Origin: a virus
Length of the DNA stretch: 64,000 nt
IMG/VR virus record: IMGVR_UViG_3300034072_000926
Coordinates: 41,621-105,620 of that record
Direction: 5' to 3' (one strand)
The stretch's first letter is position 1, and the number at the start of each line of letters is the position of its first letter. Position numbers and translations under genes: made by a program. The notes under the pieces are model-generated. The model saw only the letters and a program-made list of their open reading frames with translations. It made no database searches and was not told the DNA's origin. This document shows, one piece after another, positions 1 to 64,000 of the stretch.

Positions 1-135
1 ATCCACTTCCAATGGGCGAACGCTTCATGACGCGATTTGACAAGAGTCGCTATGAGGATAAGCCCGAGGACAAGAACATCTACTTCTCACCGCAGACGAC
101 TCCGATCTGGAACTACCTGTGCGGCTAAGTTGAAA

Positions 136-648
136 TCACTTAGCTCTAAGGGCACTTCTTTTCTGTCTCGAAGGGGAGTGCCTTTTTTGTGACTTTTTGA
201 TTTGCGAAGCCGCTTGCTTCTTTCGAAGCTGCATTACCTTACAATCAGGCGCATACTTTTCTCGCAGTTCCCATATTGCAGCCTTGATCGCTTTGATTGA
301 AGCAGGGGTCGAAACATAGCATTCAGTATAGCCCGAAAATCTAACTGATGGCGTGTAGCGAAACTGTTTCAATTTCGCGTGAAGTTCTTGTTCCACGTCA
401 AATAGAAGCTTCCTGCTTTCTAGTTTCTGACTGGTCATCAGACTGAAATCGTATCGTTCAACAAACGCATCAGGAAACTTCGTAAATCTCTCCACGATTT
501 TATCCTGACTGGTCATGCCAATCTTTATGAATTTCTCCACGACATAATTGAATGGAATCTCCTTGGACTCTTTCTTATAGGAGGCTTTGGATTTGGTTTT
601 CACTCGATAGACATATAGTCGGTGAGTTCTGATTGGATTATTTGACAT
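136..648 (-). CDS. T5orf172-like (GIY-YIG-related) domain protein
   Basis: ORF track 170 aa; pattern LYVYRV...KIGMTS...RF.....EQELH..L.....P.....GYTECY resembles the T5orf172/MUG113 domain; basic C-terminus. Confidence 0.4.
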   Translation of the reverse strand: MSNNPIRTHRLYVYRVKTKSKASYKKESKEIPFNYVVEKFIKIGMTSQDKIVERFTKFPDAFVERYDFSLMTSQKLESRKLLFDVEQELHAKLKQFRYTPSVRFSGYTECYVSTPASIKAIKAAIWELREKYAPDCKVMQLRKKQAASQIKKSQKRHSPSRQKRSALRAK

Positions 649-1190
649 ATAATAAGACCGGAATGAACGAACTTGTGAGCGAATGTATGACTTGCAGTAG
701 GCATGAAAGCCACACCTTTATCCCCCGCTACAATAGATAGACATTAAAAATCTATATTGTAGTGAGGGAATCAGTGTCTTGCAGTTAGAGGCTGTCAGAG
801 CACACCTTGAAACTGACACCATGTAAGCATGGCACCGGGGTCACGTTGTCGGTCTTAGGTCAGGAATCCTGGAATAGTGGCGGCGTCCTACCAGTCACAT
901 TTCAAGTTGCAATTGGTAGGCAGAAAGGTGGTCGGAGTGGACCAGAGCTTTCATCCTTGGGCTACTTGCGTTGTTTATACTGGCGCCAGACGTAACCTTT
1001 TCAACTCTTTGCAGAGGAGGCCGCCACCCATGGGATGGTTCCTCACCATCCCTGATCTTCCAGTTTGCGCCTAGCCGCTACCATTCCGTCTTCTTCCGGA
1101 CAAGGTTGAGATAACACTAGGTTGTCGTGTGCCTATTTAAAGGCTTGTCATTTTGGATAACGTACCGGACAACCCAGAGTCAATTACTCT

Positions 1191-1943
1191 TTACTTGTTG
1201 TTTGTATAGGGGGCCACTTTCCGAGCAAAGTCGGCGAAGTTTTTCATCTCCTTGACATTGAACGGGAGACGATAGATAGCGAGGGCTGCTCGTATCCCCA
1301 TCACCGCTAGTTCGATATCAAGCGTTCCGAGCCACGTTATGAATCGGTCGCCCTGCTCATAAAAGATGATATTCGGCTTGCCGTATTTCTCGAGCGTTGC
1401 TTTGAGACCCTCGCACACTTCCTTGATAACACGACAGTTCTCTTCAAAGGTGTCCGCAGGACCCCGTGCTTGCCCGCTCAGAACAAGATCACCTGTTAGC
1501 TGTCCGCTGTCGAGATCAAGGTCAAGTTCTTCTATGAGGGCTTCTACATGCTCCTCATAGGTTGTGCCATCGAGGTAGACAGTTGGCCAATGATAAGCCG
1601 TTATGTCCTTTGCAAAATGGACCGTGTATCCAGCTTTACCGCTGAAGATTCGTTCCTCGAGATGTGCGAGACGAACAGTAGTCTTATCATCGGCAAGCAC
1701 TTCAAAGCCGCAATAGCGACGCAAATACTGCCACGCATAGACTTGCATGTCGAGATGCAGGCCGCCGATCCACAGAGCGAGGTTGTTGATACCGTCCTTG
1801 ATGGCTTCGGGATTGCGTTTCCCATCAAGGTCATAGAAAATAATTGAGGCTTGGTGAATCAGTTCCATCTGAAAATCAGGATGGAACGTCTCTTCTGGCC
1901 ATTTGCCATCAAGAATCTGTTGGGCTATCTCTCGATTAGTCAT
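1191..1943 (-). CDS. hypothetical protein (250 aa)
   Basis: long ORF in same-strand gene block; no motif I can place. Confidence 0.45.
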   Translation of the reverse strand: MTNREIAQQILDGKWPEETFHPDFQMELIHQASIIFYDLDGKRNPEAIKDGINNLALWIGGLHLDMQVYAWQYLRRYCGFEVLADDKTTVRLAHLEERIFSGKAGYTVHFAKDITAYHWPTVYLDGTTYEEHVEALIEELDLDLDSGQLTGDLVLSGQARGPADTFEENCRVIKEVCEGLKATLEKYGKPNIIFYEQGDRFITWLGTLDIELAVMGIRAALAIYRLPFNVKEMKNFADFARKVAPYTNNK

Positions 1944-2151
1944 AAGAAACCTCCTGTGCTACCTTTGCTTGTAACACAGGAGGTCTGTTTGTCAACCCAT
2001 TGTAGTGAATTCCATGCCGTGCCTTGTGCCGACATATGGGCGTCGCACATCAGTGCGATGCATATTCAATACAATATCAGTTCCCTTCAGTGCGACCCGA
2101 AGGCTCTTGTCTGATTTTCGGAGAATGTCTGCTTCTATCGTTTTGCCCGTA

Positions 2152-2535
2152 TCAGTCGAGCTTACTGAGCAGGTCTCCGAACATTGCTGTCGTGTCATCT
2201 TCGTTCACCGGTTCCGTATAACCGAGAGTCATACGAAGCATGTCCATGAACACGCTGCGATCCGACTTCTCACCCATCGACCGATCTAACATGCCTTGCA
2301 CCACGTATGCAAGAATTTGGTAATCACTCTTGACCTGATCGCAGCCAAAATTGATTCCATTCGCCGCGAGCATCGTATGCATCTGCTGATGGATGCTGAC
2401 CTGTGGATTGGAAACCTTACGGAAGTCGTTCAGACGAACTACCTTGTCCTCAGTGTTTCCATCGTTTGAGTTAGCAACCTCTCCTTTGTTGTCGTCGCTG
2501 TTCATGATGCGACTTTCCAAACGAATAACATTCAT
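2152..2535 (-). CDS. hypothetical protein (127 aa)
   Basis: ORF track; acidic N-terminus; no recognisable motif. Confidence 0.35.
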   Translation of the reverse strand: MNVIRLESRIMNSDDNKGEVANSNDGNTEDKVVRLNDFRKVSNPQVSIHQQMHTMLAANGINFGCDQVKSDYQILAYVVQGMLDRSMGEKSDRSVFMDMLRMTLGYTEPVNEDDTTAMFGDLLSKLD

Positions 2536-2779
2536 AAGACACGCGGTCCCCCTTCACGCATTTCGACACGGATTTTGCTGGAGCGACCCGGCTTAAACCC
2601 ACAGCGCCAACACCCTCTCAAAAGCGTCTTTGCTGTAAAGGGTAAGCTATGTGTTCACACCTTACACGTCAAGCGGAATATGTAGCAGTAGTGTTGCAAA
2701 ACCGTTGAATTTCTGCAACACAGTCTAATAAACCATTGATAGAACAATGGAATATTTTCAAACAACCGTTAATTATTTT

Positions 2780-2824
2780 GAACAAAAAGGGTTAACAGGG
2801 TCCTTTAGAAACACCTGTTAACCC
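2780..2824 (-). terminator. rho-independent terminator after IF-3 gene
   Basis: perfect 11-bp inverted repeat GGGTTAACAGG(2789-2799)/CCTGTTAACCC(2814-2824); on minus strand followed by TTTTTGTT. Confidence 0.55.
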
Positions 2825-2879
2825 TTGGGGTTGTATGAAACTATAGATTCCTTGCCCGAGCAAGTAAATCTTAGTTAAT

Positions 2880-3410
2880 TTACGTAGTTTTCTTTGCCGC
2901 CGGCGCAACAATCGCAAAGAGCTGTCGCTCACTGCGGGCAACCGGGCGCTCAAACTTGAAATCTGTGAGGAATCCCAAGAAATCATTCATCACGCTGGCA
3001 CCAACATCCAAGTGCGTGATTTCACGGCCCTTGAACTTGATGATGATCTTGACCTTGTCGCCTTCATCCAGGAAACCCTGTGCGCGCTTGGCCTTGACCT
3101 TGAGGTCATTCATGTCTGTGGTAGGGCGAAGCTGAATCTCTTTCAGTTCAACCCTCGACTCCCTGGACTTCTTGGCAGCTTCCTTTGCACGACGACTCTC
3201 GTCATACTTGAACTTGCCATAATCCAGGATTTTGCAGACTGGCATACCGTTAGCCATATTGATAGCTACGAGATCCAGGCCTACCTGACGGGCCCGGTTT
3301 CGAGCGTCGATCAGTGAAACTACACCAATCTGCTCACCAGTGTCAGCAATGAGACGTACTTCTTTTGCGCGGATCTGATCATTCACCGCATACTTAAAAT
3401 TCACAGACAA
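2880..3410 (-). CDS. infC: translation initiation factor IF-3 homolog
   Basis: 176 aa; alignable over full length with bacterial IF3 (IRAKEVRLI..GEQIGVVSL..A...A...GLDLV.I......PVCKILDYGKFKY...R.......KE..KEIQLRP.TD..D..VK......FL.EGDKVKI...F.GRE..H...G..V); both N and C domains present. Confidence 0.88.
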   Translation of the reverse strand: MSVNFKYAVNDQIRAKEVRLIADTGEQIGVVSLIDARNRARQVGLDLVAINMANGMPVCKILDYGKFKYDESRRAKEAAKKSRESRVELKEIQLRPTTDMNDLKVKAKRAQGFLDEGDKVKIIIKFKGREITHLDVGASVMNDFLGFLTDFKFERPVARSERQLFAIVAPAAKKTT

Positions 3411-3432
3411 TCTTTCCCTTTCATGTAATAAG

Positions 3433-3453
3433 TGGACACTACATTGTGTCCAC
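3433..3453. other. intergenic hairpin between clpX and infC
   Basis: GTGGACAC-tacatt-GTGTCCAC perfect 8-bp stem. Confidence 0.3.
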
Positions 3454-3467
3454 TCACTAAGTCAACA

Positions 3468-4718
3468 TCAAGCTACTTTTGGGTTCTCGAAAACCACAAC
3501 AGGCTCTGCTGTTCCTTCAATGACATCCTTCGTTACTCGGATGGTAACTGCGCCTTGATCCTTCAGATCAGGTAGGTCATATTGGACCTGGATGAGACGC
3601 TTCTCAATAACGCTCCTCAGACCACGCGCACCAGTCTTACGGGTAATAGCGTCGACCGCGACAGCCTTGAGTGCTTCGTCGTCAAATTCAAGCGAGATGT
3701 TCTCAAGCTGGAACATCTTAGAGAACTGCTTCACAAGTGCATTCTTTGGTTCAGTGAGAACACGAACCAACTGCTCCTGGTCTAGCTCTTCCAAGCTAGT
3801 GATAACCGGAAGACGACCCACTAGCTCTGGAATCAAACCGAACTTCTGAAGATCTTCTGGCTCTACGCTATTAAGCAATTTGCTTGAGACCTTGCTGTTG
3901 TCTCCCTTAACGGAAGCACCAAAGCCGATGCTACCCTTGCCCTTGTTCATACGCTTGCCGATGATTTCATCCAAGCCCACGAATGCACCGCCAACAATGA
4001 ACAGGATGTTCTTCGTATTCACTACGGCCATCTCTGCATTTGGATGCTTACGGTTACCCTGTAGGGGCACACGAACTTCACTACCCTCGATAATCTTCAG
4101 CAAAGCTTGCTGAACACCCTCGCCTGACACGTCGCGGCTAATGGACGCGCTATCACCCCTACGGGCTTTCTTATCTACTTCGTCGAGGTAGATAATACCA
4201 CGCTCGGCCTTCGCCACATCATTATCGCATACCTGGAGCAAGCGAGAGATGATGGTCTCAACGTCATCACCCACATAACCAGCCTCAGTCAGCGAAGTCG
4301 CGTCAGCAATTGTGAATGGAACGTCGAGCAACTTCGCGATGCTCTTGGCCATGAGGGTCTTACCAGAACCGGTTGGGCCGAGCAGAAGGATGTTGGACTT
4401 TTCAAGCTCAACATCGTCAACCACAGGATTGGCTAGACGCTTGTAGTGATTATGAACCGCAACTGCCATGACCATCTTGGCATCATTTTGACCAATCACA
4501 TACTGGTCAAGAAACTCTCGGATTTGACGAGGGCTAGGAATCTCACCATCTTTGAGAGACATCTTGGTCTCTGCATTAGTGTCTTCCTTGAGGATGTCAG
4601 CACAAAGCTGGACACAGTCATTGCAGATAAAAACATCAGGTCCAGCAATCAGCTTCTGGACATGTTCTTGCTTCTTTCCGCAGAAGCTGCACGTTAGGGA
4701 CTTTTTGTTCTCGCTCAT
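3468..4718 (-). CDS. clpX: ATP-dependent Clp protease ATP-binding subunit ClpX
   Basis: 416 aa; N-terminal C4 zinc finger CSFCGK..CNDC; Walker A LLLGPTGSGKTLMA; full-length ClpX-like (IGF-loop region, sensor motifs). Confidence 0.9.
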   Translation of the reverse strand: MSENKKSLTCSFCGKKQEHVQKLIAGPDVFICNDCVQLCADILKEDTNAETKMSLKDGEIPSPRQIREFLDQYVIGQNDAKMVMAVAVHNHYKRLANPVVDDVELEKSNILLLGPTGSGKTLMAKSIAKLLDVPFTIADATSLTEAGYVGDDVETIISRLLQVCDNDVAKAERGIIYLDEVDKKARRGDSASISRDVSGEGVQQALLKIIEGSEVRVPLQGNRKHPNAEMAVVNTKNILFIVGGAFVGLDEIIGKRMNKGKGSIGFGASVKGDNSKVSSKLLNSVEPEDLQKFGLIPELVGRLPVITSLEELDQEQLVRVLTEPKNALVKQFSKMFQLENISLEFDDEALKAVAVDAITRKTGARGLRSVIEKRLIQVQYDLPDLKDQGAVTIRVTKDVIEGTAEPVVVFENPKVA

Positions 4719-4827
4719 ACCGACCTCGAGTATTCAGGTTTACCTGATATTTAGTTTTGTCGATCAAGGGCACTCGAGGGTAAATCCGGAGGACACCTTA
4801 TTGTATGTCCTCCGGAACTAGATTGCA

Positions 4828-6183
4828 TTATAAACCTGGTCGAACCTGTCGCATACTTTCTACGACCTGCACAATGTCGTTGACAATATCTGGATTCATC
4901 TCCAGTAACTCGATGATTAGATCCTTCGGAGTCCTTGGATCATCCTCAAGAGCCTGTGGTTCAACCTGTTCTGGCTTCCAGGCATTGATAGCGTTCTGCT
5001 GAACAGTTAACTGATCTTCCCACTGTTTTAGTAGCTCGCGCTCATCGTTCAAGCGAGCTTCCATAAGGAGCAATTCCTTATGGGCATTCTCGAGAACATC
5101 CTGGTCGATTGCTAAAATAGCACGGGCTTCGTCGAGTTCACTCTGATCTTTAGCTGATGCTTTCAATTGAGCAATCTCAGCCGTCAATGCTTCAACATCG
5201 AAATCGTCTTTCTCAACTGATTCCTCTTCGAGTTTAAGCTTCGTGTAAATTGGCTTGTAGTCTTCATCCAATTCAAGGAGTTGACCATCTATTGGCTTAA
5301 TAGTCACAGGTGCTTCTTCAACAGACCCGGTATGAGGATAGTTGATCTTATTGAGATCCATTTCATCTTCCTTGATCTGTTCAAGAATCTCCTGAACTGG
5401 AACCAAGGGTTCTGGAATCACAACTGCCTCGACCTTAACAGCTTTGGCCTTATCCTCTTTACGCTTCTGAAGTGAGATGCTACCCATGATGAACATCGCA
5501 ATAGCAAGAGGATCGAACGCAGCCATGATGAGCGAGATAATGATCCTGATTGCCTTCTGAGGATCCATGCCCAGAGCTTCGGCGATGAACTTTGCAACAC
5601 CGAGTTCTCCCTCAACATCACCGGTCTTCATCTTCAGAGGCACGAGCTTCTGAGTGATATCGTTGATTGTTGAGTTGTTAGCGTCAATGGTCTTCTGAAT
5701 CTCAGCAGCTTCTTTTTTCGATTGGTTCGAAGCACGGAGACCCGCACGAGCATTGCCTTCTAGGACTTTATCGGTGATCTTGCTGATCTGTCCCAAACGG
5801 GATTCAAGACGGACGTTCTCGTCTTGCTTCTGTTTCAGTTGGGTCTCGAGTTGAGCAACCTGAATACCAAGGCCAGCTAGTGGCGCCTGTTGTTCAAGAT
5901 GACCCTTACTCAGATAGCCATACACGCCGAGGCTTGTGATGGCCATAAGACATGCAACAAAGAAACAGAGTAGGCCGCGGAAATACCAAGGAGCCGCAGG
6001 GTTTCTCCAGTTGGCGTGAATCCACTTGGCGGTCACAATCTTGCCGACCTCAAGTGATGCGCCCATGATGACCACACCCCAGAAGGTAGCCGCAAAGATG
6101 CTGCCTAGACCTACTAGGGAGAAGTATGCCGCTACAGCAGAGATTGCAGCCGCGACGAAAAAGATGAGAATGATGAATGCCAT
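4828..6183 (-). CDS. membrane protein with long coiled-coil region
   Basis: 451 aa; two N-terminal hydrophobic segments plus a C-terminal TM; central heptad-like Q/E/K-rich region. Confidence 0.5.
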   Translation of the reverse strand: MAFIILIFFVAAAISAVAAYFSLVGLGSIFAATFWGVVIMGASLEVGKIVTAKWIHANWRNPAAPWYFRGLLCFFVACLMAITSLGVYGYLSKGHLEQQAPLAGLGIQVAQLETQLKQKQDENVRLESRLGQISKITDKVLEGNARAGLRASNQSKKEAAEIQKTIDANNSTINDITQKLVPLKMKTGDVEGELGVAKFIAEALGMDPQKAIRIIISLIMAAFDPLAIAMFIMGSISLQKRKEDKAKAVKVEAVVIPEPLVPVQEILEQIKEDEMDLNKINYPHTGSVEEAPVTIKPIDGQLLELDEDYKPIYTKLKLEEESVEKDDFDVEALTAEIAQLKASAKDQSELDEARAILAIDQDVLENAHKELLLMEARLNDERELLKQWEDQLTVQQNAINAWKPEQVEPQALEDDPRTPKDLIIELLEMNPDIVNDIVQVVESMRQVRPGL

Positions 6184-6264
6184 ATGTTGCCTCTAGGGTT
6201 CTAATCGGATATACAGACTGCCAAAGCAGACAGTCTACTTATCTCTAACTAGAACCCCGAGGTT

Positions 6265-6687
6265 TTAGGCGAACAAAGCCTTGAGCTTCTGCCAGAACGA
6301 CAGCTTAGGCTGTGGGGTAAGATCCGTCAGACCATTATAGCGATCCAGGAACTTCCACGAGATGTTCTTAGCACCGAAAGCCTTGAGAGCCTCAAATGCC
6401 ATGTTGGGGTCGAGATCGCTACAGGTGTAGATATCGAACTCGATGAAGGGCTGATCACATTCGTCCCACGTATGAAGAATCATATGAGACGTTGTGATAT
6501 AGACCCCGGCCGTCATGCCACGGTTACCAACTTGTTCGCAATATTCCGCAGAAGCCTCTTTCAAGACTTCCATGTCCATTGCGTGGACGATGTCGGTGAG
6601 CCACTGTTCGACGAAACGTTCGTCCTTCTTCAGCGGCGGATTGTCCACATGAGCGTGGACGATAAGGTGCTTGTGAAGCTTAGCCAT
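6265..6687 (-). CDS. speH: S-adenosylmethionine decarboxylase proenzyme (SpeH/archaeal-type AdoMetDC)
   Basis: 140 aa; GKHLIV.AH motif at N-terminus and TSHMILHTW-E....IEFDIYTC core typical of pyruvoyl AdoMetDC. Confidence 0.65.
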   Translation of the reverse strand: MAKLHKHLIVHAHVDNPPLKKDERFVEQWLTDIVHAMDMEVLKEASAEYCEQVGNRGMTAGVYITTSHMILHTWDECDQPFIEFDIYTCSDLDPNMAFEALKAFGAKNISWKFLDRYNGLTDLTPQPKLSFWQKLKALFA

Positions 6688-6772
6688 ATCAACTCCTAAT
6701 CAAAGATCGCGCTTTGCGAATAGCGTGTCTCAGGAAGATTAGGAGATCCGCTTCTTCCTTCGTTTCACCTGG

Positions 6773-7186
6773 TCAGAAAAACTTTGCCGTAGCGGTGATA
6801 TTTATCGGATTAGGCAATTTAGCCCAACCACCCCGCAGCAGGTCGTTGGAATTGACGGGCTTGAAACCCGCCTCGCGATCCAGCGACCAAGTGCAATGAT
6901 ATGTTTGACCATCCGGACGGACAGTCGATCCATCGACTTCTACGACTAAGCACTCAATACCTGCATCATTGCAGGCATATCCCACTACACGGAAGGTATC
7001 AGCTTCTGGCAGAGGTTGATCGGACTTCGCACCACGCTTGAAGGTAATGTGATGTCCGATAAACTCAGGAAACTTCGGAGGGAACGTCTGAGCCAACTGC
7101 GATCGACTCGACGCGTCCAATGCGAAGGCCATATAACCTCCCTTTGGCTTGCCGATGACCTCACTTGCTTTCAATGTTTCCTCCAA
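6773..7186 (-). CDS. 2H phosphoesterase superfamily protein (LigT/Acb1-like)
   Basis: 137 aa; two H-x-T-x motifs (HHITF and YHCTW) about 50 aa apart, size matches small phage 2H enzymes. Confidence 0.45.
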   Translation of the reverse strand: MEETLKASEVIGKPKGGYMAFALDASSRSQLAQTFPPKFPEFIGHHITFKRGAKSDQPLPEADTFRVVGYACNDAGIECLVVEVDGSTVRPDGQTYHCTWSLDREAGFKPVNSNDLLRGGWAKLPNPINITATAKFF

Positions 7187-7273
7187 AGCTGAGCTGCTCT
7201 TATGTGTATTTTCTCCTGCTCTGTCAATATCGTTTTACCAATCCGATAAATTAACCTGTATCCAATGTGAAAA

Positions 7274-7302
7274 TTGACACTTTGGGTTCCTAAAACATAT
7301 TG
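7274..7302 (+). promoter_or_regulatory. possible sigma70-like promoter upstream of topo II large subunit
   Basis: TTGACA(7274-7279) with 17-nt spacer to CATATT; weak -10. Confidence 0.25.
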
Positions 7303-7326
7303 TCAAACAAAGAACAAGGGTTAACC

Positions 7327-9198
7327 ATGTCCAACAACATTAAGAAACTAACAGATTACCAACACGCTCGCTTGAGGACAGAGATGTATCTGGGTTCGAG
7401 GTCACTCCATACTCAGAACGTCCTGCAATTCGTAGATGGCAAGCCACAGCCTGTTGAGACATCTTGGGTGCCTGCATTATATACAGCATTCCGTGAAGTT
7501 CTCGACAACGCACTCGATGAAGTAGTGGGTCACGGCCACGGCAGTCGCATTGATGTCACATATGATCCTAAGACTCGCGAGGTCAGTGTTCAGGACGATG
7601 GTCGTGGTATCCCTATCGCTTATGATGAATCGCATAAGTGTCACCTCGCAACGCTGGTTATGACTGAAGCTCGTGCTGGTCGTAACTTTGAAGAGCGCGG
7701 CGAAGTCGCGGGAACTAACGGTATCGGTGCATCGGTTGTGAACTTCTGCTCCGAATTTTTCCGTCTTGACATCCATAAGGATGGCGAAAGGTTCCAGCAG
7801 GAATTCACACAGGGTAATGCAGTCTTTGGTGACGAACTACAGGTCGGAAAGCCGAAGATTGTAAAGAAGCAGAATAAGAACGGAACAAAGATCACGTTCA
7901 AGCTGAGCGATGAAGTCTTCCCTGACTTGACTCTCCCTGAGGAGTTCATTCGTTCGCGCGTAACTGAGGTTGCAATCTGCAATCCATTGATCAAGATCTT
8001 CTACAATGGAGAACAGGTCAAGGTCAAGCCGCGACCTGAACAGAGCCTCTTCCCTGGCTTGAAGCCAATGGCCCTAGAAGTGAAGGAAGATACCTTCCGT
8101 AGCCGCTTCTGGATTGTGCCCAATTGGGTCAAGGACGGCGAGCATGTTCATACGATTGTTAACAATATTCCTGCCTTTAACGGCGGTGTTCACATTGATA
8201 TTTTCCGTCGTCTCTTTTATGGCAACCTGATCACGGCTCTAGAGAAGGAAAGCAAGCGTCGCAAGCTGACTCCTAACCGCTCAGATGTTACTGAAGGTGT
8301 TCTGATCTACAACATCACGAACATGAGGGCTCCGAACTTCGATAGTCAGTCCAAGACACGACTGATCAATGAAGAAGTTGGTAAGATCATCAAAAGCCAG
8401 CTAGAAGATCCTGAACTCTACAAGGAGTTCATTAAGAAGAACCGAGAGTGGATTGAGGAAATCTACAAGCGTTGTGCAGAACGCACAATGAAGAAAGACC
8501 TCGGTGATCTCGCGAAGGCTGCAAAGAAGAATCTCCGCACCAAGGTTCCTGGACTGATGGATGCTATTGCGACTGATCGCACATCTTGCATTCTCTTCCT
8601 CGCAGAAGGTGACTCGGCAATTTCGGGTATGAGCTCTGTTCGTAATCCTGAAATCCATGGTGGTCTTGCGCTTTCGGGTAAGGTGCTCAACGTCAATGGC
8701 GAAATGCCTAAGAAGGTCGTCGAGAACAAGGCTCTCGGTGAGATCATGAGCAGCATTGGTTTGGTCGTTGGACAGAAGGCCCATCGCGGTGCTCTGCGCT
8801 ATGGCCAGGTATATGTCGCACATGACATGGATCCCGACGGTCTAAACATCGGTGCGCTTCTGATCAACTTCTTCCACACTTACTGGCCTGAGTTGTTTGC
8901 TGATCCAAAGAACCCGTTTGTTCATATCTTCCGCACCCCGTTCATCATTGCTGAAAAGGGTAAAGCTCGCAAATACTGGTATGCTCATAACTACCAGGAC
9001 TTCAAGCCAGAAGATTACAGCGGTTGGTCGATCACCCGTGCAAAGGGTCTCGGAACTCTCACCCGTGCCGATTGGGAATACTCTCTGAAGAACCCAGAAG
9101 TCTACCCAATTGTGGATGATGGCAAGATGGGTGAGACTTTGGACCTGATCTTCAACGGCAAGCGTTCGGACGATCGCAAGACCTGGATTGGCCTATAA
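7327..9198 (+). CDS. DNA topoisomerase II large subunit (T4 gp39+gp60 fused type, GyrB-like)
   Basis: GHKL ATPase N-terminus (NALDEV, GHGHG, DDGRGIP), TOPRIM (LFLAEGDSA, DMDPDG); probable ATG at 7327 with AAGGG RBS (track starts at TTG 7300). Confidence 0.88.
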   Translation: MSNNIKKLTDYQHARLRTEMYLGSRSLHTQNVLQFVDGKPQPVETSWVPALYTAFREVLDNALDEVVGHGHGSRIDVTYDPKTREVSVQDDGRGIPIAYDESHKCHLATLVMTEARAGRNFEERGEVAGTNGIGASVVNFCSEFFRLDIHKDGERFQQEFTQGNAVFGDELQVGKPKIVKKQNKNGTKITFKLSDEVFPDLTLPEEFIRSRVTEVAICNPLIKIFYNGEQVKVKPRPEQSLFPGLKPMALEVKEDTFRSRFWIVPNWVKDGEHVHTIVNNIPAFNGGVHIDIFRRLFYGNLITALEKESKRRKLTPNRSDVTEGVLIYNITNMRAPNFDSQSKTRLINEEVGKIIKSQLEDPELYKEFIKKNREWIEEIYKRCAERTMKKDLGDLAKAAKKNLRTKVPGLMDAIATDRTSCILFLAEGDSAISGMSSVRNPEIHGGLALSGKVLNVNGEMPKKVVENKALGEIMSSIGLVVGQKAHRGALRYGQVYVAHDMDPDGLNIGALLINFFHTYWPELFADPKNPFVHIFRTPFIIAEKGKARKYWYAHNYQDFKPEDYSGWSITRAKGLGTLTRADWEYSLKNPEVYPIVDDGKMGETLDLIFNGKRSDDRKTWIGL

Positions 9199-9530
9199 TG
9201 ACAGATAACTCTCAGATTAGTCCAGATACTTTCTGGAAAGACGAAGAGGGCATCGAGGAACATTACTGTAATGTCTATGTGGCAATTGACAAGGTCAAGA
9301 GCTCGACCGTTTGGTATGAAGACCTCGACGATAACGTCATCGAATGGCTGAATACAAACGCCGGCAATCGGAGAGCCCACGGTCTTGAATGGTATCAGAA
9401 TCTCGAGTTAGACCGATATGATTGGTCGGTTCGAGGCACTGTCAGGTATAAGGGACAGAGCTGTATCCAGATCTTGATCAAGGATAAGCGAGCTGCAATG
9501 ATGTTCAAGCTGTCATGGGGCGGTTTGTGA
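9198..9530 (+). CDS. FKLxWGG-tail paralog family member
   Basis: 110 aa; C-terminus RAAMMFKLSWGGL; TAATG stop/start overlap with topo II gene. Confidence 0.6.
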   Translation: MTDNSQISPDTFWKDEEGIEEHYCNVYVAIDKVKSSTVWYEDLDDNVIEWLNTNAGNRRAHGLEWYQNLELDRYDWSVRGTVRYKGQSCIQILIKDKRAAMMFKLSWGGL

Positions 9531-9778
9531 ACGTTCAGTGTCGTAACTTCATAAAGAGTAACGATGGTAACAAATTTCTCGGGTGTGTCACAACTGATGC
9601 ACCCGAGACGTTCAAGCTTTGGCTCGCAATGGCTTGTCCTACAAGCCAGCAAGTTCTTATATTTGAACGCAATGATGGAGCCATACGAGAAGAGGGCGGC
9701 TATCGTTGGAGGCTCAATATCGTCCTGAATGATCGGAAAGAAGCCCTTATGTTCAAGCTTCGTTGGTATGGCGCATGA
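9515..9778 (+). CDS. FKLxWGG-tail paralog family member
   Basis: 87 aa; C-terminus EALMFKLRWYGA; overlaps previous stop (ATG 9515 or GTG overlapping TGA). Confidence 0.55.
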   Translation: MGRFVNVQCRNFIKSNDGNKFLGCVTTDAPETFKLWLAMACPTSQQVLIFERNDGAIREEGGYRWRLNIVLNDRKEALMFKLRWYGA

Positions 9779-10047
9779 GCTTCTCTAACTGGTATGCTGT
9801 CTGGTATGAGCCAGAACCCGATGACATTATGGCCTACATCTCTATGGAGAAAATTGCCGTCATAGGCGGTGCCGAAAACAATGGAACCTATGAGGCTTTC
9901 CAGATCAATCAGGGTAATGCCATCCTGTCTAAGTGGTGTAGAGTAAATTGCAAATCGCCGGGCAAACCTGTAAATGTGCGTGGTGAACCTGCGTGGGCCT
10001 TTAAGGACGCCCAAGATGCTTTGCTGTTCAAACTAACTTGGGGTTAA
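9763..10047 (+). CDS. FKLxWGG-tail paralog family member
   Basis: 94 aa; C-terminus DALLFKLTWG. Confidence 0.55.
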   Translation: MVWRMSFSNWYAVWYEPEPDDIMAYISMEKIAVIGGAENNGTYEAFQINQGNAILSKWCRVNCKSPGKPVNVRGEPAWAFKDAQDALLFKLTWG

Positions 10048-10048
10048 G

Positions 10049-10453
10049 ATGTACCACGGCAACAAACAATTCGACCTAGAGACAACAGCTAAATTCTGGC
10101 TACTTCAGATTCGTGGCATTCGTATCAGCTATTATGGCAAGGAAGGCTATTCTGCGATCGATTGGTGTACGGCAAATGTAAAGGGTCATTGGGGTTGGAA
10201 CCATGAACCTGAACTGATCAAAAATAGTGATATCGTTAAGAACATTGACTATCATTTCACTGGCATCTGGCCCAAGGCCGAAGAAGATGATGAAACCAGA
10301 ATGATGAACGCTATGGCTCGTCAATTACAGCAAGACATAGATGATGAAATTTTAGAGAAACTCGGGGTAAAGAGGATTCGTCCCTCAGGTTATTTCTGGT
10401 TCGATAACAATGACGACGCAATGCTGTTCAAGCTGACCTGGGGTGGTGAATGA
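10049..10453 (+). CDS. FKLxWGG-tail paralog family member
   Basis: 134 aa; C-terminus DAMLFKLTWGGE; starts 1 nt after previous stop. Confidence 0.6.
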   Translation: MYHGNKQFDLETTAKFWLLQIRGIRISYYGKEGYSAIDWCTANVKGHWGWNHEPELIKNSDIVKNIDYHFTGIWPKAEEDDETRMMNAMARQLQQDIDDEILEKLGVKRIRPSGYFWFDNNDDAMLFKLTWGGE

Positions 10454-10740
10454 AGGATTACGATTTCGTCACAGTTTATCTCCCCTATGTTGGTGCAGTT
10501 GCCCGTGGAGAGTATAGCCACTTGATCTCTGAGGAAGTGGTTGCATGGCTCAATGAACACGTAGGCAACGGCACCGTTTCATATCGTCACTGGTTGCTCA
10601 ACTACGACAATGACACCTACCAGTGGACCTATAAGGGAACTGATTACTCCTCTGAATCTCATCATACAAAGATAGTCAGAGCATTCTGCTTCAAAGACAT
10701 AGACAAAGCCAGCCTATTCAAATTGGTATGGGGTGGATAA
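10450..10740 (+). CDS. FKLxWGG-tail paralog family member
   Basis: 96 aa; C-terminus KASLFKLVWGG; ATGA overlap with previous gene. Confidence 0.6.
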   Translation: MKDYDFVTVYLPYVGAVARGEYSHLISEEVVAWLNEHVGNGTVSYRHWLLNYDNDTYQWTYKGTDYSSESHHTKIVRAFCFKDIDKASLFKLVWGG

Positions 10741-11186
10741 GTAGATTTATGCAATCTACTCGTGCCAAATATCTAACAGAATATCGTGCTTTACGAAATG
10801 CAATTCACCGTTGTCATAACAGCAAGAATAAGCAATATAAAGACTATGGCGGACGAGGTATAACCGTCTTTGATGAATGGCATACTGATTTTGACGCATT
10901 TATAAAACATATAGGACCTAAGCCTAGTCCTGATTTGACCTTAGAACGTATAGATAATGATAAGGGATATGAGCCTAATAATGTTACATGGGCGACTAGG
11001 TCTGAGCAGCAATACAACAGAAGATCACATAGTTCAGCGGCCCGAATTACAATCAACGGGCAATCTTATACCTTGAATGAATGGTCAAAGATAAGTGGAA
11101 TAAATGCCACTACTTTACGATCAAGATTAAATAAAGGTGTAAGCCAATCTGAATTACTAAATCCAGTTGGTAAAACTGGAGTTTAG
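10728..11186 (+). CDS. HNH/AP2-type homing endonuclease-like protein
   Basis: YGGRGI motif, LERIDNDKGYEPNNVTWATRSEQ motif, C-terminal helix-turn-helix-like tail (NEWSKISGI..TLRSRL); start probably ATG 10749 just after previous stop. Confidence 0.55.
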   Translation: MGWISRFMQSTRAKYLTEYRALRNAIHRCHNSKNKQYKDYGGRGITVFDEWHTDFDAFIKHIGPKPSPDLTLERIDNDKGYEPNNVTWATRSEQQYNRRSHSSAARITINGQSYTLNEWSKISGINATTLRSRLNKGVSQSELLNPVGKTGV

Positions 11187-11187
11187 A

Positions 11188-11484
11188 ATGAAAGTAGCAT
11201 ATAACTTCCTACCTGATTACCAATTCCCTCATTGGATAGATCACAGCACAACACCTGCTAGTGACAACCTCACTCACTTCATGAATGTCAACGAATGGTG
11301 CGGCAAGCAATTCGGGGACCTTGGTGTGAATTGGGGTTATGAGCGCAAGACTGATACCTCATCTGCGCCGAACGGGATGAACCCTGTCAGGGTGCGTCTG
11401 CATTATACCACAATTCATTACAGCTGGCGTTTCAAGAACAAGGAAGATGCTGCTTTGTTCAAACTCACGTGGGGTGGCGCGTGA
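11188..11484 (+). CDS. FKLxWGG-tail paralog family member
   Basis: C-terminus DAALFKLTWGGA; ATG 11188 preceded by GGAG, TAGAATG junction with endonuclease gene (track start 11167). Confidence 0.55.
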   Translation: MKVAYNFLPDYQFPHWIDHSTTPASDNLTHFMNVNEWCGKQFGDLGVNWGYERKTDTSSAPNGMNPVRVRLHYTTIHYSWRFKNKEDAALFKLTWGGA

Positions 11485-11783
11485 AGCTTACAGAATACGA
11501 AACAGTCTCGATCTATGTTCCAGAGAGTCGACGACTAGGCTCGGGTAGCGGACAGAGCTTTAAGCTCAACCCTGACCTTATTGAATGGGCTGATATGATG
11601 TACGGCTACAAGGCTCCCGACATGACTTACTTCGTTGCCAACCTTGACAATGATGCTTATGGTTGGGCGCATGGTGGTATGGCAGCTAGTCCTAATCCTC
11701 TCGATAATCGCCTCTATCGCAAGTTCATGTTCAAGAAGGAATCTGATGCCTTGATGTTCAAATTGACATGGGGTGGCAATTGA
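11481..11783 (+). CDS. FKLxWGG-tail paralog family member
   Basis: C-terminus DALMFKLTWGGN; GTG start overlapping TGA of previous (GTGA). Confidence 0.55.
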   Translation: MKLTEYETVSIYVPESRRLGSGSGQSFKLNPDLIEWADMMYGYKAPDMTYFVANLDNDAYGWAHGGMAASPNPLDNRLYRKFMFKKESDALMFKLTWGGN

Positions 11784-12064
11784 GTGGATATCAGATCAGG
11801 TTCAATATCGAGGACATCTACGAGATTCAAGAACATTTCGGCTTAACGTGGGAATGTCTGACCGTCGGAATGCGTCGAGAGCATGAAAAGGAATGGATAT
11901 TAAATCTCACCAGAGTTATTGACGCGTTAACTCAATGGTGTAAGGATAACGGTATAAGGCAATACTGGTTTGGCTACACTCAGATCGAATTGTGCGTAAC
12001 CTTTCAAGAGAAGAAGGACGCGATGCTATTCAAGTTGAGGTGGCATAATGGTAAGAGAAGTTGA
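11768..12064 (+). CDS. FKLxWGG-tail paralog family member (divergent tail)
   Basis: 98 aa; C-terminus DAMLFKLRWHNGKRS. Confidence 0.5.
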   Translation: MGWQLSGYQIRFNIEDIYEIQEHFGLTWECLTVGMRREHEKEWILNLTRVIDALTQWCKDNGIRQYWFGYTQIELCVTFQEKKDAMLFKLRWHNGKRS

Positions 12065-12251
12065 GACAGGATATGTGGGATTCAACCCACCAGTCTATCA
12101 CAAGTCTGATCGGTATTATCGAATTTGGGAGATCATTGACGAAATGAATCTCCGTCGTACGGTTGCCTTCATGTATCAAGGCAATATGGAATTGGTAGGG
12201 CTAGGCTTCCCTACGAAACAAGAAGCAATGATTTTCAGGTTGAAACTATAA
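12048..12251 (+). CDS. small protein, degenerate family tail
   Basis: 67 aa; C-terminus EAMIFRLKL; overlaps neighbours. Confidence 0.4.
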   Translation: MVREVETGYVGFNPPVYHKSDRYYRIWEIIDEMNLRRTVAFMYQGNMELVGLGFPTKQEAMIFRLKL

Positions 12252-12502
12252 TGGGAACAGTTCACAGAAACGGCATACCGCCCAAGCGTCTTCCTTTCAA
12301 GAAGGTCCAAACCTATTCCGATATGGAGTTCAATGAAGAACTCATCACGAAATGGGCAAGGGAACAACTGGAGAACCACATGCAATATGACATCGTGGTC
12401 TTCAATGGCACGAAAGGGAAGCTCAACCGTTCTATTGAGTTCACAGCCTGGTTTCAGACTAAGATTGATGCTGAACGCTTCCAGAAGAAATGGATGAAGT
12501 GA
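12251..12502 (+). CDS. small protein, weak family tail
   Basis: 83 aa; C-terminus DAERFQKKWMK; TAATG overlap. Confidence 0.4.
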   Translation: MGTVHRNGIPPKRLPFKKVQTYSDMEFNEELITKWAREQLENHMQYDIVVFNGTKGKLNRSIEFTAWFQTKIDAERFQKKWMK

Positions 12503-12795
12503 ACAATCAGATCTACATTGTTGATCGCGTGGATCAGGTCAAGTGGTATATCGACGAAGAGACTGCGATGACCTTCTGTCTACAGATGGATAAGAATCAT
12601 CGAGTCATCCGAAACTGGCTAATGGAAATGACCTCCAACACCGTGGTCATAAGTGGTCAGGGCGTCATGCCTCGTATGGGATCGAGTGATCATCCCAACA
12701 ATGTCTACCAATCCATTTCCCGTGACCAATTCAAACTCTATTTCGCAGACGCAGACGATGCAATGCTGTTCAAACTAACTTGGGGTGGCGAATGA
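12490..12795 (+). CDS. FKLxWGG-tail paralog family member
   Basis: 101 aa; C-terminus DAMLFKLTWGGE. Confidence 0.6.
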   Translation: MDEVNNQIYIVDRVDQVKWYIDEETAMTFCLQMDKNHRVIRNWLMEMTSNTVVISGQGVMPRMGSSDHPNNVYQSISRDQFKLYFADADDAMLFKLTWGGE

Positions 12796-12974
12796 CCACG
12801 TGCAAACTCTACAAGGCTTATCTCCTTAGCGATCGTGTCGAGGGTCCTAATATTCTGACTTTCTATGCCTACCACATGAGTGAGAAAGCAGCCAAGCAGG
12901 CTGCTATTCGTTGGGCTCAAGGTCAACATCCTGGCGCAAGCATCACCCTCGATAAAGTTGACTTGCTCTCATAA
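12792..12974 (+). CDS. small hypothetical protein (no family tail)
   Basis: ATGA overlap with previous gene; 60 aa; lacks the motif. Confidence 0.35.
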   Translation: MTTCKLYKAYLLSDRVEGPNILTFYAYHMSEKAAKQAAIRWAQGQHPGASITLDKVDLLS

Positions 12975-12991
12975 CTCACTATTATGGGCTT

Positions 12992-13348
12992 ATGAAAATA
13001 AGCTTCTGTCCTTGGCGTTCCCTGTCGCACCCTTACAGGGTCCAGTGGGGCTCTGTCTATGATTTAGTAACGCAGCAAAGCTCTGGTCCTAGAAGTTCTG
13101 AGGACTTCGCTCTGCGCGCCGCATGGGTTATTCGTTCTGAGGTTCTCAAATACATCGAAGAGTTACCTGATAGGAAATTCTTGTTCTTCTTTAAGATCAA
13201 GCCTATGGCGGCTGTGGCTTGTCAAGAGGCACGGTATATCGCAGGTCGTGCTGGACGAGTAACAGCCTTCCCTATACCTAAGCCTTTAATGTTCGCTCGC
13301 AAGAGTGACATTATGATGTTTAAGCTTCGTTTCGGCGGTCGTCTGTAA
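12992..13348 (+). CDS. FKLxWGG-tail paralog family member (divergent)
   Basis: 118 aa; C-terminus DIMMFKLRFGGRL. Confidence 0.5.
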   Translation: MKISFCPWRSLSHPYRVQWGSVYDLVTQQSSGPRSSEDFALRAAWVIRSEVLKYIEELPDRKFLFFFKIKPMAAVACQEARYIAGRAGRVTAFPIPKPLMFARKSDIMMFKLRFGGRL

Positions 13349-13713
13349 TGGAATTGTCTGCTAGGGGATTACCGTCGCTTCGCATTACTCAGGGATACCA
13401 TGTCGTGATTCGTGCCCCTGATTATCCAGGCTTACTTCCGCATCAAGAACGTTTCAAACATGGGTTCACAAATGAACTCAAAGATTGGCTCTTAGAGCAT
13501 GTGGGTCAACCTGCGACAAATCTCACATGGGAAAATGGCGAGGGCGATTGGATTCATACTGGCTGCCGTCAAGGCAAAGTAGAATGGGTTAATGCCCATA
13601 CCCCTTCGGTCATCAACAGCATGGACTTCTATTTTAGAGACCGGCGTCGAGCGAGACGTTTCAAGATAGTCTGGGAACGCTATTTTGAGATAGCACTGGG
13701 ACCTTTCACCTAA
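13348..13713 (+). CDS. small protein, degenerate family tail
   Basis: 121 aa; RRARRFKIVWERY near C-terminus; TAATG overlap; shares the W...W..G spacing of the family. Confidence 0.45.
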   Translation: MELSARGLPSLRITQGYHVVIRAPDYPGLLPHQERFKHGFTNELKDWLLEHVGQPATNLTWENGEGDWIHTGCRQGKVEWVNAHTPSVINSMDFYFRDRRRARRFKIVWERYFEIALGPFT

Positions 13714-13717
13714 ATTA

Positions 13718-13747
13718 TTGACGCGCTTCTGGTGTGCTAAGTAAAAT
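13718..13747 (+). promoter_or_regulatory. possible sigma70-like promoter for gp52-like gene
   Basis: TTGACG(13718-13723), 18-nt spacer, TAAAAT(13742-13747). Confidence 0.35.
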
Positions 13748-13771
13748 GCACATAGAAATCAGAGGCCATCA

Positions 13772-15127
13772 ATGACCCAAAATAGCTCAAATTATATCCT
13801 AGACACATCTCGCGAATATTCTATCTACGTATGTGAATCCCGTGCAATTCCTAAGGTCACAGACGGCCTAAAGGATGCTCAGCGCAAAGCGCTCTGGCTC
13901 GTTAAGAGCAAAGCCGAAAAGATCAAGACCGTATCGTTGGCTGGTGAAATGATCTCCAGCGGACTATATCTGCACGGCGACGCATCTGCCGCCGGTGCTA
14001 TCTCGATGTTGGCTGCACCCTATGTCAATAACGTCCCGCTCCTTGATGGTATTGGTTCGTTTGGCACTCGTGTTGCGCCCGTTGATGGCATTGGTGCTCC
14101 TCGCTATACCTATGTGAAGCGTGGTAAGGCTGCGCTAGAACTCATGTTCCCAGACATGGACATCGTCCCCGTAAAGGAGAACTACGATGGATCTACCATC
14201 GAGCCTCAGCATTTTCTTCCACTTATTCCCACGGTTCTGCTCAACGGAGTCAGTGGCATCGCTGTTGGTTGGAGTACTGAAATTCTACCCCGTAGCTTCA
14301 AGAGCCTCATTGATGCTACCATAGCAATTCTTGATGGGAAGACGATCAAGCGTATCCCTCCCAGCTACGAACTCTACAATGTTGGTGTGAAGCACCTTGA
14401 GGAGAACTCTTGGGAGTTCACTGGTAAGTTGGAGATCGTTGATACCTCGACGATCAAGATCACTGAGCTACCTCCTGAACTGACCCTTGAGAAGTTCAAG
14501 GAACGACTCAATACATATGAGGACGAGAACCGAATCTCGACCTATACCGACCGTTCCACTGACACCATCGACATCACGATCAAGATGGCACGTGGCACTG
14601 TTAAGGGCTGGTCGGAATCTCGCGCAATCGAATACTTCAAGCTGAAGCAGAAGAAGAGCGAGCGTATTGTTGTCATCGACTGGAACAACACATCTATCCG
14701 TCAGTATGAGAACGCTGAACAGCTAGTCAAGGACTTTGTTGCTTGGCGTTTGGAATGGTATAAGACCCGCTACGAACACAAGCTGACCAAGGATGATTAC
14801 GAGCTTGGTTTCTGGAAAGGTGTTAAGGCTTGCTTCGATGACAAGCTTCCTGCTCGTTTGGGTTCGATCAAGAGTCGTGCTGATCTAGATGCTGATGTTC
14901 GTGTGGTTGCAGAAGCCAAGAAGGTCATCTTGGATGACAAGCGTATTGATCGCATTGTCAACTTGCCAGCACATCGTTGGACCAAAGATGCTTACGCAGA
15001 TGTGTTGGCTAAGATCAAGGAACTCGAAGCTAACATCAAGGATTACAAGGCCATTTTGAAGGACCCTGAGAGGCGCAAGTCGATCTATAGGGAAGAGCTA
15101 GAAACTCTCAAGAAGGTTAAGTTCTAA
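13772..15127 (+). CDS. DNA topoisomerase II medium subunit (T4 gp52-like, GyrA-like)
   Basis: 451 aa; N-terminal RAIPKVTDGLKDAQRKALW motif of type IIA topoisomerase A subunits; catalytic Tyr region. Confidence 0.85.
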   Translation: MTQNSSNYILDTSREYSIYVCESRAIPKVTDGLKDAQRKALWLVKSKAEKIKTVSLAGEMISSGLYLHGDASAAGAISMLAAPYVNNVPLLDGIGSFGTRVAPVDGIGAPRYTYVKRGKAALELMFPDMDIVPVKENYDGSTIEPQHFLPLIPTVLLNGVSGIAVGWSTEILPRSFKSLIDATIAILDGKTIKRIPPSYELYNVGVKHLEENSWEFTGKLEIVDTSTIKITELPPELTLEKFKERLNTYEDENRISTYTDRSTDTIDITIKMARGTVKGWSESRAIEYFKLKQKKSERIVVIDWNNTSIRQYENAEQLVKDFVAWRLEWYKTRYEHKLTKDDYELGFWKGVKACFDDKLPARLGSIKSRADLDADVRVVAEAKKVILDDKRIDRIVNLPAHRWTKDAYADVLAKIKELEANIKDYKAILKDPERRKSIYREELETLKKVKF

Positions 15128-15130
15128 AGC

Positions 15131-15160
15131 AATGGGGAGGCCAAAGCCTCCCCATTCTCA
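15131..15160. terminator. bidirectional rho-independent terminator between convergent genes
   Basis: AATGGGGAGGC-caaa-GCCTCCCCATT perfect 11-bp stem. Confidence 0.5.
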
Positions 15161-15162
15161 TA

Positions 15163-16560
15163 TCAGTCCCGACGCATGTCCATTTCGACATCGCCACAAT
15201 AGGCAGTCTTGGCCGAAACCTTGTAGGTCTCGAATGTCAGACCATCCATGATCTTTGCCTTTGCCGTGACCGAATCAGTTGAGGTATAGCTATACCGAGT
15301 CGACTGAAGCGGCACGAACAGCTTCTCGTCCAGCTTGCTGACGTCATAGTAATAGAGCCAGAGGTCATCCCGGATAGAGCTCCAGGAATTTGCCGGCGGT
15401 GCTGCGCTCCGTGCATTATACCAGTCTTTGATATCGAAGCACACCGCCTTCCCTGACATCCTGACGAAGCCCGACTTGGCCTTGATCGAGGCCGGCTTGT
15501 TGGCGAGAAGATCATCGAAGGTGTGTTCGACCTTCTCGATAGTGATGTCTCCTTCAACTGGCTTGTTCGACGTTACCGCGTAGGTGCGAACATAGTAATC
15601 GTTGGAGTTCTCACTGATCCCGTTGCTCTTGCCGTTGTTCAGGAACTGGTTGAGCTCCTGTTCGCTTGCTTCCTGGGTTCCAGGGGTGTCAGTCGGGGTG
15701 ATCTCAGCAATCTTCGGCGTGGCAACCGCGAAGTAGCCATTGCGACTGCCAGGATAGGCAAACACATAACGCTTCTTGTCGCCAATCTTGGCCTGGAAGT
15801 TGTTGGCGCTGCCCGATGCCTTGATGAAGTAGAAGACCCCGAGGTATCGACCTTCATCGCCATTCTGGAACACCACGTGGTCGCCGATGTTGAGTTCCTT
15901 GAGGCTGACCTTTTTCGCAGCACGTTCGGTATTCGCTTGAGCTGCCTTGTAGGCGTCGCTCTCGACCGGGACCAGGATGTTCTCACTACCCAGACGACCC
16001 CAGATAAGCTGTTCCTGGATCTCGCCCTTCTCCATCGTGCAGAGCATCAGGATCTGAGCAAAGTTCGCGCTGCTGATCTCGAGCTCGAAACCACGGGGAT
16101 CTTCGATGCGCCACTTCACATTGCCGTTGCCGAAAGAAGCATAACGACGCACTTCGCGCGACAGCTTGAAGCCGACCATCGGCTTGTTCTCATAGGAGAC
16201 GCCGGGAATGGAAGTGTACGACCGTGACGCATGGTCATAGACCTGTGCCCACTTGTCAACGCTTTCCTTGCGCTTCTTTGCCGCAGCATCAGTGCCGTCC
16301 GGCGTCATGAAGCCCAGAGGAGTATTATCCTGCGAGGGACGACTCTGGAATCCCACATAGTGCTGAGCAGGGAACTTGATATCCTTGTTGTCTGCGCCTA
16401 CTTTACTCATAAGGCCCCTTACTGGCTTTGGAGTTTGATATACATTGCATACCGCTTCTCGATCTTTTCGATCGCTTCGAGATACGGTGCTGCGGCTTCT
16501 TCTGCGGCTTTCTTTTTCGCCGCGTTCATTTCCAGTTTGAGTTCCTGGATCTGATTCCAC
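15163..16560 (-). CDS. hypothetical protein (465 aa; true start may be an internal Met)
   Basis: long ORF; basic/Ser-Arg-rich first 50 aa look non-protein-like; no motif recognised. Confidence 0.45.
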   Translation of the reverse strand: MESDPGTQTGNERGEKESRRRSRSTVSRSDRKDREAVCNVYQTPKPVRGLMSKVGADNKDIKFPAQHYVGFQSRPSQDNTPLGFMTPDGTDAAAKKRKESVDKWAQVYDHASRSYTSIPGVSYENKPMVGFKLSREVRRYASFGNGNVKWRIEDPRGFELEISSANFAQILMLCTMEKGEIQEQLIWGRLGSENILVPVESDAYKAAQANTERAAKKVSLKELNIGDHVVFQNGDEGRYLGVFYFIKASGSANNFQAKIGDKKRYVFAYPGSRNGYFAVATPKIAEITPTDTPGTQEASEQELNQFLNNGKSNGISENSNDYYVRTYAVTSNKPVEGDITIEKVEHTFDDLLANKPASIKAKSGFVRMSGKAVCFDIKDWYNARSAAPPANSWSSIRDDLWLYYYDVSKLDEKLFVPLQSTRYSYTSTDSVTAKAKIMDGLTFETYKVSAKTAYCGDVEMDMRRD

Positions 16561-16655
16561 ATGTCCGTGATAGCCGTGCCTTCCGAGAGGATTTCCTGCT
16601 CGGTCGTGCCCGACTTGGACATCAATTGCTTGCGAACGGTGGAGAGAATGCTCAT
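16419..16655 (-). CDS. small coiled-coil protein
   Basis: 78 aa; ATGA start/stop overlap with the upstream gene supports it. Confidence 0.35.
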   Translation of the reverse strand: MSILSTVRKQLMSKSGTTEQEILSEGTAITDMWNQIQELKLEMNAAKKKAAEEAAAPYLEAIEKIEKRYAMYIKLQSQ

Positions 16656-17152
16656 GCGATCTGCACCGTTATACCAGCCTGACGGAGGTAATTAACGGCC
16701 TCGAGGATCTTTCGATTCCACGCTTCGGCGGCAAGGTCCATAGGCTTATCGGGCATCGAGACGCTGACCCACTGGTTCACGCAACTCTCAATGGCATGCT
16801 TGGCTTCAACGAGCCCCATGCCCGTCAGACCGCGCAGTTCCTTGATCGCGTTGATCTTTTGCCACTGAGTAGTCCCATCGACATATAGTCGCAAAGTCTT
16901 CGCATTGGGGAACTTGTTGGACACAATGCCCATAATGAGGCGTGCCTTCCAGTCCTTGCCGAGGATCGGCGCGAGGGCTTCCAGGACTTCGATCGAGGTG
17001 TCTCGGGTATAGAACTGCTTGATAACGCGCAGAAAAGAAGCCGAAACTTCGTCGAGCGCGAAGAACTGATCGTCCTCAGTTTCAGGGTCAATGAGTGCCA
17101 CGGTATCTCCTTTGATTCGCCGCAGCTCTACACTCCTTGCACCGCTTGTCAA
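16652..17152 (-). CDS. protein with ribosomal L7/L12 C-terminal-domain-like region
   Basis: 166 aa; KINAIKELRGLTGMGLVEAKHAIES closely parallels L7/L12 CTD ([25 protein letters not shown]); C-terminus ..AGITVQIA like ..AGAEVEVK. Confidence 0.5.
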   Translation of the reverse strand: MTSGARSVELRRIKGDTVALIDPETEDDQFFALDEVSASFLRVIKQFYTRDTSIEVLEALAPILGKDWKARLIMGIVSNKFPNAKTLRLYVDGTTQWQKINAIKELRGLTGMGLVEAKHAIESCVNQWVSVSMPDKPMDLAAEAWNRKILEAVNYLRQAGITVQIA

Positions 17153-17796
17153 CCTTTCATATAAGTATTGTGCTGAAAAGAATATCTTGTTATTGTGGTT
17201 TAATGCCTTGGACTTTTGAACAGCGCATCCAGAGGGCTTGTCAGGCCCTCTTAGATCGAAGTGAACTTGAGGACTCTCAGGTAGAGACGCTCAAGCGACC
17301 GCTCTTCTTTGGCAAATATGCCATGGGCGTTGGCTTGTCTCTTGCACTAGATCGCTGGGGTGACTGGTTTGAGGTCAAGGATCAGGTTCATTCTCTTTTG
17401 GATGGGCTTGATACTGTGGTTCAGAGCAATCGTAAAACCTATCAATTCAATATATTCTCCAGCGATGTTACGGTTCTGCGTCGATTGATGAAGACGAGTT
17501 TCTTCACCTTCAATCACGTTCGAATCGTTGACAAAACTTGTTGGCATCTTTCTCTCCCGAAGCCCAAGCCCAAGGCTAAGTTCTACGGAGAGTTCGGGTG
17601 GAGGTTCTCTTTCAAGGACCCACACTGGGGTGATGTTAAGGAGAATATTGAATTGTTGGAAGGGTTGTCTGGGACCTACAAGTTAGTCACTCAGCCACGC
17701 ACTTTCATCTACCTCTCTATTCTCTCGGATGTTCTGCTCATAAAACTCGTCGCAAGCGAGCAACTGTTGAGCTTGGATGACCGGCACACCTTGTAG
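17137..17796 (+). CDS. hypothetical protein (219 aa)
   Basis: ORF track; no motif. Confidence 0.4.
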   Translation: MHRLSTFHISIVLKRISCYCGLMPWTFEQRIQRACQALLDRSELEDSQVETLKRPLFFGKYAMGVGLSLALDRWGDWFEVKDQVHSLLDGLDTVVQSNRKTYQFNIFSSDVTVLRRLMKTSFFTFNHVRIVDKTCWHLSLPKPKPKAKFYGEFGWRFSFKDPHWGDVKENIELLEGLSGTYKLVTQPRTFIYLSILSDVLLIKLVASEQLLSLDDRHTL

Positions 17797-17865
17797 GGTT
17801 GGTTGACAACCCTAGTGTCCACCAAGTATATTGAGAGATAGTATCAACAATTCATGAGGTGATGG

Positions 17866-18408
17866 TTGAAATTAACAGGAGTATTGGTGCTCCTCTCGTT
17901 CCTATTGCTGACGCCAAAACCAGCCGAAGCCGGAACACTACCTAAATACCAAACGCTGCATACTGCGGTCCGTTCACTGAACACGCTCATCCCTGAGATC
18001 AGTGCTGCTAATCGGACCGAACAAGAACAGATGTTGTGCCTCGCACTAAACATCTATCATGAGATTCGTGGGGGGACACCGCGTGATCAGTGGGCAGTTG
18101 CTTTTGTGACACTAAACCGAACCAAGCGTAGCGCCTTCAAAGCGCGCAATGTTTGTGATGTCGTTTGGGCACCAGGGCAATTTAGTTGGACTAGGTGGGC
18201 AATGAGGGCACAGTTGCCACGTGAGAATGGATCATGGAAGGAAAGTCAAAGAAAAGCCTTCCTACTTCTCAGTGGTGAGAAAATGAATGACCCTACGAAC
18301 GGCTCGACGCATTTCTATCAGGCAAGGTTGAATCCTGGTTGGGCCCGTCGCTTAGTTAATAAGGTTCGTATCGGAAGCCATATGTTTGCGAGTTTACCAG
18401 GCAGGTAA
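17866..18408 (+). CDS. SleB-like cell wall hydrolase (Hydrolase_2 family) with N-terminal signal peptide; probable endolysin
   Basis: MKLTGVLVLLSFLLLTPKPAEA signal; LALNIYHEIRG, AVAFVTLNR, APGQFSW, THFY motifs of SleB/CwlJ family. Confidence 0.7.
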   Translation: MKLTGVLVLLSFLLLTPKPAEAGTLPKYQTLHTAVRSLNTLIPEISAANRTEQEQMLCLALNIYHEIRGGTPRDQWAVAFVTLNRTKRSAFKARNVCDVVWAPGQFSWTRWAMRAQLPRENGSWKESQRKAFLLLSGEKMNDPTNGSTHFYQARLNPGWARRLVNKVRIGSHMFASLPGR

Positions 18409-18446
18409 ACTGGGTTTGCCCATTAACTCAAATCCCATAGAAAGGT

Positions 18447-18480
18447 AGAGCCCGGCTTTTAGGCCGGGCTCTTTGTTTCT
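18447..18480 (+). terminator. rho-independent terminator
   Basis: AGAGCCCGGC-ttttag-GCCGGGCTCT 10-bp stem followed by TTGTTTCT. Confidence 0.6.
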
Positions 18481-18497
18481 GCAATGTTTAGGAAGAA

Positions 18498-19055
18498 TTA
18501 CCCTAGGTAAATTGCACTATTTGCACCATGCTCGAAGCATTCAACGCTCACGAGACGCACATCAGGGTTAACCGCATAACGACCTAGTTCGCCCTTCTTC
18601 ATCTTCTCAAGAAGTTCGACGGACTTGTCATAGACTAGCTTGGCGGTCAATTCACAACCCACCCCAGGAACGATACGGAGATCGCACAGACGTCCGACAG
18701 AATAAGGAGTCGGTGTGAAACCGCTGCCGTCTTCTTCGCTAGAAGCTTTGCCATTCCAATTTGCATCTAGAGCAAACTTTGCAAAGGTTTCAAATACTTC
18801 ACGCGCAGGATCATCCTCAGCGACCAAGATCGTGTGGTCAAACATATGATCTAGATAAGCCTTAATGGGCTTCATTCCGCCGAAGTCGAAACACCAGTTC
18901 TTTTCATCAAGCGTTTCAGACTCGAAAACAAACTTGAAGCCTAGCGAGTAGCCATGAAGCGTTGAGCAATGGCTGTGATTTGCCTTCCACTGACGGAAGC
19001 AGCAGGAGAGTCCACGGTCAGTGCCGTAGGTTTTGGTCGATTGATACTTTGCCAT
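18498..19055 (-). CDS. queD: 6-pyruvoyl-tetrahydropterin synthase / QueD-like
   Basis: 185 aa; CxxxHGH-type motif (HSHCSTLHGYS), zinc-binding His pattern and size consistent with PTPS/QueD. Confidence 0.65.
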   Translation of the reverse strand: MAKYQSTKTYGTDRGLSCCFRQWKANHSHCSTLHGYSLGFKFVFESETLDEKNWCFDFGGMKPIKAYLDHMFDHTILVAEDDPAREVFETFAKFALDANWNGKASSEEDGSGFTPTPYSVGRLCDLRIVPGVGCELTAKLVYDKSVELLEKMKKGELGRYAVNPDVRLVSVECFEHGANSAIYLG

Positions 19056-19205
19056 TTTATGTTCTCTTTATCTGGCAACCAGAATCTTTAGAGAGGGTTG
19101 AGTTATTGTCCTCTTATGTCATTTATACAGAAACAGGTGATTAGGCGCAATATATGCGTTGATAATTTCCACCTTAAATAGGATGAACCCTAGAAGGAGA
19201 ATCTT

Positions 19206-19700
19206 ATGGAACTCGGTATCACACAGCCACACATGGCATATCGTTTCAGGCTCGCCAAGTGTCAGCGTTCAATTACTCAGAACGTTGAAACGGTCGAGAT
19301 CGAGAACGTGGCCAAAACTATCAAGATCAAAGTCCGTTCCACTATCCTAGGAAATGACTACGCTGATGCTGTCGCGTTCGCTGATAACAGATCATTTGTG
19401 ATCGATGCGCTTGATGGTATGGGCAATCCTTACTTCGTTATCAAGCCTCTCGAACTGGTCTGCACCTCACACCTGACCAGCTTTGAATATGGTAATTCTG
19501 GCACCTTGTATCACTATTATGAATTCAAATACGATTATATGGGCGTATTCGTGTCAGAAGACGAACAGCCGAATGTTCTGCCAATGGCAAGCGATCCCAA
19601 CTTCCCATCTATTGCAGAGGCTATGGCTGAGTTGGAAAAGAAAGTGACTTCCGCGGCCGAACAAGTTAATAAGGATGATCTAGACAAGGGTACGGAATAA
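19206..19700 (+). CDS. hypothetical protein (164 aa)
   Basis: ORF with TTAAATAGG late-like motif about 30 nt upstream and GGAG RBS. Confidence 0.45.
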   Translation: MELGITQPHMAYRFRLAKCQRSITQNVETVEIENVAKTIKIKVRSTILGNDYADAVAFADNRSFVIDALDGMGNPYFVIKPLELVCTSHLTSFEYGNSGTLYHYYEFKYDYMGVFVSEDEQPNVLPMASDPNFPSIAEAMAELEKKVTSAAEQVNKDDLDKGTE

Positions 19701-19704
19701 AGCA

Positions 19705-20076
19705 ATGCGTGGGCTCACTCCTGACGAACGTGAGATGTGGTCGAAAGTAACCAAGGACGTCACACCCCTTGGTTCTACCCCTATGAGCCCCGTAGAGCAG
19801 TCAATCGTGCTTCCAGCAACCACACCGCGCGCAAAACCTTTCCGACCCGTATTGGACTTGCATGGGCTTACTTTGCACGATGCTTATAATCGTTCAGTTT
19901 CCCATATCGCTAATGCGGCCGGAAAGTATCGCTATGTGGTCATTATTACTGGCTTGAGCGGGCAGATCAGAGAAGAGTTTCCTAAGTGGTTCTCTAATCA
20001 CGCACTCGTGAGATCGATTAACTCACTACGAGGCGGAGGAGCCTGGGAAGTATGGCTGAAGAAAAGAGATACGTAG
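19705..20076 (+). CDS. Smr domain protein
   Basis: LDLHGLTLHDA...YVVIITGLSG...RGGGAWEVWL matches Smr (MutS2 C-terminal) signature. Confidence 0.65.
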   Translation: MRGLTPDEREMWSKVTKDVTPLGSTPMSPVEQSIVLPATTPRAKPFRPVLDLHGLTLHDAYNRSVSHIANAAGKYRYVVIITGLSGQIREEFPKWFSNHALVRSINSLRGGGAWEVWLKKRDT

Positions 20077-20321
20077 ACGCTGATGCATTGATCAATAGTC
20101 TACGCAATATACCCAATCCTGGTTACAACACACCTTATTCAAGTGGCGCCCTAGATAGTCAGGTCAATACCCTGATTAGTCAGGCCATGTCTATGGCCTT
20201 CTCGGTATTCATTACCCAACTCGAGAATGCTATTTCGACGACTGCGAGGCCCTATACCCAGTGTATGCTTTGCACTCGCAAGCCACATGACCCGGATCCA
20301 TTTGCTCCAGACGGTCGTTAA
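20052..20321 (+). CDS. hypothetical small protein
   Basis: 89 aa ORF overlapping neighbours; weak. Confidence 0.25.
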   Translation: MAEEKRYVDADALINSLRNIPNPGYNTPYSSGALDSQVNTLISQAMSMAFSVFITQLENAISTTARPYTQCMLCTRKPHDPDPFAPDGR

Positions 20322-20683
20322 ATCCTGATCTCAATATCTCCACCGAAATCTTTAATATCCTTGGCAATTTCCATGCCATATTCGGTGGAGAAATATCCTT
20401 CAGTGCGAAACGCACCATCACTCTCGCCGCGCCAGAACGACTTGTAGCCAAGCAAGTCAATTGCGATGAGCCGCTTGAGTTCCTCAACCTTGAACCCCTT
20501 GCAGAGCTGAGACACTTCGCCCCTGGTCAGATACAAGTCATCAGGAGTTTCTGCCGATAGCTTCTTCATGATCAGCTTCGTGTGGAAAGCCTTGAGGAAA
20601 TTATAGGCCGGGCTGTCTTCGGTAATGACAGCGTAGCTCTTGCCGTCAATGACTTCGATATCATACATAAGGTCTTGCCTCAC
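20318..20683 (-). CDS. hypothetical protein (121 aa)
   Basis: ORF track; no family tail. Confidence 0.4.
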   Translation of the reverse strand: MRQDLMYDIEVIDGKSYAVITEDSPAYNFLKAFHTKLIMKKLSAETPDDLYLTRGEVSQLCKGFKVEELKRLIAIDLLGYKSFWRGESDGAFRTEGYFSTEYGMEIAKDIKDFGGDIEIRI

Positions 20684-20954
20684 AGATTAGATCGTCGTAC
20701 CAGGTCAGTTTCGCAAGCACCGCGTCCTTGGGATTCTTGAACGAGATGTTTCGACCGCTTTTCATATCATCGATGCTATATAGATCAGTGGTATGGTTGT
20801 TCAACCATATTGTTTCCTGCATAGACGGCGAACGATTCAGACCCAATTGGGTCTTGAAACGCAGGTTGCGCTTGCGATGAGGATGACGAAACACCTTGAG
20901 CTTGATGGCATCCTGGCGAGTCATTTTCTTCACGATGTCACTGAGCTTCTTCAT
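20661..20954 (-). CDS. FKLxWGG-tail family member (divergent tail)
   Basis: 97 aa; C-terminal region DAVLAKLTWYDD. Confidence 0.45.
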   Translation of the reverse strand: MKKLSDIVKKMTRQDAIKLKVFRHPHRKRNLRFKTQLGLNRSPSMQETIWLNNHTTDLYSIDDMKSGRNISFKNPKDAVLAKLTWYDDLICEARPYV

Positions 20955-21178
20955 CTTCCACCAAAGGTCAGCTTGAACAACATTGCAGTCTTATGATCCT
21001 TGAATGTCCAGTCCACCCAACAGTGGGTCTGATCATTACAAGCCTTGAACGAGTAGTCATGCCATACTGACAGACCCTTACCAAGCATCCAATGAGCACA
21101 TTCGGGAAAGGCATCAACGACATTACTGCCGATGGGATAGCCGTCCTTGAGCTTAGAGGTCCGAACAGTGACGGTCAT
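20951..21178 (-). CDS. FKLxWGG-tail paralog family member
   Basis: 75 aa; C-terminus TAMLFKLTFGGR; 4-nt overlaps both sides. Confidence 0.55.
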   Translation of the reverse strand: MTVTVRTSKLKDGYPIGSNVVDAFPECAHWMLGKGLSVWHDYSFKACNDQTHCWVDWTFKDHKTAMLFKLTFGGR

Positions 21179-21462
21179 TTTCCGCCGAACCGCAACTTGA
21201 ACAAAGCCGCGAGATCCTTGCTTGGGAAATAGAACTTAGTGACTTCGTATTCACCGTTCTCTGTCGAGCAGGACATATCGAATCCGTGGGCATCGCACCA
21301 ATCAACAACTTCAGGCCCAACCTTGTAGTTGAATGTGTCTCCATATTTGCCACAGGGAACCTTGATCAGGTACGGACGAATATCGAAGACTAGTTCAAAC
21401 TTTCCTTGCCGCTCCTTTTTAAGATTGGCAAGGAAAGCCTCGACTTGCTCTCTGGAAGCCAT
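21175..21462 (-). CDS. FKLxWGG-tail paralog family member
   Basis: C-terminus LAALFKLRFGGK; likely ATG at 21462 forming TAATG with CCA-enzyme stop (track start 21516). Confidence 0.55.
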   Translation of the reverse strand: MASREQVEAFLANLKKERQGKFELVFDIRPYLIKVPCGKYGDTFNYKVGPEVVDWCDAHGFDMSCSTENGEYEVTKFYFPSKDLAALFKLRFGGK

Positions 21463-22616
21463 TATTCGACCTCCAGCAGTTCTTCCTTGGTCTTCGTCCA
21501 GCGACTGAACGTCCAAGCCTGCTTCATCCGATTCAGCTTCTGACCCATTTCCGGACCGGGCTTCATGCCCATATCCAGCAAGTCCTTACCACGAACCGGG
21601 AAGGTCGGGATCTCGAAGTTGCGAGCATAATCGGCCAGCAACGTCTCGCCCTGCACTTCTGCAAAGCTCACGACATGATCCCGAGGGAACTCGTCCCGAG
21701 TCAGCATCACTTCGATCCGCTGTTCGTCCAGGAACACGCCGCGGTTGCGGATCATGTTCCGAACCTTTGCCTCTTCCGGCGAGCTCATCTTCCAGAACTT
21801 GAAGAACTTCTCTTCATCAGTGCTGGCGACCAGCGTAGCCAGTGCGGCCAGCGCATCATCGGCACGGGTCAGTTCAGCGGGGTTGAAGCGGAAGATGCCC
21901 AGTGCCCGATTGACCTGAGTCTTGAAGATCGCGTCCACGATCCGCGTCCGACCCGGCATCTTGGGATCCAGCAGCTTCTGCATTTCCAGCCAGAACCGCT
22001 CAACGCTTACGACGTTCAGCTTGTCCAGAACTTCACCCTCAGCGAAGATATCCAGCGTGTCCTGATCCATCGAAGCATCGAATCGTGCTGCGAAGCGGAA
22101 GTAGCGCAGGATACGCAGGTAGTCCTCTTCAACGCGCTTGCGCGCATCGCCGACGAACCGAACGACCTTGGCTTCCAGATCCGCCCGACCATTGAAGTAG
22201 TCGAAGACTTCGCCCTTCATGTCCATCGACATTGCGTTGATGGTCAGGTCGCGCCGTTCTGCATCGACTTCGAAGCTGCGAGTGAATTCCACCGTTGCAT
22301 GACGACCGTCAGTCTCAGTGTCGATCCGCAGCGTGGTGACTTCGAAGGGTTCGCCATCAACGACCAGCGTAGCCGTGCCGTGCTGGATACCGGTCGGGAT
22401 AAAACCGAACTTGTTGATCTCTGCGATGATCTTCATTTCGTCCGGCGTTGCATCGGTTGCGAAGTCGATATCCTTGGGTTCCACACCCAGCAGCGCATCA
22501 CGAACACAGCCGCCGACGAACCGGACCTCATGACCCGCCATATCGAAGGCTTTCATCAGCTTCTTCGTCTTCGGGGTCATCAGTTTGTCCAGCATGTCGA
22601 TCTCCTTGTTGTTCAT
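21462..22616 (-). CDS. cca: CCA-adding tRNA nucleotidyltransferase
   Basis: 384 aa; FVGGCVRDALLG...DIDFAT head-domain motifs of class II CCA/poly(A) polymerase family. Confidence 0.85.
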   Translation of the reverse strand: MNNKEIDMLDKLMTPKTKKLMKAFDMAGHEVRFVGGCVRDALLGVEPKDIDFATDATPDEMKIIAEINKFGFIPTGIQHGTATLVVDGEPFEVTTLRIDTETDGRHATVEFTRSFEVDAERRDLTINAMSMDMKGEVFDYFNGRADLEAKVVRFVGDARKRVEEDYLRILRYFRFAARFDASMDQDTLDIFAEGEVLDKLNVVSVERFWLEMQKLLDPKMPGRTRIVDAIFKTQVNRALGIFRFNPAELTRADDALAALATLVASTDEEKFFKFWKMSSPEEAKVRNMIRNRGVFLDEQRIEVMLTRDEFPRDHVVSFAEVQGETLLADYARNFEIPTFPVRGKDLLDMGMKPGPEMGQKLNRMKQAWTFSRWTKTKEELLEVE

Positions 22617-22639
22617 GTAACGCTTCTAGCATGAACAGG

Positions 22640-22885
22640 TTAGGAGTCAACCGATATTATTTCTGTATTCCATGACAATTTTGCTAACATTGCGGTTTCT
22701 TTTGAAACTACTAAATGCCAAACAGCCGGCCCAGGCCACATTTCATGCTGGATTTTAACTCTTTCCAAACCCTTACTTCGAGAAGCATTTTCAATATCAA
22801 ATTGCCATTCGGGTTCGTATCTGTCTAACCATTCTAATAATTCTTCAGTTTGGTTCGGCATTGCTTCTATGTAGAGATGGATCAT
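22640..22885 (-). CDS. FKLxWGG-tail family member (divergent tail)
   Basis: 81 aa; C-terminal TAMLAKLSWNTE. Confidence 0.45.
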   Translation of the reverse strand: MIHLYIEAMPNQTEELLEWLDRYEPEWQFDIENASRSKGLERVKIQHEMWPGPAVWHLVVSKETAMLAKLSWNTEIISVDS

Positions 22886-23667
22886 ACCAGATCCTTCGGA
22901 TCTACTGAACTATTTGCGATCTTCGCAAGACGCCGGTCTTCAATGACCTGCCAGCGACGAGCCATTTCAGCACGAACCTCATCGACGGCTTGTTGCCATT
23001 CAGGCTTTACATAGAGCAAGACTGCGATCTTCCACATCAGCAGATTCTTAGCGTCTTTGCGCTTTTCCTTAACCTTGACCTTCTTCTCTTGAAGCCGGGC
23101 AGCTTTCATCTTGCAGTAGACGCGCCATGCCTCTGGATTCTGTCGCAGTTTCAGGAACTTGTTGAACTTCATGTCGCCGCGCAGGTTGTTGCACCCGCTA
23201 CAGGACATCACAACATTGCTCAGGTGATCCGTGCCGCCTTTGCCTTGACACACGATATGCTCAAGGGTTGCTCGACGATTATTGGAAATCGGAGTATCAC
23301 CGGGAAGCCAGGATTTCTGACCACAGAAGTAGCAGAGGCCGCCTTGAAGATGAAACATCTTAGTGGTCTTGCGACGACGAGCATTGGTGAACTTTGTGTA
23401 CCACTCCTCTTTCGCTTCAGGAGTCGTCCACTTTTTACGGACGGCGCGTCCGATTAGTTGAGTGTAGCTGATCCCACCCGAGAGCTTTCCAGGCTTTTTG
23501 CTTTGCACGACGGCAAAGTCGAACGGGAAAGACAATGGGCCAGAAGATCCAATAGTTCCAGTTGATGGAACCGCGGCGCTTGGGGCTGATTCCACACTTG
23601 ACGACGTATGGGATGAGCAAGATGAGACACAGGACGAATACGACGTTTTTGCCTCTGTCGCTACCAC
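22882..23667 (-). CDS. HNH endonuclease
   Basis: 261 aa; CYFCG...ATLEHIVCQGKGGTDHLSNVVMSCSGCNNLRG HNH/zinc motif; Ser-rich N-terminus. Confidence 0.7.
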   Translation of the reverse strand: MVATEAKTSYSSCVSSCSSHTSSSVESAPSAAVPSTGTIGSSGPLSFPFDFAVVQSKKPGKLSGGISYTQLIGRAVRKKWTTPEAKEEWYTKFTNARRRKTTKMFHLQGGLCYFCGQKSWLPGDTPISNNRRATLEHIVCQGKGGTDHLSNVVMSCSGCNNLRGDMKFNKFLKLRQNPEAWRVYCKMKAARLQEKKVKVKEKRKDAKNLLMWKIAVLLYVKPEWQQAVDEVRAEMARRWQVIEDRRLAKIANSSVDPKDLV

Positions 23668-23710
23668 CCGAAAACACTCCCATAACTACCTCCGTTGCTC
23701 ACCGCTTACG

Positions 23711-23932
23711 TTAGAGTCCGCCCCATGTCAACTTGAATAGTGACGCGATGTTAGGGTTGGCGAACATAAAATGGTGCTTGCCTTTGTGCGGTCCACAGTA
23801 GAGATAATCATGACGAATATTGAGGCCTTGCTCGTCAACCCAATCGATCAGGTCGGATATAGGGTGACTATCGCTGACTAGGATTTTGACCATATTTTCT
23901 AGTGGAATCAATACCGCCATTAGAAACCCCAA
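23711..23932 (-). CDS. FKLxWGG-tail paralog family member
   Basis: 73 aa; C-terminus ASLFKLTWGGL. Confidence 0.55.
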   Translation of the reverse strand: MGFLMAVLIPLENMVKILVSDSHPISDLIDWVDEQGLNIRHDYLYCGPHKGKHHFMFANPNIASLFKLTWGGL

Positions 23933-24615
23933 TTCTCACGTTCGTTCTCTTCCCTGAGGAGACGTTCGAGTTCATCATCCTCAAAATCGTCATCATCCTC
24001 GTTCAGACCTTCATGATCTGCGGTCTTACTGATCCACTTCTCTGCATCGAAGTCGTTGATCTCAAAGTCACGATACAGACCAACAACCCTGACATGATAG
24101 AATGTCGAATTCTCGAAACTCTCATAGGTGACCTGCTGGCAATAGAGGCCGAACGCTGCCAAACCCTGAGTCAGAGCAATCGAATCCATCATCTTCATGC
24201 CGACCCTAACATAAAAGTTGATGGTCAGATTGAATCCCGGTCCGTTGACCTCTTCTTCCGAATAGCCGTTGTGTCCATATGTGGTCGAGATGTTATCGTC
24301 AGCCATAACGCTTACGATCTCGGCCTTATAGAAATTGAGACCTGCTCGGTCCTTATCCAGTATGTTGAACGGACAGGCTTGGACCTCGAATGGCTTTTGA
24401 AGCCATGCCTCAAGTTCATCCAGACTATGGAAGTTCTGAACGTCTTGGCGAATAGGCAAATATTGCCTGATTGCAAGACGCAATGACCGATAATCCTGAG
24501 CACGTTTGCCCCAGGACCCATTGATCAGAACAGTCATGTTGTCGAGCAGGCTATTGTAATAGTTCCGCCACATTCGTAGCGGATACTGCTCGTTTGTGAC
24601 TAGGCTGCGTTTCAT
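23920..24615 (-). CDS. hypothetical protein with acidic C-terminus (231 aa)
   Basis: ORF track. Confidence 0.45.
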   Translation of the reverse strand: MKRSLVTNEQYPLRMWRNYYNSLLDNMTVLINGSWGKRAQDYRSLRLAIRQYLPIRQDVQNFHSLDELEAWLQKPFEVQACPFNILDKDRAGLNFYKAEIVSVMADDNISTTYGHNGYSEEEVNGPGFNLTINFYVRVGMKMMDSIALTQGLAAFGLYCQQVTYESFENSTFYHVRVVGLYRDFEINDFDAEKWISKTADHEGLNEDDDDFEDDELERLLREENERENWGF

Positions 24616-25736
24616 CGCACTTCCTTGATCCGATTCATTAACGTGGACTTCTTGCCCTTATATTCGTCATGCTTCTTGACAGTGCCCCTGATCCGAACAC
24701 GCTTACCTTCCTTGCCACGGAATACTGGCTTAGTGGCGAACCACTTGTAGACATTGCCAGAGTGATCATGGAAGCTATGGAGGAAGCATGTATCGAGAGT
24801 CCGAACATTGTCCACGATGACTTCCACTTCAAGCTTCTGATCGATCACGCCTTGGAATTCACTGCTCAGGGGTCCAGTGCGATTGCGCGAATAATACACG
24901 CCTACGATCGAGGCCGCGATGCCAATGCTCCGTTCCTCGAGTGCTTCGCTGTTGGCGACTACATGGCAGTTGTGCTCATAGTCAGAGAGTTCGCCCTCGA
25001 GTCCCCGTGCCCAGTCAAGAGCAGCGTTTGCGAGGTTCCGTGCTGCGCTGGAGGCCAGAGGAAGCTGGCGGCTCATTGAGCCCCATACGCGATCTGAGGT
25101 GCTCTGATATCCAGTCTCACGAGCAACCCGGCGACTCACGAAGCCATTTTCCAGGATGCTTGATGCACAGAGGGTCATGAAGTCCTCAGTATCGATCCAG
25201 CGATAATCCCGAAGCGAAGAGGAGTCGAAATTGCGAACACCACGTGCAAATTCGCCGATACTGGCGACCAGTTCAGCCATCTTGGCCCATTTGTCTGCGT
25301 CTCCGTGACCGAGGAAGTCCTTGAGGCACGAACTGCCAACTTGCTTGAAGCCATGATCTTCATGGAAGACCACGAACGTATCACGCCGACGACGCTTGTG
25401 ACCGCAATGGTCACAGGATGGATCACTGTGGCGATATTCCTCTGGGAGATCGCGAAGACCAGTGGTGCGGACGATATTGCCAGTCTCATTGCCGTGGTCG
25501 ATTCGTGCCACAAACTCCCAGCCGTCCAGCTTGGGTTCGGGGAAGGCAACGAAGACCTCGTTGATACGATGTCCGTAGAATTTGGATTGTTTGTTCTCTT
25601 CCTTGTGGAAGCCCACAACAGTGAGGAAGAGCCGCTCGCCGGTCAGACGCTTTGCGCGCTTGGCGAGAGTCTCGAGCTTGGCCTTAAACCATTCGAAGCC
25701 GTCTGCGGGAATTTCGTAAGTTTTGCCTTCAGCCAC
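24612..25736 (-). CDS. hypothetical protein (374 aa) with CxxC..HxxH cluster
   Basis: ORF track; CDHCGHKRRRR motif. Confidence 0.5.
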   Translation of the reverse strand: MAEGKTYEIPADGFEWFKAKLETLAKRAKRLTGERLFLTVVGFHKEENKQSKFYGHRINEVFVAFPEPKLDGWEFVARIDHGNETGNIVRTTGLRDLPEEYRHSDPSCDHCGHKRRRRDTFVVFHEDHGFKQVGSSCLKDFLGHGDADKWAKMAELVASIGEFARGVRNFDSSSLRDYRWIDTEDFMTLCASSILENGFVSRRVARETGYQSTSDRVWGSMSRQLPLASSAARNLANAALDWARGLEGELSDYEHNCHVVANSEALEERSIGIAASIVGVYYSRNRTGPLSSEFQGVIDQKLEVEVIVDNVRTLDTCFLHSFHDHSGNVYKWFATKPVFRGKEGKRVRIRGTVKKHDEYKGKKSTLMNRIKEVR

Positions 25737-25789
25737 GTTCGATCTCCTGTTGTGTTATTTCGTATCATAACATCAAACAGGATTGAGTC

Positions 25790-25835
25790 AACCAGAAAAG
25801 GTGAAGCCCCTATCAGTTCTACCAATAGGGGCTTT
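25790..25835 (-). terminator. rho-independent terminator after Ig-like protein gene
   Basis: AGCCCCTAT/ATAGGGGCT 9-bp stem; minus strand followed by TCACCTTTTCT. Confidence 0.5.
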
Positions 25836-25839
25836 CTAA

Positions 25840-26811
25840 TTAGTCGTTAGGCGCTAATGCGTTCACATTGAATGTAGCGACAACCGCAGGAGTTCCGTCC
25901 TTTGGAGTAGCAGTTGCGGTGATCTTATAGAGACCTTCCTTATAGCTAGGATGGATAAAGCTCACACGCTGGATGTTCTGAAGGATATCACCCTTTTCGC
26001 TCACATAGGAGTCTGTGATCGTGCCATACGGGCTATTGATCACAATAGTATCATTGCGATTTACTAGGAAGAAGTTACCGATCGCGATCCCATCCTTCTC
26101 AAAAGCAATTGAGATATCATAGAGATCGGTCAGCTTATGATTGCCTGGATTCTGCTTTAGACCAAAAGCAAAGCGCAGGTTCCAATCTTCCTTGATCTGA
26201 TTGCCAGAAGCATTCACTGCCTTAGACAATAGCTGGAAGGTATAGGTTCCGCTCACTGAGTCAGGATTGCCCGAAGACGAACCCCTGAAGCCTGGACCAA
26301 CTGCAACCTCAATACGACCGTCAGTTGCAACCTGCATCTTGTTGATAGGATTAGTATTACCAAGAAGCATGTAGGAAGTGCTTGGCTTGCGGAACTGGGT
26401 TCCAAGCGAGCTATTTGCAGTTGAGGTAGGAGCCACAACAGTTGCGGCCTCGATTGGGTTCTCGACAGTTTCGATCGTGAAGGCAGAGTTACCCGTTGCA
26501 TTCCAGCTTGCCTGTTCGCCAGTGCTAGTAGTCAGAACTCGACCCTTGAAGCCGTCGACCTGAACGATCTGACCAACGCTATTCATAACATTGACGCTCA
26601 TTTCACCAGGGGCTAGATCTTCAGCGGGCTTTGCGACAAGCTTGGACCTCACTTCTTCACCATCGACGTTGATGATGAATTCACGGGTTGCAGTCTGCTT
26701 TACGAGGTAACCCTCAACTTCGCTGCCGTCCACAATAGTCTTGCAACGGATCGCGTCTGGTCCAAAGAACTTCTTACTTACAGGACGTCCCATATCATTC
26801 TCCTTAATCAA
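25840..26811 (-). CDS. virion-associated protein with Ig-like repeats (paralog A)
   Basis: 323 aa; N-terminus MGRPVSKKFFG shared with next gene; Ser/Thr/Gly-rich beta-rich C-terminal region. Confidence 0.5.
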   Translation of the reverse strand: MIKENDMGRPVSKKFFGPDAIRCKTIVDGSEVEGYLVKQTATREFIINVDGEEVRSKLVAKPAEDLAPGEMSVNVMNSVGQIVQVDGFKGRVLTTSTGEQASWNATGNSAFTIETVENPIEAATVVAPTSTANSSLGTQFRKPSTSYMLLGNTNPINKMQVATDGRIEVAVGPGFRGSSSGNPDSVSGTYTFQLLSKAVNASGNQIKEDWNLRFAFGLKQNPGNHKLTDLYDISIAFEKDGIAIGNFFLVNRNDTIVINSPYGTITDSYVSEKGDILQNIQRVSFIHPSYKEGLYKITATATPKDGTPAVVATFNVNALAPND

Positions 26812-26847
26812 AGAAATAGGGTAGTGTTTCCACTACCCTATTGTCTA

Positions 26848-27519
26848 TTAGGCTACGGTCAGAGTGCCTGCATTCGAGGTGACCGAAGTTGCACCAGCTG
26901 CGCTAACAACGCAACGATACTGGTTGCCGTTCAGGCCAGTCGAGTTAGCAATGTTCAGGGTAGCTGCGGTTGCACCAGTGTAAACGCCGCCGTTCGAGAC
27001 GTTGGCGAAAGCTGCTGCGCCGACTTTGACCTGCCACTGGTAGGTCAGAGTTGCACCCTGGGTAGCAGTTGCAGCGACCACGAAAGTGGTAGCTGCTGGA
27101 GCGGTAACGCTGCGGTTGGTTGGCTGAGTAGTGATCGTGATCACTGGAGCAGGTAGCGAGAACGAGTCGCCAGTTGCTTCAGCTTCGACCTTGCCACCAG
27201 CTGCGGCAGCGAAGTCCCACTTTACCGTGGTGCCATCGTCTAGGGTTGCGGTGCGACCCTTGATGCTCTTCATAGCCTTGACAGTGCCACCGGTGTTACG
27301 AGCAAAAACGACCATTTCGCCGTCTTCAAGTTCGCCAGCTTCCTTGACAACTAGATTGCAGCGACCCTTGGTTCCGTCGACCATAACGTCGAAGGTGTGA
27401 GTGCCGGTCTGCTTAACGATGTAGCCGTAACCTTCGGCTTCGCCTTCGACCTTAGCGAGGACCTTGAACGAGGAACCTGCTTCGTCACCGAAGAACTTCT
27501 TATTGAGTGGACGTCCCAT
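26848..27519 (-). CDS. virion-associated protein with Hoc-like Ig domain (paralog B)
   Basis: 223 aa; N-terminus MGRPLNKKFFG; C-terminal ITITTQP...LTYQWQ...YRCVVS...LTVA is an I-set Ig-like pattern. Confidence 0.5.
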   Translation of the reverse strand: MGRPLNKKFFGDEAGSSFKVLAKVEGEAEGYGYIVKQTGTHTFDVMVDGTKGRCNLVVKEAGELEDGEMVVFARNTGGTVKAMKSIKGRTATLDDGTTVKWDFAAAAGGKVEAEATGDSFSLPAPVITITTQPTNRSVTAPAATTFVVAATATQGATLTYQWQVKVGAAAFANVSNGGVYTGATAATLNIANSTGLNGNQYRCVVSAAGATSVTSNAGTLTVA

Positions 27520-27548
27520 GTGAATCTCCTAAATAGGCGTGGGTTTTA

Positions 27549-27557
27549 CCTATTTAG
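27549..27557 (-). promoter_or_regulatory. late-promoter-like CTAAATAGG about 30 nt upstream of start
   Basis: plus-strand CCTATTTAG; also pairs with CTAAATAGG at 27529-27537 (9-bp inverted repeat). Confidence 0.4.
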
Positions 27558-27568
27558 TGGAAAATGGG

Positions 27569-28159
27569 CTATATGGACAACTTCATGAGCATTATTCGAC
27601 CTGGCGAGTCAGCGAGAGGAACGTCGAGGATTGACGCAACGTGTGGAATGCCGCGCATCAATTGCTCGTAGTCGACCATTCCATTTTCTTCCAGATTGAA
27701 TCTGAACTTGTCGATCGTTGGCCAGTAATTGATCTTGTTTGCAGACAAGCTGCCAGGATGAGTGCCAATACCATCAAGGTAGGCCATGAAGACAAAGGCC
27801 ACCTTCCACTGATCATGCTTGTCGATGAGTTCCCAGATCGAATATGAAAGCTTCTGTGCTGCGCGAGTAAGACGCCCGCGCTCGTAGCCTGTCATATGTT
27901 CGTATGACAGATTAGCCAGCCCTGTTGCGGCCTTGTGGCTGTTCGAGACGTTGCGGAGGACTCTCGTCTGCTTCACAACGTCTCGATAGAGAGATTCAAG
28001 CTCGTTCAAAGCGATCCCAGATCGGCTTGAGATCCTCACGAACTTGTGTGACAATCTCGCCCAGGAAGTTAGTGCCCAGCCAGGTCGTGCGATCCAGCGC
28101 ACGAGGATCATTGGAATCCAGACCAATGCCCCAGATGTTGTCCCAGGGGCTTGCCTCAA
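27569..28159 (-). CDS. hypothetical protein (start uncertain; track ORF overlaps NADAR gene by 163 nt)
   Basis: true start is probably an internal Met (e.g. MTGYERG near 27871). Confidence 0.3.
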   Translation of the reverse strand: MRQAPGTTSGALVWIPMILVRWIARPGWALTSWARLSHKFVRISSRSGIALNELESLYRDVVKQTRVLRNVSNSHKAATGLANLSYEHMTGYERGRLTRAAQKLSYSIWELIDKHDQWKVAFVFMAYLDGIGTHPGSLSANKINYWPTIDKFRFNLEENGMVDYEQLMRGIPHVASILDVPLADSPGRIMLMKLSI

Positions 28160-28553
28160 CTAGCGTGGTTCCATCCGTGCTGAACAGCCATTCCAGATAG
28201 TCCTGGTTCTGAGTGAACTTGGCCATATTGCCGCGATAGACAATGACCTTCATGTTTGCTTCCCAGATGGCTTTGTCGAAGCCCTTGACTAGTCGACCGG
28301 TGGCCTTCTGGACCTTGGGATTGTCGCTAGCCATGATGATCTTCAGTGCATCAGCATCGCCGAACAAGCGAGCCTTCTCTGCCATCATCCACTGCTCTGC
28401 GCAGTTGTATTCGACTTCGCCGATTACGAACGGACTAGGCGCCCACTGGCTTGCCATACCACCGTAAAAGAAAGTAAACTTTTCGCTCATCACCAACCTC
28501 CCGGAACCATCAAATCTGTAGTTTGGGGTGGACCCTTTTGAGTCCTGTCCCAA
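27996..28553 (-). CDS. NADAR (YbiA-like) domain protein
   Basis: 185 aa; FFYGG..S.W..SPF..G..Y...EQWMMAEKA..F.D......I....P...K..GR.V.......W......VM.....KF.QN......L..T....LVEASPWD.IWGIG pattern. Confidence 0.7.
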   Translation of the reverse strand: MGQDSKGSTPNYRFDGSGRLVMSEKFTFFYGGMASQWAPSPFVIGEVEYNCAEQWMMAEKARLFGDADALKIIMASDNPKVQKATGRLVKGFDKAIWEANMKVIVYRGNMAKFTQNQDYLEWLFSTDGTTLVEASPWDNIWGIGLDSNDPRALDRTTWLGTNFLGEIVTQVREDLKPIWDRFERA

Positions 28554-28684
28554 GCAATAATGTCGCGAATATGTGCCAGGATTTCTTCTGGCACAATTTG
28601 ATTGCGCTTCGGCTTGCCATACTTCAAAGCGAGAGCATCTCGCTGTTTTTCTAGCTCTTGCCGAGTCTTAATCATTCGCACCAT
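28490..28684 (-). CDS. small hypothetical protein
   Basis: 64 aa ORF between NADAR and nuclease genes. Confidence 0.25.
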   Translation of the reverse strand: MVRMIKTRQELEKQRDALALKYGKPKRNQIVPEEILAHIRDIIAWDRTQKGPPQTTDLMVPGGW

Positions 28685-29097
28685 CCTGCTCGTTTGCCGC
28701 CAATATACGGTCTTGCATAACCCCTAGTGATCATCATGTCAGCCAATTTCTGACCACCGACGAAAACATCAGCGTCCACTCGACCGCCATACTTATCCCA
28801 CTTGAGATTGGTCAATGTGACCTGACGCCCTGCGGCAACAATCACGCGGGTTGTGAATGCCTTGGCGGCCAGCGCATTGCGCTTCTCGCTCTCACACTTG
28901 CCGCGCATCTCAGGGGTGTCTATGCCCCTTACACGAACGCCGATGCGGCTAAGTTCCGGCGGCAATCCCGGCATATTGATGTAGAAGGTATCACCATCAT
29001 ATACGCCGGTCACGGCATAATTGTAGGACGGTGCAGCGGTTGCCGGAGTTGCGACCAAAGCCGCAATAGCAAAAAGGGTGCTACGAATAAGTTTCAT
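28672..29097 (-). CDS. staphylococcal-nuclease-like (SNase/thermonuclease) secreted nuclease
   Basis: signal peptide MKLIRSTLFAIAALVATPATA; DGDT, RVRGIDTPE, DKYGGR motifs. Confidence 0.75.
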   Translation of the reverse strand: MKLIRSTLFAIAALVATPATAAPSYNYAVTGVYDGDTFYINMPGLPPELSRIGVRVRGIDTPEMRGKCESEKRNALAAKAFTTRVIVAAGRQVTLTNLKWDKYGGRVDADVFVGGQKLADMMITRGYARPYIGGKRAGWCE

Positions 29098-29136
29098 AAC
29101 ACCCTTTTTACATATTTAGATTAGAACGTCAAGCCC

Positions 29137-30342
29137 TTATCGGGCGTTCAGTTCCTTCTGACGCTGCGCTGCGGAGATCAGACCTTTACGCAGGTTCTCC
29201 TGTGCGGCGACCAGGCGCTGTTCGCCTTCGGCGCGCTTTTGCTTGCCCTCAGCGACCAGGTCGATGGACTCGTTGATCGTCTCGAGCAGCTTTGCGTGAG
29301 CATGTTCGGCCGCTTCGACATCGTAGATGCCGCGTTCCATGGCCTTGCGAGCCACCCGATTGCTCTCGTTGAGCTGGTCAGCCGATTGCTTGATCAGGTC
29401 GTTGGTGAAGTCCGTCGCGGCATTAGTTGCCTTGCCGGCTTCGGCAGCACGCCATGCAGCAATCTGCACCGCCATCGTGCGCTTCCACATCGAGACGTTA
29501 TTGAGGATCTGGCTCTGGATCTTCTGTGCCAGGCCCTTGTCGATTGCCTGCACGATACGGATGCTCGGCAGCGCCCGGATGGTGTCATCGCGAGTCAGCA
29601 GCAGGTCATACCGACGACGTTCCAGTTCGTCGCGGGTTTCGGTCATATCCCGCAGTTCCTGCGCGTCGGCCATATCACCGCTTGCATTGGCCTTGGCTTC
29701 CAGTGCCGGAATATGAACGGTGTTGACTTCGTTCATCAGCCATTCGATGGCAGCAATCTGCTCATCCAGATTGTCCAGCATCCCCAGGGTGGCCTGGTAG
29801 AGCTTGTCCATCGCGACCATGTCCTTGAGCATCTGGACACGATGGCCTTCCAGCACGTTCGAGGCTTGGATGATCTGGCCCTCGACGGTCTTGTATTTGT
29901 CGAGGAACTTCTGCAGAACACCGGCGCCGCCCAGCAGCTTTGCGAAGAAGCCGGGCTTCTTTGCTGTCGACAGTGCGCCGAAGTCCAGACCCTTCATGTC
30001 GCGGACCATGGCATTCAGTGCATCGCCGGCCGGACCTGCGTCCTTGGTGCGAACACCCTGCAGAAGCTGTTCCGAGACCTGCGTGGCATTCTTCTGCGCT
30101 TCGACGCCGAAAGTGATGATAGAGCCGCTGTCCTTGAGGTTGATTTTGCTGGCCAGTTCCCTGACACGAGCATCGGACACCTTCGGAGCCGTCCGGCCGA
30201 TTTGTTCATTCAGGGAGACGATTTCCTGTTCCCCGATCCCCGGAACGACCAGTGCATTCTGTGCTGTCGGCATAGGGAGAAGTTCGCCAGTCAGAGACGG
30301 GGTCTCCACGGCGGTAGTGGTCTTGGTCGGATCGCTTGCCAT
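29137..30342 (-). CDS. TelA-like (toxic anion resistance) family protein
   Basis: 401 aa; architecture and central KYKTVEGQIIQASNVLEGHRVQMLKDMVAMDKLYQATLGMLDNLDEQIAAIEWL region resemble TelA/KlaB. Confidence 0.55.
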   Translation of the reverse strand: MASDPTKTTTAVETPSLTGELLPMPTAQNALVVPGIGEQEIVSLNEQIGRTAPKVSDARVRELASKINLKDSGSIITFGVEAQKNATQVSEQLLQGVRTKDAGPAGDALNAMVRDMKGLDFGALSTAKKPGFFAKLLGGAGVLQKFLDKYKTVEGQIIQASNVLEGHRVQMLKDMVAMDKLYQATLGMLDNLDEQIAAIEWLMNEVNTVHIPALEAKANASGDMADAQELRDMTETRDELERRRYDLLLTRDDTIRALPSIRIVQAIDKGLAQKIQSQILNNVSMWKRTMAVQIAAWRAAEAGKATNAATDFTNDLIKQSADQLNESNRVARKAMERGIYDVEAAEHAHAKLLETINESIDLVAEGKQKRAEGEQRLVAAQENLRKGLISAAQRQKELNAR

Positions 30343-30347
30343 TTGTA

Positions 30348-31064
30348 TTAGATTCCCTCGTTGCTGAGACGGCTCTTCATCACCGTCATATTCACGTCAA
30401 AATCCATGACGTCGTTGGACAGAAGCTTGTCGAGCAGCTTCTGAAAGTTGTCGTCGATGGTGTCCAACATATCGTCGAACTGTGCCATCTGCTTCTGCGC
30501 CTCAATATTTCGAGCGCCGGTCTTGCTCAGTTGGGCATAACCTCGAACCAGCTTGATCGTCTCATCCAGGTAGCTGTTGAGCCAGCTCTGTGCGAGAAGA
30601 ACGTCCTTGGGATCGATACGGAAATCCTCAATGATCTTCCGACCGATTGCATCAATATGCTTGATGCGCCGAATAGTGTTGGGAGCCTTGATCTGGGTTG
30701 CTTCTATGAGGATGCGGTCCAGCTTGTCGGTTCCAGTCTTGATCGCTTCCACGACCAGCTTGGGGTCGACCCCGGAGGTCCCTGCCTCAATGTCGTCCAT
30801 ACGCTTGTAGAGATCCTTGATCTCCTGTGCGGTTGCAGCCTTACGACCGGGCCAGAAATACCAGATGCCCAGGCCAGTTGCAGCGCTCAGCGGAGCAGCT
30901 AGTGCAAGGTCACCGATGAAGGAAAGTGGGAAAGCAGCCATGCCGCTTACGAACACACATGCGGCGCCTCCGAGGGCAGCAACTTTACTCACTACGTCTT
31001 TTGTCATTGTTTCCTCGCTTAACACTGGATCCCTTATAGCAAGAATTACCAGTATGTCTACCAA
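30348..31064 (-). CDS. membrane protein (2-3 TM) in TelA/flotillin block
   Basis: 238 aa; hydrophobic segments near N-terminus and in GGAACVFVSGMAAFPLSFIGDLALAAPLSAATGLGIWYFW. Confidence 0.45.
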   Translation of the reverse strand: MVDILVILAIRDPVLSEETMTKDVVSKVAALGGAACVFVSGMAAFPLSFIGDLALAAPLSAATGLGIWYFWPGRKAATAQEIKDLYKRMDDIEAGTSGVDPKLVVEAIKTGTDKLDRILIEATQIKAPNTIRRIKHIDAIGRKIIEDFRIDPKDVLLAQSWLNSYLDETIKLVRGYAQLSKTGARNIEAQKQMAQFDDMLDTIDDNFQKLLDKLLSNDVMDFDVNMTVMKSRLSNEGI

Positions 31065-31118
31065 AGAAAAGAAAAGGGCGACATTGCTGCCGCCCCTTTC
31101 CCAATTGTTCCGAAAAAC

Positions 31119-32870
31119 TTAGAGTTCGTCGGGATTGATACCAGCCAGCTTCTGCAGCTCTGCCTTTTCCTGTGCCGAAATTGCTTCGGCCGAACCACGG
31201 GCCTTACGGACCGGAGCAGTCCTCACCGGCGCAGGAGCACCAACAACTTCCAGCGAACCATCTTCGTTCAGCGGAGCAGCGGCAGCTTCGACCAGACCGT
31301 TCAGACCACGGCTCAGGTCAACACCCAGTTCGCGAGCCATTTCGTCAATGACCGGAACCTGCAGTCGGTAACCCAGCATCGAGTTGGTCAGGTCAGTTGC
31401 GAGATTGCCAGTGGTCTGAGTGCCACTGATTGCGCCTTCGCCGGCCTGGCCACCAAGGCCGCCCAGACCACCCATCTGCACAACGCGGATGCTGTCGACC
31501 TTCTCCATCGGCTTGGTCATCTTTTCCATGATGGTCGGCATGGATTCGATAAGCGCCTTGCGGAGGTTGTAAGCCATCTGCGCCGGAGTGACGACGTTAG
31601 CAGCTTCGTTGAGGGCGCGCTGACCTTCGGATTCAACTTCATAACGCTTTGCGTCAGCGTCGATGAGTCGTTCCTTGGCCTTAGCCTGCGAGTCGGCAGC
31701 TTCGAGCTCAGCAGCAGCCATAACGCGGATACGAGTTGCTTCCTGTTCAGCTGCCTGCTCTGCCTGGATGACCGCAACGCGCTTTGCACGTTCTGCCGAA
31801 GCCTCAGCTTCAACGGTCTTCACTGCTTCAGTTGCACGAACCTGTTCTGCACGAGCATTGTCTGCTGCTGCGCGGGCCTTCGATTCCTGCTCCGACTTCT
31901 CAGCAACAGCAATACGCGACTGCTGGCTTGCAATCTCGAGAGCCTGAGCTGCCTCAGTCTCAGAGACCTTGATTGCGCGCTCCTTAGCAACGCGAGCCTG
32001 TTCGGTCGTCTTGGCGGCTTCGATTTCGGCCAGGTCCGATTCACGCTTGCGCTCTGCACGGGTCTGAGCCAGTTCAGCTTCCTGAGCTGCACGACGGGTT
32101 TCGACTTCACGCTGCTGTTCGAGGGTAGCGAACTCGTTCTGCTGCTTGATTTCCAGCGAACGCTTGTTGGCTTCGAAGTTCTTCTGCTCAATCGCAACGC
32201 GGTTGTCAGCTTCGATTTCGTTACGCTCCTTACGACGCGTCTCAGTGACCTGAGTCAGCTTCGCAAGACCTTCAGCGTCGAAGGCGTTGTTGGGGTTGAA
32301 GAACTTAACGTCCGTCTGGTCAAGACCAGTCAGCGAGACCGATTCCAGTTCCAGGCCGTTCTTCTTCAGGTCTTCCGCAACAGTGTTCTGAACCTTCTGA
32401 ACGAAGTCACCGCGCTTTTCATGCAGGTCCTGCATGTCCATCGAAGCAGCCGCAGCGCGCAGGGCGTCGACGAACTTACCTTCGACCAGACCAGCAAGCT
32501 GATCAGGTGCCATCGTGCGACGGCCAAGGGTCTGTGCCGCAGTGGCAATTGCAGTAGCATCAGGCGCGACGCGAACATAGAACTCTGCACGAACGTCGAC
32601 GCGCAGCCGGTCCTTGGTGATCAGCGAAGCTTCGCCACCGCCACGCTGAACAGTGAGGCGCAGGGTCTGCATATTGATCGGGATAGTTTCGTGCAGGATA
32701 GGAAGCACGATTGCACCGCCGTCCTTCACAACCTTTTCGCCGCCGAAACCGGTGCGGACGAAAGCCAGTTCCTTCGATGCACGATGGAACATCTTGGTCA
32801 TGATTAGGCCGAGGACGATAATTCCAAGGACAATCACGCCTGTAACAATTAGGCCAAACTGAAGACTCAT
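31119..32870 (-). CDS. flotillin-like SPFH/band-7 protein (YqiK-like)
   Basis: 583 aa; N-terminal TM, SPFH domain, long E/A/R/K-rich coiled-coil (flotillin repeats). Confidence 0.8.
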   Translation of the reverse strand: MSLQFGLIVTGVIVLGIIVLGLIMTKMFHRASKELAFVRTGFGGEKVVKDGGAIVLPILHETIPINMQTLRLTVQRGGGEASLITKDRLRVDVRAEFYVRVAPDATAIATAAQTLGRRTMAPDQLAGLVEGKFVDALRAAAASMDMQDLHEKRGDFVQKVQNTVAEDLKKNGLELESVSLTGLDQTDVKFFNPNNAFDAEGLAKLTQVTETRRKERNEIEADNRVAIEQKNFEANKRSLEIKQQNEFATLEQQREVETRRAAQEAELAQTRAERKRESDLAEIEAAKTTEQARVAKERAIKVSETEAAQALEIASQQSRIAVAEKSEQESKARAAADNARAEQVRATEAVKTVEAEASAERAKRVAVIQAEQAAEQEATRIRVMAAAELEAADSQAKAKERLIDADAKRYEVESEGQRALNEAANVVTPAQMAYNLRKALIESMPTIMEKMTKPMEKVDSIRVVQMGGLGGLGGQAGEGAISGTQTTGNLATDLTNSMLGYRLQVPVIDEMARELGVDLSRGLNGLVEAAAAPLNEDGSLEVVGAPAPVRTAPVRKARGSAEAISAQEKAELQKLAGINPDEL

Positions 32871-32891
32871 TACATTCTCCTACTGAGTCGG

Positions 32892-33536
32892 TTAAATCTT
32901 ACGCACATTGAAGGCGTAGGAATTCTTGCTGTTAGGACCGATTAACACCGCGCTTTCTCCCACATCAATATTCTCGTCACCTGTGGCGAAAACAAAAATG
33001 TAGTGGTCCTGACCATGCTGGTCGGTAACACGGAGTGATCCACTCACTTCGCTGGTTGCTGGTCCCATAACCAATACCCCGACCTGTCCCGTGAGACTCT
33101 CAATCGTAACGGCCGAGGTAATGTCCTGAGGCATTATGCGTGAGAACGCCGTAGAGCCCCAACGAACAAAGGGTAGGGTGAGAGCAGTCACGACCGGGAT
33201 ACTCAAGCCAAGGGGCGCGAGCGAACCAGAGAACCCACTGTAAGCCCATTGTGCGCTATACCCGAGAGCAGTGAATACAGTGCTGAAAATAACAATGAAC
33301 ACCATCGCGGGAACATGACCCGGATTGATCCAATTGAAGAATCCACCATCTACCTCGAGGTAGTCTGGGATGCCATTGTTATTGAGGTCGGCGGTGAAAT
33401 CGACATCACTATGGAAGATCGAAAGGCCGAGGATCAGACCGATGATCTCTACAAGGAATATCGCGGCCAATAGACAACCTGTGACCATGAAGGGCAGGTT
33501 AGCTGGGTCGGTGATGAATAAGATTAGGTCGTTCAT
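32892..33536 (-). CDS. YqiJ/NfeD-like inner membrane protein
   Basis: 214 aa; multiple TM segments plus C-terminal OB-fold-like region; sits immediately upstream of the flotillin gene, as in yqiJK operons. Confidence 0.55.
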   Translation of the reverse strand: MNDLILFITDPANLPFMVTGCLLAAIFLVEIIGLILGLSIFHSDVDFTADLNNNGIPDYLEVDGGFFNWINPGHVPAMVFIVIFSTVFTALGYSAQWAYSGFSGSLAPLGLSIPVVTALTLPFVRWGSTAFSRIMPQDITSAVTIESLTGQVGVLVMGPATSEVSGSLRVTDQHGQDHYIFVFATGDENIDVGESAVLIGPNSKNSYAFNVRKI

Positions 33537-33571
33537 ATCTCGGGCATAACGACCCGATGACTATAACGTCA

Positions 33572-33871
33572 TTATTCTTTTGGTGGGAGAGCGTCTGCTA
33601 GTCTAGCAAGAACCTGGCCATGGCAAGGCGAGGGATGACACCAGCATCCAAGCTTCTTGCCCTTTAATTCATGGAGTGCAGCCATAAGGGTTGGCTGTTC
33701 AACGATCCAATCGGCAAATTGCTGGATAACTTCTTCACGGGTGCCATCACGACCAACGATAAATGGATTGCCCCACTTAGTCTTACGGTCAATGCGAACG
33801 TCAAAGTGATCCACCTTGAGGTTGACCACTGTGGTTGAGGGCGGGGGCCAGGAAAAGAGTTCGTCTGCCAT
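33572..33871 (-). CDS. DUF4326-like protein
   Basis: 99 aa; KWGNPF and LGCWCHP.PCHG motifs. Confidence 0.5.
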   Translation of the reverse strand: MADELFSWPPPSTTVVNLKVDHFDVRIDRKTKWGNPFIVGRDGTREEVIQQFADWIVEQPTLMAALHELKGKKLGCWCHPSPCHGQVLARLADALPPKE

Positions 33872-34031
33872 ACTTCTACTTATCGAGCAGACATGAGTAA
33901 CCCAGGAGGTTTTTAATCCTCCTGGGTCATTCCGACCTTCGGCATTTGAGAGACTACCGAGGGCTGTGATTTATATAATGTGGGGAGAAGTGAGTTGCAA
34001 GACTTGCAATTGCAATAAGCAACTTAATCTG

Positions 34032-34104
34032 TGCTGTCTATGGGACTTGAACCCATGACCTCTTCATTACCAATGAAGTGCTACTACCACTGAGCTAAGA
34101 CAGC
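34032..34104 (-). tRNA. tRNA-Thr (anticodon GGU)
   Basis: 73 nt cloverleaf with 7-bp acceptor stem GCTGTCT/AGACAGC, anticodon stem CTTCA/TGAAG, loop TTGGTAA, T-arm ATGGG-TTCAAGT-CCCAT; CCA not encoded. Confidence 0.8.
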
Positions 34105-34138
34105 ATGTTCCGATGTTCTCTTTATAACACCGACACTC

Positions 34139-34146
34139 TTATTTAG
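34139..34146 (-). promoter_or_regulatory. late-promoter-like CTAAATAA upstream of tRNA
   Basis: about 35 nt upstream of the tRNA 5-prime end on the minus strand. Confidence 0.3.
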
Positions 34147-34150
34147 CAAT

Positions 34151-34492
34151 TTATTTCAGGAGAAGATTTAGGGCTTTTGTCATATCATCGAAGGAAGCTG
34201 GCTTCTCAATGAGATTAAAACCATGATAGCAAGACGAGAGACGATGGAGTTCACCGGTGCAGATCAAACCCGGCGTGAGGGTCTTCCTCATCATATCAGC
34301 AACGGGTTCAGAAGTGCCATCAAGTAATGTCACGTCGAGGATCACTCCGGAGAAGCGATTCACTCTGATCAGTTCCATGGCCTCTTTAACAGTCCCGACC
34401 ATGGCCGCGACGTCCACTCCCTCTTCTTTGCAGACTTCTTCCCAATATAATTGCAGGAAGGCCTCGTCTTCGACGATAAGGACAGTGGACAT
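34151..34492 (-). CDS. stand-alone response-regulator receiver (REC/CheY-like) domain protein
   Basis: 113 aa; VLIVEDE start, acidic pocket, phosphoacceptor-like D in ILDVTLLDG, conserved T and K positions. Confidence 0.6.
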   Translation of the reverse strand: MSTVLIVEDEAFLQLYWEEVCKEEGVDVAAMVGTVKEAMELIRVNRFSGVILDVTLLDGTSEPVADMMRKTLTPGLICTGELHRLSSCYHGFNLIEKPASFDDMTKALNLLLK

Positions 34493-34500
34493 GATAACTC

Positions 34501-35019
34501 CTAGAAACTGAGTTTCGCCAGCATAACCTGATCGACCGTCCCCTTGTCGAGGATCATTGCACTCGCTGGTTTGCCGACACGGACAAGATCCGTTGCGGTA
34601 TTGCCTTGGGCACTCTTGAAGAGCTTTGCGTAGATAGTGCCCTTGTCACTGATCTTCTTCACAGTGCCCATTACCATATCCACTCGGGCACCTTCTGTGC
34701 CGCGCGGGAAGATAATCGTATGACCAATCTCGATGGTGCGACCCATGAGATCATTGAAGCGGGGTGTCTCAGGATCTTCGGCAAAATGAGTGCCGCCCTT
34801 CCAATTCGGAAGGTGTTCTAGCTCGCTGCCTTTGATCCAGAATCCTCGACGCGTTCCGACGGCCAATTGATAATCATGCGCGCTGTAATATTTGGACCGG
34901 ACACTCATGACGCGTCCGACGGTGCCTTCTCGAAGGCCAGCAATAACCCGCACGAATTGCGGACCATCTTCCATACTAGCAATAAGGGACATCGCTGCCT
35001 GGTAGTTATTGAGATTCAT
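34501..35019 (-). CDS. hypothetical protein (172 aa), C-terminus VMLAKLSF
   Basis: ORF track; the C-terminus faintly resembles the paralog family tail. Confidence 0.45.
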   Translation of the reverse strand: MNLNNYQAAMSLIASMEDGPQFVRVIAGLREGTVGRVMSVRSKYYSAHDYQLAVGTRRGFWIKGSELEHLPNWKGGTHFAEDPETPRFNDLMGRTIEIGHTIIFPRGTEGARVDMVMGTVKKISDKGTIYAKLFKSAQGNTATDLVRVGKPASAMILDKGTVDQVMLAKLSF

Positions 35020-35274
35020 TTGCGACCCTCAAGAAAAGTTTCGATCTGTAGCAGCGACCTTCGGATAACCCCTCAGGCATTTTATTATTGCAACTAAAAT
35101 GCGCGTTGCACGTTTTAGCATGTTGCGTTGCAAACTATTACAAGATATGGCATTAGTAAAGTGCTACCCGATAAAAAATCTAGGTTTTCTGTAGGTTACC
35201 ACCTATAGCCTGGGAGAAGTCACAGAAAAGCGCAGGTTATTCCAAATAACCCACGCCCTTCTTGATTAACTATA

Positions 35275-35466
35275 TCAGTCCAGCAAATCTTCATCAAACT
35301 GAAGTCGGAAACGAAAAGCCTCATCAATTCCCGAGAAGCTGAGTTCGAGAGAGTCGTCATCTGCGTTAACGATTGCGCTCTGATCGACATGCTCATCCGC
35401 AAGCCACTTTACAACCTTATCCTTAGATGCGGCATCCACCCACAACGTCCATGTGCTTGCGACCAT
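35275..35466 (-). CDS. small acidic hypothetical protein
   Basis: 63 aa. Confidence 0.3.
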   Translation of the reverse strand: MVASTWTLWVDAASKDKVVKWLADEHVDQSAIVNADDDSLELSFSGIDEAFRFRLQFDEDLLD

Positions 35467-35569
35467 TTGTACCTCGTTTGTTTTGCTAAGAACTGATATC
35501 TAACGCCCAGAGCGTTCTTTTTCAATATATTCCTTAACAATATAGGTTAAGGTCAGGTGCATCAGCCAT

Positions 35570-35639
35570 GAGAAAAGGTGGCCCGTCCTGTTGTTCGGTG
35601 GAGCCATACCGCACCTAGGGAGTTGATCCCCTAGGGATT
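35570..35639. repeat. copy A of ~70-nt direct repeat with internal hairpin
   Basis: about 88% identical to 37054-37122; hairpin CCTAGGG/CCCTAGG. Confidence 0.6.
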
Positions 35640-35699
35640 GTGAGGCATAGGAGTCTACCGAAGCTTCTTCCTAACCTCGCTGCCGTTAGGCAGAAAATA

Positions 35700-36011
35700 T
35701 CAACAGCCGAGAGAGATTTTCTCAGCCTTTAGTTCATCAACTAGATCATTAAGACAGTCGACTTCACTATCGAAGATATCAGGAAAATCGGAAATAATAC
35801 CTTGAATTTCGTAGATGACTTCAATGAGGTGATCTACATCCTCACATCGTCCAGAATAGCGAGCAACATCCTCATACGGGAGCTCAGCATCAGCGCCTTC
35901 AGGATCATACCCGATCTTGGCACGAGACTCTTCTACTGCCTTCTTAACAGCAGGGCAAACCTGCCCACTAACCATATTAGCGAGCAGGAGAACCAAGGCA
36001 ACATCTGTCAT
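35700..36011 (-). CDS. hypothetical protein (103 aa)
   Basis: ORF track. Confidence 0.4.
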   Translation of the reverse strand: MTDVALVLLLANMVSGQVCPAVKKAVEESRAKIGYDPEGADAELPYEDVARYSGRCEDVDHLIEVIYEIQGIISDFPDIFDSEVDCLNDLVDELKAEKISLGC

Positions 36012-36202
36012 TAGACTTCCTTTGCCTTAAATGCTTCTGCTTTCTGCTCCATGCTCTTGAGCAAATTAAACAGCTTAGTGCCAGCAGCAATCATCTTGCC
36101 GTAAGCGGGATGGTCAGTGTTCTTGTGCATCCAATCCTCAAATTCTAATAGTTGTTCTTGAGACATGCTGGTGATCAGCGCATCTGCTTTATGTGTAGCC
36201 AT
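36011..36202 (-). CDS. small hypothetical protein (63 aa)
   Basis: ATGA-type overlap with the downstream gene. Confidence 0.35.
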   Translation of the reverse strand: MATHKADALITSMSQEQLLEFEDWMHKNTDHPAYGKMIAAGTKLFNLLKSMEQKAEAFKAKEV

Positions 36203-36291
36203 TGTATGTTCTCCTTAGCGACGGCGTCAATTACAGAATAATCCGATTGGCGCCTCCAGTCCATCGCTTGCTCAATAAATACAGTAGGTAA

Positions 36292-37077
36292 GTGGGAGGA
36301 TCCGACCCCTCCCACAACCCGGCTTGGAGCATCCAGGCTGTCCCTTACTGGTATTTATTGGAGCCCATTATGCGCCATCAGCACGACTACTATGGATTCG
36401 TCTATCTCTGGCGAGACTCTGAAACTAATCGATTCTATATCGGCAGTCATTACGGTAGCACAACCGACTCCTATATTGCGAGTTCCAAGTGGTTGAAATC
36501 CGCATATAAGAAGCGTCCTCATACCTTTAGGCGACGTATCCTTCAATACCTCACAACAGACGACAAGAAGCTGCTTCATCAAATAGAACAGGCTTGGCTT
36601 GATTTGATCAAGGATGAAGAATTAGGTAAGCGTTATTATAATCTTAAGAAATTCGCAGCCGGTGGGAATGGTTCTGCTAATAAAGGTAAAACTAGAATTT
36701 CTTGGAGGAAAGGCTTGTCTAATGAAATGATCCAACTTCGTAAAGATGGTCTATTCTGTGTCATGTCTTGTGACAAGCCTAAGCCAAGAAACCAGAGGGT
36801 TACGAAGCCTAAAAAGGTAACTATTCCAAGGAAACCTACACCGATCATTGATAAGGACTGTGAACTTTGTGGAACAACTTTCCAAACAAAGAGAGCCGGT
36901 CGATTCTGTAGCAAATCTTGTTCAAACAAAAATAACGGAAAGAATGTAGACCGAGCAGCAAATGGTCGCAAAGGTTCCGAGAAGATGCGAGAGATTGCTA
37001 CAAATCGTATTAGACATTACGATTCAGACGGATCATGGACTTGGATGTATAAAGAGAAAAGTGACCCGTCCTGTTGA
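36292..37077 (+). CDS. GIY-YIG homing endonuclease (Seg-like) with C-terminal zinc finger
   Basis: YGFVYLWRD...RFYIGSH GIY-YIG motif; CELCG...CSKSC; real start probably Met at about 36370. Confidence 0.75.
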   Translation: MGGSDPSHNPAWSIQAVPYWYLLEPIMRHQHDYYGFVYLWRDSETNRFYIGSHYGSTTDSYIASSKWLKSAYKKRPHTFRRRILQYLTTDDKKLLHQIEQAWLDLIKDEELGKRYYNLKKFAAGGNGSANKGKTRISWRKGLSNEMIQLRKDGLFCVMSCDKPKPRNQRVTKPKKVTIPRKPTPIIDKDCELCGTTFQTKRAGRFCSKSCSNKNNGKNVDRAANGRKGSEKMREIATNRIRHYDSDGSWTWMYKEKSDPSC

Positions 37078-37122
37078 TCGGTGGAGTCATACCGCACCTA
37101 AGGAGTTGATTGCCTTAGGAAT
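37054..37122. repeat. copy B of ~70-nt direct repeat with internal hairpin
   Basis: hairpin CCTAAGG/CCTTAGG (compensatory relative to copy A), followed by AATTTT. Confidence 0.6.
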
Positions 37123-37421
37123 TTTGCCAATTAGGCAGCCAGAGCTACTTCATTGGCGACAACTTCGTTGTCATTGACAGTTACGTCGTTGGTCTTTTAA
37201 GGAAACCACTCCTGTTATCTCTCGCAGCCGTTTGCGCACACGTCGATCCTAAGTTCAGGCCCATCATAACCGCTCTTTACAGAGCCGAGTCACTTCTTAG
37301 GGCAGTGACTCTCAGTTATGGTGGACCTGCCGGGTACCGCCCCCGGGTCCGTTGATTGCTATTAAGCTTTGGTCATCAATAACAACACCACTATAACAAT
37401 GGTGTTACGGGCTGTCAAGCC

Positions 37422-37721
37422 TTAATTAGCAGTCGCTGCCCTATATTGTTCGGCGGCGTCTTCCTTAGGTAGAGCACCAGCAACAATATGGGATTCACGA
37501 ATCGAAACAGTTGCGTCATTATCTGCCGCAGCCATCCAAGGCGTGAACATCACACGAACCTGCGTTGGGTTCTCTGGATTCTCAGCCAAGACCATAGCGA
37601 GTGGATTCTTGACCTTGACTTCTGAAGGGGTGAATTCGACAACCAGCGCGATGATCTCTTCGCCCGTCGATAGCTTCATAGTCATAATGGTAGGCTCTGT
37701 GGCCTTCTTCTCATGTAGCAT
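37422..37721 (-). CDS. hypothetical protein (99 aa)
   Basis: ORF track. Confidence 0.4.
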   Translation of the reverse strand: MLHEKKATEPTIMTMKLSTGEEIIALVVEFTPSEVKVKNPLAMVLAENPENPTQVRVMFTPWMAAADNDATVSIRESHIVAGALPKEDAAEQYRAATAN

Positions 37722-37730
37722 AGTAGGTCC

Positions 37731-38240
37731 TTATGGATGCTTTTGATTCAGTAGAGCTCGATGGAAGCCCTTATAATTGTCCAGAGTCATATAGCCTATG
37801 AACTTGCTGCCTGCGAACATTGGATAGCGTTCAAATTCACCAACCCTCAACACCGAGTCACCAAACCTCACAAATTCATCATCGGCGATCAGAAATGAAT
37901 CACCAGTGTTGACTTCTATCTTCCATTCTTTGTCGCCATATCCTGCACCGCCAATGAATGCAGGCGCACTATCCCATACCCTGACTTCGTAGGTCGGCTT
38001 GGGCAATGATTTGGCTTCTTCGTCGGCTGCAATTGCTTGAGCTAGACGAGCCTTGACATACATGTCTCGGTCTTCGACGGCACGAGCACTCTTGAGAGCG
38101 TCTCGAATCCATAGAGGCTGAGACAATGCGTCAATCTCATCATGTGTCATCTTGAACACATTATCTACGAGTTCCTGAAGTTGTGGCTTTTTCTTGGCCA
38201 CAATCTTCAGAAATTCTAATGGGCTTTTGCCGGATCTCAT
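37731..38240 (-). CDS. hypothetical protein (169 aa)
   Basis: ORF track; 4-nt overlap with glutaredoxin gene. Confidence 0.45.
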   Translation of the reverse strand: MRSGKSPLEFLKIVAKKKPQLQELVDNVFKMTHDEIDALSQPLWIRDALKSARAVEDRDMYVKARLAQAIAADEEAKSLPKPTYEVRVWDSAPAFIGGAGYGDKEWKIEVNTGDSFLIADDEFVRFGDSVLRVGEFERYPMFAGSKFIGYMTLDNYKGFHRALLNQKHP

Positions 38241-38476
38241 GCAGACTTCTTGAAGTAAGCATCAAGATCGGTGAAACCGCCGATATACTGCTCACCTAGC
38301 CAGATCTGAGGAACCGTGCGAGGGGCTGCACCAGTAACTGCGGTCACTCGTTCGATGAGTTCTTCACGCAGGTCGATAGCCGAGAGTTCAGTATATTCAA
38401 TACCCTTCTGAGTCAGAAGACGCTTTGCTGAGACGCAGTGTGGGCAGTTGGGCTTGGAGTAAACGATTGCAGTCAT
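38237..38476 (-). CDS. glutaredoxin (NrdH/T4 NrdC-like redoxin)
   Basis: 79 aa; CPHC active site near N-terminus, TVPQIW motif; adjacent to the RNR genes. Confidence 0.7.
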   Translation of the reverse strand: MTAIVYSKPNCPHCVSAKRLLTQKGIEYTELSAIDLREELIERVTAVTGAAPRTVPQIWLGEQYIGGFTDLDAYFKKSA

Positions 38477-38477
38477 T

Positions 38478-38744
38478 TCAATATCCTTCGATTATAATCT
38501 TGTTTTCTTCAACGATAATTTTGCAGTTCTTCTGAACGTGTCCAGTTTTTGCAAAGACTTCGACCATTGCTTCATAGGATCCTTCCTCAATATCATGTTC
38601 ACATGATATCACACCGGGAGTGAATCCTACTGGGACTTCATAGGGATTCTTGGCATCAAGATAGATCCTATGGGTAAGCTTGACCGAAGTTTCCACCTCG
38701 GTCAGCTTGTAGACATCCCCATCAATTGTGATACGAAACTTCAT
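38478..38744 (-). CDS. hypothetical protein (88 aa)
   Basis: ORF track. Confidence 0.4.
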   Translation of the reverse strand: MKFRITIDGDVYKLTEVETSVKLTHRIYLDAKNPYEVPVGFTPGVISCEHDIEEGSYEAMVEVFAKTGHVQKNCKIIVEENKIIIEGY

Positions 38745-39875
38745 TTAGAGCCTGAACGTGCTGAAGTCGTCGTCTTGTGCGTCTTGCTTAACGCCGCCAA
38801 CCACGTAGCTGGAGATTTCAGTTTCCTGTGGGGCAACCTGAACCGACTTCGAGGCAATCCAAGAAGAAGTCCAAGGCAGTGGGTTGCGAGCAGGAATCTT
38901 AAACGGCGCAGTCAAACCGACGCCGCGCATACGAGTGCCAGCAATGTAGTCCACATACTCATTCAAGAGAGCCTCGTTAAGACCGATGATGCTGCCATCC
39001 TTGAACAGATACTTGGCCCAAGCCTTTTCCTGTGCAATAGCGCTCATATACATCGAGATAGCCTGTGCTTCAGTTTCCTGTGCAATCTGAACGAAGTCTG
39101 GATCATCGGACTTCAAGATGTTGCGAAGCAGGTTCTGAGTAGCAGCAAGATGCAGGTTCTCGTCACGCGCAATGAACTTGATGATCTTTGCGTTACCTTC
39201 CATGCGCTTGTTTTCTGCAAATGCCCAGGAGCAAGCGAACGACACGTAGAAACGAACACCCTCAAGGATGTTGACACTCATCATAGTCAGCCACAGCTTC
39301 TTCTTCAGCTCATAGAGGTCAACCTTGACTTCCTTGCCATTGACCTTGTGAGTGCCGACACCCAATAGGTCATACCACTTCGACGACTCAATGAGATCAT
39401 CATAGTTGGCCGAGATGTCCTTGGCGCAATCGACGATTTCCTCGATGTGACCCATCGAATCGAAGACTTCTGAGGGGTTCGGATAGACGTTACGAATGAT
39501 GTGAGTGTAGGAACGGCTATGAATCGTTTCATAGAATGCCCAAGTCTGTGTCCATGTTTCCATTTCAGGAAGACTGGTGATCGAGCCAAAAGCCTGTGTT
39601 GGACTACGACCCTGAACCGAGTCGAGAAGGATCTGACGCTTTAGGTTTGAGGTAAAGATGTGCTTTTCATGATCGGACAGCTTTACAAAGTCGCCGCGAT
39701 CAGTATTGAGATCCACTTCCTCTGGTCGCCAGAAAAAGCCCAGCTGCTGGCTGGTTAGATGTTCCAGTTCAGGATACTTGACCTGGTCAAAACGCTGAAT
39801 GTTCACTGGACCAGCAGGGTCGAAGAACATCCTAGCAGTTAGATGATTAGGTGCATTTAGGTTGAAGACGCTCAT
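38745..39875 (-). CDS. nrdB: ribonucleotide reductase class Ia beta subunit
   Basis: 376 aa; di-iron ligand regions (EGVRFYVSFACSWAFAE, ARDENLHL), full-length NrdB-like. Confidence 0.9.
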   Translation of the reverse strand: MSVFNLNAPNHLTARMFFDPAGPVNIQRFDQVKYPELEHLTSQQLGFFWRPEEVDLNTDRGDFVKLSDHEKHIFTSNLKRQILLDSVQGRSPTQAFGSITSLPEMETWTQTWAFYETIHSRSYTHIIRNVYPNPSEVFDSMGHIEEIVDCAKDISANYDDLIESSKWYDLLGVGTHKVNGKEVKVDLYELKKKLWLTMMSVNILEGVRFYVSFACSWAFAENKRMEGNAKIIKFIARDENLHLAATQNLLRNILKSDDPDFVQIAQETEAQAISMYMSAIAQEKAWAKYLFKDGSIIGLNEALLNEYVDYIAGTRMRGVGLTAPFKIPARNPLPWTSSWIASKSVQVAPQETEISSYVVGGVKQDAQDDDFSTFRL

Positions 39876-40105
39876 TCGTCGGCCCCTTTCAATTTTTCGA
39901 TTTCATTTTCAATATTGCGGAGACGAATGCTGATGTAGATTGACAAACAGTTTGCCAGACCTTCACGCCCGTTATTTGTCACGATAGACGGAATCATCTG
40001 GTTATCCACTGCCACAGTAAAGGGCAGATGCAGTTGACCAGCCTTGTAAATCATCTGTTTCAAATATTCTCGCTCTTCCTCGAGAGCTTTGATTTGGGCG
40101 TTCAT
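39872..40105 (-). CDS. small coiled-coil protein (77 aa)
   Basis: 4-nt overlap with nrdB. Confidence 0.35.
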   Translation of the reverse strand: MNAQIKALEEEREYLKQMIYKAGQLHLPFTVAVDNQMIPSIVTNNGREGLANCLSIYISIRLRNIENEIEKLKGADE

Positions 40106-40202
40106 CGCCTTCTCCTTATTCCAGTATAATACGGAACTCTGGCTGCAAAAGTCTATTTTAGGTAGAACGACCCAGGGGTGATAAGCCCCTGGGTCTGGAC
40201 TT

Positions 40203-42509
40203 TTAGAGCTTGCAGGAATCGCAATCTTCGTCGTCTAGAATCTCTTCTAGTTCTTCATCACTCTTTGTCTCGTTGACGACGAGGGTGACGTCTTCCTGAC
40301 CGTCATAAGTGTTGAAGTAATAGAGGTTCTTGCCGCCATACTTGTAGAAGTTCAACAAGTCAGTGATCATGTCCTTCATGGAAATCTCACGATTCTCATA
40401 ATGGTCAGGATTGTAGCTGGTGTTGACACTTGCGCTCTGATCCAGATACTTGTTAAGAACACAAGCAACCTTCAGATAACCGGCAGGCCCGCGCTGATCC
40501 CAAAGTAGTTCATACTTGTTCTTCAGCTTGCCAATCTCAGGCACAACCTGCTTGAGCACGCCATGCTTGGAGACCTTCTCAGAAACCAGCGCACGAACAG
40601 GTTCAATGCCATTGGTCGAGTTGGACAACTGAGCAGAAGTCTCTGCGGGCATCAGAGCCATCAGAGTGGTATTGCGGATACCATTCTTGATCAGCTGAGC
40701 ACGGAGATCTTCCCAAGGCATACGAGTCGTTGGTTCGACTAGTTCATCCAGATCACGCTTGTAGGTGTCAATGGGCATAACACCTTGGCTATACTTGGAC
40801 TTGTAAGAACCTGGGCAGGCTCCCTTTTCCAAAGCCAGATCGGCTGAAGCCTTGATCAGGTAGTAGGACATGCCTTCCATGTATTCGTCGACCAGTGGAA
40901 GAGCAGCATCGTCATACTTCAGACCATTCTTCGCAAGGAAGTAGGCCAGGTTGATGATACCAACGCCGAGAGGACGAAGTTCCTTCGTAGCAAGTTCTGC
41001 GGCCTTGACTGGGTAATTCTGGTAGCTGAGAATTTCATCAAGGAAGCGAACAACCAGCTTTGCAGGCTTTTCGAAATCATGAGGTGTCTTGACACGACCC
41101 CAGTTGAGTGCGCTGAGGGTGCAAAGGCTGATGCGACCATTGGGATCGTCGAAGTGCTGCATTGGAACCGTAGGAAGTGTGATTTCCTGGCAGAGGTTGC
41201 TCTGCGTGATCGGAGCCAACTCAGGGATATACGAACCATGCGAGTTTGCGTGGTCAATGTTCATGAGGTAGATACGACCAGTTTCCTTACGCTCGGTCAT
41301 GAACGTAATAAACACATCGAGGGCCTTCATTGACTTCTTACGAATCTTTGGATCAGCTTCGTAATGAGTGTAGAGGCGATCAAACTCGTCCTGATCAGCA
41401 TAGAACGCATCAAGGAGACCCGGAACATCCTTAGGTGAGAAGAACGTAATGTCTCCACCTTCCACAAGACGCTTATACATCATGCGGTTAAACAGGAAGC
41501 TATAGTCGAGGTGACGAATACGATTCTGTTCAGTGCCCTTGTTGTTCTTCAGAACAATCAGGTCCTCAAATTCGTAATGCCAAAGCGGGAAGTGGACAGT
41601 AGCCGCACCACCGCGAACACCGCCTTGCGAACAGCTCTTAACTGCTGCCTGCATCCAGCGAACAAACGGCAAAAGACCAGTATGTTCAGCATCGCCATTG
41701 CGGATCTTCGAACCAAGAGCACGAACACGACCCATGTCAATACCAAGCCCTGCCTTCTGGCTGATATACTTGACAACGCTGCTATTTGTGGCAACGAGAG
41801 AATCAAGAGAGTCGTCAGTCGAAATGGTAACACACGAGCTGAACTGCTTCTGTGGCGTCCTCAGACCTGCCATGATGGGCGTAGGCAGGCTGATGTCGAA
41901 CTGGCTTACTGCATCGTAGAAATCCTTGATGTAGTCCATGCGGGTATCCTTGGGATACGCCATGAAGCCAATCGCGCTGATCAGAACCAGAGCAATCTGC
42001 GGGGTTTCAAAGAACTGACCGGTAACGCGGTCCTTGACGAGATACTTGCCGCGCCACTGTTCCATGCCAGCGTAGGCAATCAAGTCGTCTCGCGTATGCT
42101 TGACGATCTTCTCAAGCTTCTTCCACTCTTCGTCGTTGAAGTTGTCGAGCAGTTCCTGAGTGTAATGACCCTCAGCGACATTCTTCTCAACAACCTGCTT
42201 AACAGTCCAAGGCTCATAACGGCCATAGACTTCCTTACGAAGCTGGTAGCTAGCCAGACGACTAGCAACGAACTGGTAGTTTGGAGTTTCCTCGCTGATC
42301 AGTTCGCTTGCGCTCTTAACGAGCAGTTCGTGAATCTTGGTGCTCAAGACTCCGTCTTCTAGCTGAAGCTGGGCGCGGAGTTCTACCTCGGAAGGTGAAA
42401 CACCGGCAAGGTCTTCGCAGGCCCAGAAGACAACCTTATGAATCTTTTCGAGGTCTAATGCCTCTTTGCGGCCGTCACGCTTGACAACCATAATTGGTGT
42501 GTTGCCCAT
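40203..42509 (-). CDS. nrdA: ribonucleotide reductase class Ia alpha subunit
   Basis: ATP-cone VVKRDGRKE..D..KI; catalytic Cys/Asn/Glu regions; C-terminal CxxC tail; start set at MGNTPIM (42509) rather than track start 42557, because CTAAATAT sits 32 nt upstream of it. Confidence 0.9.
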   Translation of the reverse strand: MGNTPIMVVKRDGRKEALDLEKIHKVVFWACEDLAGVSPSEVELRAQLQLEDGVLSTKIHELLVKSASELISEETPNYQFVASRLASYQLRKEVYGRYEPWTVKQVVEKNVAEGHYTQELLDNFNDEEWKKLEKIVKHTRDDLIAYAGMEQWRGKYLVKDRVTGQFFETPQIALVLISAIGFMAYPKDTRMDYIKDFYDAVSQFDISLPTPIMAGLRTPQKQFSSCVTISTDDSLDSLVATNSSVVKYISQKAGLGIDMGRVRALGSKIRNGDAEHTGLLPFVRWMQAAVKSCSQGGVRGGAATVHFPLWHYEFEDLIVLKNNKGTEQNRIRHLDYSFLFNRMMYKRLVEGGDITFFSPKDVPGLLDAFYADQDEFDRLYTHYEADPKIRKKSMKALDVFITFMTERKETGRIYLMNIDHANSHGSYIPELAPITQSNLCQEITLPTVPMQHFDDPNGRISLCTLSALNWGRVKTPHDFEKPAKLVVRFLDEILSYQNYPVKAAELATKELRPLGVGIINLAYFLAKNGLKYDDAALPLVDEYMEGMSYYLIKASADLALEKGACPGSYKSKYSQGVMPIDTYKRDLDELVEPTTRMPWEDLRAQLIKNGIRNTTLMALMPAETSAQLSNSTNGIEPVRALVSEKVSKHGVLKQVVPEIGKLKNKYELLWDQRGPAGYLKVACVLNKYLDQSASVNTSYNPDHYENREISMKDMITDLLNFYKYGGKNLYYFNTYDGQEDVTLVVNETKSDEELEEILDDEDCDSCKL

Positions 42510-42540
42510 ATTTTTCCTTGTTCTCTTTTTCTTAGGGCAG

Positions 42541-42548
42541 ATATTTAG
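42541..42548 (-). promoter_or_regulatory. late-promoter-like CTAAATAT upstream of nrdA
   Basis: plus-strand ATATTTAG. Confidence 0.35.
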
Positions 42549-42600
42549 TGAGTCCAAAATTTCATTCTGTGGCGCGTTTAAGTGCTCTTAGAACTGCTAA

Positions 42601-43065
42601 TTAGACTTCCTGGTGTCCGCCCTCAGGGTTAACACGGTAGCTCACCAAATATGCACAATCTACCCTCTCAATGTCAAAATTGATAACACTGGCATGGAGG
42701 TAATTTAGCGCCCATTTGTTATCAACCAGGAGAACCATCGTTTGAAACGATTCCTTTGAATTGCGGACATAATGTAGGCGCAAACGCTCAGGAGACCAAC
42801 CCGCTAGGATGAGGGTCTGTTCCATGAGATATGCCTTTGCTGTATCGTCGAAATCACCCTGGCTGAGAAGTTCCCAAGGTGTTGGCCAAGCAGTCGTGTC
42901 GTCATAGTCTAGGACGTAGTTAGATGTAGGTGCCTGAGATACCCATACTGAAACAGCTTTTAGCTGGTCCATTTCTTCCAAATCGTTTAGGTTTTGACGG
43001 AAATCTCTCCAAGAAGTGAGTCGCTCACTAGGAGACAGTAGGAAGGGATTCATAGAACTCTCCAT
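42601..43065 (-). CDS. hypothetical protein (154 aa)
   Basis: ORF track. Confidence 0.45.
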   Translation of the reverse strand: MESSMNPFLLSPSERLTSWRDFRQNLNDLEEMDQLKAVSVWVSQAPTSNYVLDYDDTTAWPTPWELLSQGDFDDTAKAYLMEQTLILAGWSPERLRLHYVRNSKESFQTMVLLVDNKWALNYLHASVINFDIERVDCAYLVSYRVNPEGGHQEV

Positions 43066-43073
43066 TAAGGAAT

Positions 43074-43724
43074 TTAGACTGCTTGGGTAGGTGGCGAAGG
43101 ATCTACCTCAGGGGCAGACCATTCTCGTCCACTCAGCGATAGCGTTAGCTCAAGACCAAAATTGTTCCTAAACGCTAGCCAAGTAATACCTGTGTCAGCA
43201 CCGGTCAGATCATAACGAGTTAACTGGAAATGACCAGTTGTGCTCGTAGGAAGATTTGCCGATCCGCCTGGCCAGTTCAAAGAACACATCGAGCCAGAAG
43301 TTAAGTTGACAACAGATTGATCTGGATCACTAGGATGAACGCAGACCGTCATAATGCCCATAAGCTTGACCGAACCACCGTTGCCATAGAGGCTAAAATC
43401 GTAAGTAGCAAAGTCACGTTCGTTATGGACGAAAAGTGGGAAGACGCTGGTCATGTTGCTGTTCGAGCCACACACCGCAGACACAAGAGGTCCGTGATAG
43501 TAGACATCGCCGCCAATGCCACGCTGAATATCAAGTTCAGTTAGAAGCTTGATATTCTGATAGGGATAGGATTTCCTGCCAGACACGCTGGGATGAGTCT
43601 GTGCGCCGATGAAAACTTCACCAGTGTCAGTAGTCATTCCAATCTCGCCATCTTCTAGAGCATTAGGGAGTTCCCCGCTAGTGCCCCTTCGATGTTGGAT
43701 CCTGGAGATCTGATAAACAGCCAT
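43074..43724 (-). CDS. hypothetical protein (~217 aa)
   Basis: ATG at 43724 (track uses upstream TTG); AATAAATA late-like motif about 25 nt upstream. Confidence 0.45.
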   Translation of the reverse strand: MAVYQISRIQHRRGTSGELPNALEDGEIGMTTDTGEVFIGAQTHPSVSGRKSYPYQNIKLLTELDIQRGIGGDVYYHGPLVSAVCGSNSNMTSVFPLFVHNERDFATYDFSLYGNGGSVKLMGIMTVCVHPSDPDQSVVNLTSGSMCSLNWPGGSANLPTSTTGHFQLTRYDLTGADTGITWLAFRNNFGLELTLSLSGREWSAPEVDPSPPTQAV

Positions 43725-43796
43725 TCTGTCCTCCAATTTACCCTATATTTATTCTCCGCCGCTTGACTTAATCCTATTTCGTGCTAAAGATATCAT

Positions 43797-44195
43797 ATGA
43801 GCGATATTATTGTGCCACCGATCGGAACTAAGGTTGAAGTCCTCAGCCGTTATACTCTTCCTTGGATGAACGAGTATCGTCGTCCAACCGTTGGAGTAGT
43901 GGCCCATAGCAATTCATGGGACAAGCCAGGCACCTTCCGCCTCATTGGAACGGGAGGTATTGGCGAGGCTGTTGTCTCTCTGGATCGTCTCGAATACCTC
44001 AAGATTATCAAAGATTCAACAACGTCGACCACGGCAGCCAAAAGCGAAGTCTCGAGTTTCGAGATCAAAGGCAGTCAGGGCGATATCTATATCGTAACCT
44101 TAGACGGCGACAAGGCAAAATGCACATGTCCAGCTGGAAGCCATGGTCGAGTCTGTAAGCATATCAAGATGGCTCGGGAAGAGCACCATTCTTGA
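43797..44195 (+). CDS. SWIM-type zinc finger protein
   Basis: 132 aa; C-terminal CTCPAGSHGRVCKHI (CxCx(n)CxH). Confidence 0.5.
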   Translation: MSDIIVPPIGTKVEVLSRYTLPWMNEYRRPTVGVVAHSNSWDKPGTFRLIGTGGIGEAVVSLDRLEYLKIIKDSTTSTTAAKSEVSSFEIKGSQGDIYIVTLDGDKAKCTCPAGSHGRVCKHIKMAREEHHS

Positions 44196-44859
44196 AGAAG
44201 ATGTCGAGGCGACCTAGCCATTCATTGATAGCCGCCTCAAATTCCTCACCCTCAAAGACATATTCAGCATAGCTCAAGTCTCGAGCGACCATAAAGATCA
44301 CTCCGCGCTTGATGTTCGTGCCAAACAGCTCGTTATGGGCGAGCGCATACGCGGCAAGCTGACAAGCATAATTGTTAATCTTGTCCTTGCTCTTCATCTT
44401 ATTGGTCGTCTTGTAGTCCATGATGGCTGGTTCGCCATTATGAATTCCAATCAAGTCAGCCGTGCCTGCATACAAGCCTGGAAAGTAGAGCATCTCTTCC
44501 ATTGCCCATACTTCGCTAACATTGATTAGACCACGTTCGATGATAACGTCTGCCATGTTGGTTGCCATCTTACGCACAACATTGGAACCACCTGGACGTT
44601 CTTCGCCCATCATGTAGTTCTCCAAATGAGTGTGCATCAGAGAGCCTAGACCCGCAGCTTCGTCACGGATCTGGTCTGCTTTCTTGTCACCAACCCAGGC
44701 GCGCCATTCCAAGAGACCAGATTTGTCCTCTGTGGCGCCAAGGATTGTGGTAACACTTGCGTGAGCCATACCCTTATCGCAGATATAATGCCTAGTGCCG
44801 TTCTCCTGCGTAACTCGCTCTAGGGTAGGATATTTGTAAAGATCGTTTTTTGGTATCAT
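44164..44859 (-). CDS. PD-(D/E)xK family nuclease (Cas4/YqaJ-like)
   Basis: 231 aa; GTADLIGI...IMDYKT core motif; convergent 32-nt overlap with the SWIM gene. Confidence 0.5.
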   Translation of the reverse strand: MIPKNDLYKYPTLERVTQENGTRHYICDKGMAHASVTTILGATEDKSGLLEWRAWVGDKKADQIRDEAAGLGSLMHTHLENYMMGEERPGGSNVVRKMATNMADVIIERGLINVSEVWAMEEMLYFPGLYAGTADLIGIHNGEPAIMDYKTTNKMKSKDKINNYACQLAAYALAHNELFGTNIKRGVIFMVARDLSYAEYVFEGEEFEAAINEWLGRLDIFFKNGALPEPS

Positions 44860-44963
44860 GTCTTTTTCTTTCTAGATATACGGATTCTGGATGTGATTGT
44901 CTATATCCGATCTAGCCCAGACATGGGTGAAGCGGGGAATTGTCTCCCCGCTTCGTATTTACC

Positions 44964-46595
44964 TCAACGATAAGAAGTGCGAGTCGTGACCTTCTTCTTT
45001 CCTACAGCCTGACGAGCAGCAATCCTGAACTCATCCAAGCTACCATATTCCATTTCAGCTTGCTGAATGATGGCTTCGTGAATTGTTTCATTGTCATCGA
45101 AATGCTTCTGACAAACTGCACGAATAGCCTGGAAGACCGATGCCTGTGGATTGTTCTTCAGAGTTTCCTTCACAATACGCAGAGCAGCAGCCAACTGACC
45201 ATTAGTTAAGCCGTGTTGGCCGGCCGCACTAGCCTCTTCCAGTTCCTCCTGCTCAAGTGCTTCAGCGAGCCCCTTAGATAGGGCCTCAAGACGTGCGCGG
45301 GTTTCATGCACGCTTGGCGTGCCTTGGTTCACATAGGACCCTTGCTGAACGCCTGCGAGCTTCGCAACTTCCTGAACCTGCTGGGCAAAGAAGACGTCTT
45401 CGGTCGTGTCTTCTTCAACGACTTCGTCCTCTTCGACTTCTTCGTGGAACTGACGATATTCACCAGTTGGCATAACGTCAATGCCTAGCACATAGGCGCC
45501 TTCAGCAATCTCAATAGGATGTTCGCCACTTGCGACCTTAGTTGCAATCACGCGAGCATCGCCGTAAGTCGTGAAGCCTTCCTGGACTAGTTGAACCCTA
45601 GTGCCAGCTGTTGCCCACTTTGGCTGTTCGACTGTGCCGATATTTTCCATGATCTGGGTGTGAACCACCACTGCAAAGTTGTTAGCCTCCATGATGGCCT
45701 CCTCTAGTTCTTCTGTTTCATTAAGTTCTGGATCTCCTGCAAGGCCTTGCAGATCGCAATCACCTGTAGTGAGATCATCAATGCTTTCGTCCATTTGTTC
45801 ATCGAACTGGTCCTCAGTATCGGTCAAAAGCGCATCAGTTTCCATCATGTAATGGAGGGCCTGAGCTTTGAACTCTTCTTCTGACAAAGTGGAAAATTCC
45901 TGCATGTAAGGTGTTGCCTGATAGTGCCCATAGGCTCTTTCAAGAATAGTCTCAACTGGCAAACCTTCATCCATACCACCCCACTCTAGACATTCTAGAA
46001 GGTCACCTTTGTATAGACCATTTCCGATGTCAGCAAGACCTTCGGCGAGACTTTCAGAAATCTTTTTCGCAATCATAAGTGGACTCTTTACCCCTTGGGT
46101 CACATAACCCTTCCTCTTGAATTCAGCGAAGGTCTTTTCATTTGTTAGCATCGCACTGCTATTCGAGGCAGAGAATGCAATGACCTGGAAGTGTTCCATA
46201 TCAAACTCAGTCACGCCGCCATACATCACAGTTGGCTTGAACGTAACTTCTTTGAAAGCCTTGATTGCTTCATCCTTAGTCGAATAGCCAAGCATGACCT
46301 TGTCTTCGTCAAACTTCGAACCATCGACAGTTAGCTGATGAACCACATAGACCTTGGCGCCCTTCTTTGGATTCTTCCTCAGATAGCAATCAAGGTGTTC
46401 GCCGTCAGGACTATGGGTTCCCTTGATATAACCGTAATGTGCTGGGACTTTGATTGCCCATTCATCACCGGTCTTCTTGTTCTTGCCCCTGCGATAACCA
46501 CCAGCAGGGACTTCAATGGAAATATCTAGTCCTTCGAAGTGCTGACGGCTATGAAGCTTCGCCTCATTGAGCTGTTTGAAAAATTCCATACTCAC
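44964..46595 (-). CDS. large acidic protein with N-terminal inorganic-pyrophosphatase-like domain
   Basis: 543 aa; IEVPAGGYRRGKN...AHYGYI.GT.SPDGEHLDCYL parallels family I PPase motifs; acidic central region. Confidence 0.45.
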   Translation of the reverse strand: MSMEFFKQLNEAKLHSRQHFEGLDISIEVPAGGYRRGKNKKTGDEWAIKVPAHYGYIKGTHSPDGEHLDCYLRKNPKKGAKVYVVHQLTVDGSKFDEDKVMLGYSTKDEAIKAFKEVTFKPTVMYGGVTEFDMEHFQVIAFSASNSSAMLTNEKTFAEFKRKGYVTQGVKSPLMIAKKISESLAEGLADIGNGLYKGDLLECLEWGGMDEGLPVETILERAYGHYQATPYMQEFSTLSEEEFKAQALHYMMETDALLTDTEDQFDEQMDESIDDLTTGDCDLQGLAGDPELNETEELEEAIMEANNFAVVVHTQIMENIGTVEQPKWATAGTRVQLVQEGFTTYGDARVIATKVASGEHPIEIAEGAYVLGIDVMPTGEYRQFHEEVEEDEVVEEDTTEDVFFAQQVQEVAKLAGVQQGSYVNQGTPSVHETRARLEALSKGLAEALEQEELEEASAAGQHGLTNGQLAAALRIVKETLKNNPQASVFQAIRAVCQKHFDDNETIHEAIIQQAEMEYGSLDEFRIAARQAVGKKKVTTRTSYR

Positions 46596-46954
46596 CAGAA
46601 GATCCTCCAGAAGAAAGTGTTACCAGTGCTGGTATTCTTTAGCGGGGTCACCTGATAGCCGAGATCAACGAAGTTCTTCTGCACGATATCAATCTGTTCC
46701 TTAAGGCTACGATTATCAAGGTCAGCAAAGAGAACGCCGTAATAGTCACGAGCATCAATCTTTGCTTCATTGAGGGGATCATAGCTCAATGGATCAGTCA
46801 TTGGGCTGACAATGCTCTTGCCAACTTCTACAGAGAGTTCGCCAGCTTCAATAGCCTGATAGATAGCTTCCTCAAGAGCACGAATCTCAGCATGAATTGC
46901 TAGATTGTTCCTCGAGCCTGCACGGGCTTCTGCGGCCGTGGGGAATGTGTTCAT
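46592..46954 (-). CDS. hypothetical protein (120 aa)
   Basis: ORF track; 4-nt overlaps. Confidence 0.4.
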   Translation of the reverse strand: MNTFPTAAEARAGSRNNLAIHAEIRALEEAIYQAIEAGELSVEVGKSIVSPMTDPLSYDPLNEAKIDARDYYGVLFADLDNRSLKEQIDIVQKNFVDLGYQVTPLKNTSTGNTFFWRIFW

Positions 46955-47319
46955 AGTTCATCACCTTTTCGGTCAATCGAGCGGAGAGCAGCAGAACGAA
47001 CAGCTTTATCGTCCTTTTCTGCTTGCTTCTGATCCACTTGTCGTCCAGCGGTTGGATTGTCGATGAATACGCTCATTTGTCCAGTTTCTGGATCAGGCGT
47101 AACATTGATACCCTGAACACCCTTAAGAGCCTGGTTCACCAATTCAGGCGAAGCGGCGGTTCCTTCCAGGTCAGGGTTAGCGGACAATAGGTCAACAACC
47201 TGCTGAACCGTAATAGTTTCAGCACCTTGGGCTTTAAGCGATGCCACGACGTCGAGGATAGCGTTCTTGGCAACATCCAAGACTCCCATATCTTCGACTA
47301 CAATTTCATTCCAACGCAT
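46951..47319 (-). CDS. hypothetical protein (122 aa), N-terminus MRWNEIVVEDM
   Basis: ORF track. Confidence 0.4.
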   Translation of the reverse strand: MRWNEIVVEDMGVLDVAKNAILDVVASLKAQGAETITVQQVVDLLSANPDLEGTAASPELVNQALKGVQGINVTPDPETGQMSVFIDNPTAGRQVDQKQAEKDDKAVRSAALRSIDRKGDEL

Positions 47320-47395
47320 TAGTGCCTCCTAAATTGTCCACTATTTACACTTTAGTCATGGTAAAGCCCCGACGTTTCCGCCGGGGCCCTATCTA

Positions 47396-49711
47396 TTACT
47401 TGTTCAGCTTAGGATTGATCGAGATCTTCTTAGCTGGGGTAGGATTGATCGAGATCTTCTTCGCAGGAGTTGGGTTAATGGAAACCTTCTTCGCAGGAGT
47501 TGGATTGATCGAGACCTTCTTCGATGGAGCAGGGGTTACCTGTGCGACCAGGTCATCCATTTCCTTGTTGCCCTGGTTCATCATGTTGGCCTTAACGCCG
47601 GTCATGACCTTGTCCAGTGCTGGGCTTGCGGCAGCAGGAGCAGCGGATCCCATTGCAGCAGCAGCGCCCATACCAAGAGCAGCCTTCTTCAGCTTGTCCT
47701 TGAAACCTTCGTCAACCTTCTCTTCGGTCGACTCTTCCTTTGGTTCTTCGGCATCCTTCTTGGCAAATGGATTACCCTTTGGCTTTTCGGCAGCTTCTGG
47801 AGCCTTTGAACCACCAACTTCATCAGCCTTTGGCTCTGCGGCCTTTTCGCCACCCTCGGTCTTTGCAGCACCGGCTGGGTTGCTCTTCAGCTTCTGATAG
47901 TCGGTCGAGAATGGCTCGCCCTTATACTGGCCCATAGTGTCTACTGGCCAATGAGCAGCGTTGATGTTCTCGTTAACTGCTTCGTCGCCGTTCAGTTCGC
48001 TCGATGCAGCGGCAGCAAATTCACCAGCGTTCTTTGGAGTCTTGCCATCCTGCTTCATCTTGTTCAGCATCTTGTTCGCAACATTGCGCTCCTGACCAGT
48101 CATACCAGTCATTGCACTCTGAACGCTCTGGTTAGCAGCAGACTTGTTGGTGCCCATCTTGCCTGCCATCTTTGCCATTGCCGAACCGGCGACCTTCTGG
48201 TCCTGAGTCGAAAGAGCAGTGAATTCACGAAGCTTACGAACACTGTAGGCTGCTGGGCTTGCACCGAATTCTGCAGTGAAAGCTTCAACCAGTGCTAGAG
48301 TTGCGTTCTCATCGCCTTCCATCAGACCGGCCTTAGAAGCCATCAGATTCGAAAACTCACGAACGAACTTTGCAGCATTGCCCTTTCCTTCGCTCTGGAT
48401 CGAAGCTTCAATCAGCCGAGCGACCGAACGAGCAGCTAGAGTTGCCTCAGAAACTTCTTCGTCACCCTTTGCCTTCTCACGACGTGCCGACTTACGAGCA
48501 GCAAAGCGATCTGCCTTGTCGTCGTCTTCGTCGTTACCCTTGCGGAAGGTCTTGCCTTCGTCTAGCTCATCCTCGCCTTTACCCTTTTCCTTGCGGGCAG
48601 ACTTACGAGCAGCAAAACGTTCAGCCTTGTCATCTTCGTCGTCATTCTTGCGGAAAGTCTTACCTTCGTTGGTCTGCTTTGCCTGAGCAACAGCATCCTG
48701 GTATGCCTTTTCCTGTTCGTAATCATCCATCGACAACTGGCTCGAACCAGCTACGCGGTGATAATCGTAACCCTTCTTTGCAATAGCACCAACGCTACCG
48801 ACAGAAGCTAGAGCGGCCGCACCAAGAGCAGCATTCTTTAGGCCCCTAGTGAACTTGCCTTCAACGATGTCTAGGTCTGCACTCTGGGTGAAGGTTGGTT
48901 CGGCGAGCTGTGCCATTGCAGCGGCACCATGCTTCTTCTTACCAATCCAACCTGCCAGCTTAACTGGATCAGCGGCTGCCTTCTTTGCAACGCTCGATGC
49001 GAAGCTCTTGAAATGATCTTCTGGCATGCCCATTGCTGCTTCGTTGAGAACCCAATCAATCAGGCTTTCTAGCGACTCAGTTTCAAGTAGCCTGCGACCA
49101 GCAGCTTCTAGGATGATGGATTCGTTCAGGGCCTTACCGCCTTCAACGCTTTCCTTCTTTGCACGACCGAGTGGTTCTTCAACTGGACCAGCGGCAGCAT
49201 CAGCTGCACCGAAATCGTCCATTGCACCATCGAGGTCAGCCGACATATCGTCACCGGCTGGTTCTGCGAATGGATCAGCCGCTGGTGCTTCTGCACCAAC
49301 ATCAGCTGCCATATCATTAGCTGGAAGCTTACCTTCAAGACGCATAATGGAATTGCCCATTTCGTCCTTTGCACGACGAACAGTGTTCATCGCGTTGGTG
49401 ATTGCTTCCTGTGCAGAAGCTTCGAAGGTGTGAGCGCCGTCCTGGCCGAAGGTTGCCTTCATCTTGTCGACGAGTGGGAAGAGATCCTGTGCGTTCATCT
49501 TTGCCAGGTCTTCTGCCATGTTCTGCAGCTTGTGCATCATGTCCTGAGCGGCAAGGATGAGTTCAGCCTGATCCAGGTCGTTCTCAAGTAGGGTGGCCAT
49601 GCCAGATGGCTGAGCTGCTTCTTCCAGCTTACGAGCAGCCACTAGACGAGCCTGCACGTTTGCAACCTCCTCCTTGATCGCCTGAAGCTTTTCAAACTTA
49701 GTCTTGTTCAT
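47396..49711 (-). CDS. large Ala/Lys-rich, low-complexity protein with internal repeats (possible scaffold/internal head protein)
   Basis: 771 aa; C-terminal 4x KK(V/I)SINPTPA; internal ~37-aa duplication (GKTFRK..DEDD.KA.RFAARKSAR.EK.KG). Confidence 0.55.
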   Translation of the reverse strand: MNKTKFEKLQAIKEEVANVQARLVAARKLEEAAQPSGMATLLENDLDQAELILAAQDMMHKLQNMAEDLAKMNAQDLFPLVDKMKATFGQDGAHTFEASAQEAITNAMNTVRRAKDEMGNSIMRLEGKLPANDMAADVGAEAPAADPFAEPAGDDMSADLDGAMDDFGAADAAAGPVEEPLGRAKKESVEGGKALNESIILEAAGRRLLETESLESLIDWVLNEAAMGMPEDHFKSFASSVAKKAAADPVKLAGWIGKKKHGAAAMAQLAEPTFTQSADLDIVEGKFTRGLKNAALGAAALASVGSVGAIAKKGYDYHRVAGSSQLSMDDYEQEKAYQDAVAQAKQTNEGKTFRKNDDEDDKAERFAARKSARKEKGKGEDELDEGKTFRKGNDEDDDKADRFAARKSARREKAKGDEEVSEATLAARSVARLIEASIQSEGKGNAAKFVREFSNLMASKAGLMEGDENATLALVEAFTAEFGASPAAYSVRKLREFTALSTQDQKVAGSAMAKMAGKMGTNKSAANQSVQSAMTGMTGQERNVANKMLNKMKQDGKTPKNAGEFAAAASSELNGDEAVNENINAAHWPVDTMGQYKGEPFSTDYQKLKSNPAGAAKTEGGEKAAEPKADEVGGSKAPEAAEKPKGNPFAKKDAEEPKEESTEEKVDEGFKDKLKKAALGMGAAAAMGSAAPAAASPALDKVMTGVKANMMNQGNKEMDDLVAQVTPAPSKKVSINPTPAKKVSINPTPAKKISINPTPAKKISINPKLNK
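47405..47530. repeat. tandem 30-bp repeat (about 4 units)
   Basis: GATTGATCGAGATCTTCTT-type units; encode the KKxSINPTPA repeats on the minus strand. Confidence 0.6.
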
Positions 49712-49723
49712 ACGATTTGCTCC

Positions 49724-50026
49724 TTAAGCGGAAGTCTTGTTTCGCTTGATACGCTTTGGCGCTACTTCGGAAAGGAAAATGCCAAGAGCTTCCTGAATGA
49801 GAACAGCCTCATTGTATTGAGGATTTTCATTGTAGGAATTGAAAGCAGATTCAGAGATGATCTTGCTTCGCTGTTGGCCATATGCCTCATGAAGGCTCTG
49901 GAGTTCTGCTAGGCTTTCAAAAGCCGAGAAATCAATCGTTACCCCGTGGGTAGATTCTAGGACATTCAAGATCCTAGACAAACGATAGCTTGAGCTCGTT
50001 TTGAGGTCATCGATGACCATAAGCAT
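49724..50026 (-). CDS. hypothetical protein (100 aa)
   Basis: CTAAATAT about 29 nt upstream (plus-strand 50055-50062). Confidence 0.4.
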   Translation of the reverse strand: MLMVIDDLKTSSSYRLSRILNVLESTHGVTIDFSAFESLAELQSLHEAYGQQRSKIISESAFNSYNENPQYNEAVLIQEALGIFLSEVAPKRIKRNKTSA

Positions 50027-50122
50027 CCTTCCAGTTAGCGCGCTGCGTTAGTCTCATATTTAGCGCGGACGTCTGTCAGTCAGCAGGAAACAACTAGCAT
50101 AATGCCAGTCGTTTCCCAATAA

Positions 50123-50851
50123 TTAACGGATGGATTCTAGAATGCTCTTGATCTGATCCTGAGCCGCAAGCGCATTGGCCTTTGCGACATTGAAACGATC
50201 CTTGAACACATTGGCGGCAGCAGTTTCGCCTAGGTTAATCGACTGCTGATAACGAGACTTGTGCTTACCAGTCTCAATGCGATTACGATTGTAATCTTCT
50301 TCCAGTTCTAGAACTTCCTGAACTTTTGCAGAGTCAAGACCCTGGCCCTTGTTCATCAGCTTCATAATTGCGGTTGCAGCTTCCTTGATAACCAGGTCAC
50401 TAACAACGTCTTTACGGCTTGCATCAACAACCGAGAAGCGATTTACTTCCTTGCCATTGCTTTCCTGGATGGATACCAATACAGTGAATGGACCATTACT
50501 AGCTGCCGGGGCGGGTGCAAAGTGAGAAGCTTCAACGAGAGGCTGACGCTGTGGCTGAGTTGGTTCATCGCCACCGAGTGCGCTCATCTTCTCGAGCAAG
50601 GTCTTCATTGCGTCAACTTCTTCGCGACTTGTGCCGAAGCTTGGCATGTAGGGCTGTGCAGGAGGGGCCTGACGGCTCTCATATAGTGGACGCTGAGTTC
50701 CAGCATGGCCACCAGTGTAATGGGCTTGCTGAGGTTGCTGAACGGCAGGAACATTTGAGCCGCCGCCATTGCCACCATTCATAATCTGCAGAAGGCGAGC
50801 CATTTCAGCTTTTTCTTGATTGCTTGGGCCCATCGGAATTAGATTTGACAT
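50123..50851 (-). CDS. hypothetical protein (242 aa)
   Basis: ORF track; Gly/Gln/Pro-rich N-terminal half. Confidence 0.45.
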   Translation of the reverse strand: MSNLIPMGPSNQEKAEMARLLQIMNGGNGGGSNVPAVQQPQQAHYTGGHAGTQRPLYESRQAPPAQPYMPSFGTSREEVDAMKTLLEKMSALGGDEPTQPQRQPLVEASHFAPAPAASNGPFTVLVSIQESNGKEVNRFSVVDASRKDVVSDLVIKEAATAIMKLMNKGQGLDSAKVQEVLELEEDYNRNRIETGKHKSRYQQSINLGETAAANVFKDRFNVAKANALAAQDQIKSILESIR

Positions 50852-50852
50852 A

Positions 50853-51083
50853 TTATCTCCAAAGGTCGTCGAGTTTGCTTACCACATAGTAGATGTTTCC
50901 ATCACGTTGGGTTCTTTCCAGAACGCCACGGCTGACCATCTTGCGGGCAACTTCACGTTGACGTTCATCTAGCTCTTTACGCTGGATGAATTGCCCCTCC
51001 TGAGATTCAATCAAATCAATCAGACCCTGCTCCTCTTGGGAAACAGGGATCTGAAGTCCGCCGCGAATCTCATGGAAGCGCAT
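50853..51083 (-). CDS. hypothetical protein (76 aa)
   Basis: ORF track. Confidence 0.4.
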   Translation of the reverse strand: MRFHEIRGGLQIPVSQEEQGLIDLIESQEGQFIQRKELDERQREVARKMVSRGVLERTQRDGNIYYVVSKLDDLWR

Positions 51084-51086
51084 GGT

Positions 51087-52412
51087 TTACTTCTTACGGC
51101 GTTCGCCGAGGTAATCGCGACCCATCATCTGCACCTGATTAGTCAGGTCTTGCAGCTTCTGGATCAGGCTCTTGTATTCGGAGAGACGAATGTCTGCCAG
51201 CATGGTCTGAATGTTGTTCAGGCCGTCTTCAATCTGGCTCATTGCGTCGCTCTGTGTAGGAGCCATTGGCATTGCACCCGGCATACCCATTGGCTCAACT
51301 GGATCAGTACCAAGGGCACCTGGGATACCGGCGTCTGCAGGAATCTCTGCATCAAGGTCGCTGCCCATATCTACTGGTTCTGCGCCCGCAGGAGCAATCT
51401 CTGGAGCATCTAGGTCTCCAAGCTCTTCGGGTTCCCCACCGACTGGACCCGCAGCCAAAACACCCTCTGGATCAATCTCAGGGGCATCAGCAACTTCAAT
51501 ACCTGCAATGTCGTCATCCATCAGAGGCAGACCTGCGAGTTCGCGCAGGCGGAAGAGTGGGTTTACTTTGTTCATACCAATTACTCCTTCGTCTAGGCGG
51601 CTCACTTCAGTCTCAGCTACCATTTCAAGCTGGCCGTTCATAATAACGCCGATTGTTCCGTTTGGTCCATGTGGGATCTTGACCTGGCCGGTTACACCGC
51701 CAACGTTCACATCCTCACCAATTGCGAATTCGATCTCCTCGTCGAAACGAGGCTTGTGCTTGGCACCACGACCGTGCTTGTCTACCTTACGAGCGTCGAC
51801 GCCATCTTTGTGGTAGCCGGCCTTACCAGCAACCGGCATAGCAGCAAGTGGATTGCGCTGCTTCATAGTTGCCATCTTTTCACGAGCTTCACGCTCACGC
51901 TTCTTTGAATTCTTGCTCATCTTCTCTTCAATCTCAATGGAATCACGAACTGTTGGCTTGCGGAGGATCTCCGACAGAGCGCGACCAGTGCGATAAGCAC
52001 CTTCACGATCATTGCACTCAATGCGGTAGTTTACAGGACTGGTTGCCTGATAAGCAACTTCATTCTCGTCCAACCAATCCAGAACGCGATCACGGGTTTG
52101 TTCAGTAACTTCGACCGCATAGGTGAAGCCTTCATCAACGCGAGTCATAACACCGAAGGTTTCGTCCAGTGCCTTGCCTTCGCGGATGCTTTCCCATTGT
52201 GCGTTCAGGAGATCGTTGCTCATTGCAGCCTCATTCTTTAACTTGATACCATATTTACCTAAAAGAGAATTCACTCGAACAGTATTCCTGCTCTTGATCG
52301 CATCGACCAATGCCATAAGGATATTGCCTTCGATTTGTGCCTCCAGGTCATTAGCAGTTTTCTCATCCACACCCTTGCTTACAAGGTAGTCGGTCAAGTC
52401 GAACTTATCCAT
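51087..52412 (-). CDS. hypothetical protein (441 aa) with Pro/Asp/Ala-rich C-terminal region
   Basis: ORF track; possibly a morphogenesis protein. Confidence 0.5.
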   Translation of the reverse strand: MDKFDLTDYLVSKGVDEKTANDLEAQIEGNILMALVDAIKSRNTVRVNSLLGKYGIKLKNEAAMSNDLLNAQWESIREGKALDETFGVMTRVDEGFTYAVEVTEQTRDRVLDWLDENEVAYQATSPVNYRIECNDREGAYRTGRALSEILRKPTVRDSIEIEEKMSKNSKKREREAREKMATMKQRNPLAAMPVAGKAGYHKDGVDARKVDKHGRGAKHKPRFDEEIEFAIGEDVNVGGVTGQVKIPHGPNGTIGVIMNGQLEMVAETEVSRLDEGVIGMNKVNPLFRLRELAGLPLMDDDIAGIEVADAPEIDPEGVLAAGPVGGEPEELGDLDAPEIAPAGAEPVDMGSDLDAEIPADAGIPGALGTDPVEPMGMPGAMPMAPTQSDAMSQIEDGLNNIQTMLADIRLSEYKSLIQKLQDLTNQVQMMGRDYLGERRKK

Positions 52413-52721
52413 TCTTCTTTCCCTTCTTTACGTGAATACGGGTCTTGATCTTAGGACCACGATTCTCTTGGATGATCTGCTCAAATTGAAGAGACCATAG
52501 GTATGAAGCCTGTTCACGGATATTTCCAGCGACAGGCGTAATAAGAGGCTCATCGCCAAACAGCTCAGAAAGAGTCATTGGTTGCTCACAGGTTCAAAGT
52601 TGGATCCGTGGTATTTAGCTTATCGTGCAATCTGCGGAGCAATGTAGCTAGTTAAAGCAACATACCCAAAAAACGCACTTTACGGTAAATAACGGTAACG
52701 GTTCGCGTAGGGAGACTACAT

Positions 52722-52967
52722 ATGGGTGATCTATTCAAAAGTGTAGTCGAAATGATCGCGAAGGGCGAAGCAGGAGCTCTGACGGCTATTCTCCTAGCTA
52801 TCATTGGTGTCTTGGGTTGGTATTGTTTTCGCCTGATGAAGCAACTGGAAAAGAAGGACGAGAAGATCTATAAGATCATCGACGACTATTCCAAGAACAA
52901 CATCACTATCACTGACGCTCTAAACGGCCTCAAGACGGTGCTTATTGAGATTAAGGCAAAGCTCTAA
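52722..52967 (+). CDS. small single-TM protein
   Basis: 81 aa; LTAILLAIIGVLGWYCF TM; TAATG overlap with the PAS gene. Confidence 0.4.
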   Translation: MGDLFKSVVEMIAKGEAGALTAILLAIIGVLGWYCFRLMKQLEKKDEKIYKIIDDYSKNNITITDALNGLKTVLIEIKAKL

Positions 52968-54628
52968 TGTGGTTTAAAGATCGGAAGGAAAAGAAGAAGC
53001 AGCGTGAAGCTGTTTTGAAAGCGGCGCTTGACTCTAGCGAAGCCCTTGAAAAGGCCGCTAAAGGCACGATGAACCTTGCCGAAGATGTAACCAAAACCCT
53101 TCAAAGCAAAATTGACGACTATGCTCGGCAGATTGACCAAACGTCTAGTCTGCTGAGCGACGCTCTCATTCTAGTTGATGACCACGGAGTCATCGAAAGT
53201 TTCAATCCAGCGGCTGAAAAGATGTTTGGTATTGCTAGGAGACATATCAGGGGGAAGAGCATTTCTAAGCTCTTCGAATTCCCCAAAGATACTATCATCG
53301 ACCCAGTGTTCATGGATGAACTAACCGTAAAGGTCAATGAGAATGATCCTGCAGCCACTGTCCATTATGAAGACTTCATGGGCATCCGTAAAGATGGCAT
53401 GACTTTCCATGTGGACGTCAGTGCCAGCAAATTCACCAGGAACAACTCGAAAGTCCATTACATCATCCTAGTCCACGATGTGACCCACAAGGTGGCGAAT
53501 AGCAAAATGGTCGAAGATCTTGCTCAGAGGAACATGGAACTCCTTGCTACCATTGATGCATCAAATACCGGATTCATTATCCTAAGCCCTGATGGTAGCG
53601 ACTTCAAGATCAACTTCGTCAACATGGGCTTTAGTCGTCTCACTGGGTATTCTAGGACTCAGATCAAGAATATGAGCCTTATGGATCTTCTTGGCATCGA
53701 GCAAACTTTCTGGTCGGTTCGTCGTAGCCTTCTTGAACAGAAAGAAGCACGTCACGAAGTCCAGCTAGAGATCGGAACATGTCAGACTATCTGGTTTGAC
53801 ATTCAGATCACACCAGTGTTCAACGATGGTATCTGTAGTCAGTGGATCTTAGTGTTCTATGACACTACTGCACTAAAGAAAGCATATCACGATCTCAGGA
53901 AGAGCGAATCACATTTCAAGGCGTTTAGTGATGCAAGTTCCGAGTCCATGCTTATCCACAACTTTGGTCAGGTCATTGATTGGAACGATCGCCTCAACGC
54001 ATTGACTGGCTATACAGATGAAGAGATTGAGAAACTCATGCCTCTTGATCTTGTCCATCCTCTCGAACGTGAGAAGATCAGAGAAGAGGTTCATTTAACT
54101 GGTAACAATAGCTATGAAACGCTATTCATGACCAAACAAGGCGATGTTCGTGAGGTTGCAATCAACAGTCGTTCCATTGAATGGGATAACACTGATGCAA
54201 GGATTTCAATTGTTCGAGATGTAACCGAATACAAGGATATCGAGACTCAGTTGAAGACTGCAAGGGAGCGTTATCGCACGGTCATCGATAACACGATCGA
54301 TATGGTCATTTGCTTCAATAGCGATTTCGAGATTACCTTCTCGAATCAGACCTTCCGTGACTACTATGAAGTAGAGCTAGAAGACATCAATGGGTTCTCA
54401 CTCTTGGAGATCATCCCTGAGACTGACCATAAGAAGTTCAAGGAATATATGATGGAGATCGCCCCTGGGAATGATGTTCGTCGAGGTATTCACCGTGTCC
54501 AGCGTCATGGAGACATTAGGATGCAGGATTGGATCGACCGTGGCATCTTTGATGAAGATGGAAATCTCATTGAAATTCAGAGTGTTGCTCGAGACGTAAC
54601 TAGCCTTTTGCCTCCACCTACTACTTGA
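52967..54628 (+). CDS. four-PAS-domain protein without recognisable output domain
   Basis: 553 aa; four repeats of about 110 aa each with a PAS-like core (..D..G.I...N......G........G........). Confidence 0.65.
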   Translation: MWFKDRKEKKKQREAVLKAALDSSEALEKAAKGTMNLAEDVTKTLQSKIDDYARQIDQTSSLLSDALILVDDHGVIESFNPAAEKMFGIARRHIRGKSISKLFEFPKDTIIDPVFMDELTVKVNENDPAATVHYEDFMGIRKDGMTFHVDVSASKFTRNNSKVHYIILVHDVTHKVANSKMVEDLAQRNMELLATIDASNTGFIILSPDGSDFKINFVNMGFSRLTGYSRTQIKNMSLMDLLGIEQTFWSVRRSLLEQKEARHEVQLEIGTCQTIWFDIQITPVFNDGICSQWILVFYDTTALKKAYHDLRKSESHFKAFSDASSESMLIHNFGQVIDWNDRLNALTGYTDEEIEKLMPLDLVHPLEREKIREEVHLTGNNSYETLFMTKQGDVREVAINSRSIEWDNTDARISIVRDVTEYKDIETQLKTARERYRTVIDNTIDMVICFNSDFEITFSNQTFRDYYEVELEDINGFSLLEIIPETDHKKFKEYMMEIAPGNDVRRGIHRVQRHGDIRMQDWIDRGIFDEDGNLIEIQSVARDVTSLLPPPTT

Positions 54629-54845
54629 CAAAAGGTTATAAGACTTTACTCTAAAGCCTAAGGAGTAAGTCATGTCATCACAAATCCCAGCCTACCGATT
54701 CAAGATCATCCACAAGGATGACAATGTAACCGTGCGATGTAATGACATATTGCTCGCTGCTATCAAAGAAGCGAAGAAATCATCCTGATACAAGAAAACG
54801 CCAGTGTTTCCACTGGCGTTCCTCGTTTTCGGACTTTCTAAAAAC

Positions 54846-55163
54846 TTAGAAAGTGAATGCCGAAATCACAACTGCGAAACCGCAAGCAGCGGTAACTTCG
54901 TTCGAGAACGCAGTCAGGTCGCCGAAGATTTCGTTGTGCTCAACAGCGAAGTTGAGAACAGTTGCCGATGGGGTGCCCATAACAACAGGCTGTGCGCGGA
55001 TCGAGATTGCTTCGATCAGCTTGTCCATCTTAACCGAGTGCTGCTCTTCGTCGCCAACTAGGGTGGTCAGACCGCCCGAAGCAACAGTAGCAGTGAACAT
55101 TGGCAGGCCGCCAGACAGGAACTGATCTGGGGTCTTTGCGAAGCCGTGAACCTTCTGAGTCAT
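54846..55163 (-). CDS. hypothetical protein (105 aa)
   Basis: canonical TATAAATA 36 nt upstream. Confidence 0.45.
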   Translation of the reverse strand: MTQKVHGFAKTPDQFLSGGLPMFTATVASGGLTTLVGDEEQHSVKMDKLIEAISIRAQPVVMGTPSATVLNFAVEHNEIFGDLTAFSNEVTAACGFAVVISAFTF

Positions 55164-55198
55164 TGTAAAATCTCCTAAAAGAGAGTTTCTGTTAACTC

Positions 55199-55206
55199 TA
55201 TTTATA
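55199..55206 (-). promoter_or_regulatory. T4-type late promoter TATAAATA
   Basis: plus-strand TATTTATA; 36 nt upstream of the ATG at 55163. Confidence 0.45.
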
Positions 55207-55219
55207 CAATCACAGAGTT

Positions 55220-55423
55220 CTAACGACGGATAATAGCAGGGGCTACTTCAGAGGTCTTCTTGCGCTTCTTCTTACGTTCAGCAGCATCGTAGATACCCTT
55301 GTGGCCATTCGGATCAAAGCCAGCACCAATCCCACCAACACTGGTCGCTACATTGCCTGATGCCGATGCGCCGGCGGTTGCCGTTTCGAGAATAGGGGTC
55401 GCTACGATTTCTGTCCAACGCAT
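55220..55423 (-). CDS. small protein (67 aa), N-terminus MRWTEIVATP
   Basis: shares its N-terminal 7 residues with the 46951..47319 product. Confidence 0.3.
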   Translation of the reverse strand: MRWTEIVATPILETATAGASASGNVATSVGGIGAGFDPNGHKGIYDAAERKKKRKKTSEVAPAIIRR

Positions 55424-56328
55424 TATTTCACCTGTAATCCGAGATCCTTGAATGAGTCAGGTATTTCAACCTTCAAGCTATTTAAGCGCTCATGATAGAT
55501 ATTACGGATTGTGTTGCAGTCCTCCCAGGTGTAAATGCGACGACAGGTCATCCAGAGACCTTCAATGGTTTTCATTTCAGAACCATTAAGATAAGGACGT
55601 TCACCGAACAACAGTTCTGGCATTAACGCAGGATCATTTATAACTTCTCGGGTGGCAGGAAGAGCTGACGGGAAGATTTGAAGAAACTCATCCTTCGAGA
55701 CTTCCTTGAAGTCCTGAACTCGACCCTTGCCGTCCTTACGCATAGGACGATAGCGATAGCGCCATACACAACCACGATCATGAAAGAACGTTGGACCCAC
55801 TCGAGCAATGACTTTACCATCGTCTTCTAACACCCAATCACTGTTGAAGGCCACAATAGCCTTGATCATTTCTGTTCGGTACAACCCCTTATAGTTTGAA
55901 GTATCTTGCGGCTGTCGATACCAGGGTATACTGGCCAAAGTCAGGGCCGGAGAGAAGTAGGAGAACTCCTGCCACTCGAAGTTGCCGAACATGAAGTCAA
56001 TCTGCACATATCCGTTGTCAGGATTGCCGTCAATAGGGACCGCCGTGAAGATCTGATTATTACCAGGACGAGGCTTAACGTGGTCCTCTCCCAAGAAGGC
56101 GATCAGCTGACTAGCGACCTTTGCCTGGTCATAACGAGTAATCTCGAGGTTGAGATCAATGTCGCCGGAGTCAGGATTCTTTCCTGCACTACCCAGCATA
56201 GCTTCGCGTAACTCAGAGGTTTTGTTGAGGGTGTAGTCGGGCCACTTCTTTTCTAGCCAGAACAACGTGTGTTCTATCTCTTGTCGAAGGATCCGTCGGG
56301 TAACTCCCTCGAATGCTTTACCGCCCAT
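55423..56328 (-). CDS. hypothetical protein (301 aa)
   Basis: ORF track. Confidence 0.45.
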   Translation of the reverse strand: MGGKAFEGVTRRILRQEIEHTLFWLEKKWPDYTLNKTSELREAMLGSAGKNPDSGDIDLNLEITRYDQAKVASQLIAFLGEDHVKPRPGNNQIFTAVPIDGNPDNGYVQIDFMFGNFEWQEFSYFSPALTLASIPWYRQPQDTSNYKGLYRTEMIKAIVAFNSDWVLEDDGKVIARVGPTFFHDRGCVWRYRYRPMRKDGKGRVQDFKEVSKDEFLQIFPSALPATREVINDPALMPELLFGERPYLNGSEMKTIEGLWMTCRRIYTWEDCNTIRNIYHERLNSLKVEIPDSFKDLGLQVK

Positions 56329-57517
56329 CTTCGATTCTCTTTCTCGTATCGTAGAACATGTTCAGAGTTCGTTGGTGCAAATCCTCATGCAGATAACTGA
56401 TCCTGTTGGCTTCGGATAAGTCAAACATATTCGGGTTAAGGACCAACTTATGTCTCGATGCTTTGTATCTCTCTAATAGCACATCCAGGCGCTCAAGTCG
56501 CTTTGCTTTTGGCCAATCCTTTGTCCGGCTCAAGAAACTCGGTCGATTAGGACGCCGACCACCTACAATCCAGTATTTCACAAGATGTGTAAACTTGTTT
56601 AGTTCGGCGAAGCGTGGATTGTTCATCTTGAACTTCAATCCAGAAGATTCAACAACCATTCCTTCGTGTAGGGAATACCAACTACTATGTCCGAGATTTA
56701 TATATCGGAGATGATGGTTAGTGATGACCTGGTGTGCTATCCGTTCTTTAATGGATTTAATGACATTATGATAATGGGTTTTGATTACGATGCGTTCTGT
56801 CTTGATCTGTTCTTTTAGTTCAGACCATTTACGACCATTAGTCTTAGGATGAGTCCTAGCGAGACTGGCTTCCAATATGTCTTGATAAGTGAACTCATCA
56901 ACATTGCTCATTCGCTGAGAGAACGAAATAAGCAACTGATATGCAGCGGTTATAGTGTCATTGAGCTCGCTAGTTCTGTTCTCGTTAACCTTTTGATTCA
57001 CCGCGAAGCCACAAATAGTCGGATTATTAATCTCGCTGAGTGTCCTACCATCTAGAGAGACTTGGGTTTTCGGTAGAAGATTCGTTCGGAACGTCTTGAT
57101 CAATTTCTCAGTTTCGCGGGAGACCATGAAGTTCGAATATGTAATAACGATCTTGAATCTAGAATGCTCCCAAGTATGATAAGGAACACTATTAGGGAGT
57201 TCGCCCTGGATGATCTCTGCCCCGAAGGTGTTTCCCTTTTCGATGAGACCGAGACTTATGAGTTCGCTGACAAGCATCATCGAGCAATGATGAGCGTGAT
57301 GATATGTCTGAGCCCAACACTCGTCCGGCCATTCTGCTAGACTATAACAGGGAGGCGCACCCTTGCGCTTGGAAAAGAATCGACCCTCCTCATCAAGACC
57401 AAACTCAAGCGAGGAGCCATCTAGCTTCTCACTGATTGTCCAGCCGCGATTGAACGAATCCAGTAGTGTCTGGATCGGGAGATCTTCTATGTGAGGTAGA
57501 CTGGTCATGCCCTGCAT
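56318..57517 (-). CDS. hypothetical protein (399 aa)
   Basis: ORF track. Confidence 0.45.
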   Translation of the reverse strand: MQGMTSLPHIEDLPIQTLLDSFNRGWTISEKLDGSSLEFGLDEEGRFFSKRKGAPPCYSLAEWPDECWAQTYHHAHHCSMMLVSELISLGLIEKGNTFGAEIIQGELPNSVPYHTWEHSRFKIVITYSNFMVSRETEKLIKTFRTNLLPKTQVSLDGRTLSEINNPTICGFAVNQKVNENRTSELNDTITAAYQLLISFSQRMSNVDEFTYQDILEASLARTHPKTNGRKWSELKEQIKTERIVIKTHYHNVIKSIKERIAHQVITNHHLRYINLGHSSWYSLHEGMVVESSGLKFKMNNPRFAELNKFTHLVKYWIVGGRRPNRPSFLSRTKDWPKAKRLERLDVLLERYKASRHKLVLNPNMFDLSEANRISYLHEDLHQRTLNMFYDTRKRIEDGR

Positions 57518-57546
57518 TTAGCATAGGCATGACCTCAGGTCAATTT

Positions 57547-58470
57547 TTAGGTGCGGCTGCGGAGAAGTGCAAAACCGATCATCGACAGGATTTTTCTCTC
57601 CTTGTCGGTAAATTCGCTAGGCTTCCTAGTCATGCTGGCTTTACGCAATAAAGCGGAAACGGTCTGTGGGCTGATACCCATAGCGTCCAGACCACGCATC
57701 ATTTCTTTCGTGTCGTATTGACCGCTTGGCTTCTTGCCGCCTTCGTTCTTTCCGAGGTCAGCATTCATATTGATGCCACCGCGACCACCCTTCATGATAC
57801 CAGCTTGAGCAGCCTGTGCGATTGCATCGGCTTTGTCATTTGCTGGTCCATTGTAGAGATAATTGTCGTTGATACGGGCTGCACTGGCGTTCATCATAAT
57901 GTCGACGACATCATCGGGTAGCGGGACAGTCTCATCGTAGTCTTCCGCTTCGTTGGTCTTCTTACCGACTTCGCCATAGTCGCTCAGCTTTGTGTTGAGA
58001 TCCTTAGGAAGAGGACGACCATCCTCTTCTTGTTCAGCGCCAGTCTTGATTGTCTTTTCGATTGGCTTTTCTTCAGCATTAGGCTCTGCAGGTTCATCAG
58101 ACCCTTGACGCAAATTCGCCTTGTGCATCACAAAGTCAATGTCTTCGTCCGTGAAGCCAATCCTGTGAGTCATGAAACGATCCATGTCCTCAAGGGTGCC
58201 TTCTCGATCTGTCTGGCCTAGCCAAGTGAGCCACTGCTTTTTGAGGTCACTGGCAAGCTTCTTGCGTTCCTTGTCGCCAAGACGACGCTTGATCTTATTC
58301 TTGAGATTTCCCACCCAACCTTCGTTGACAGGAGTTTCGCAAGACTCAAGGAGATTAAGGACTTGTCGCATCCTTTCGCTGTCATTTGACATTCTTTTTC
58401 TTCTCCTCATCCTTACGGAATTCACGAATCTTGCGATTAAATTTGTCTGGGTCACGATTCTTGATAGCAC
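57547..58470 (-). CDS. hypothetical protein (about 280-307 aa; start uncertain)
   Basis: ORF track; 5-prime end overlaps the next ORF. Confidence 0.4.
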   Translation of the reverse strand: MLSRIVTQTNLIARFVNSVRMRRRKRMSNDSERMRQVLNLLESCETPVNEGWVGNLKNKIKRRLGDKERKKLASDLKKQWLTWLGQTDREGTLEDMDRFMTHRIGFTDEDIDFVMHKANLRQGSDEPAEPNAEEKPIEKTIKTGAEQEEDGRPLPKDLNTKLSDYGEVGKKTNEAEDYDETVPLPDDVVDIMMNASAARINDNYLYNGPANDKADAIAQAAQAGIMKGGRGGINMNADLGKNEGGKKPSGQYDTKEMMRGLDAMGISPQTVSALLRKASMTRKPSEFTDKERKILSMIGFALLRSRT

Positions 58471-58654
58471 CTAATAGGCGACGTTGCAACTCATCAGCTT
58501 CCTCTTCAGAGAAAGTTTCCGAAATCAAGTTCATGAGATTAACCGCACTAGCGATCACATTAGTCGCTCGTGCTTCTAAGATTTGGTGCCTATCCCTCTG
58601 AGGGACGAAGAGATCGAGCTCTTCGATTAAGCTTTTTACGCGAGCGTCTTTCAT
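58382..58654 (-). CDS. small hypothetical protein (90 aa)
   Basis: ORF track. Confidence 0.3.
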   Translation of the reverse strand: MKDARVKSLIEELDLFVPQRDRHQILEARATNVIASAVNLMNLISETFSEEEADELQRRLLGAIKNRDPDKFNRKIREFRKDEEKKKNVK

Positions 58655-58660
58655 CGGCCC

Positions 58661-58942
58661 TTACTCCTTGGAGAATCCAGAATAGCGTTCCAATAGTCGC
58701 TCTAACATATTGGCAGCGAGTGCTAAACCCTCTTCGACGCCACGAGCGTAGTCCAGATTGTCGTCCGACTCACTGTAACTGCGAAGTTTGAAAATCATAT
58801 CATTAACATCTTCTAAAAGATATGGAGAGTCATCGAGGTCAGGGACCTCGATGGTCTCCAGAATCATGTCGTCCTCCTGGGACATCGTGGTGCTTTCAGT
58901 TAACCTGAAATACCTCCTAATGTCATCGGGTTGACTGTCCAT
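58661..58942 (-). CDS. acidic hypothetical protein (93 aa)
   Basis: CTAAATAGGG about 27 nt upstream (plus-strand 58968-58977). Confidence 0.4.
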   Translation of the reverse strand: MDSQPDDIRRYFRLTESTTMSQEDDMILETIEVPDLDDSPYLLEDVNDMIFKLRSYSESDDNLDYARGVEEGLALAANMLERLLERYSGFSKE

Positions 58943-58982
58943 TCATGACTCTCCTAACTGGCGCGCACCCTATTTAGCAGAA

Positions 58983-60503
58983 TCACTTATTGAGCTTCTT
59001 TGCAAAAGCACGGAGTGCGGCTCCATCCATCTGCATCTTTCCAGCTGCTGACGGAACAGGAACTGGGTTCCTTTGCAGAACAGGATTCAATGCTGCATCA
59101 CCTTTTGGCAATGTAGGATCCTTCTCAGGTGAGAAGGAAGTGCCAATTGACTTAGGAACAACGGTCGAAACATTGCCCTTTAGACCAGCTGCAATGGGCG
59201 ACATGCCTGAACTGCGACCCTCGGCCATTTCCTGCGGAGCATCAGTGATCCTCAGTGTATTGGGATCAATCTTAAGGAAGATCTTCTGACCAACACCAGA
59301 TGACGAACGAGTCTTAAGGAACTGAATCTGATATTCGCCACGTTCTTTCATAGCCGCAGTTGTGAGGATCGCCATCACGTTATCCGCGGTGTTGATCTTC
59401 GAGATACCGCCTGCAATGTGGCTTGCGTCGAAGTCTTGTTCCTGAATAGAAGCACGGTTGAGCTGCGATGCAGTCGCACAAAGGATGTTCCATTCGACTG
59501 CAAGAGCACGAAGTTCTTCAGATGTGAACTTGTCCTTAATGAACTGGTCACTGACGTTAATCTTACCACTGTTCGGGTGCATCAGGTCAAGGTAGTCGAC
59601 CACGATAGCATCAGGGCGCGCACCTGTCTGAATCTCAAATTCCTGCAGGTATGCACGAATGTCATTCGCCGTGGTGCCGGCCATCGGCAGCTTCTTAATT
59701 TGAAGCTTGCCCCACTTGTGAGCCTTGCCACCACTCTTACGCATCATACCAAGGCGCATCGCAACTTCGTCGATGTCCTTAAAGATCTGCTTCGTCGGCA
59801 TCTCGGTGATCATTGCGTCATAGCGAAGACCAACGAGTTCTTCAGAAAGTTCCATCGTGATGTAGATCACGCTCAAGCCCATCTGCACCCAGTTAAGCGC
59901 AAGGTTCTGTAAGAACAGTGATTTACCCGTACCAGGTCCACCGCAGAAGAAGCTGATTTCACCTCGGTTGAAACCACCATAAAGCTTGGAGTCAATGTCC
60001 TTCCAGCCAGTTGGTGTGGTATCAGTCTTATCCCTCATGCGTTCTAGACGCTCTTTGGGATCCATGAAATAGTCGGTGCCTAGTTCAGTCTGTAGACTGA
60101 TCAGCATGTTCTCTTTTGAACGGCGTTCTAGTTCAGCATAGTCGCCCTTGGAGATCAACTGAGGACCTTCAAAGACAAGAGCTTCCATGGCCTTATGACG
60201 ACAGAAATCTGCAATCGTGTTCAGGAACCATTCAACGTGATTCGACTGAACATTTGGGATAATTGGCGTATCAATCCCAGTCTCTGCCGTGACCTGTTCA
60301 GGTGTAGGTAGAGCACGGTATTCGTTTGTGAACTTCTGGATATAGCGAACTGCCGGACGTAGGCGCTCATTCCAGTATTCGGGCTTTACGATATTCTGAC
60401 AACGAACATAGGCGCTGTTGTCAGTAAGCATGAACTGAATGAGGACCTTCTGGACCTCTTCGCTATATTCCTTGAGCTCTGTTTGTTCTTTTCTCTGGCT
60501 CAC
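58983..60503 (-). CDS. replicative DNA helicase (DnaB family, T4 gp41-like)
   Basis: 506 aa; Walker A FFCGGPGTGKS, RecA-like core, N-terminal helical domain. Confidence 0.85.
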   Translation of the reverse strand: MSQRKEQTELKEYSEEVQKVLIQFMLTDNSAYVRCQNIVKPEYWNERLRPAVRYIQKFTNEYRALPTPEQVTAETGIDTPIIPNVQSNHVEWFLNTIADFCRHKAMEALVFEGPQLISKGDYAELERRSKENMLISLQTELGTDYFMDPKERLERMRDKTDTTPTGWKDIDSKLYGGFNRGEISFFCGGPGTGKSLFLQNLALNWVQMGLSVIYITMELSEELVGLRYDAMITEMPTKQIFKDIDEVAMRLGMMRKSGGKAHKWGKLQIKKLPMAGTTANDIRAYLQEFEIQTGARPDAIVVDYLDLMHPNSGKINVSDQFIKDKFTSEELRALAVEWNILCATASQLNRASIQEQDFDASHIAGGISKINTADNVMAILTTAAMKERGEYQIQFLKTRSSSGVGQKIFLKIDPNTLRITDAPQEMAEGRSSGMSPIAAGLKGNVSTVVPKSIGTSFSPEKDPTLPKGDAALNPVLQRNPVPVPSAAGKMQMDGAALRAFAKKLNK

Positions 60504-60519
60504 AGGACCTCCTGGTCTC

Positions 60520-61551
60520 TTATACTAAGCGTTGCCGCCTTACACCTATTTCTAGCTTATTCTTTGTCATTGCATCAATAATTGACCACACCGTATAGAG
60601 TTTTCCGTAAGCTTTTACCGCATCTGCGGCGTCCTTGATGCCAGTGTCCCAACGAGGAAAGGACACATACCATCCCTCACTGAGGGCAGTATCAACAAGC
60701 TTACCGCCTTGTTCTACGCGGTCGGGAACAACAATGATTTTCTTGCCAGTTTGATTAAGCCAACGTGCTTGGTCAGGCATGACCTTGTCACCAAGCATCG
60801 CAATACCATTTATCGCGATACCATCGAAGGGTCCTTCACAGACGAATAGAAATTCCCAGTCCTTCTTGATCGCTTCGGTGTTGAAGAGATAACGAGGCTG
60901 GACTTCACTAAAGTATCGCATTGGTGACGAATTGTCGATCACACGAGCAGTCCAACCGACGACTTCATGTTCCCAGAAGAAGGGAATGATAACTCGACGA
61001 TTCAATCCATTTGTCTTCTCAGGTGTCCAATAGAAGTCTGCCCCTAAGAGGACTTCATCACCACGAGTTGACAAGTAGGCAAGAGCATCGAGGAAGTCTG
61101 GATCGGTTAGTTCATGCTCGAGCCAGAACGTGATTGGTTTGGCACCCTTAGGCAAAGGCACTGGCTTGAACTCTAGTCGCTCGAGAAGTTCACGAGGGGC
61201 CATGGAGACCAACTCACCCTTCTCAAGCATGTTCTTCCTCAGTTCCTCAACATAGAAACCAAGCCAATCAAGTTCTTCCTTAGGCATACCCAGCCACTGG
61301 AAGTAATCTTTCCACTTTGTAGTGAATCGACTTCCAGGTGTCCAAGCAGTCTTAAAGCCACAGTTGAAGCAGGAGATTGTTGTTCGACCGTCGAAGTCAA
61401 ACATCAATCCTCCACGCTTCTTAGTATCAGGTCGGGACTGTCCGTTATGAATGCAGCATGGACCATTGAATCTCATCCACCTACTAGGAGTGGATTGCGC
61501 TCCAGATATATGCTTGATTAGGGCATCGTAGACGAGAGTCAAAGGGTTCAT
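60520..61551 (-). CDS. DNA primase (T4 gp61-like; zinc ribbon + TOPRIM)
   Basis: 343 aa; CC..C..C zinc ribbon (PCCIHNG...SCFNCG); TOPRIM-like CEGPFDGIAI and VVPDRVEQG; lies beside the helicase as in T4. Confidence 0.65.
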   Translation of the reverse strand: MNPLTLVYDALIKHISGAQSTPSRWMRFNGPCCIHNGQSRPDTKKRGGLMFDFDGRTTISCFNCGFKTAWTPGSRFTTKWKDYFQWLGMPKEELDWLGFYVEELRKNMLEKGELVSMAPRELLERLEFKPVPLPKGAKPITFWLEHELTDPDFLDALAYLSTRGDEVLLGADFYWTPEKTNGLNRRVIIPFFWEHEVVGWTARVIDNSSPMRYFSEVQPRYLFNTEAIKKDWEFLFVCEGPFDGIAINGIAMLGDKVMPDQARWLNQTGKKIIVVPDRVEQGGKLVDTALSEGWYVSFPRWDTGIKDAADAVKAYGKLYTVWSIIDAMTKNKLEIGVRRQRLV

Positions 61552-63302
61552 TAGAGTTCAAACAATCCATCGTTCATGATAGCCAGCTTTGGCTTGTTTT
61601 CGGCCAGGGTTGCAGCTTCTGCTTCCTTCCTAGCCTTCGTGACCTGCTTGTGTTCCTTGATGTCACCCAACTCGAAAGTTGAATAGTCAAGAACGCCACG
61701 TTCTGCATTGTCACTTGCAAGATAGTTCAGGATCTTACGATTCTTCTCAAGGTAGTCGTTGTAGTTCTCAACCTTGAAAGCTTCCTCGATGACACCCTTG
61801 AGCTCAAGCAACTGGGCCGGAACCTTCGCGGGATCATTCGAGTCGTAGAGTTCCTGAGACTCATAAACGCCTTCTAGGTGAACCTGGACGTTATGATTCA
61901 TCAGCATTGCATAGGTAACAACGTCCCATGTCGAAGTGAACTTAGGGTCCACGTTGACACAGATATCACCCATTGTGAGGCGCTTGCCGATTTCAGTCTC
62001 AACAAAGCGAGAACCTTCGACACCCTTGAGACGTTCGTCGAACATGTCCTTCAGAACATCAAGGAAGGGACGATCAGCTTCCGAGCCCTTAGCAGGGAGA
62101 GGAATCTTCTGTCCGTTCTCATCCAACTTATAGACAATCCTGTCCTTACCTGTCGATATCATTTCGTGACCGATTTGTTCAATACCGTCCTTATCGAAAT
62201 AGGTATTGGTAGGCAGGTAGTGACGACCGTCTAGCTTCTCACCCTGAATTGACCAGCTGTCCTTGTTCAGGTTATAGCCGAGGAAGACCTTGCCATAAGC
62301 TGCTAGGGTGAAGGGTGACGAAACGTCATAGGAGATCGTGAAGTTCGGATTGATCTGTTCACGAACCTGACGCTGGATGGTGGTATAGATGCAACCGTGC
62401 TGGAACTTGCCAACACCAAGAAAGTGCATCCAGTCCTTGTCCTGCAGGAGACCGTCATCCCTCATATTGAGGATACGACCCAAGCCCATCTCAAAGTTTT
62501 CCTTGTGATGGCTTGCAAGCGACCAACCCTCAAAGGGATAGTGCTTGACGTTCTCATACCAAATCTTAGATTCGGTTGGATTACGACCCTGAACAACATT
62601 TAGGAACTTCGTTGCGCCAGGAACTCGGTTAGCCACGAAGTAATCGTTGTTGATGATCGTCTGCAACATACAGGCGTAATAGAGACGATCATTGATGTCA
62701 TTGACGTTGCCACCATTCTTGATAATAAGGGCATCGAGTGCCGCCTTATTATTGAAATCCGGAGACTGGAAGGTTTCCATCTTCGGAGTACCATCTTCGT
62801 TGAAGATCTTCTTCTTGTTGGCGTCAATGGCTTGCAAGAAGCCAGTCGTCGATTCAAGACGCTCAAGGTGACGGTCGATGTTACCAAGACCAATACCACC
62901 AGTTGGGAAGTCGAGGACCATTGACCAATCACAGTTGGCTTCCATCCAGCGCATCATCTTCTCGCGGGTCTTATCGCCCTCGAACTTGATCGCGCCTGTC
63001 TGGATCTGAAATCCACCAGAGTCGCCCAACACCGTGAACATGCCAGGTGTGCGATCACGACCAGTAACCATGTCCTTGCGATGCGTGACTGCATTGCCCT
63101 TAGCAGCCTGTCCGGCCGAATATAGAGCGCTGTTCAGATAGAACAGGTTCGTGTTCGAATCAAAGAAATTCAAATCACTACGAGGGATAGGTGGCTCCCT
63201 CTTTGGGTTTTCCGCATTCACGTAGCGGACATACATTTCTGAGATAGCCGGTGTGAACCGAGCATAATCTCGATATCTCTTGGAATAGTCAATACCGGAC
63301 AT
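61551..63302 (-). CDS. tRNA-guanine-transglycosylase superfamily protein (possible DpdA-like DNA transglycosylase)
   Basis: 583 aa; VLGDSGGFQ motif matching the TGT DSGGFQ active-site region, followed by a MVLDFP segment resembling TGT DIVMIFDEC. Confidence 0.45.
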   Translation of the reverse strand: MSGIDYSKRYRDYARFTPAISEMYVRYVNAENPKREPPIPRSDLNFFDSNTNLFYLNSALYSAGQAAKGNAVTHRKDMVTGRDRTPGMFTVLGDSGGFQIQTGAIKFEGDKTREKMMRWMEANCDWSMVLDFPTGGIGLGNIDRHLERLESTTGFLQAIDANKKKIFNEDGTPKMETFQSPDFNNKAALDALIIKNGGNVNDINDRLYYACMLQTIINNDYFVANRVPGATKFLNVVQGRNPTESKIWYENVKHYPFEGWSLASHHKENFEMGLGRILNMRDDGLLQDKDWMHFLGVGKFQHGCIYTTIQRQVREQINPNFTISYDVSSPFTLAAYGKVFLGYNLNKDSWSIQGEKLDGRHYLPTNTYFDKDGIEQIGHEMISTGKDRIVYKLDENGQKIPLPAKGSEADRPFLDVLKDMFDERLKGVEGSRFVETEIGKRLTMGDICVNVDPKFTSTWDVVTYAMLMNHNVQVHLEGVYESQELYDSNDPAKVPAQLLELKGVIEEAFKVENYNDYLEKNRKILNYLASDNAERGVLDYSTFELGDIKEHKQVTKARKEAEAATLAENKPKLAIMNDGLFEL

Positions 63303-63342
63303 TAACTGCCTCTCTTATAGGGTTAACCTCACTATAGGCTAA

Positions 63343-63351
63343 CCTATTTAG
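63343..63351 (-). promoter_or_regulatory. late-promoter-like CTAAATAGG
   Basis: about 41 nt upstream of the ATG at 63302. Confidence 0.35.
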
Positions 63352-63355
63352 GCAG

Positions 63356-63907
63356 TCAATTTCTAAACACCAGTTTGGTAATTTTACCTTCGTCGGCAGG
63401 TAGAACATATGGGTTGAATTCCAGCTGTTCATACTTGTTGATCAAGTAGACACGAACCCACATGAAGTTGCCTTCAAAGGTAAAAGCTTCGGTAGAAGTC
63501 TGATGATCATATTCCCTGACTTCGATATCGAACCAGTTAAGTTCGGTTGGAACACTAGGCTCCAAACTCCCTTGGATCTTGAAGTGGCCAGAGAAGTTAT
63601 CGAGGAATGCAACAAGGGTATGGACCCCTGAGGTGTTGTTTCGCTGGAGCGAGCCCTCTAGAGCGCTTGAAACGCGGATAGATGTATCAAGACCGTCAAT
63701 CTCTGCATTGGTCAATGACAGAGCTTCGTAGGGGATTTCCACACTAGGCTGGGGATCGAAGATAGGACCCTGTGCTAGTTCAAAGAAACCAGTCTGACTT
63801 TCAAAGGTGTCCATGTAGAGCATGTGAGTGCTACCATCAACATTGGTGACTTGAACGCTATAGGAATAGGTCTGGAGAAACCAATCGGCCGTAACATCAG
63901 GCAACAA
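63356..63907 (-). CDS. hypothetical protein (183 aa)
   Basis: ORF track. Confidence 0.4.
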   Translation of the reverse strand: MLPDVTADWFLQTYSYSVQVTNVDGSTHMLYMDTFESQTGFFELAQGPIFDPQPSVEIPYEALSLTNAEIDGLDTSIRVSSALEGSLQRNNTSGVHTLVAFLDNFSGHFKIQGSLEPSVPTELNWFDIEVREYDHQTSTEAFTFEGNFMWVRVYLINKYEQLEFNPYVLPADEGKITKLVFRN

Positions 63908-64000
63908 GATTAGCTTGCAGATACCCTTTGCTTCGTCGATGACTTTGAGCTCCTGTTGGAAAAGAAGCTGACTTGTCTTCTGGTCAAAGAAATTGACCTT

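Follow-up and report, generated by a model that had tools for sequence, protein, structure and literature searches.

In the window analysed here, a 64,000-nucleotide stretch of the IMG/VR virus record IMGVR_UViG_3300034072_000926, five genes all face the same way on the minus strand: YqiJ, a YqiK-type flotillin, XpaC, TelA and a signal-peptide staphylococcal nuclease (SNase) (Table 1). Read 5'->3', they are separated by 21, 111 (counted to the ATG of the third gene), 5 and 39 nt. The original prediction had named YqiJ, flotillin, TelA (PF05816) and SNase from the letters alone, and each of these assignments holds, as all five products exceed the Pfam curated cut-offs. The third product, left there as an unnamed "membrane protein", is XpaC, a known TelA partner (PF10112 Halogen_Hydrol/XpaC, E 1e-28).

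Table 1. Features of the block and its surroundings, in window coordinates.
Feature	Position	Strand	Description
p172	34501..35019	-	conserved soluble protein, 172 aa
Receiver (REC)-like protein	34151..34492	-	stand-alone, 113 aa; window clade only
tRNA-Thr(GGT)	34031..34104	-	between REC gene and DUF4326; ARAGORN, Rfam tRNA 68 bits
DUF4326 protein	33572..33871	-	99 aa; PF14216 E 6e-28; 35 nt upstream of YqiJ
YqiJ	32892..33536	-	214 aa; NfeD-like polytopic membrane protein, C-terminal OB fold; flotillin partner
Flotillin, YqiK-type	31119..32870	-	583 aa; N-terminal TM, SPFH, Ala/Glu-rich coiled coil, Flot, variable tail
Codons for LQKLAGI	31137..31157	-	C-terminal motif, flotillin residues 572-578
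Intrinsic-terminator-like hairpin + T-run	31069..31102	-	directly past flotillin stop codon; 15-bp stem
Sigma-70-like promoter	31033..31060	-	TAGACA, 16 nt, TATAAG; TGn extended -10; precedes XpaC
XpaC, TTG start	30348..31064	-	238 aa
XpaC, ATG start	30348..31007	-	219 aa, start used by gene callers; N-terminal hydrophobic anchor, cytoplasmic helical domain
TelA (YaaN/KlaB family)	29137..30342	-	401 aa; soluble, all-helical
SNase homologue	28672..29097	-	141 aa; signal peptide, two conserved cysteines
NADAR-domain protein	27996..28553	-	PF08719 E 4e-45; PADLOC PDC-M42C

YqiJ matches both of its Pfam domains (YqiJ_N PF21001, 63.7 bits, E 2e-17; YqiJ_OB PF07290, 31.3 bits, E 2e-7) and has three transmembrane (TM) segments by hydropathy. 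For the flotillin, a single N-terminal TM helix (residues 5-23), Band_7 and Flot matches (E 2e-19 and E 9e-35) and a composition of 23% Ala and 18% Glu over residues 190-400 agree with the TM anchor, SPFH domain and EA-rich coiled coil originally described; Erythrobacter flotillins are ~53% identical to it. XpaC is hydrophobic at its N-terminus, and TelA (PF05816, 270 bits, E 3e-80) has no TM segments and is modelled by AlphaFold, at low confidence, as an all-helical protein with a long hairpin.

The block had been described as tightly spaced, and although its genes are indeed co-directional, it does not form a single tight operon, since a terminator and a promoter, the latter called by reading the sequence, lie between flotillin and XpaC. 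The hairpin keeps its position while its stem sequences differ with compensating changes (L004, L009-L012, L001, L125, L136 and L137), and TAGAC(A/T)-N16-17-TAnnnn stands at the same site in 9/9 loci examined, such that the flotillin/XpaC interval holds a covarying hairpin and a sigma-70-like promoter in all nine. Across the window, the promoter motif showed no enrichment. The alternative TTG start of XpaC at 31064 falls within the conserved hairpin, and the ATG at 31007 is most likely the true start. Judged by these signals, the block is a pair of predicted transcription units, and because the terminator is conserved and XpaC has a promoter of its own, the two halves of the block may be expressed independently.

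Among huge phages of 390-480 kb, three sublineages share the block, with TelA identity falling to ~40% and with flanks that vary from sublineage to sublineage. Sublineage A, the clade of the window, comprises L009-L012 plus seven distinct IMG/VR contigs, L095-L101, of which six were sampled a second time (as L120-L124, L129 and L130), with TelA 47-100% identical; sublineage B comprises the cultured Sinorhizobium phage Phosso (L001) and L125 (TelA ~40% identical), and sublineage C comprises L136 and L137 (44%). Synteny in so many relatives sets aside the one-off pickup that the original prediction had raised, and its term "T4-like" is a loose one, the closest cultured relatives being Phosso and Atu_ph07, alphaproteobacterial phages of ~470-490 kb. 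The block is under purifying selection, with dN/dS of 0.04-0.18 (p172 0.04, XpaC 0.08, TelA 0.14, YqiJ 0.15, flotillin 0.18). Other huge phages carry YqiJ-flotillin without XpaC-TelA (L094/L128, L131-L133) or TelA alone (GAP32, XaC1). In Phosso the four core genes and p172 are present but the SNase is missing from that site, so the role of the block can be tested in a cultured phage.

The flotillin C-terminus follows the presence of the downstream pair. A phi-Q-(K/R)-LAGI peptide ends all 10 of the 10 examined flotillins that are linked to XpaC-TelA, and it is missing from 7/7 distinct unlinked flotillins of bacteria, plasmids and "pair-only" phages. Among database flotillins it occurs throughout the phage clade and, apart from one near-variant, in 0/43 lower-ranked sequences; used as a predictor, it correctly foretold XpaC-TelA in 2/2 new, previously untested contigs. 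However, the linked flotillins may all belong to one clade, and the correlation could then stem from a single evolutionary event or a few, not 10. The tail's partner could equally be p172, whose co-occurrence is just as strict: it goes with the block in each of the three sublineages, immediately precedes YqiJ in Phosso and L125, and was found by tblastn at 31-86% identity in every linked locus and in none of the unlinked ones. Five of six p172 members give a weak KOW motif signal (best E 0.006); the protein is not NusG-like.

These observations bear on whether the two halves act together at all. They could be two host-derived cassettes, YqiJ-flotillin and XpaC-TelA, that with the nuclease are useful separately and are co-inherited as neighbours. 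The junction with its own terminator and promoter would suit such an arrangement, as would the third-position GC content (GC3) of XpaC and TelA (0.66 and 0.72), which differs from that of YqiJ and flotillin (0.58-0.59) and from the background (0.53), the occurrence of either pair on its own in bacteria, in plasmids and in other phages, and the broad collinearity of huge-phage genomes, through which neighbours persist. We nevertheless consider it improbable, as the junction and both of its signals are kept to ~40% protein identity though the flanks change, the flotillin tail motif tracks XpaC-TelA, and TelA is independently coupled to another SPFH protein in bacteria.

We tentatively favour, as a possibility somewhat short of probable, a virus-encoded inner-membrane module in which a flotillin-YqiJ scaffold is placed beside the XpaC-TelA pair and keeps the host membrane intact. 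The flotillin, with its N-terminal helix in the membrane and polytopic YqiJ as its partner, would oligomerise to build an SPFH cage or microdomain lining the inner membrane on its cytoplasmic side. Its lineage-specific phi-Q-(K/R)-LAGI tail would recruit or organise TelA, much as PspA in B. subtilis reaches the membrane through the SPFH protein YdjI, and XpaC would tether TelA to the membrane. The resulting sub-membrane assembly could keep the membrane of the infected cell whole and energised while a huge phage completes its long infection and when the envelope is under insult, while the Sec-exported nuclease would break down periplasmic DNA. In this scheme we infer that the parts interact physically, that they protect the cell, when they are expressed and what the nuclease attacks.

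A plausible alternative is superinfection exclusion, the main idea of the original prediction, in which the inner membrane would be changed by a flotillin/TelA assembly such that later phages fail to complete DNA entry, with the SNase destroying DNA that is left in the periplasm. The SNase (PF00565, 33 bits, E 9e-8; phrog_452 endonuclease) keeps equivalents of the catalytic residues D21, R35, D40, T41, E43 and R87 and two cysteines that are invariant across six orthologues, and its N-terminus is signal-peptide-like, as had been predicted, which fits export to the periplasm. There is a precedent in T4-infected cells, where periplasmic endonuclease I degrades excluded superinfecting DNA. The SNase adjoins TelA in two of the three sublineages (A and C), and the sigma-70-like promoter would permit early expression by host polymerase. 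Jumbo-phage TelA/Ter proteins have also been suggested to act against superinfecting phages through sub-membrane structures (Iyer et al. 2021, PMC7824862). Against this, the block lacks the SNase in Phosso and L125, none of its proteins resembles known exclusion proteins, and the bacterial homologues work in envelope stress and not in blocking DNA entry; on balance we regard exclusion as rather unlikely.

The genes around the block could point instead to counter-defence, with the module repairing or buffering the inner membrane against permeabilising or depolarising abortive-infection effectors so that infection completes. The NADAR gene is downstream context, outside the core: it lies apart from the block in L011, where a SIR2 gene is next to it, and was not detected within the loci of L001, L125, L136 and L137. 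The DUF4326 gene is present in sublineages A and C, and the tRNA-Thr(GGT) holds the same position in L009, L010, L095 and L096. The REC-like protein scores 28.0 bits with Pfam Response_reg, slightly under the 30.2 cut-off; a hybrid histidine kinase lies farther upstream in relatives. Ter-family domains were absent from all scanned neighbouring genes, and a Ter operon reading was accordingly rejected. NADAR (PDC-M42C), DUF4326 and the L011 SIR2 give the accessory neighbours a counter-defence flavour, both bacterial parent modules are tied to tolerance of membrane-damaging agents, and very large phages retain the block strongly. Known anti-defence proteins are all unlike these five, however, and the explanation is purely contextual and overlaps with membrane maintenance, differing only in the origin of the damage, and we give it little credence. 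The earlier description of phage-defence-associated modules finds no support here, because no PADLOC model matches any of the five genes.

A role in lysis timing or as an assembly scaffold, with the module delaying holin-driven membrane collapse or providing replication or virion-assembly platforms, seems very improbable. The long infection cycles attributed to huge phages would suit such a role. No holin, endolysin or spanin was recognised in the scanned neighbouring genes, and structural genes are linked by general proximity alone. A further point for the role is that flotillins in general organise membrane protein complexes (PMC11237479).

The upstream half of the block has the order of E. 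coli yqiJ-yqiK and B. subtilis yuaF(nfeD2)-floT, a three-TM OB-fold protein followed by flotillin, and the phage flotillin shares the TM, Band_7, coiled-coil and Flot arrangement of bacterial floT-type operons. Unlike in those systems, the phage pair is virus-encoded and is followed by XpaC-TelA. Alphaproteobacterial and plasmid flotillins are ~50-53% identical to the phage protein and lack its tail, and against the NCBIfam FloT equivalog it scores 83 bits, far under the cut-off of 700. Another mobile element with the same YqiJ-flotillin pair is the enterobacterial plasmid (331 records, 266 of them conjugative, ~50% identity), also without the LAGI tail. No XpaC-TelA was found near the pair in the one plasmid locus examined, where it adjoins thin-pilus genes, and no E. 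coli plasmids were among the TelA matches listed.

The downstream half matches the xpaC-telA(yaaN) dyad of Firmicutes (B. subtilis xpaC-yaaN, L. monocytogenes lmo1966-1967, E. faecium xpaC-telA) in both members and order, with a gap of 5 nt in the phage, where, unlike in Firmicutes, the dyad sits between flotillin and nuclease. The phage TelA is 22-35% identical to Firmicute-type copies in phage records. Firmicutes XpaC and TelA act jointly in nisin/daptomycin tolerance and phospholipid microdomain layout, are induced by envelope stress and also affect tellurite tolerance (PMC6811118, PMC12791056). TelA on mobile elements is likewise known from plasmid RK2 (klaB/telA) and from the jumbo phages GAP32, CBB and XaC1, where it is stand-alone or Ter-linked; the TelAs of this jumbo-phage group are only ~22% identical to that of the block, and beside them stand TerD or hypothetical proteins, with flotillin, YqiJ and XpaC not detected.

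In some bacterial genomes, flotillin-YqiJ pairs are extended by CesT/Tir-PspA (PSP phylogenomic survey, PMC11237479). Such operons, with flotillin, YqiJ/YuaF and in some cases an AAA+ ATPase, resemble the phage block in extending the pair by an adaptor and a helical sub-membrane protein; XpaC-TelA substitutes in the phage, which lacks the ATPase. For TelA and PspA themselves, no relationship by sequence emerged; a fold search with the low-confidence TelA models gave no significant match and placed PspA only 39th.

The closest bacterial TelAs (37-44% identity) belong to proteobacterial operons of the form XpaC-TelA-(DUF2927)-Band_7_1/GYF-zinc-ribbon. Among the 81 closest loci, 64 have a Band_7_1/GYF_2 SPFH protein downstream of TelA (63 on the same strand), 46 additionally have a double zinc-ribbon membrane protein, and 54 have XpaC upstream (tblastn); no DUF2927, GYF or zinc-ribbon proteins were found in the phage loci scanned. 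TelA in these operons occupies the position of PspA in B. subtilis pspA-ydjGHI, where YdjI is required for placing PspA on the membrane (PMC8581546), and the logic resembles the recruitment of PspA by YdjI/YdjG. Since bacterial TelA stands in this position next to an SPFH protein, TelA-SPFH coupling in gene neighbourhoods is a bacterial theme, common in proteobacteria with another SPFH subfamily, and is not a phage invention. In both arrangements an SPFH protein and a membrane partner are coupled to TelA, but the SPFH protein of proteobacteria is a soluble one of the Band_7_1 type, encoded downstream of TelA, whereas the phage relies on a flotillin anchored in the membrane and paired with YqiJ, which lies upstream of TelA across a terminator and promoter. 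The phages thus use flotillin/YqiJ where bacteria couple TelA to a Band_7_1/GYF SPFH protein, and a giant-phage lineage has joined a flotillin scaffold, a TelA/XpaC stress pair and a secreted nuclease, probably for managing the host inner membrane.

Five ORFs, all on the minus strand and separated by gaps of 21, 111, 5 and 39 nt, lie precisely where the original prediction had placed five co-directional genes, and its YqiJ, flotillin, TelA and SNase assignments were each borne out by a match above the Pfam curated cut-off. The YqiJ product matched YqiJ_N (PF21001, 63.7 bits) and YqiJ_OB (PF07290, 31.3 bits; a C-terminal OB fold) and has three transmembrane segments by hydropathy; its gene ends 21 nt upstream of the flotillin gene, the same arrangement as in Erythrobacter. 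In the flotillin, a single N-terminal transmembrane segment (residues 5-23, by hydropathy) accompanies Band_7 (70.9 bits), then Flot (PF15975, 119.9 bits), and a coiled coil rich in Ala and Glu (23% and 18%, respectively, of residues 190-400). It scored 83 bits against the NCBIfam equivalog of B. subtilis FloT (NF058507, cut-off 700), and is thus YqiK-like rather than a FloT orthologue. The third gene encodes an XpaC-family protein (PF10112, Halogen_Hydrol/XpaC; 100.9 bits, profile positions 8-191 of 191), the known partner of TelA; its hydrophobic N-terminus (hydropathy) is read as a membrane anchor, and the gene lies directly upstream of telA across the 5-nt gap. Its translation most probably begins with the ATG at 31007 (219 aa), since the TTG at 31064 falls within a conserved hairpin. 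TelA itself matched PF05816 over profile positions 1-330 of 332 (270 bits), with no transmembrane segment by hydropathy. The SNase (PF00565, 33 bits), aligned with S. aureus nuclease A, conserves the equivalents of D21, R35, D40, T41, E43 and R87; a Sec-signal-peptide-like N-terminus and two invariant cysteines in 6/6 phage orthologues fit a predicted periplasmic, disulfide-bonded enzyme.

Searches for defence and stress families were negative: a Pfam scan of ten genes (27996-35019) showed no Ter-family domain, no block gene had a PspA domain by Pfam, and none of the five matched PADLOC-DB models at E <= 0.01, which leaves the label of phage-defence-associated modules without backing. Overall, the evidence bears out the original interpretation in part. 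The neighbouring NADAR gene alone matched PADLOC (PDC-M42C). Neither YqiJ nor XpaC has a PHROGs family, and sequence searches of solved structures found no relatives of any of the five proteins. To our knowledge, the mechanism of TelA ("toxic anion resistance") and XpaC has stayed obscure for decades, and bacterial flotillin-NfeD pairs are poorly understood. The AlphaFold model of TelA was all-helical (pLDDT 57 and 60 in runs with 21 and 81 sequences), and Foldseek against the PDB returned nothing significant (best E 0.02, TM <= 0.3). ClyA-family toxins headed the matches and PspA came 39th, all below significance; we treat these predicted fold similarities as a lead only. A relationship between TelA and major vault protein has been published (Suprenant 2007, as cited in PMC3762200); it was not reproduced here, with no such chain in a PDB profile search at E <= 1 or among the 50 TelA fold-search matches listed.

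Homologues of TelA and flotillin (47-100% identity) were found mostly on jumbo-phage-sized contigs. Context look-ups and two IMG/VR scans recovered the core in three sublineages, so that the block is syntenic in relatives rather than a one-off host-gene pickup. Sublineage A, the window's own clade, is represented by L009-L012 plus seven different IMG/VR contigs (L095-L101; L120-L124, L129 and L130 are second samplings of six of these); its array runs p172 (a conserved 172-aa protein), a stand-alone receiver protein, (tRNA-Thr), DUF4326, YqiJ, flotillin, XpaC, TelA, SNase, NADAR. Sublineage B (Sinorhizobium phage Phosso and L125; TelA about 40% identical) has p172, YqiJ, flotillin, XpaC and TelA with other flanks and without SNase, and sublineage C (L136 and L137; TelA 44% identical) has p172, DUF4326, YqiJ, flotillin, XpaC, a small secreted two-cysteine protein, TelA and SNase. 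The additional sublineage C product (138-141 aa) has a hydrophobic segment at its N-terminus and conserves two cysteines, and in L136 a class I aminoacyl-tRNA synthetase gene follows the SNase. Between the window and L120, dN/dS was 0.04-0.18 for all genes tested, with dS high and partly saturated. Among 50,697 GenBank phage records, only Phosso carried a full-length homologue of the block flotillin; megablast of the block DNA against GenBank phages and a single-protein scan of viral contigs gave no match, and alignment-based scans were needed to recover the viral-contig relatives. Flotillins without XpaC-TelA occur in other huge-phage contigs (376-543 kb; L094/L128, L131, L132, L133 and L135), most with YqiJ detectable upstream, and in L094 the pair is surrounded by Gad2-like, SspB and HNH genes. 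Huge phages thus carry flotillins more widely than they carry the block.

The window also encodes NrdA/B, a split topoisomerase II, a DnaB-type helicase, ClpX and a CCA-adding enzyme (Table). It is about 99% identical to a 389-kb huge-phage assembly (GCA_902726455.1), from which GIY-YIG homing-endonuclease insertions set it apart, and it shares its gene order with assembly L118; different endonuclease sites in strains this similar point to active endonuclease mobility in the phage population. Its NrdA is about 60% identical to those of GAP32/CBB-type jumbo phages, and a virion protein best matches Phosso (469 kb), then Agrobacterium phage Atu_ph07. Judged from sequence, the host is likely alphaproteobacterial. 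Sublineage A contigs L100 and L101 carry a permuted (two-piece) tmRNA of alphaproteobacterial style with the tag peptide ANDNTVEVALAA; the corresponding window match is very weak.

NADAR and DUF4326 genes bracket the block, and in L011 a SIR2 gene follows NADAR, surroundings that look like an ADP-ribose or NAD-related counter-defence neighbourhood. The tRNA-Thr(GGT) occupies the same spot in L009, L010, L095 and L096; no equivalent was detected in L011, L012 and L098. Phage-encoded two-component signalling is unusual. In L009-L012 a hybrid histidine kinase (PAS-HisKA-HATPase-REC) lies two genes upstream of p172, a site at which the window has no histidine kinase, and the relatives with this kinase also have the stand-alone receiver protein. 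Upstream of p172 is a leader of about 150 nt, with equivalents in L009-L012, L120, L121 and L123; it is preceded by a terminator and a CTAGACTGG promoter-like element, contains the conserved motifs AACAACGC, GTTGC and AGATCGAA, and matched no Rfam family.

Coordinates of features in the window and in related or compared loci
Feature	Sequence	Position	Strand	Remark
ClpX homologue	window	3468-4718	-	zinc finger + AAA_2
CCA-adding / poly(A) polymerase-family enzyme	window	21462-22616	-	
NADAR-domain gene	window	27996-28553	-	
Sigma-70-like promoter	window	~31060..31033	-	TAGACA, 16 nt, TATAAG with TGn; downstream of hairpin
Terminator-like hairpin	window	31102..31069	-	GC-rich, then T-run; between flotillin stop codon and XpaC
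DUF4326 gene	window	33572-33871	-	
tRNA-Thr(GGT)	window	34031-34104	-	between receiver-domain gene and DUF4326
Stand-alone receiver protein	window	34151-34492	-	
p172 leader	window	35020-35215	-	
alpha_tmRNA-like match	window	35577-35700		13.5 bits, E 0.8
GIY-YIG homing endonuclease	window	36292-37077	+	SegE-like / LEM-3-like
GIY-YIG homing endonuclease	L004	10786-11643		SegE-like / LEM-3-like
Multi-PAS protein	window	52967-54628	+	553 aa
Hybrid histidine kinase	L009; L010; L011; L012	1-738; 1-1394; 1-1880; 169-1875		
NADAR and SIR2 genes	L011	13283-14490		
Small two-cysteine protein	L136; L137	9488-9904; 9495-9920		between XpaC and TelA
Class I aminoacyl-tRNA synthetase	L136	11726-14572		
Permuted tmRNA	L100; L101	1590-2088; 1501-2008		
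YqiJ-flotillin pair	L138 (E. coli plasmid)	4282-6623		
XpaC-TelA-Band_7_1 operon	L139	4959-9677		

The terminator-like hairpin and promoter between flotillin and XpaC took the same position in each of the nine phage loci compared, which span the three sublineages, with stems that differ in sequence among loci while keeping complementarity. Together they divide the block into two transcription units, (p172 ...) YqiJ-flotillin and XpaC-TelA-SNase. TAGACA-type and TTGCAA-type motifs showed no enrichment in the window. GC3 was 0.66 and 0.72 in XpaC and TelA, compared with 0.58 and 0.59 in YqiJ and flotillin (background 0.53 +/- 0.07), so the second unit accounts for part of the raised GC of the block. 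Such a junction separating the halves would fit two neighbouring cassettes that are functionally independent, an explanation made less likely by the deep conservation of the junction.

A flotillin tail motif whose presence follows that of XpaC-TelA also weighs against independent cassettes. Each of the 10 examined flotillins with XpaC-TelA beside it ends in a phi-Q-(K/R/E)-LAGI peptide (...EKAELQKLAGINPDEL is one example), preceded by a variable Pro/Ala-rich linker, and the motif is missing from 7/7 distinct unlinked flotillins (Erythrobacter, L094/L128, L131, L132, L133, L135 and L126) as well as from the E. coli plasmid flotillin. Across 120 database flotillins, the motif itself or a near form of it occurred throughout the phage clade; 43 lower-ranked sequences lacked it, one near-variant (IQHLAGI) excepted. 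For two motif-bearing flotillins with no matching TelA contig listed beforehand (P0137 and P0138), XpaC and TelA followed in both. The correlation may reflect few independent events, since the linked flotillins may form one clade, and p172 could alternatively be the partner of the tail, its co-occurrence being equally strict. The p172 profile gave marginal matches to solved structures (E 0.3 or worse), and a NusG-like antiterminator was rejected at an hhalign probability of 0.3%.

The bacterial comparison covered 81 TelA loci: the 80 nearest (37-44% identity, chiefly from Alpha- and Gammaproteobacteria) and one from Thiorhodovibrio. None of these 81 had a flotillin or YqiJ within 8 kb, and XpaC lay upstream of TelA in 54 (tblastn); among named bacterial flotillins the nearest is that of Erythrobacter, with YqiJ as the sole block partner beside it. 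That TelA-SPFH pairing might be phage-specific was ruled out by a divergent SPFH protein near TelA on a Paracoccus replicon (order TelA, DUF2927, SPFH protein, zinc-ribbon protein). A Band_7_1 (PF13421) plus GYF_2 SPFH protein was encoded downstream of TelA in 64/81 loci, on the same strand in 63 of the 64 and within 200 nt in 27, with a double zinc-ribbon membrane protein at 46/81 and DUF2927 at 38/81. The resulting operon (XpaC, TelA, (DUF2927), Band_7_1+GYF_2, double zinc-ribbon) is widespread in Proteobacteria (L014-L092). Its last two proteins form a YdjI/YdjG-type pair, which in the B. subtilis pspA-ydjGHI operon recruits PspA to the membrane (PMC8581546), and TelA holds the position that PspA occupies there; flotillin-YqiJ pairs extended by CesT/Tir-PspA have likewise been reported in a PSP survey (PMC11237479). 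On the strength of the 64/81 loci and these two parallels, TelA-SPFH coupling is a bacterial theme, and this independent linkage in bacteria is a further argument against two unrelated cassettes. The flotillin/YqiJ version with the tail motif appears confined to phages in the data searched. In the literature searched, we found no description of the phage flotillin-TelA block or of the proteobacterial XpaC-TelA-Band_7_1 operon. Plasmids carry YqiJ-flotillin pairs too, in 331 records (266 conjugative; mostly E. coli); at the one locus examined, on pJNE170426-1 (IncFIB, IncK2/Z), a NusG-family gene flanks the pair on one side and thin-pilus (pil) genes on the other.

The best-supported reading of the block is a virus-encoded membrane module. 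In Firmicutes, xpaC-telA belongs to the envelope-stress response, affects nisin, daptomycin and tellurite tolerance and shapes phospholipid microdomain layout, the xpaC phenotype requiring intact telA (PMC6811118, PMC12791056), and flotillins and YdjI modulate membrane fluidity and organise complexes (PMC8581546). On this reading, the flotillin/YqiJ scaffold, perhaps by way of the LAGI tail, would organise XpaC-tethered TelA below the inner membrane, and the assembly would preserve membrane integrity during infection while the exported SNase would act on periplasmic DNA. We infer all of these functional steps; the TelA structure models were too weak to inform them. Superinfection exclusion and protection from membrane-attacking abortive-infection effectors are specific versions of the membrane-module reading that fit the data equally well. 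A far more speculative and, we think, improbable version would make TelA a PspA/ESCRT-III analogue, a helical sub-membrane polymer placed only by an SPFH cage, with the phage flotillin re-engineered to carry LAGI as a docking peptide; the resulting virus-controlled repair and exclusion structure would keep the infected cell energised, bar the entry of later DNA (the periplasmic nuclease being the executioner), and blunt host suicide systems that attack the membrane.

The repeated, independent coupling of TelA to SPFH proteins, of the Band_7_1 type in Proteobacteria and flotillin in huge phages, offers a fresh angle on the long-standing puzzle of TelA function, and the tail motif tracking XpaC-TelA supplies a concrete, testable interaction. 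The Phosso host Sinorhizobium meliloti is genetically tractable, and since this cultured phage carries the core block, the membrane-module hypothesis is directly testable. If the module does protect or remodel the membrane for the virus, it would represent a new class of phage host-takeover function, relevant to superinfection exclusion and to resistance against membrane-targeting abortive-infection defences.

The block differs from previously described phage TelA loci of the GAP32/XaC1 type (Iyer et al., PMC7824862), whose TelA is only about 22% identical and lies beside TerD or hypothetical proteins; a TerD neighbour was seen solely at the unrelated XaC1 locus, and the block is not a Ter system. 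It resembles the PspA-SPFH operons (pspA-ydjGHI and CesT/Tir-PspA-flotillin-YqiJ) in architecture alone, as it contains no PspA. To the theme of an SPFH protein combined with a helical sub-membrane protein, the block adds a flotillin/YqiJ partner, viral carriage, a docking-like motif and an attached secreted nuclease.

Follow-up and report, generated by a model that had tools for sequence, protein, structure and literature searches.

The window, the whole 64-kb stretch of DNA that was analysed, is phage DNA with its own two-piece tmRNA gene on the minus strand; the host of the phage is probably an alphaproteobacterium. The 3' end of this gene is present twice, as a repeat whose two copies, A and B, lie on either side of a GIY-YIG endonuclease gene and two small ORFs. 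Listed from the tmRNA promoter to the flank beyond copy A, the features of the locus are:

37390..37418, minus strand: sigma-70-like promoter of the tmRNA gene (TTGACA, 17-nt spacer, TATAGT, the latter preceded by TG)
37054..37422, minus strand: permuted two-piece tmRNA gene (Rfam alpha_tmRNA RF01849 and tmRNA_permuted RF04321)
37327..37319, minus strand: end of the tmRNA acceptor piece, ...GGUCCACCA, with the terminal CCA at 37321..37319
37318..37263, minus strand: intervening segment of the tmRNA gene, 56 nt
37262, minus strand: start of the tmRNA coding piece, which begins GGGCCUG
37178..37131, minus strand: tmRNA tag ORF, which reads VNDNEVVANEVALAA and then a stop
37054..37138, minus strand: resident tmRNA tail including copy B, contiguous with the tmRNA body
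within 37054..37138, minus strand: stop-codon hairpin of the resident tail, UGCC-UAAUU-GGCA
37119..37097, minus strand: hairpin of the resident tail
37094..37063, minus strand: H-type pseudoknot of the resident tail, followed by a U-rich end
36370-37077, plus strand: free-standing GIY-YIG homing endonuclease gene, 235 aa (assigned by Pfam, PHROG and predicted fold)
36274..36369, plus strand: structured leader of the endonuclease ORF (MFE -39.6 kcal/mol, z = -3.8)
36011-36202, minus strand: cargo ORF, 63 aa, of no known family
35700-36011, minus strand: cargo ORF, 103 aa, of no known family
35570..35693, minus strand: second tmRNA tail, 124 nt, including copy A and starting at its stop-codon hairpin (termed the displaced tail, after the reading favoured below)
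within 35570..35693, minus strand: stop-codon hairpin of the displaced tail, CUGCC-UAAC-GGCAG, followed by a helix of about 40 nt
35614-35635, in plus-strand numbering: hairpin of the displaced tail, followed by its pseudoknot and a U-rich end
35275..35466, minus strand: conserved 63-aa gene (MVASTW...), homologs of which come right after the tmRNA gene in the relatives L007, L011 and L012

The tmRNA gene is matched by the alpha_tmRNA model at 103.1 bits (gathering threshold 50) over model positions 1-355 of 355, and by the tmRNA_permuted model at 98.9 bits (gathering threshold 47). Its parts stand in circularly permuted order, the CCA-ending acceptor piece preceding the coding piece, which has the 5' acceptor strand at its start. 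The acceptor stem, GGGCCUG/CAGGUCC, contains the G3-U pair of alanine identity. The tag ends in ALAA, a degron of the hydrophobic type, and the UAA stop codon sits in the loop of the stop-codon hairpin. The promoter matches 11 of 12 consensus positions, and relatives align with the same TTGACA...TATA architecture. ARAGORN called a tRNA-Thr and not the tmRNA gene. The gene had also been overlooked in an earlier note on this DNA, which was made on the plus strand.

Using a repeat finder, the two copies were recovered as a gap-free pair of 64 nt at 86% identity (35574-35637 and 37057-37120), in keeping with the repeat of about 70 nt and about 88% identity reported in the earlier note at 35570-35639 and 37054-37122. 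The duplicated unit extends past that repeat and begins, in minus sense, at CTGCCTAA (37138..37131 and 35693..35686); about 40 nt of it are present in copy A and missing from copy B. Because the identical arrangement occurs in three independent assemblies with 0 mismatches, the two tails are not an assembly artefact. Copy B forms the final 70 nt of the tmRNA gene; these follow the tag stop codon and fold into a hairpin and an H-type pseudoknot. A covariance model of the tail (R1), from which copy A was left out when it was built, scores 40.4 bits at 37057-37099 in copy B and 41.1 bits at 35574-35616 in copy A. Copy B, at the end of the tmRNA body, would be the expressed tail.

On the plus strand the hairpin reads CCTAGGG-AGTTGATC-CCCTAGG in copy A (35614-35635) and CCTAAGG-AGTTGATTG-CCTTAGG in copy B (37097-37119), a G-C pair of the first being an A-T pair in the second with both arms changed. 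The paired stem changes described earlier are thus read in the same letters in both copies, and a second compensatory pair is found in the pseudoknot stem, GACUC/GGGUC in copy B and GGCUC/GGGCC in copy A. As a MAFFT alignment of five hairpins put copy B one base off, the covariation of the hairpin was read straight from the sequences and carries no count from a tool; its variants are CCTAGGG/CCCTAGG, CCTAAGG/CCTTAGG and CCTAGAG/CTCTAGG, plus a G-U intermediate in L026. Across 13 phage tmRNAs, 82.9% of the cells of the pseudoknot are paired, versus 61% in shuffles, and eight of its nine pairs have changed on both sides (equally good shuffles, 0 of 500). The compensatory differences between copies A and B follow from their being two diverged versions of one structured tmRNA domain. 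The view that the structure itself is selected was right. The suggestion of a small structured RNA captured part of the answer, the RNA really being the minus-strand 3' domain of a two-piece tmRNA.

Both copies fold and, on the minus strand, finish with a U-rich tract, which would also suit an independent regulatory element of about 70 nt used twice, whether as terminator, processing site or small RNA, and copy A could still terminate transcripts of the cargo ORFs. This reading is very unlikely. No further copies, for which the earlier note had proposed a search, were found in the 64-kb window, where a 36-nt degenerate core of the repeat has two sites only (0 expected from shuffles). Copy B lies inside the full-length Rfam match to tmRNA, and copy A is built like the tails of relatives. 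An intrinsic terminator needs a G+C-rich hairpin and a T-run at both copies and was rejected: AATTTT follows copy B only on the plus strand, copy A having no T-run there, and a terminator scan calls neither hairpin. Rather than one element reused, as had been proposed, the copies represent the diverged versions of the tmRNA domain described above.

The ORF positions place the endonuclease gene and the two small ORFs between the copies, as had been noticed before. The endonuclease matches the Pfam family SegE_GIY-YIG (PF19835) at 29.1 bits, with a cut-off of 25, and PHROG 314, 'homing endonuclease', at E 1e-12. A sequence profile search against solved structures gave nothing useful and a fold search was needed: the best PDB matches of the AlphaFold model are 1mk0 and 1ln0, the catalytic domain of I-TevI (probability 1.00; TM 0.59-0.60 on the target). 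The residues Y12, R49, E73 and N91 and the motifs GFVY and YIGSH are invariant or nearly so among 49 homologs. From the score above cut-off, the I-TevI-like predicted fold and the kept catalytic residues, the nuclease looks intact. Its gene converges on the tmRNA gene, and its last eight codons, covered by copy B as the earlier note had it, are antisense to the tmRNA pseudoknot; the antisense overlap with the tail reaches about 57 nt in L032. More speculatively, the antisense relation of the endonuclease mRNA to the tmRNA tail could link production of the endonuclease to the tmRNA itself.

The outer stem of the leader is formed by inverted ATAAATAC motifs at 36275-36282 (plus strand) and 36351-36358 (minus strand). 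It encloses two hairpins and stops just before the GGAG ribosome-binding site at 36360-36363. The leader region is conserved upstream of the endonuclease genes of L025 and L031, where both hairpins are kept through compensatory changes. Rfam Yfr1 gives a weak match at 36294-36341 (15 bits, E 9), which was taken to be a chance hit. Neither cargo ORF has a Pfam or PHROG match or a homolog in the other cassettes, and tblastn found matches in identical contigs only. A promoter-like site, TTGACG-18-TACAAT, is located near them at 36230..36201.

tmRNA genes are familiar targets of integration, an event after which a displaced copy of the 3' end remains (PMC11915505), so the repeats might be read as attL and attR of an integrase-mediated island in the 3' end of the tmRNA gene, as at bacterial ssrA. 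Among the three cassette ORFs no integrase or recombinase was detected by Pfam or PHROG. The repeats are 86% identical with a 40-nt indel, whereas att cores are identical, and the element measures merely 1.45 kb; such an island is extremely unlikely. Even smaller is the chance that the cassette is intron-like and spliced out, with the tag end joined to copy A as the functional end. Some tmRNA genes do contain group I introns that encode homing endonucleases (PMC11915505), and copy A is fully intact and scores at the level of copy B with R1. Against splicing, a search of 35300-37700 gave no match to an intron family at E up to 10, the known tmRNA introns occupy the T-loop instead of the tag end, the endonuclease is encoded on the opposite strand, and the tmRNA body runs straight into a complete tail, copy B.

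Relatives were retrieved with a T-arm/acceptor pattern, and a scan of a single metagenome's DNA added one new short locus, L016. The endonuclease family is known from metagenome assemblies only. A search with the endonuclease protein found no relatives in viral contigs and GTDB genomes, and the 50,697 deposited phage genomes contain no full-length homolog. Likewise, megablast of the 5-kb region gave no match among deposited phages, and the exact repeat-core pattern none in viral contigs. The deposited phages Lacusarx and vB_EliS-L02, which have permuted tmRNA genes, have no endonuclease gene annotated adjoining the tmRNA.

The endonuclease homologs examined include eight with at least 45% query coverage (range 45-97%, identity 39-75%). 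Each of these converges on a permuted tmRNA gene and adjoins or overlaps its 3' end, so that with the window the subfamily lies next to a tmRNA gene in 9 of 9 endonuclease-bearing loci. Homologs with the nuclease domain alone in common (n = 3) are located elsewhere and have no tmRNA. The endonuclease is absent from L001-L018, L037 and L038; its presence is sporadic and its position, by a conserved gene, fixed. R1 detects a second tail in five of the nine endonuclease-bearing loci (the window, L025, L026, L031 and L032) and exactly one tail in each of the ten loci without the endonuclease. L019, L021 and L031 have tag-end-like fragments immediately past the endonuclease gene, and four of the nine loci have only short tag-end-like remnants of 12-25 nt, a length at which chance may account for them. 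The C-terminus of the L026 endonuclease is unrelated, and C-terminal regions vary among the homologs; given this variation and that of the cargo ORFs between cassettes, the mobile unit is not uniform.

A comparison with relatives lacking the endonuclease had been proposed in the earlier note. Such relatives, L007, L011 and L012, have a single tail, followed within about 130 nt by a homolog of the gene at 35275-35466 (66% identity in L007). Its place directly after the tmRNA tail in relatives identifies this gene as the flank that originally lay downstream. The single tails of L007 (83%) and L012 (85%) are collinear with copy A plus its extension, and the first 84 nt or so of the displaced tail are almost identical to L007. 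The intervening segment of the window is also nearest to L007 (88%), as is the 5' part of the coding piece (83%). For copy B the collinear tail is the resident one of L026 (76%), which itself adjoins an endonuclease gene; both are without the helix of about 40 nt found in native tails and have the loop CAATCAACT in common. The tmRNA locus thus appears to be a mosaic, parts of its body and copy A resembling L007 and copy B the tail of L026, although the case for a foreign origin of copy B depends mainly on short sequences that differ by one indel and in one loop.

Over the shared 70 nt, copy B is nearest to copy A (86%, or 91% over ungapped columns) and then to L026 (80%), and the pseudoknot part of copy A is nearer to copy B than to any relative. 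This mutual closeness would point to a donor that was a close relative, to gene conversion between the copies, or to an origin of copy B from copy A in place. In the last case the tail would have been duplicated by slippage or unequal recombination, copy B being a shortened copy A, and the endonuclease and small ORFs would have arrived later. Such a history is rather unlikely. Four other, unrelated phage contigs, with quite different tails, repeat the order of tail, convergent endonuclease gene and second tail, two tails are never seen without an endonuclease gene (0 of 10 loci), and copy B has its helix loss and its loop in common with the endonuclease-linked tail of L026.

The arrangement is probably that of a mobile unit, consisting of a replacement tmRNA tail and an endonuclease gene, which sits inside the tmRNA gene and has displaced the native tail. 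The 3' end would be present twice because a cassette with its own replacement 3' end pushed the original aside. The cassette, of about 1.45 kb, would have been placed within the tmRNA gene where the tag reading frame ends and would comprise, in tmRNA sense, tail B, the antisense, convergent endonuclease gene with its structured leader, and the two cargo ORFs. Copy A, with about 55 nt more, would be the original tail, shifted in this way 1.45 kb downstream and detached from the tmRNA body. The endonuclease may cut cassette-free tmRNA genes close to the stop-codon hairpin and the end of the tag. Repair of the break off a cassette-bearing genome, with the tmRNA body as upstream homology arm, would copy in the endonuclease gene along with the replacement tail. 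Left in place beyond the cassette, the recipient's tail would be a scar and would also provide the downstream homology arm. With the replacement tail the tmRNA would stay functional; this tail, together with the disrupted native junction, would also protect the carrier against self-cutting. Cleavage, target position and mobility of the cassette are proposed here from comparative sequence evidence. The earlier note had listed homing-site remnants of a mobile cassette among its possibilities, which is part of this answer, the tmRNA gene being the part it lacked. It had also held that duplication of the 3' end of a gene would count against its view; such a duplication is in substance what is found, and the reason for it would be the mobile endonuclease cassette.

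The cassette resembles the Seg GIY-YIG genes of T4-like phages (SegB, SegE, SegF, SegG) in belonging to the same nuclease family, in being free-standing and sporadic, and in adjoining a conserved gene that is the presumed target. SegB, in a tRNA gene cluster, targets a region of structured RNA genes. To our knowledge, Seg genes are intergenic, with no part of the target gene duplicated, whereas here the presumed target is a tmRNA gene, a piece of which is present twice. Islands at ssrA similarly occupy the tmRNA 3' end, restore that end with their own copy and leave a displaced 3' fragment. Such islands span many kilobases and rely on tyrosine integrases and identical att cores; the element described here has no integrase, copies that are 86% identical and a length of 1.45 kb.

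The closest parallel in logic is found in fungal mitochondria, in the mORFs of Allomyces macrogynus atp6 and of Glomus atp6, atp9, cox2 and nad3 (PMC3630166). In these an endonuclease ORF (GIY-YIG in atp9) has been inserted close to the host gene's 3' end and brings a replacement 3' portion with it, and the native 3' portion is displaced just downstream; the displaced portion is relative-like and the inserted copy divergent (PMC3630166). The window likewise has an endonuclease ORF between two 3' portions of the host gene, the proximal one joined to the body. Here, however, the host is a structured RNA gene in a phage genome, so RNA helices and not a reading frame are preserved. The endonuclease gene is also antisense and convergent instead of an in-frame fusion, and extra cargo ORFs are present. 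Homing-endonuclease-bearing elements are known to invade tmRNA genes in another form, as group I introns that sit in the T-loop and encode LAGLIDADG endonucleases (PMC11915505). The present cassette differs from these in having no intron, in its position at the tag end and in its endonuclease family, and tmRNA function would be kept through replacement of the tail and not through splicing.

No description of an endonuclease combined with a replacement tmRNA tail, and no report of a tmRNA gene as target of a free-standing Seg-type endonuclease, was found in the literature searched. The balance tips slightly towards an undescribed class of mobile element specific to phage two-piece tmRNA, in which a GIY-YIG endonuclease with a portable 3' domain inserts at the tag end and leaves the RNA functional. 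For annotation, it matters that ARAGORN missed the tmRNA gene of the window and that duplicated tails could pass for small RNAs or terminators. As their natural targets would be predictable from the scars, these endonucleases may serve as sequence-specific nucleases. A familiar logic, in which an endonuclease brings along a copy of the 3' end of its target, would here act on a new substrate, a structured RNA gene of a phage. If the mechanism holds, tmRNA genes would be added to the targets of free-standing homing endonucleases and displaced tails would form a natural record of earlier invasions; the tag end and 3' domain of phage tmRNAs would, if this is true, be swapped horizontally as a module.

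Copy B of the ~70-nt direct repeat (37054-37122) is the 3' end, or tail, of a minus-strand tmRNA gene of the permuted (two-piece) kind, which Rfam recognises at full length (match 37422..37060), with 103 bits for alpha_tmRNA (threshold 50) and 98.9 bits for tmRNA_permuted. G3-U pairs such as that in its acceptor stem are typical of alanine acceptors.

Features of the tmRNA gene and of copy A, all on the minus strand (acceptor piece to tag read from the sequence)
Promoter: TTGACA-17-TATAGT, near-consensus
Acceptor piece: CCA end at 37319
Intervening segment: 56 nt, between acceptor and coding pieces
Coding piece: begins GGGCCUG, paired to CAGGUCC, including a G3-U pair
Tag reading frame: VNDNEVVANEVALAA, UAA stop at 37133..37131
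Copy B: last 70 nt of the tmRNA gene, with hairpin 37119..37097, H-type pseudoknot 37094..37063 and U-rich end
Copy A with extension: 35693..35570, 124 nt, containing a ~40-nt helix absent from copy B

The repeat was recovered by a repeat finder as 64 gap-free nt with 86% identity (35574-35637 versus 37057-37120), and copies A and B bracket the GIY-YIG ORF (36370-37077, plus strand) and two small minus-strand ORFs as originally described. A search for further copies with a degenerate 36-nt core matched only two places in 64 kb, with 0 expected by chance. A terminator or small RNA used twice is therefore difficult to reconcile with the data, there being two copies only, both tmRNA tails; moreover, neither hairpin was called by a terminator scan. 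The arrangement recurs with 0 mismatches on a 160-kb contig of an ENA assembly and in two Logan assemblies of different runs, and is thus no assembly artefact.

The paired changes in the 7-bp hairpin stem (CCTAGGG/CCCTAGG in copy A versus CCTAAGG/CCTTAGG in copy B) hold, and the covariation that the earlier note ascribed to a selected structure is real and belongs to the tmRNA domain, copy B lying within the full-length Rfam match. Stem 2 of the pseudoknot holds a second compensatory pair that distinguishes the copies (B, GACUC/GGGUC; A, GGCUC/GGGCC). Across 13 aligned phage tmRNAs, 82.9% of pseudoknot cells are paired versus 61% in shuffles, 8 of 9 pairs are changed on both sides, and 0 of 500 shuffles attained the observed covariation. 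The tail hairpin also varies by compensation in relatives, e.g. CCTAGAG/CTCTAGG in L007, and that of L026 is a G-U intermediate between the forms of copies A and B. The structures in the tail are thus true parts of tmRNA, and the covariation first seen between the copies is that of the tmRNA domain.

The copies are homologous from CTGCCTAA onward (37138..37131 and 35693..35686, minus sense), an earlier start than first noted; this sequence forms the 5' strand and the loop of a small hairpin containing the tag stop codon. Related phage tmRNA loci were found by T-arm/acceptor pattern and by a neighbouring protein. As the earlier note had suggested checking, the nearest relatives that lack the endonuclease, L007 (from a 462-kb contig), L011 and L012, carry a single tail at the site, followed within ~130 nt by a homolog of the window's 63-aa ORF (35275-35466). 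Copy A with its extension is collinear with these tails (83% to L007, 85% to L012), its first ~84 nt being nearly identical to L007, to which the window tmRNA body is also closest (88% in the intervening segment, 83% in the 5' part of the coding piece). The resident tail, copy B, is collinear with the resident tail of the endonuclease-bearing relative L026 (76%); both are without the ~40-nt helix and have the loop CAATCAACT in common. By these comparisons copy A is probably the displaced native tail. Over the shared 70 nt copies A and B match one another better than any other sequence (86%), which points to a close donor, to sequence exchange between A and B, or to derivation of B from A. Their similarity is also consistent with duplication of the tail in place and later insertion of the endonuclease gene, an order of events at odds with recurrence of the arrangement in five loci.

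That recurrence was seen with a tail covariance model built from 13 resident tails, copy A left out. The model finds two matches in the window (copy A 41.1 bits, copy B 40.4 bits) and exactly one per locus in 10 of 10 endonuclease-less loci. Four endonuclease-bearing loci have a second match, or their sole match lies beyond the endonuclease gene. Second tails were thus confined to loci that carry this gene.

Tail covariance model matches in endonuclease-bearing loci
L025: 1660-1704, 21.6 bits
L026: 3574-3616, 30.5 bits
L031: 3785-3829, 21.2 bits
L032: 3574-3616, 26.1 bits

A tag end precedes the displaced tail in L031 (GCCTTGGCTGCCTAA) and L032 (GCACTAGCTGCATGA). Just short tag-end-like fragments, which may be due to chance, lie right past the endonuclease gene in L019, L021 and possibly L028 and L030.

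Protein search with the window endonuclease gave 59 homologs. Contexts were fetched for eight that reach past the nuclease domain or are close within it (P0002, P0004, P0005, P0006, P0007, P0009, P0012 and P0020; 39-75% identity, 45-97% coverage). A permuted tmRNA gene, of beta type in one case, lies immediately downstream and convergent in all eight, with spacing from an overlap of ~57 nt to a gap of ~22 nt, on contigs of otherwise unrelated phages. The nuclease-domain-only homologs P0047, P0031 and P0017 occupy other T4-like contexts with no tmRNA by Rfam, and the endonuclease is absent from all loci retrieved via tmRNA, as well as from both deposited phages that have a similar tmRNA. Linkage to tmRNA is a property of this endonuclease family.

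In Pfam the ORF scores above the cut-off of SegE_GIY-YIG, and its PHROG match is 314 ('homing endonuclease'); GFVY, YIGSH, R49, E73 and N91 are kept across 49 homologs. The best PDB matches to its AlphaFold model (mean pLDDT 81.8; >90 in the N-terminal domain) are to the I-TevI catalytic domain. The C-terminal half, with a CxxC...CSxSC motif, is variable within the family, and the final 8 codons are antisense to the tmRNA pseudoknot. A spliced intron is contradicted by the antisense orientation of the endonuclease gene, by the wrong site and by the lack of any intron model match in 35300-37700; an integrase-mediated island, by the lack of an integrase among the cassette ORFs and the non-identical repeats.

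The L026 endonuclease (4001-4618) is 75% identical to the window's in the nuclease domain (residues 1-106), with a shorter, unrelated C-terminal region. It is not a frameshifted copy; the difference therefore reflects domain swapping in the family, or decay. In the endonuclease leader (36274-36369, plus strand) inverted ATAAATAC motifs form an outer stem, stopping just short of the ribosome-binding site, around two hairpins, both preserved by compensatory changes in three cassettes (z-scores -3.8 in the window, -2.8 in L025 at 1735-1831 and -4.3 in L031 at 3908-4006); its ATAAATA is reminiscent of late promoters of the T4 type. Translational control, known from T4 seg genes and from I-TevI, may be the role of the element. 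A sigma-70-like promoter match (TTGACG-18-TACAAT, 10/12; 36201-36230, minus strand) immediately precedes the first of the two small cargo ORFs, so that the cargo may be transcribed independently toward the displaced tail.

Other observations concern the tmRNA loci. The window tag (37178..37131, minus strand) resembles the L026 tag VNDNEVVALAA plus 12 extra nt (NEVA) partly duplicating the codons before them; this insert may have been left by repair close to the presumed junction. The independent Logan contigs L023 and L024 both end at window 37342, in the T-arm region, where ~39 nt are identical in other phage tmRNAs (e.g. L001), so that an assembly-graph branch from co-occurring related phages is probable. 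In L014 (~5640-5990, locus minus strand) the intervening segment is ~300 nt longer than usual and holds a ~90-codon ORF (MGGMNNKTSKEV...), the Rfam match spanning 561 nt. A tRNA-Thr (GGT) gene (34031-34104, minus strand) lies 1.2 kb past the displaced tail, and tRNA genes occur near tmRNA in related loci too. Protease-related genes are close to phage tmRNA genes: a ClpP-like gene directly past the endonuclease gene in L021 (4289-4885), a 'proteasome subunit' gene adjoining tmRNA in Erythrobacter phage vB_EliS-L02 (L038, 3125-3574), and Band_7/flotillin and YqiJ-family genes in the window (31119-33536). A receiver-only response regulator is near tmRNA in the window (34151-34492, minus strand) and L026, the latter with a PAS-histidine kinase (two-component parts, 1744-3360); a kinase in L001/L002 is probable by similar ORF start only (L002, 11513 to contig end).

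The anatomy of the cassette matches that of fungal mitochondrial mobile ORF elements, in which an endonuclease gene brings in, for atp6, atp9, cox2 or nad3, a C-terminal part of foreign origin and the native part is pushed downstream (PMC3630166). By analogy, the endonuclease would cut cassette-free tmRNA genes, and the break would be repaired from a cassette-bearing genome with the conserved tmRNA body as upstream arm. Repair would copy the endonuclease gene with its replacement tail, plus cargo where there is any, and leave the recipient's own tail downstream. From this likeness we infer cleavage, target position, mobility and copy B expression. Since copy A is intact in an endonuclease-bearing genome, the likeliest recognition site spans the point where the duplication begins (tag end and stop-codon hairpin), a stretch that insertion would disrupt on both sides.

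The principle is already known: an endonuclease brings along a substitute for the 3' end of the gene that it targets. No paper linking tmRNA to a homing endonuclease in phage, or tmRNA to GIY-YIG, was found by full-text searches. A 2025 tmRNA database paper describes standard, permuted and intron gene forms, genomic islands, 79 phage tmRNAs and T-loop group I introns with LAGLIDADG genes, and nothing like an endonuclease with a replacement tmRNA tail (PMC11915505). Full-length homologs of the endonuclease were found neither in 50,697 deposited phage genomes nor in the GTDB genomes scanned. The window tmRNA gene is easy to miss, in part because ARAGORN did not detect it (37054-37422) despite its 103 bits with Rfam. 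New are the structured RNA gene, tmRNA, as substrate, the phage setting, and an association consistent across an endonuclease family; phage two-piece tmRNAs are probably under-annotated.

Follow-up and report, generated by a model that had tools for sequence, protein, structure and literature searches.

The phage sensing systems that are known, namely arbitrium peptides and VqmA-Phage, belong to temperate phages, which choose between lysis and lysogeny. Several PAS domains serve as interaction modules in animal PER and likewise in the core of PpsR, which, taken without its HTH, was a high-ranking fold match of the protein that is described here (4hh2, 5e-16). Unlike the phage protein, PpsR has a DNA-binding HTH and neither PpsR nor PER has a membrane partner; their sequence kinship to the phage protein extends to the PAS fold only. 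VqmA-Phage of vibriophage VP882 is a phage-encoded PAS protein that senses a small molecule and steers the development of the phage (PMC8284805); it combines one PAS domain with a DNA-binding domain in a temperate phage, with a homologue in the host. The locus that we analysed is part of a 64,000-nucleotide stretch of viral DNA (the window) and differs from that system: the protein that it encodes contains four PAS domains, lacks a DNA-binding domain and has a putative membrane partner, and the carriers are T4-related jumbo phages.

The sensor regions of FixL, DosP/EcDOS, the Brucella LOV-PAS histidine kinase, NifL and MmoS also consist of tandem PAS domains with helical linkers and a helix ahead of the first cytoplasmic PAS domain. 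They gave the best sequence matches of the 553-aa phage protein as well as its best fold matches (DosP 3e-17, LOV-HK 4e-16, FixL PAS-PAS, MmoS and NifL). In contrast to these multi-PAS enzymes, the phage protein lacks DHp/HATPase, GGDEF and EAL domains as well as the haem His and the flavin residues, and its presumed membrane anchor is a separate polypeptide. PpSB1-LOV, PpSB2-LOV and the LOV domain of YtvA likewise lack a fused enzymatic effector and were the top PDB matches of the family profile, aligned at PAS2 (E about 3e-17). However, the short LOV proteins comprise one domain that binds FMN via NCRFLQ, whereas in the PAS2 of the window the photoactive Cys and five flavin contacts are replaced and the domain is dispensable.

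Organisation of the locus

The following features were assigned, all on the plus strand:

52686..52691, plus strand: promoter-like TAAATA, 30 nt 5' of the small ORF
52710..52714, plus strand: ribosome-binding site GGGAG for the small ORF, read from the sequence
52722..52967, plus strand: gene for an 81-aa membrane protein with one span (N-out/C-in by prediction) and a helical, conserved tail on the cytoplasmic side; proposed anchor/partner of the PAS protein
52967..54628, plus strand: PAS gene, ATG start, 553 aa, N-terminal helix and four PAS domains, output domain absent
52979..53152, plus strand: N-terminal helix, aa 5-62 in the AlphaFold2 model, among the best-conserved parts
53153..53482, plus strand: PAS1, aa 63-172, FixL/DosP-like, haem ligand missing
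53561..53866, plus strand: PAS2, aa 199-300, LOV/PAS_9-type, degenerate, dispensable
53936..54226, plus strand: PAS3, aa 324-420, PAS_3 type with the HPxxR motif (Pfam PAS_3 at 337-408)
54290..54601, plus strand: PAS4, aa 442-545, terminal and best-conserved PAS domain (Pfam PAS_4 at 441-546)
54672..54788, plus strand: possible third ORF of the operon, 38 aa, uncertain, with an AAGGAG site before its ATG
54797..54830, plus strand: hairpin terminator that closes the operon, with a 10-bp stem (six G-C pairs) and then a T-rich tail

The 81-aa gene and the PAS gene form a plus-strand islet, the flanking genes being on the minus strand. The stop codon of the first gene overlaps the start codon of the second (TAATG) and the two are translationally coupled; they also share the upstream TAAATA element and the terminator. 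The small gene, which reaches into the PAS start codon, was absent from the initial annotation. Short plus-strand ORFs were also found 3' of the PAS gene in phage Phosso and in the relatives L008 and L003, with sequences that are not clearly alike.

The two strands of the window together contain only 24 copies of TAAATA, and 17 of these are at most 120 nt 5' of a gene start, mostly 22-35 nt ahead of the start codon; many non-structural genes are also preceded by it. In L003, L004 and L006, the orthologous operon is likewise preceded by the form (A/G)TAAATA. We take the element to be similar to the -10 box of T4 late promoters (TATAAATA). A 14-nt extension of the motif was rejected as a repeated element, and no sigma-70 promoter for the operon was detected on the plus strand.

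Anatomy of the PAS protein

The initial annotation described a 553-aa reading frame with four tandem PAS domains and no output domain and tied that assignment to support from profile searches. The ORF list, Pfam, TIGR00229 and AlphaFold2 all agree with this description, both sets of profiles supporting four PAS domains. Pfam matched four PAS stretches (PAS_9 4.3e-38, 130 bits against a cut-off of 27; PAS 1.3e-29, 103 bits; PAS_4 4.8e-25, 88 bits; PAS_3 63 bits) and, down to E = 1, nothing besides PAS, while TIGR00229 (sensory_box) also covered four stretches (7.9e-52, 175 bits). The AlphaFold2 model has a pLDDT of 77.6, mostly 80-90 inside the PAS domains, and consists of a helix (residues 5-62) followed by PAS folds at 66-171, 202-299, 327-418 and 446-543 that are joined by helical linkers. 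Each of the four units is an alpha/beta fold with the five-stranded antiparallel sheet and flanking helices of a PAS domain, and the top Foldseek matches of the model were all multi-PAS proteins. The pTM of 0.35 leaves the arrangement of the domains and the oligomeric state unfixed.

Pfam detected no kinase, GGDEF/EAL or DNA-binding domain in the protein, and neither Pfam nor NCBIfam contained a match to the DHp (HisKA/HisKA_2/HWE) or HATPase_c domains that define a histidine kinase. The chain also stops eight residues past the last PAS 'DVT' motif, which leaves no room for an output domain. The hydropathy profile showed no hydrophobic segment. The best-conserved parts of the protein are the N-terminal helix, PAS4 and linkers 2 and 3; the majority-residue frequency was 0.75 for residues 20-62 of the helix compared to 0.58-0.66 for PAS1-3, and linkers such as 'RERY' are invariant across the family.

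The search for a catalytic partner encoded elsewhere was also negative. In the window, which holds roughly 90 ORFs of a 465-kb genome, neither a histidine kinase nor a partner of the GGDEF/EAL, STAS or sigma type was found, the sole HATPase_c match being the B subunit of topoisomerase II. A HisKA plus HATPase_c query gave no match in the phages Atu_ph07 or Phosso, although a kinase of the HWE/HisKA_2 type could escape such a query. The absence of catalytic partners that had been reported initially is thus upheld within the 64 kb, and the HisKA query was blank in the two cultured phages as well.

Cofactor residues of the PAS domains

PAS1 is most similar to haem-binding domains: all 12 of its matches among the PDB sequences were haem PAS domains (BjFixL 3.4e-7, EcDOS/DosP). 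The position of the FixL His200 is occupied by I111 in PAS1 and by V, I, R, L, M or S across the 37 family members, His being found in none, and the position of Arg220 by an invariant Glu135; the alignment with FixL is approximate near the F helix, where there is a four-residue gap. No position of PAS1 has a conserved His or Cys in the 37 members. FixL-type haem binding by PAS1 was rejected, since both the proximal His and the distal Arg are not there.

For PAS2, the best PDB matches of the family profile were short LOV proteins, YtvA and phototropin LOV domains, at profile positions 194-321. The counterpart of DCRFLQG in the window is SLMDLLG and all six of the canonical flavin residues are replaced; the column of the LOV Cys is L, I, M or P in 37 of 37 members, and the Arg, Gln, Asn and Gln flavin contacts are retained in P0045 and P0049 only. 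LOV-type flavin binding was rejected because the adduct Cys and the flavin contacts are replaced. PAS2 is also the least conserved region of the protein (majority-residue frequency of 0.58) and is missing from phage Phosso and from P0060. The term 'LOV-derived' was abandoned for 'LOV/PAS_9-type' as a distant relative has the common non-flavin variant 'GRNPRILKSG'. The examination of cofactor-binding residues that had been proposed for this protein was therefore negative for FixL-type haem and LOV-type flavin, the two classes that are readable from a sequence.

Neither PAS3 nor PAS4 matched the sequence of a solved structure at E <= 0.01. Residues H331, W339, N340, D361, H364, P365, R368, K390, G392 and W406 are invariant in PAS3, and the invariant residues of PAS4, whose majority-residue frequency is 0.75, include C449, R506, H509, R510 and D521.

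The small membrane protein and the conservation of the pair

The hydropathy of the 81-aa protein reaches its maximum (2.08) at residues 18-36, and the flanking charges, +2/-3 before this segment and +6/-3 after it, give a positive-inside C flank. In the AlphaFold2 model (pLDDT 78.7; helices 2-14, 17-57 and 63-80), the membrane helix runs on into a cytoplasmic helix and a hairpin. The cytoplasmic tail is far more conserved than the membrane span. No Pfam family matched the protein and phrog_1009 matched weakly (7e-4), while a full HMM search retrieved a family of 166 representative clusters. A 3151-aa match to the family profile (P0123) was discarded as a repetitive coiled-coil artefact. Homology between the tail and the N-terminal helix of the PAS protein, which share 'IDDY', was also rejected; hhalign aligned seven residues with a probability of 1.8%.

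The PAS protein does not stand alone but has a putative partner that is strictly conserved: in all of the relatives that were inspected, among them Atu_ph07, Phosso, L003, L004 and L006-L009, the small ORF directly precedes the PAS gene. The cultured carriers of the pair are Atu_ph07 (Agrobacterium tumefaciens C58; genes AUZ94860 and AUZ94861) and Phosso (Sinorhizobium meliloti). In the Atu_ph07-like jumbo phages, about 59 PAS clusters and 51 clusters of the small protein are on large contigs of the same sizes, apparently the same ones, and 48 of the 51 are exactly 81 aa long; the small protein is the better conserved of the two (84% identity, against 48% for the PAS protein). Three remote homologues of the small protein (28-41% identity to that of the window) are each followed by a gene whose product again consists of a helix and PAS domains, fewer than in the window, with nothing further recognised by Pfam; two of these products are complete (288 and 321 aa) and the third is cut off by the end of its contig at 331 aa; in the 288-aa partner, the PAS call is one modest match (E 3.7e-6). 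The distant partners in L014, L015 and L018 also keep the helix, which is about 60-70 aa long and contains the motif L..AA..T..LA. Six distant contexts were inspected by direct contig look-up, two of which ended before a PAS domain could have been seen, and single-protein scans of IMG/VR for distant homologues of the small protein gave no matches. The number of PAS domains ranges from about 1-2 to 4 across the relatives. As judged from these comparisons, the PAS gene is a member of a deep family and the pair is shown to be co-conserved over deep divergence.

Both in the window and in the Atu_ph07-like phages, the pair adjoins genes of the replication region (DnaB is 4.4 kb off) and the cell-wall hydrolase of the window is 35 kb away; in the distant lineage of L015 and L016, the pair is back-to-back with a GH19 endolysin-like gene. 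Outside the phage PAS family, the best matches were 21-27% identical and the score falls sharply beyond the family. The module was found in phages of different hosts (Agrobacterium, Sinorhizobium and many metagenomes). Near-identical DNA was not found among the deposited phages.

The stand-alone receiver

A 113-aa REC-only protein next to a tRNA, about 18 kb from the PAS gene, had also been noted and was found as described, in the following surroundings:

34151..34492, minus strand: stand-alone receiver gene, 113 aa, single-domain response regulator, 18.5 kb from the PAS gene
34031..34104, minus strand: tRNA-Thr (anticodon GGU; ARAGORN), 46 nt 3' of the receiver gene
34501..35019, minus strand: 172-aa ORF directly 5' of the receiver gene, 8-nt gap, no Pfam or NCBIfam family
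33572..33871, minus strand: DUF4326 protein, beyond the tRNA (Pfam DUF4326 6.3e-28)

Pfam Response_reg scored 28.0 bits on the receiver compared to a cut-off of 30.2 and covered residues 4-79 only. Against solved structures, the receiver matched Sma0114 (2lpm, 2.9e-10) and SdrG (5ieb, 2.3e-5) as well as 2msw and PhyR receivers; it also matched the PhyR family (9.6e-8) and NCBIfam PRK13435 (9.2e-13 over residues 3-110, under the model's own family cut-off). The Asp/Thr/Lys triad, which was to decide whether the receiver is intact, is present: E8/D9, D53, T79 and K97(-P98) align with D12, D13, D57, T87 and K109 of CheY, and E8, D9, D53, T79 and K97 are also retained in P0069 and P0070. Sma0114, SdrG, MrrA, LovR and the PhyR receiver are like the phage protein in size, in the lack of an output domain and in the intact Asp pocket. 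Unlike these alphaproteobacterial regulators, it is encoded by a phage, and the PFxFATGY signature (the FAT GUY motif, 'PFIFATGY' in Sma0114) is replaced by 'PGLICTGE', in which P, T and G alone are retained; the resemblance to Sma0114 is, in the alignment, an overall one and is not in this signature.

Homologues of the receiver were not detectable in 50,697 phage records (tblastn) or in the scanned viral contigs, and a search of 5.8 billion proteins yielded only three close relatives. The query of these searches spanned 34151..34489 and so lacked the initiator Met, with no effect on the outcome. Neither the receiver nor the flotillin gene had relatives among 185,579 genomes. Atu_ph07, Phosso and the other PAS-carrying phages have no receiver according to tblastn, the contig scan and the 5.8-billion-protein search, and a linkage between the receiver and the PAS gene was rejected as the two are not co-inherited across these phages. 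The initial interpretation, which combined the PAS protein and the receiver into a single story, stands as regards signalling domains without an output in a phage and an intact receiver pocket; the joint story is unsupported, the two genes being evolutionarily unlinked. The receiver appears to be a separate, recently acquired gene. A 60%-identical receiver in L011 follows a 174-aa ORF, an arrangement like that of the 172-aa ORF and the receiver in the window.

The protein would be phosphorylatable and would belong to the single-domain response regulators of alphaproteobacteria that are associated with HWE/HisKA_2 kinases. Regulators of the SdrG type relay phosphate between these kinases and PhyR (PMC5898713), and single-domain regulators are documented as their phosphate relays or sinks (PMC5898713, PMC5964349). 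No kinase with which it could form a two-component pair is encoded within the window, and it most likely draws phosphoryl groups from a phosphorelay of the host or shuttles them within one. As a rare and recent pick-up, it could drain or rewire such a phosphorelay. A different function would be that of a 'cRec'-type phosphoesterase, whose substrates would be cyclic ADP-ribose or ends with a 2',3'-cyclic phosphate; it would work together with DUF4326 and the tRNA and have no part in phospho-signalling. Iyer et al. (PMC7824862) described stand-alone, divergent receiver-like domains of jumbo phages that are tied to NAD/ADP-ribose enzymes and RNA ligases, and their prediction for the DUF4326 of jumbo phages is an enzymatic domain that is linked to NAD; here, the receiver is 280 nt from DUF4326 with the tRNA between them. 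The cRec domains are, however, described as divergent and as never occurring in two-component systems, whereas the sequence of this receiver fits the classical two-component receivers well (Sma0114, PRK13435, the PhyR family), and its neighbour that seems conserved, as judged by the arrangement in L011, is the upstream 172-aa ORF. We consider a cRec-type role to be quite unlikely. The adjacency to DUF4326 is seen in the window; the contigs of the relatives end there.

Proposed mechanism and alternatives

We infer the mechanism of the pair, that is, the physical interaction, the membrane tethering, the sensing of any signal and the target, from the features described above. The 81-aa product would cross the inner membrane once, with its conserved helical tail on the cytoplasmic side, and the 553-aa product would be soluble and would end where a sensor kinase would begin its phospho-accepting helix. 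The tail may bind the conserved N-terminal helix and thereby tether the PAS array, probably as a dimer, to the membrane. The array could read a cytoplasmic or membrane-proximal cue of the infected cell, which would be passed on without catalysis by altered protein contacts, through PAS4 and/or the anchor. To this reading, in which the pair is a two-protein, membrane-tethered cytoplasmic sensor module that is owned by the phage and signals by protein contacts while the receiver is a separate, recent acquisition, we give about an even chance of being correct.

An array with no output domain could also act, in line with the jamming that was suggested initially, as a decoy that heterodimerises with the PAS sensor kinases or cyclases of the host and silences them, while the receiver drains these pathways of phosphate. 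PER-type PAS proteins block their bHLH-PAS partners, and this idea would fit a chain that ends exactly at the PAS/DHp junction, the similarity of PAS1 and PAS2 to the sensor domains of FixL, DosP and LOV kinases, and a receiver that resembles the partners of HWE/HisKA_2 kinases, which often have LOV/PAS sensors. A protein that is fitted to a host kinase agrees poorly, however, with non-family matches of only 21-27% identity and the sharp fall in score after the phage family, nor does a module that is kept in phages of different hosts show any sign of tracking one host kinase. A soluble decoy would need no dedicated membrane partner from the phage, and the receiver is not inherited together with the PAS gene. 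The conserved phage-encoded 81-aa partner in particular argues for a phage-internal module rather than a decoy that is fitted to one host kinase. We regard such a jamming of host kinases by the PAS array as unlikely.

Two further readings retain the pair as a unit. The degenerate PAS domains may be interaction modules that organise a phage complex at the membrane, e.g., for replication or assembly, and respond to no signal. The array may be such a scaffold rather than a sensor because PAS1 and PAS2, the domains with a recognisable cofactor ancestry, have lost their ligating residues, and both the variable number of PAS domains among the relatives and the adjoining replication genes are consistent with this. 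On the other hand, PAS3 and PAS4 have invariant polar residues (H331, H364, R368, K390, C449, R506, H509, R510 and D521), as in a binding pocket, and the invariant linkers such as 'RERY' are like signalling helices. We regard a non-sensing scaffold as quite unlikely. The least probable reading, and a very doubtful one, is that of a device for lysis timing in which the small protein is holin- or antiholin-like and is gated by the PAS protein according to the energy state of the cell. The small protein does have a single span and a charged tail, a GH19 endolysin-like gene adjoins the pair and the operon is preceded by an element like the T4 late box. However, this GH19 neighbour was seen in one distant lineage only, the tail is conserved rather than the span, which is the opposite of what is expected of a pore-former, the pair is surrounded by replication-region genes with the hydrolase far away, and the TAAATA element also precedes many genes that are non-structural.

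The membrane-tethered sensor module remains our preferred reading, and it probably represents an unstudied means by which jumbo phages gauge the condition of the cell that they infect. Large T4-related jumbo phages here share a PAS sensor-like module without enzymatic or DNA-binding output as a conserved pair of core genes. If it does sense a host cue, large lytic phages would also monitor the physiology of their host, and the pair would offer a compact and genetically tractable case of PAS signalling via a separate membrane anchor. More tentatively, and with less confidence than in the module itself, the pair might define an undescribed phage-specific class of binary, catalysis-free, membrane-tethered PAS sensors, a core pair of strictly lytic T4-related jumbo phages that reads the energy, redox or envelope state and adjusts replication or the timing of lysis. 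Our literature search found no discussion of jumbo-phage PAS proteins or of the PAS gene of Atu_ph07 or AP-J-162. The public (GenBank) name of the Atu_ph07 homologue, 'histidine kinase', is wrong, as the kinase domains are absent.

Domain architecture of the PAS protein and its proposed membrane partner

The 553-aa protein encoded by the ORF 52967..54628, a real gene on the + strand that begins with ATG, consists of four tandem PAS domains and has no output domain, as had been proposed in the initial annotation. Four stretches were matched both in Pfam (PAS_9, 4.3e-38; PAS, 1.3e-29; PAS_4, 4.8e-25; PAS_3, 3.4e-17) and by the NCBIfam sensory_box model (7.9e-52); nothing else was matched in Pfam, in which kinase, GGDEF/EAL and DNA-binding domains were absent down to E = 1. 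The AlphaFold2 model, which was based on 37 family sequences (mean pLDDT 77.6), showed a long helix (residues 5-62) and PAS folds at residues 66-171, 202-299, 327-418 and 446-543 with helical linkers between them; because of its pTM of 0.35, the relative placement of the PAS domains in the model is undefined. The protein ends eight residues past the 'DVT' motif of PAS4, at the point where the DHp helix of a sensor kinase would start. The exact sequence was also found as protein P0122 on a 465,259-bp contig, and the NCBI copy, P0001 (389,450-bp contig), has a few residue changes such as H169L and the C-terminus PPPVA instead of PPPTT.

Directly 5' of the PAS gene lies an 81-aa ORF (52722..52967), and the two genes are translationally coupled by a stop/start overlap (TAATG). 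Its product, hereafter the anchor, has a single strongly hydrophobic segment (residues 18-36) with a Kyte-Doolittle maximum of 2.08, compared with 1.05 for the PAS protein. From the flanking charges (+2/-3 on the N side and +6/-3 on the C side), the topology is predicted to be N-out/C-in, which leaves a cytoplasmic tail of 45 residues. In the AlphaFold2 model (pLDDT 78.7; helices 2-14, 17-57 and 63-80), the membrane helix extends into the cytoplasm and is followed by a hairpin fold-back. Both genes form a + strand islet with - strand genes on either side, and the following elements were assigned to the operon or share its TAAATA motif:

52686..52691, + strand, TAAATA, 30 nt 5' of the anchor gene
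52610..52619, reverse strand, TAAATA example
5' of 54846..55163, 58661..58942 and 61551..63302, further TAAATA examples
3' of the PAS gene, + strand, candidate third ORF of 38 aa
54797..54820, strong hairpin terminator after the PAS gene and the candidate 38-aa ORF

TAAATA is rare in the 64-kb window, with no more than 24 copies counted over both strands. Of these, 17 lie within 120 nt 5' of gene starts, against approximately two predicted by the share of the sequence that such stretches cover. The typical distance to the start codon is 22-35 nt. A second copy on the opposite strand serves a divergent 57-aa gene, and orthologous operons keep the motif upstream. It is similar to the T4 late box, TATAAATA, and probably acts as the -10 element in a class of phage-specific promoters akin to it; since it also precedes non-structural genes in the window, no temporal class was assigned.

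Convergent with the operon, on its 3' side, is a gene for a 105-aa protein (MTQKVHGFAKTPDQFLSGG..., 54846..55163, - strand), which matched no Pfam or PHROG family and is kept at this convergent position in the related loci L003, L004, L009 and L010. The region 55423..57517 (- strand) just 3' of the operon encodes a 301-aa protein with no family match, overlapping a 399-aa protein whose weak match to an RNA ligase (PF09414, E 0.0014) stays under the cut-off. A T4 Rnl1-type RNA ligase and a metallophosphatase are encoded near the module in the remote locus L018.

Conservation of the gene pair

Among the deposited phages, the protein search revealed full-length homologues of the PAS gene only in a pair of jumbo phages, Agrobacterium phage Atu_ph07 (490 kb; 27% identity; annotated as 'multi-sensor signal transduction histidine') and Sinorhizobium phage Phosso (469 kb; 32% identity). 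An 81-aa ORF precedes the PAS gene in both phages as well as in the viral contigs L003 and L004, in the metagenomic loci L006-L008 and in L009. The PAS family comprises approximately 59 clusters of 550-567 aa, beyond which there is an abrupt fall to generic PAS proteins; the anchor family is represented by 51 clusters (length exactly 81 aa in 48 cases) on contigs of the same sizes. Compared with the L006 phage, the anchor is 84% identical and the PAS protein 48%, and the anchor is, as judged from such identities, the more constrained member of the pair.

This co-conservation is deep. A full search with an HMM, covering 1.84 billion representative proteins, yielded 166 anchor-family clusters, nearly all of 78-105 aa, and six of the distant clusters were inspected. 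In L014 (anchor of 88 aa), L015 (97 aa, the genes again overlapping by 1 nt) and L018/L019 (92 aa), the gene that follows encodes an N-terminal helix of approximately 65 aa and then one or more PAS domains, with no other Pfam domain. These proteins have 321 aa, at least 331 aa (the C-terminus is cut off by the contig end) and 288 aa, respectively, the PAS assignment in the last being one modest match (E 3.7e-6). Because L012 and L013 are short, only a helical N-terminus is visible in them, and the L017 contig stops at the anchor gene. The helix motif L..AA..T..LA......L is recognisable across near and remote partners, which, together with the remote pairs, indicates that the invariant unit is anchor + helix + PAS(n), with n variable.

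No published work on this gene pair was found in the literature searched. The only studied phage PAS sensor that we found, VqmA-Phage, differs in consisting of one PAS and a DNA-binding domain. PAS proteins without fused outputs are already known; the novelty here lies in an obligate membrane partner on a separate polypeptide and in the standing of the two genes as a conserved jumbo-phage pair.

PAS domains, signalling partners and possible function

The examination of cofactor-binding residues that had been suggested for the PAS domains revealed that the canonical haem and flavin ligands are absent. All 12 PDB sequence matches of PAS1 are haem-binding PAS domains (BjFixL, 3.4e-7; EcDOS/DosP). 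His200 of BjFixL aligns to Ile111, a column with His in none of the 37 family members, and the position of FixL Arg220 is an invariant Glu in the family. The top PDB matches of the family profile fall on PAS2 and come from short LOV proteins, from YtvA and from the LOV domains of phototropin. In PAS2, 'SLMDLLG' stands opposite the LOV 'DCRFLQG', all six canonical flavin contacts are substituted, and no photoactive Cys was found in any family member. The Arg, Gln, Asn and Gln of the flavin pocket are retained only in the related proteins P0045 and P0049, whose LOV-type pocket is nearly whole (NPRMMQG, LLNYRKDG, IGIQYD), Pro having taken the position of the photoactive Cys; both might still bind flavin and could reveal the former role of PAS2. 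PAS2 is also the least conserved part of the protein (majority-residue frequency 0.58) and is missing from the Phosso and P0060 proteins. Conservation peaks (0.74-0.75) over residues 20-62 of the N-helix, in linkers 2 and 3 and in PAS4. No solved relatives of PAS3 and PAS4 were detectable by sequence; their many invariant polar residues include H331, H364, R368 and K390 (PAS3) and C449, R506, H509, R510 and D521 (PAS4).

The proposed lack of catalytic partners was borne out across the 64-kb window, in which neither a histidine kinase nor any further signalling output is encoded; its sole HATPase_c match is the topoisomerase B subunit. A HisKA+HATPase_c query matched 49 phage records, and Atu_ph07 and Phosso were not among them.

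We consider the chances about even that the pair is a phage-owned, membrane-tethered, catalysis-free PAS sensor, in which the anchor would contact the PAS protein and hold it at the membrane, and a cue would be sensed and passed to a target. It is unlikely that the PAS protein is instead a decoy jamming the PAS kinases of the host, and somewhat less likely again that the module is a scaffold that senses nothing. A lysis-timing device is the most doubtful of these readings. It is hinted at by an endolysin-like gene of the GH19 type (chitinase class I), which is back-to-back with the pair in L015 (3..596, - strand) and L016 (57..701, - strand); nothing besides this adjacency in one distant lineage points towards lysis. 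With two cultured phage-host systems, the sensor question is open to direct testing.

The stand-alone receiver and the phage background

The second signalling protein of the initial annotation, a 113-aa receiver-only protein beside a tRNA, also proved to be real. It borders a series of bacterial-type genes, listed here together with it:

29137..30342, - strand, TelA
30348..31064, - strand, XpaC-like Halogen_Hydrol
31119..32870, - strand, flotillin/SPFH YqiK-like
32892..33536, - strand, YqiJ/NfeD-like
33572..33871, - strand, DUF4326 protein (6.3e-28), adjoining the tRNA and receiver
34031..34104, tRNA-Thr(GGU), 46 nt downstream of the receiver
34151..34492, - strand, receiver

The receiver scored 28.0 bits on Pfam Response_reg, just below the 30.2-bit cut-off, and matched the solved receiver 2lpm (2.9e-10) and NCBIfam PRK13435 (9.2e-13). 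Alignment with CheY showed that E8/D9 and the whole triad, D53, T79 and K97, are retained. Its closest relatives are the Sma0114 (2lpm), 2msw, SdrG (5ieb) and PhyR receivers. In the general stress response of alphaproteobacteria, such single-domain regulators and receivers act together with HWE/HisKA_2 kinases (PMC5898713; also PMC5964349), and SdrG passes phosphate to PhyR through PhyT (PMC5898713). The family signature 'PFxFATGY' is replaced by 'PGLICTGE', and the receiver was therefore not filed as a FAT GUY member. A large protein collection contained only three close relatives, and no homologue was found in deposited phages or IMG/VR contigs. In locus L011, one of these relatives follows a 174-aa ORF, just as the receiver follows a 172-aa ORF in the window. 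Because of the few relatives, their absence from phage records and the bacterial-type setting, we conclude that the receiver is a recent, lineage-restricted gain that is not linked to the ancient PAS module. DUF4326 is predicted to connect NAD-based signalling and DNA modification in jumbo phages (Iyer et al., PMC7824862), and this neighbour prompted the alternative that the receiver is a 'cRec' phosphoesterase, an idea of the same authors, which we find improbable here.

No near-identical DNA for the region was found among the deposited phages. The window also encodes type II topoisomerase subunits, DnaB, both ribonucleotide reductase subunits, a CCA-adding/poly(A) polymerase-type nucleotidyltransferase (PolyA_pol domain), ClpX, IF3, an L7/L12-like protein, TelA, the XpaC-like protein, the flotillin/YqiJ pair and homing endonucleases. 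Among these, IF3 counts as a 'group 2.2' jumbo-phage marker, for which an Atu_ph07 protein was cited (Iyer et al., PMC7824862). Together with the homologues and the 465,259-bp metagenomic contig, which carries the exact PAS and receiver proteins, this marker places the window in an Atu_ph07-like, T4-related jumbo phage.

Three of the genes belong to translation and proteostasis. The IF3 gene (2880..3410, - strand) is full-length and starts with TTG, the ClpX unfoldase with its zinc finger is encoded by 3468..4718 (- strand), and the L7/L12 C-terminal-domain protein is encoded within 136..20318. The four adjoining genes of bacterial membrane-stress type at 29137..33536 (- strand) coincide with the G+C peak of the window (0.55-0.56 vs approximately 0.48) and look like a horizontally acquired envelope module. 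The region 20318..44195 contains the mobile-endonuclease genes HNH (22882..23667, - strand), SegE-type GIY-YIG and SWIM, and a protein with an Mtd_N (major tropism determinant N-terminal) domain.
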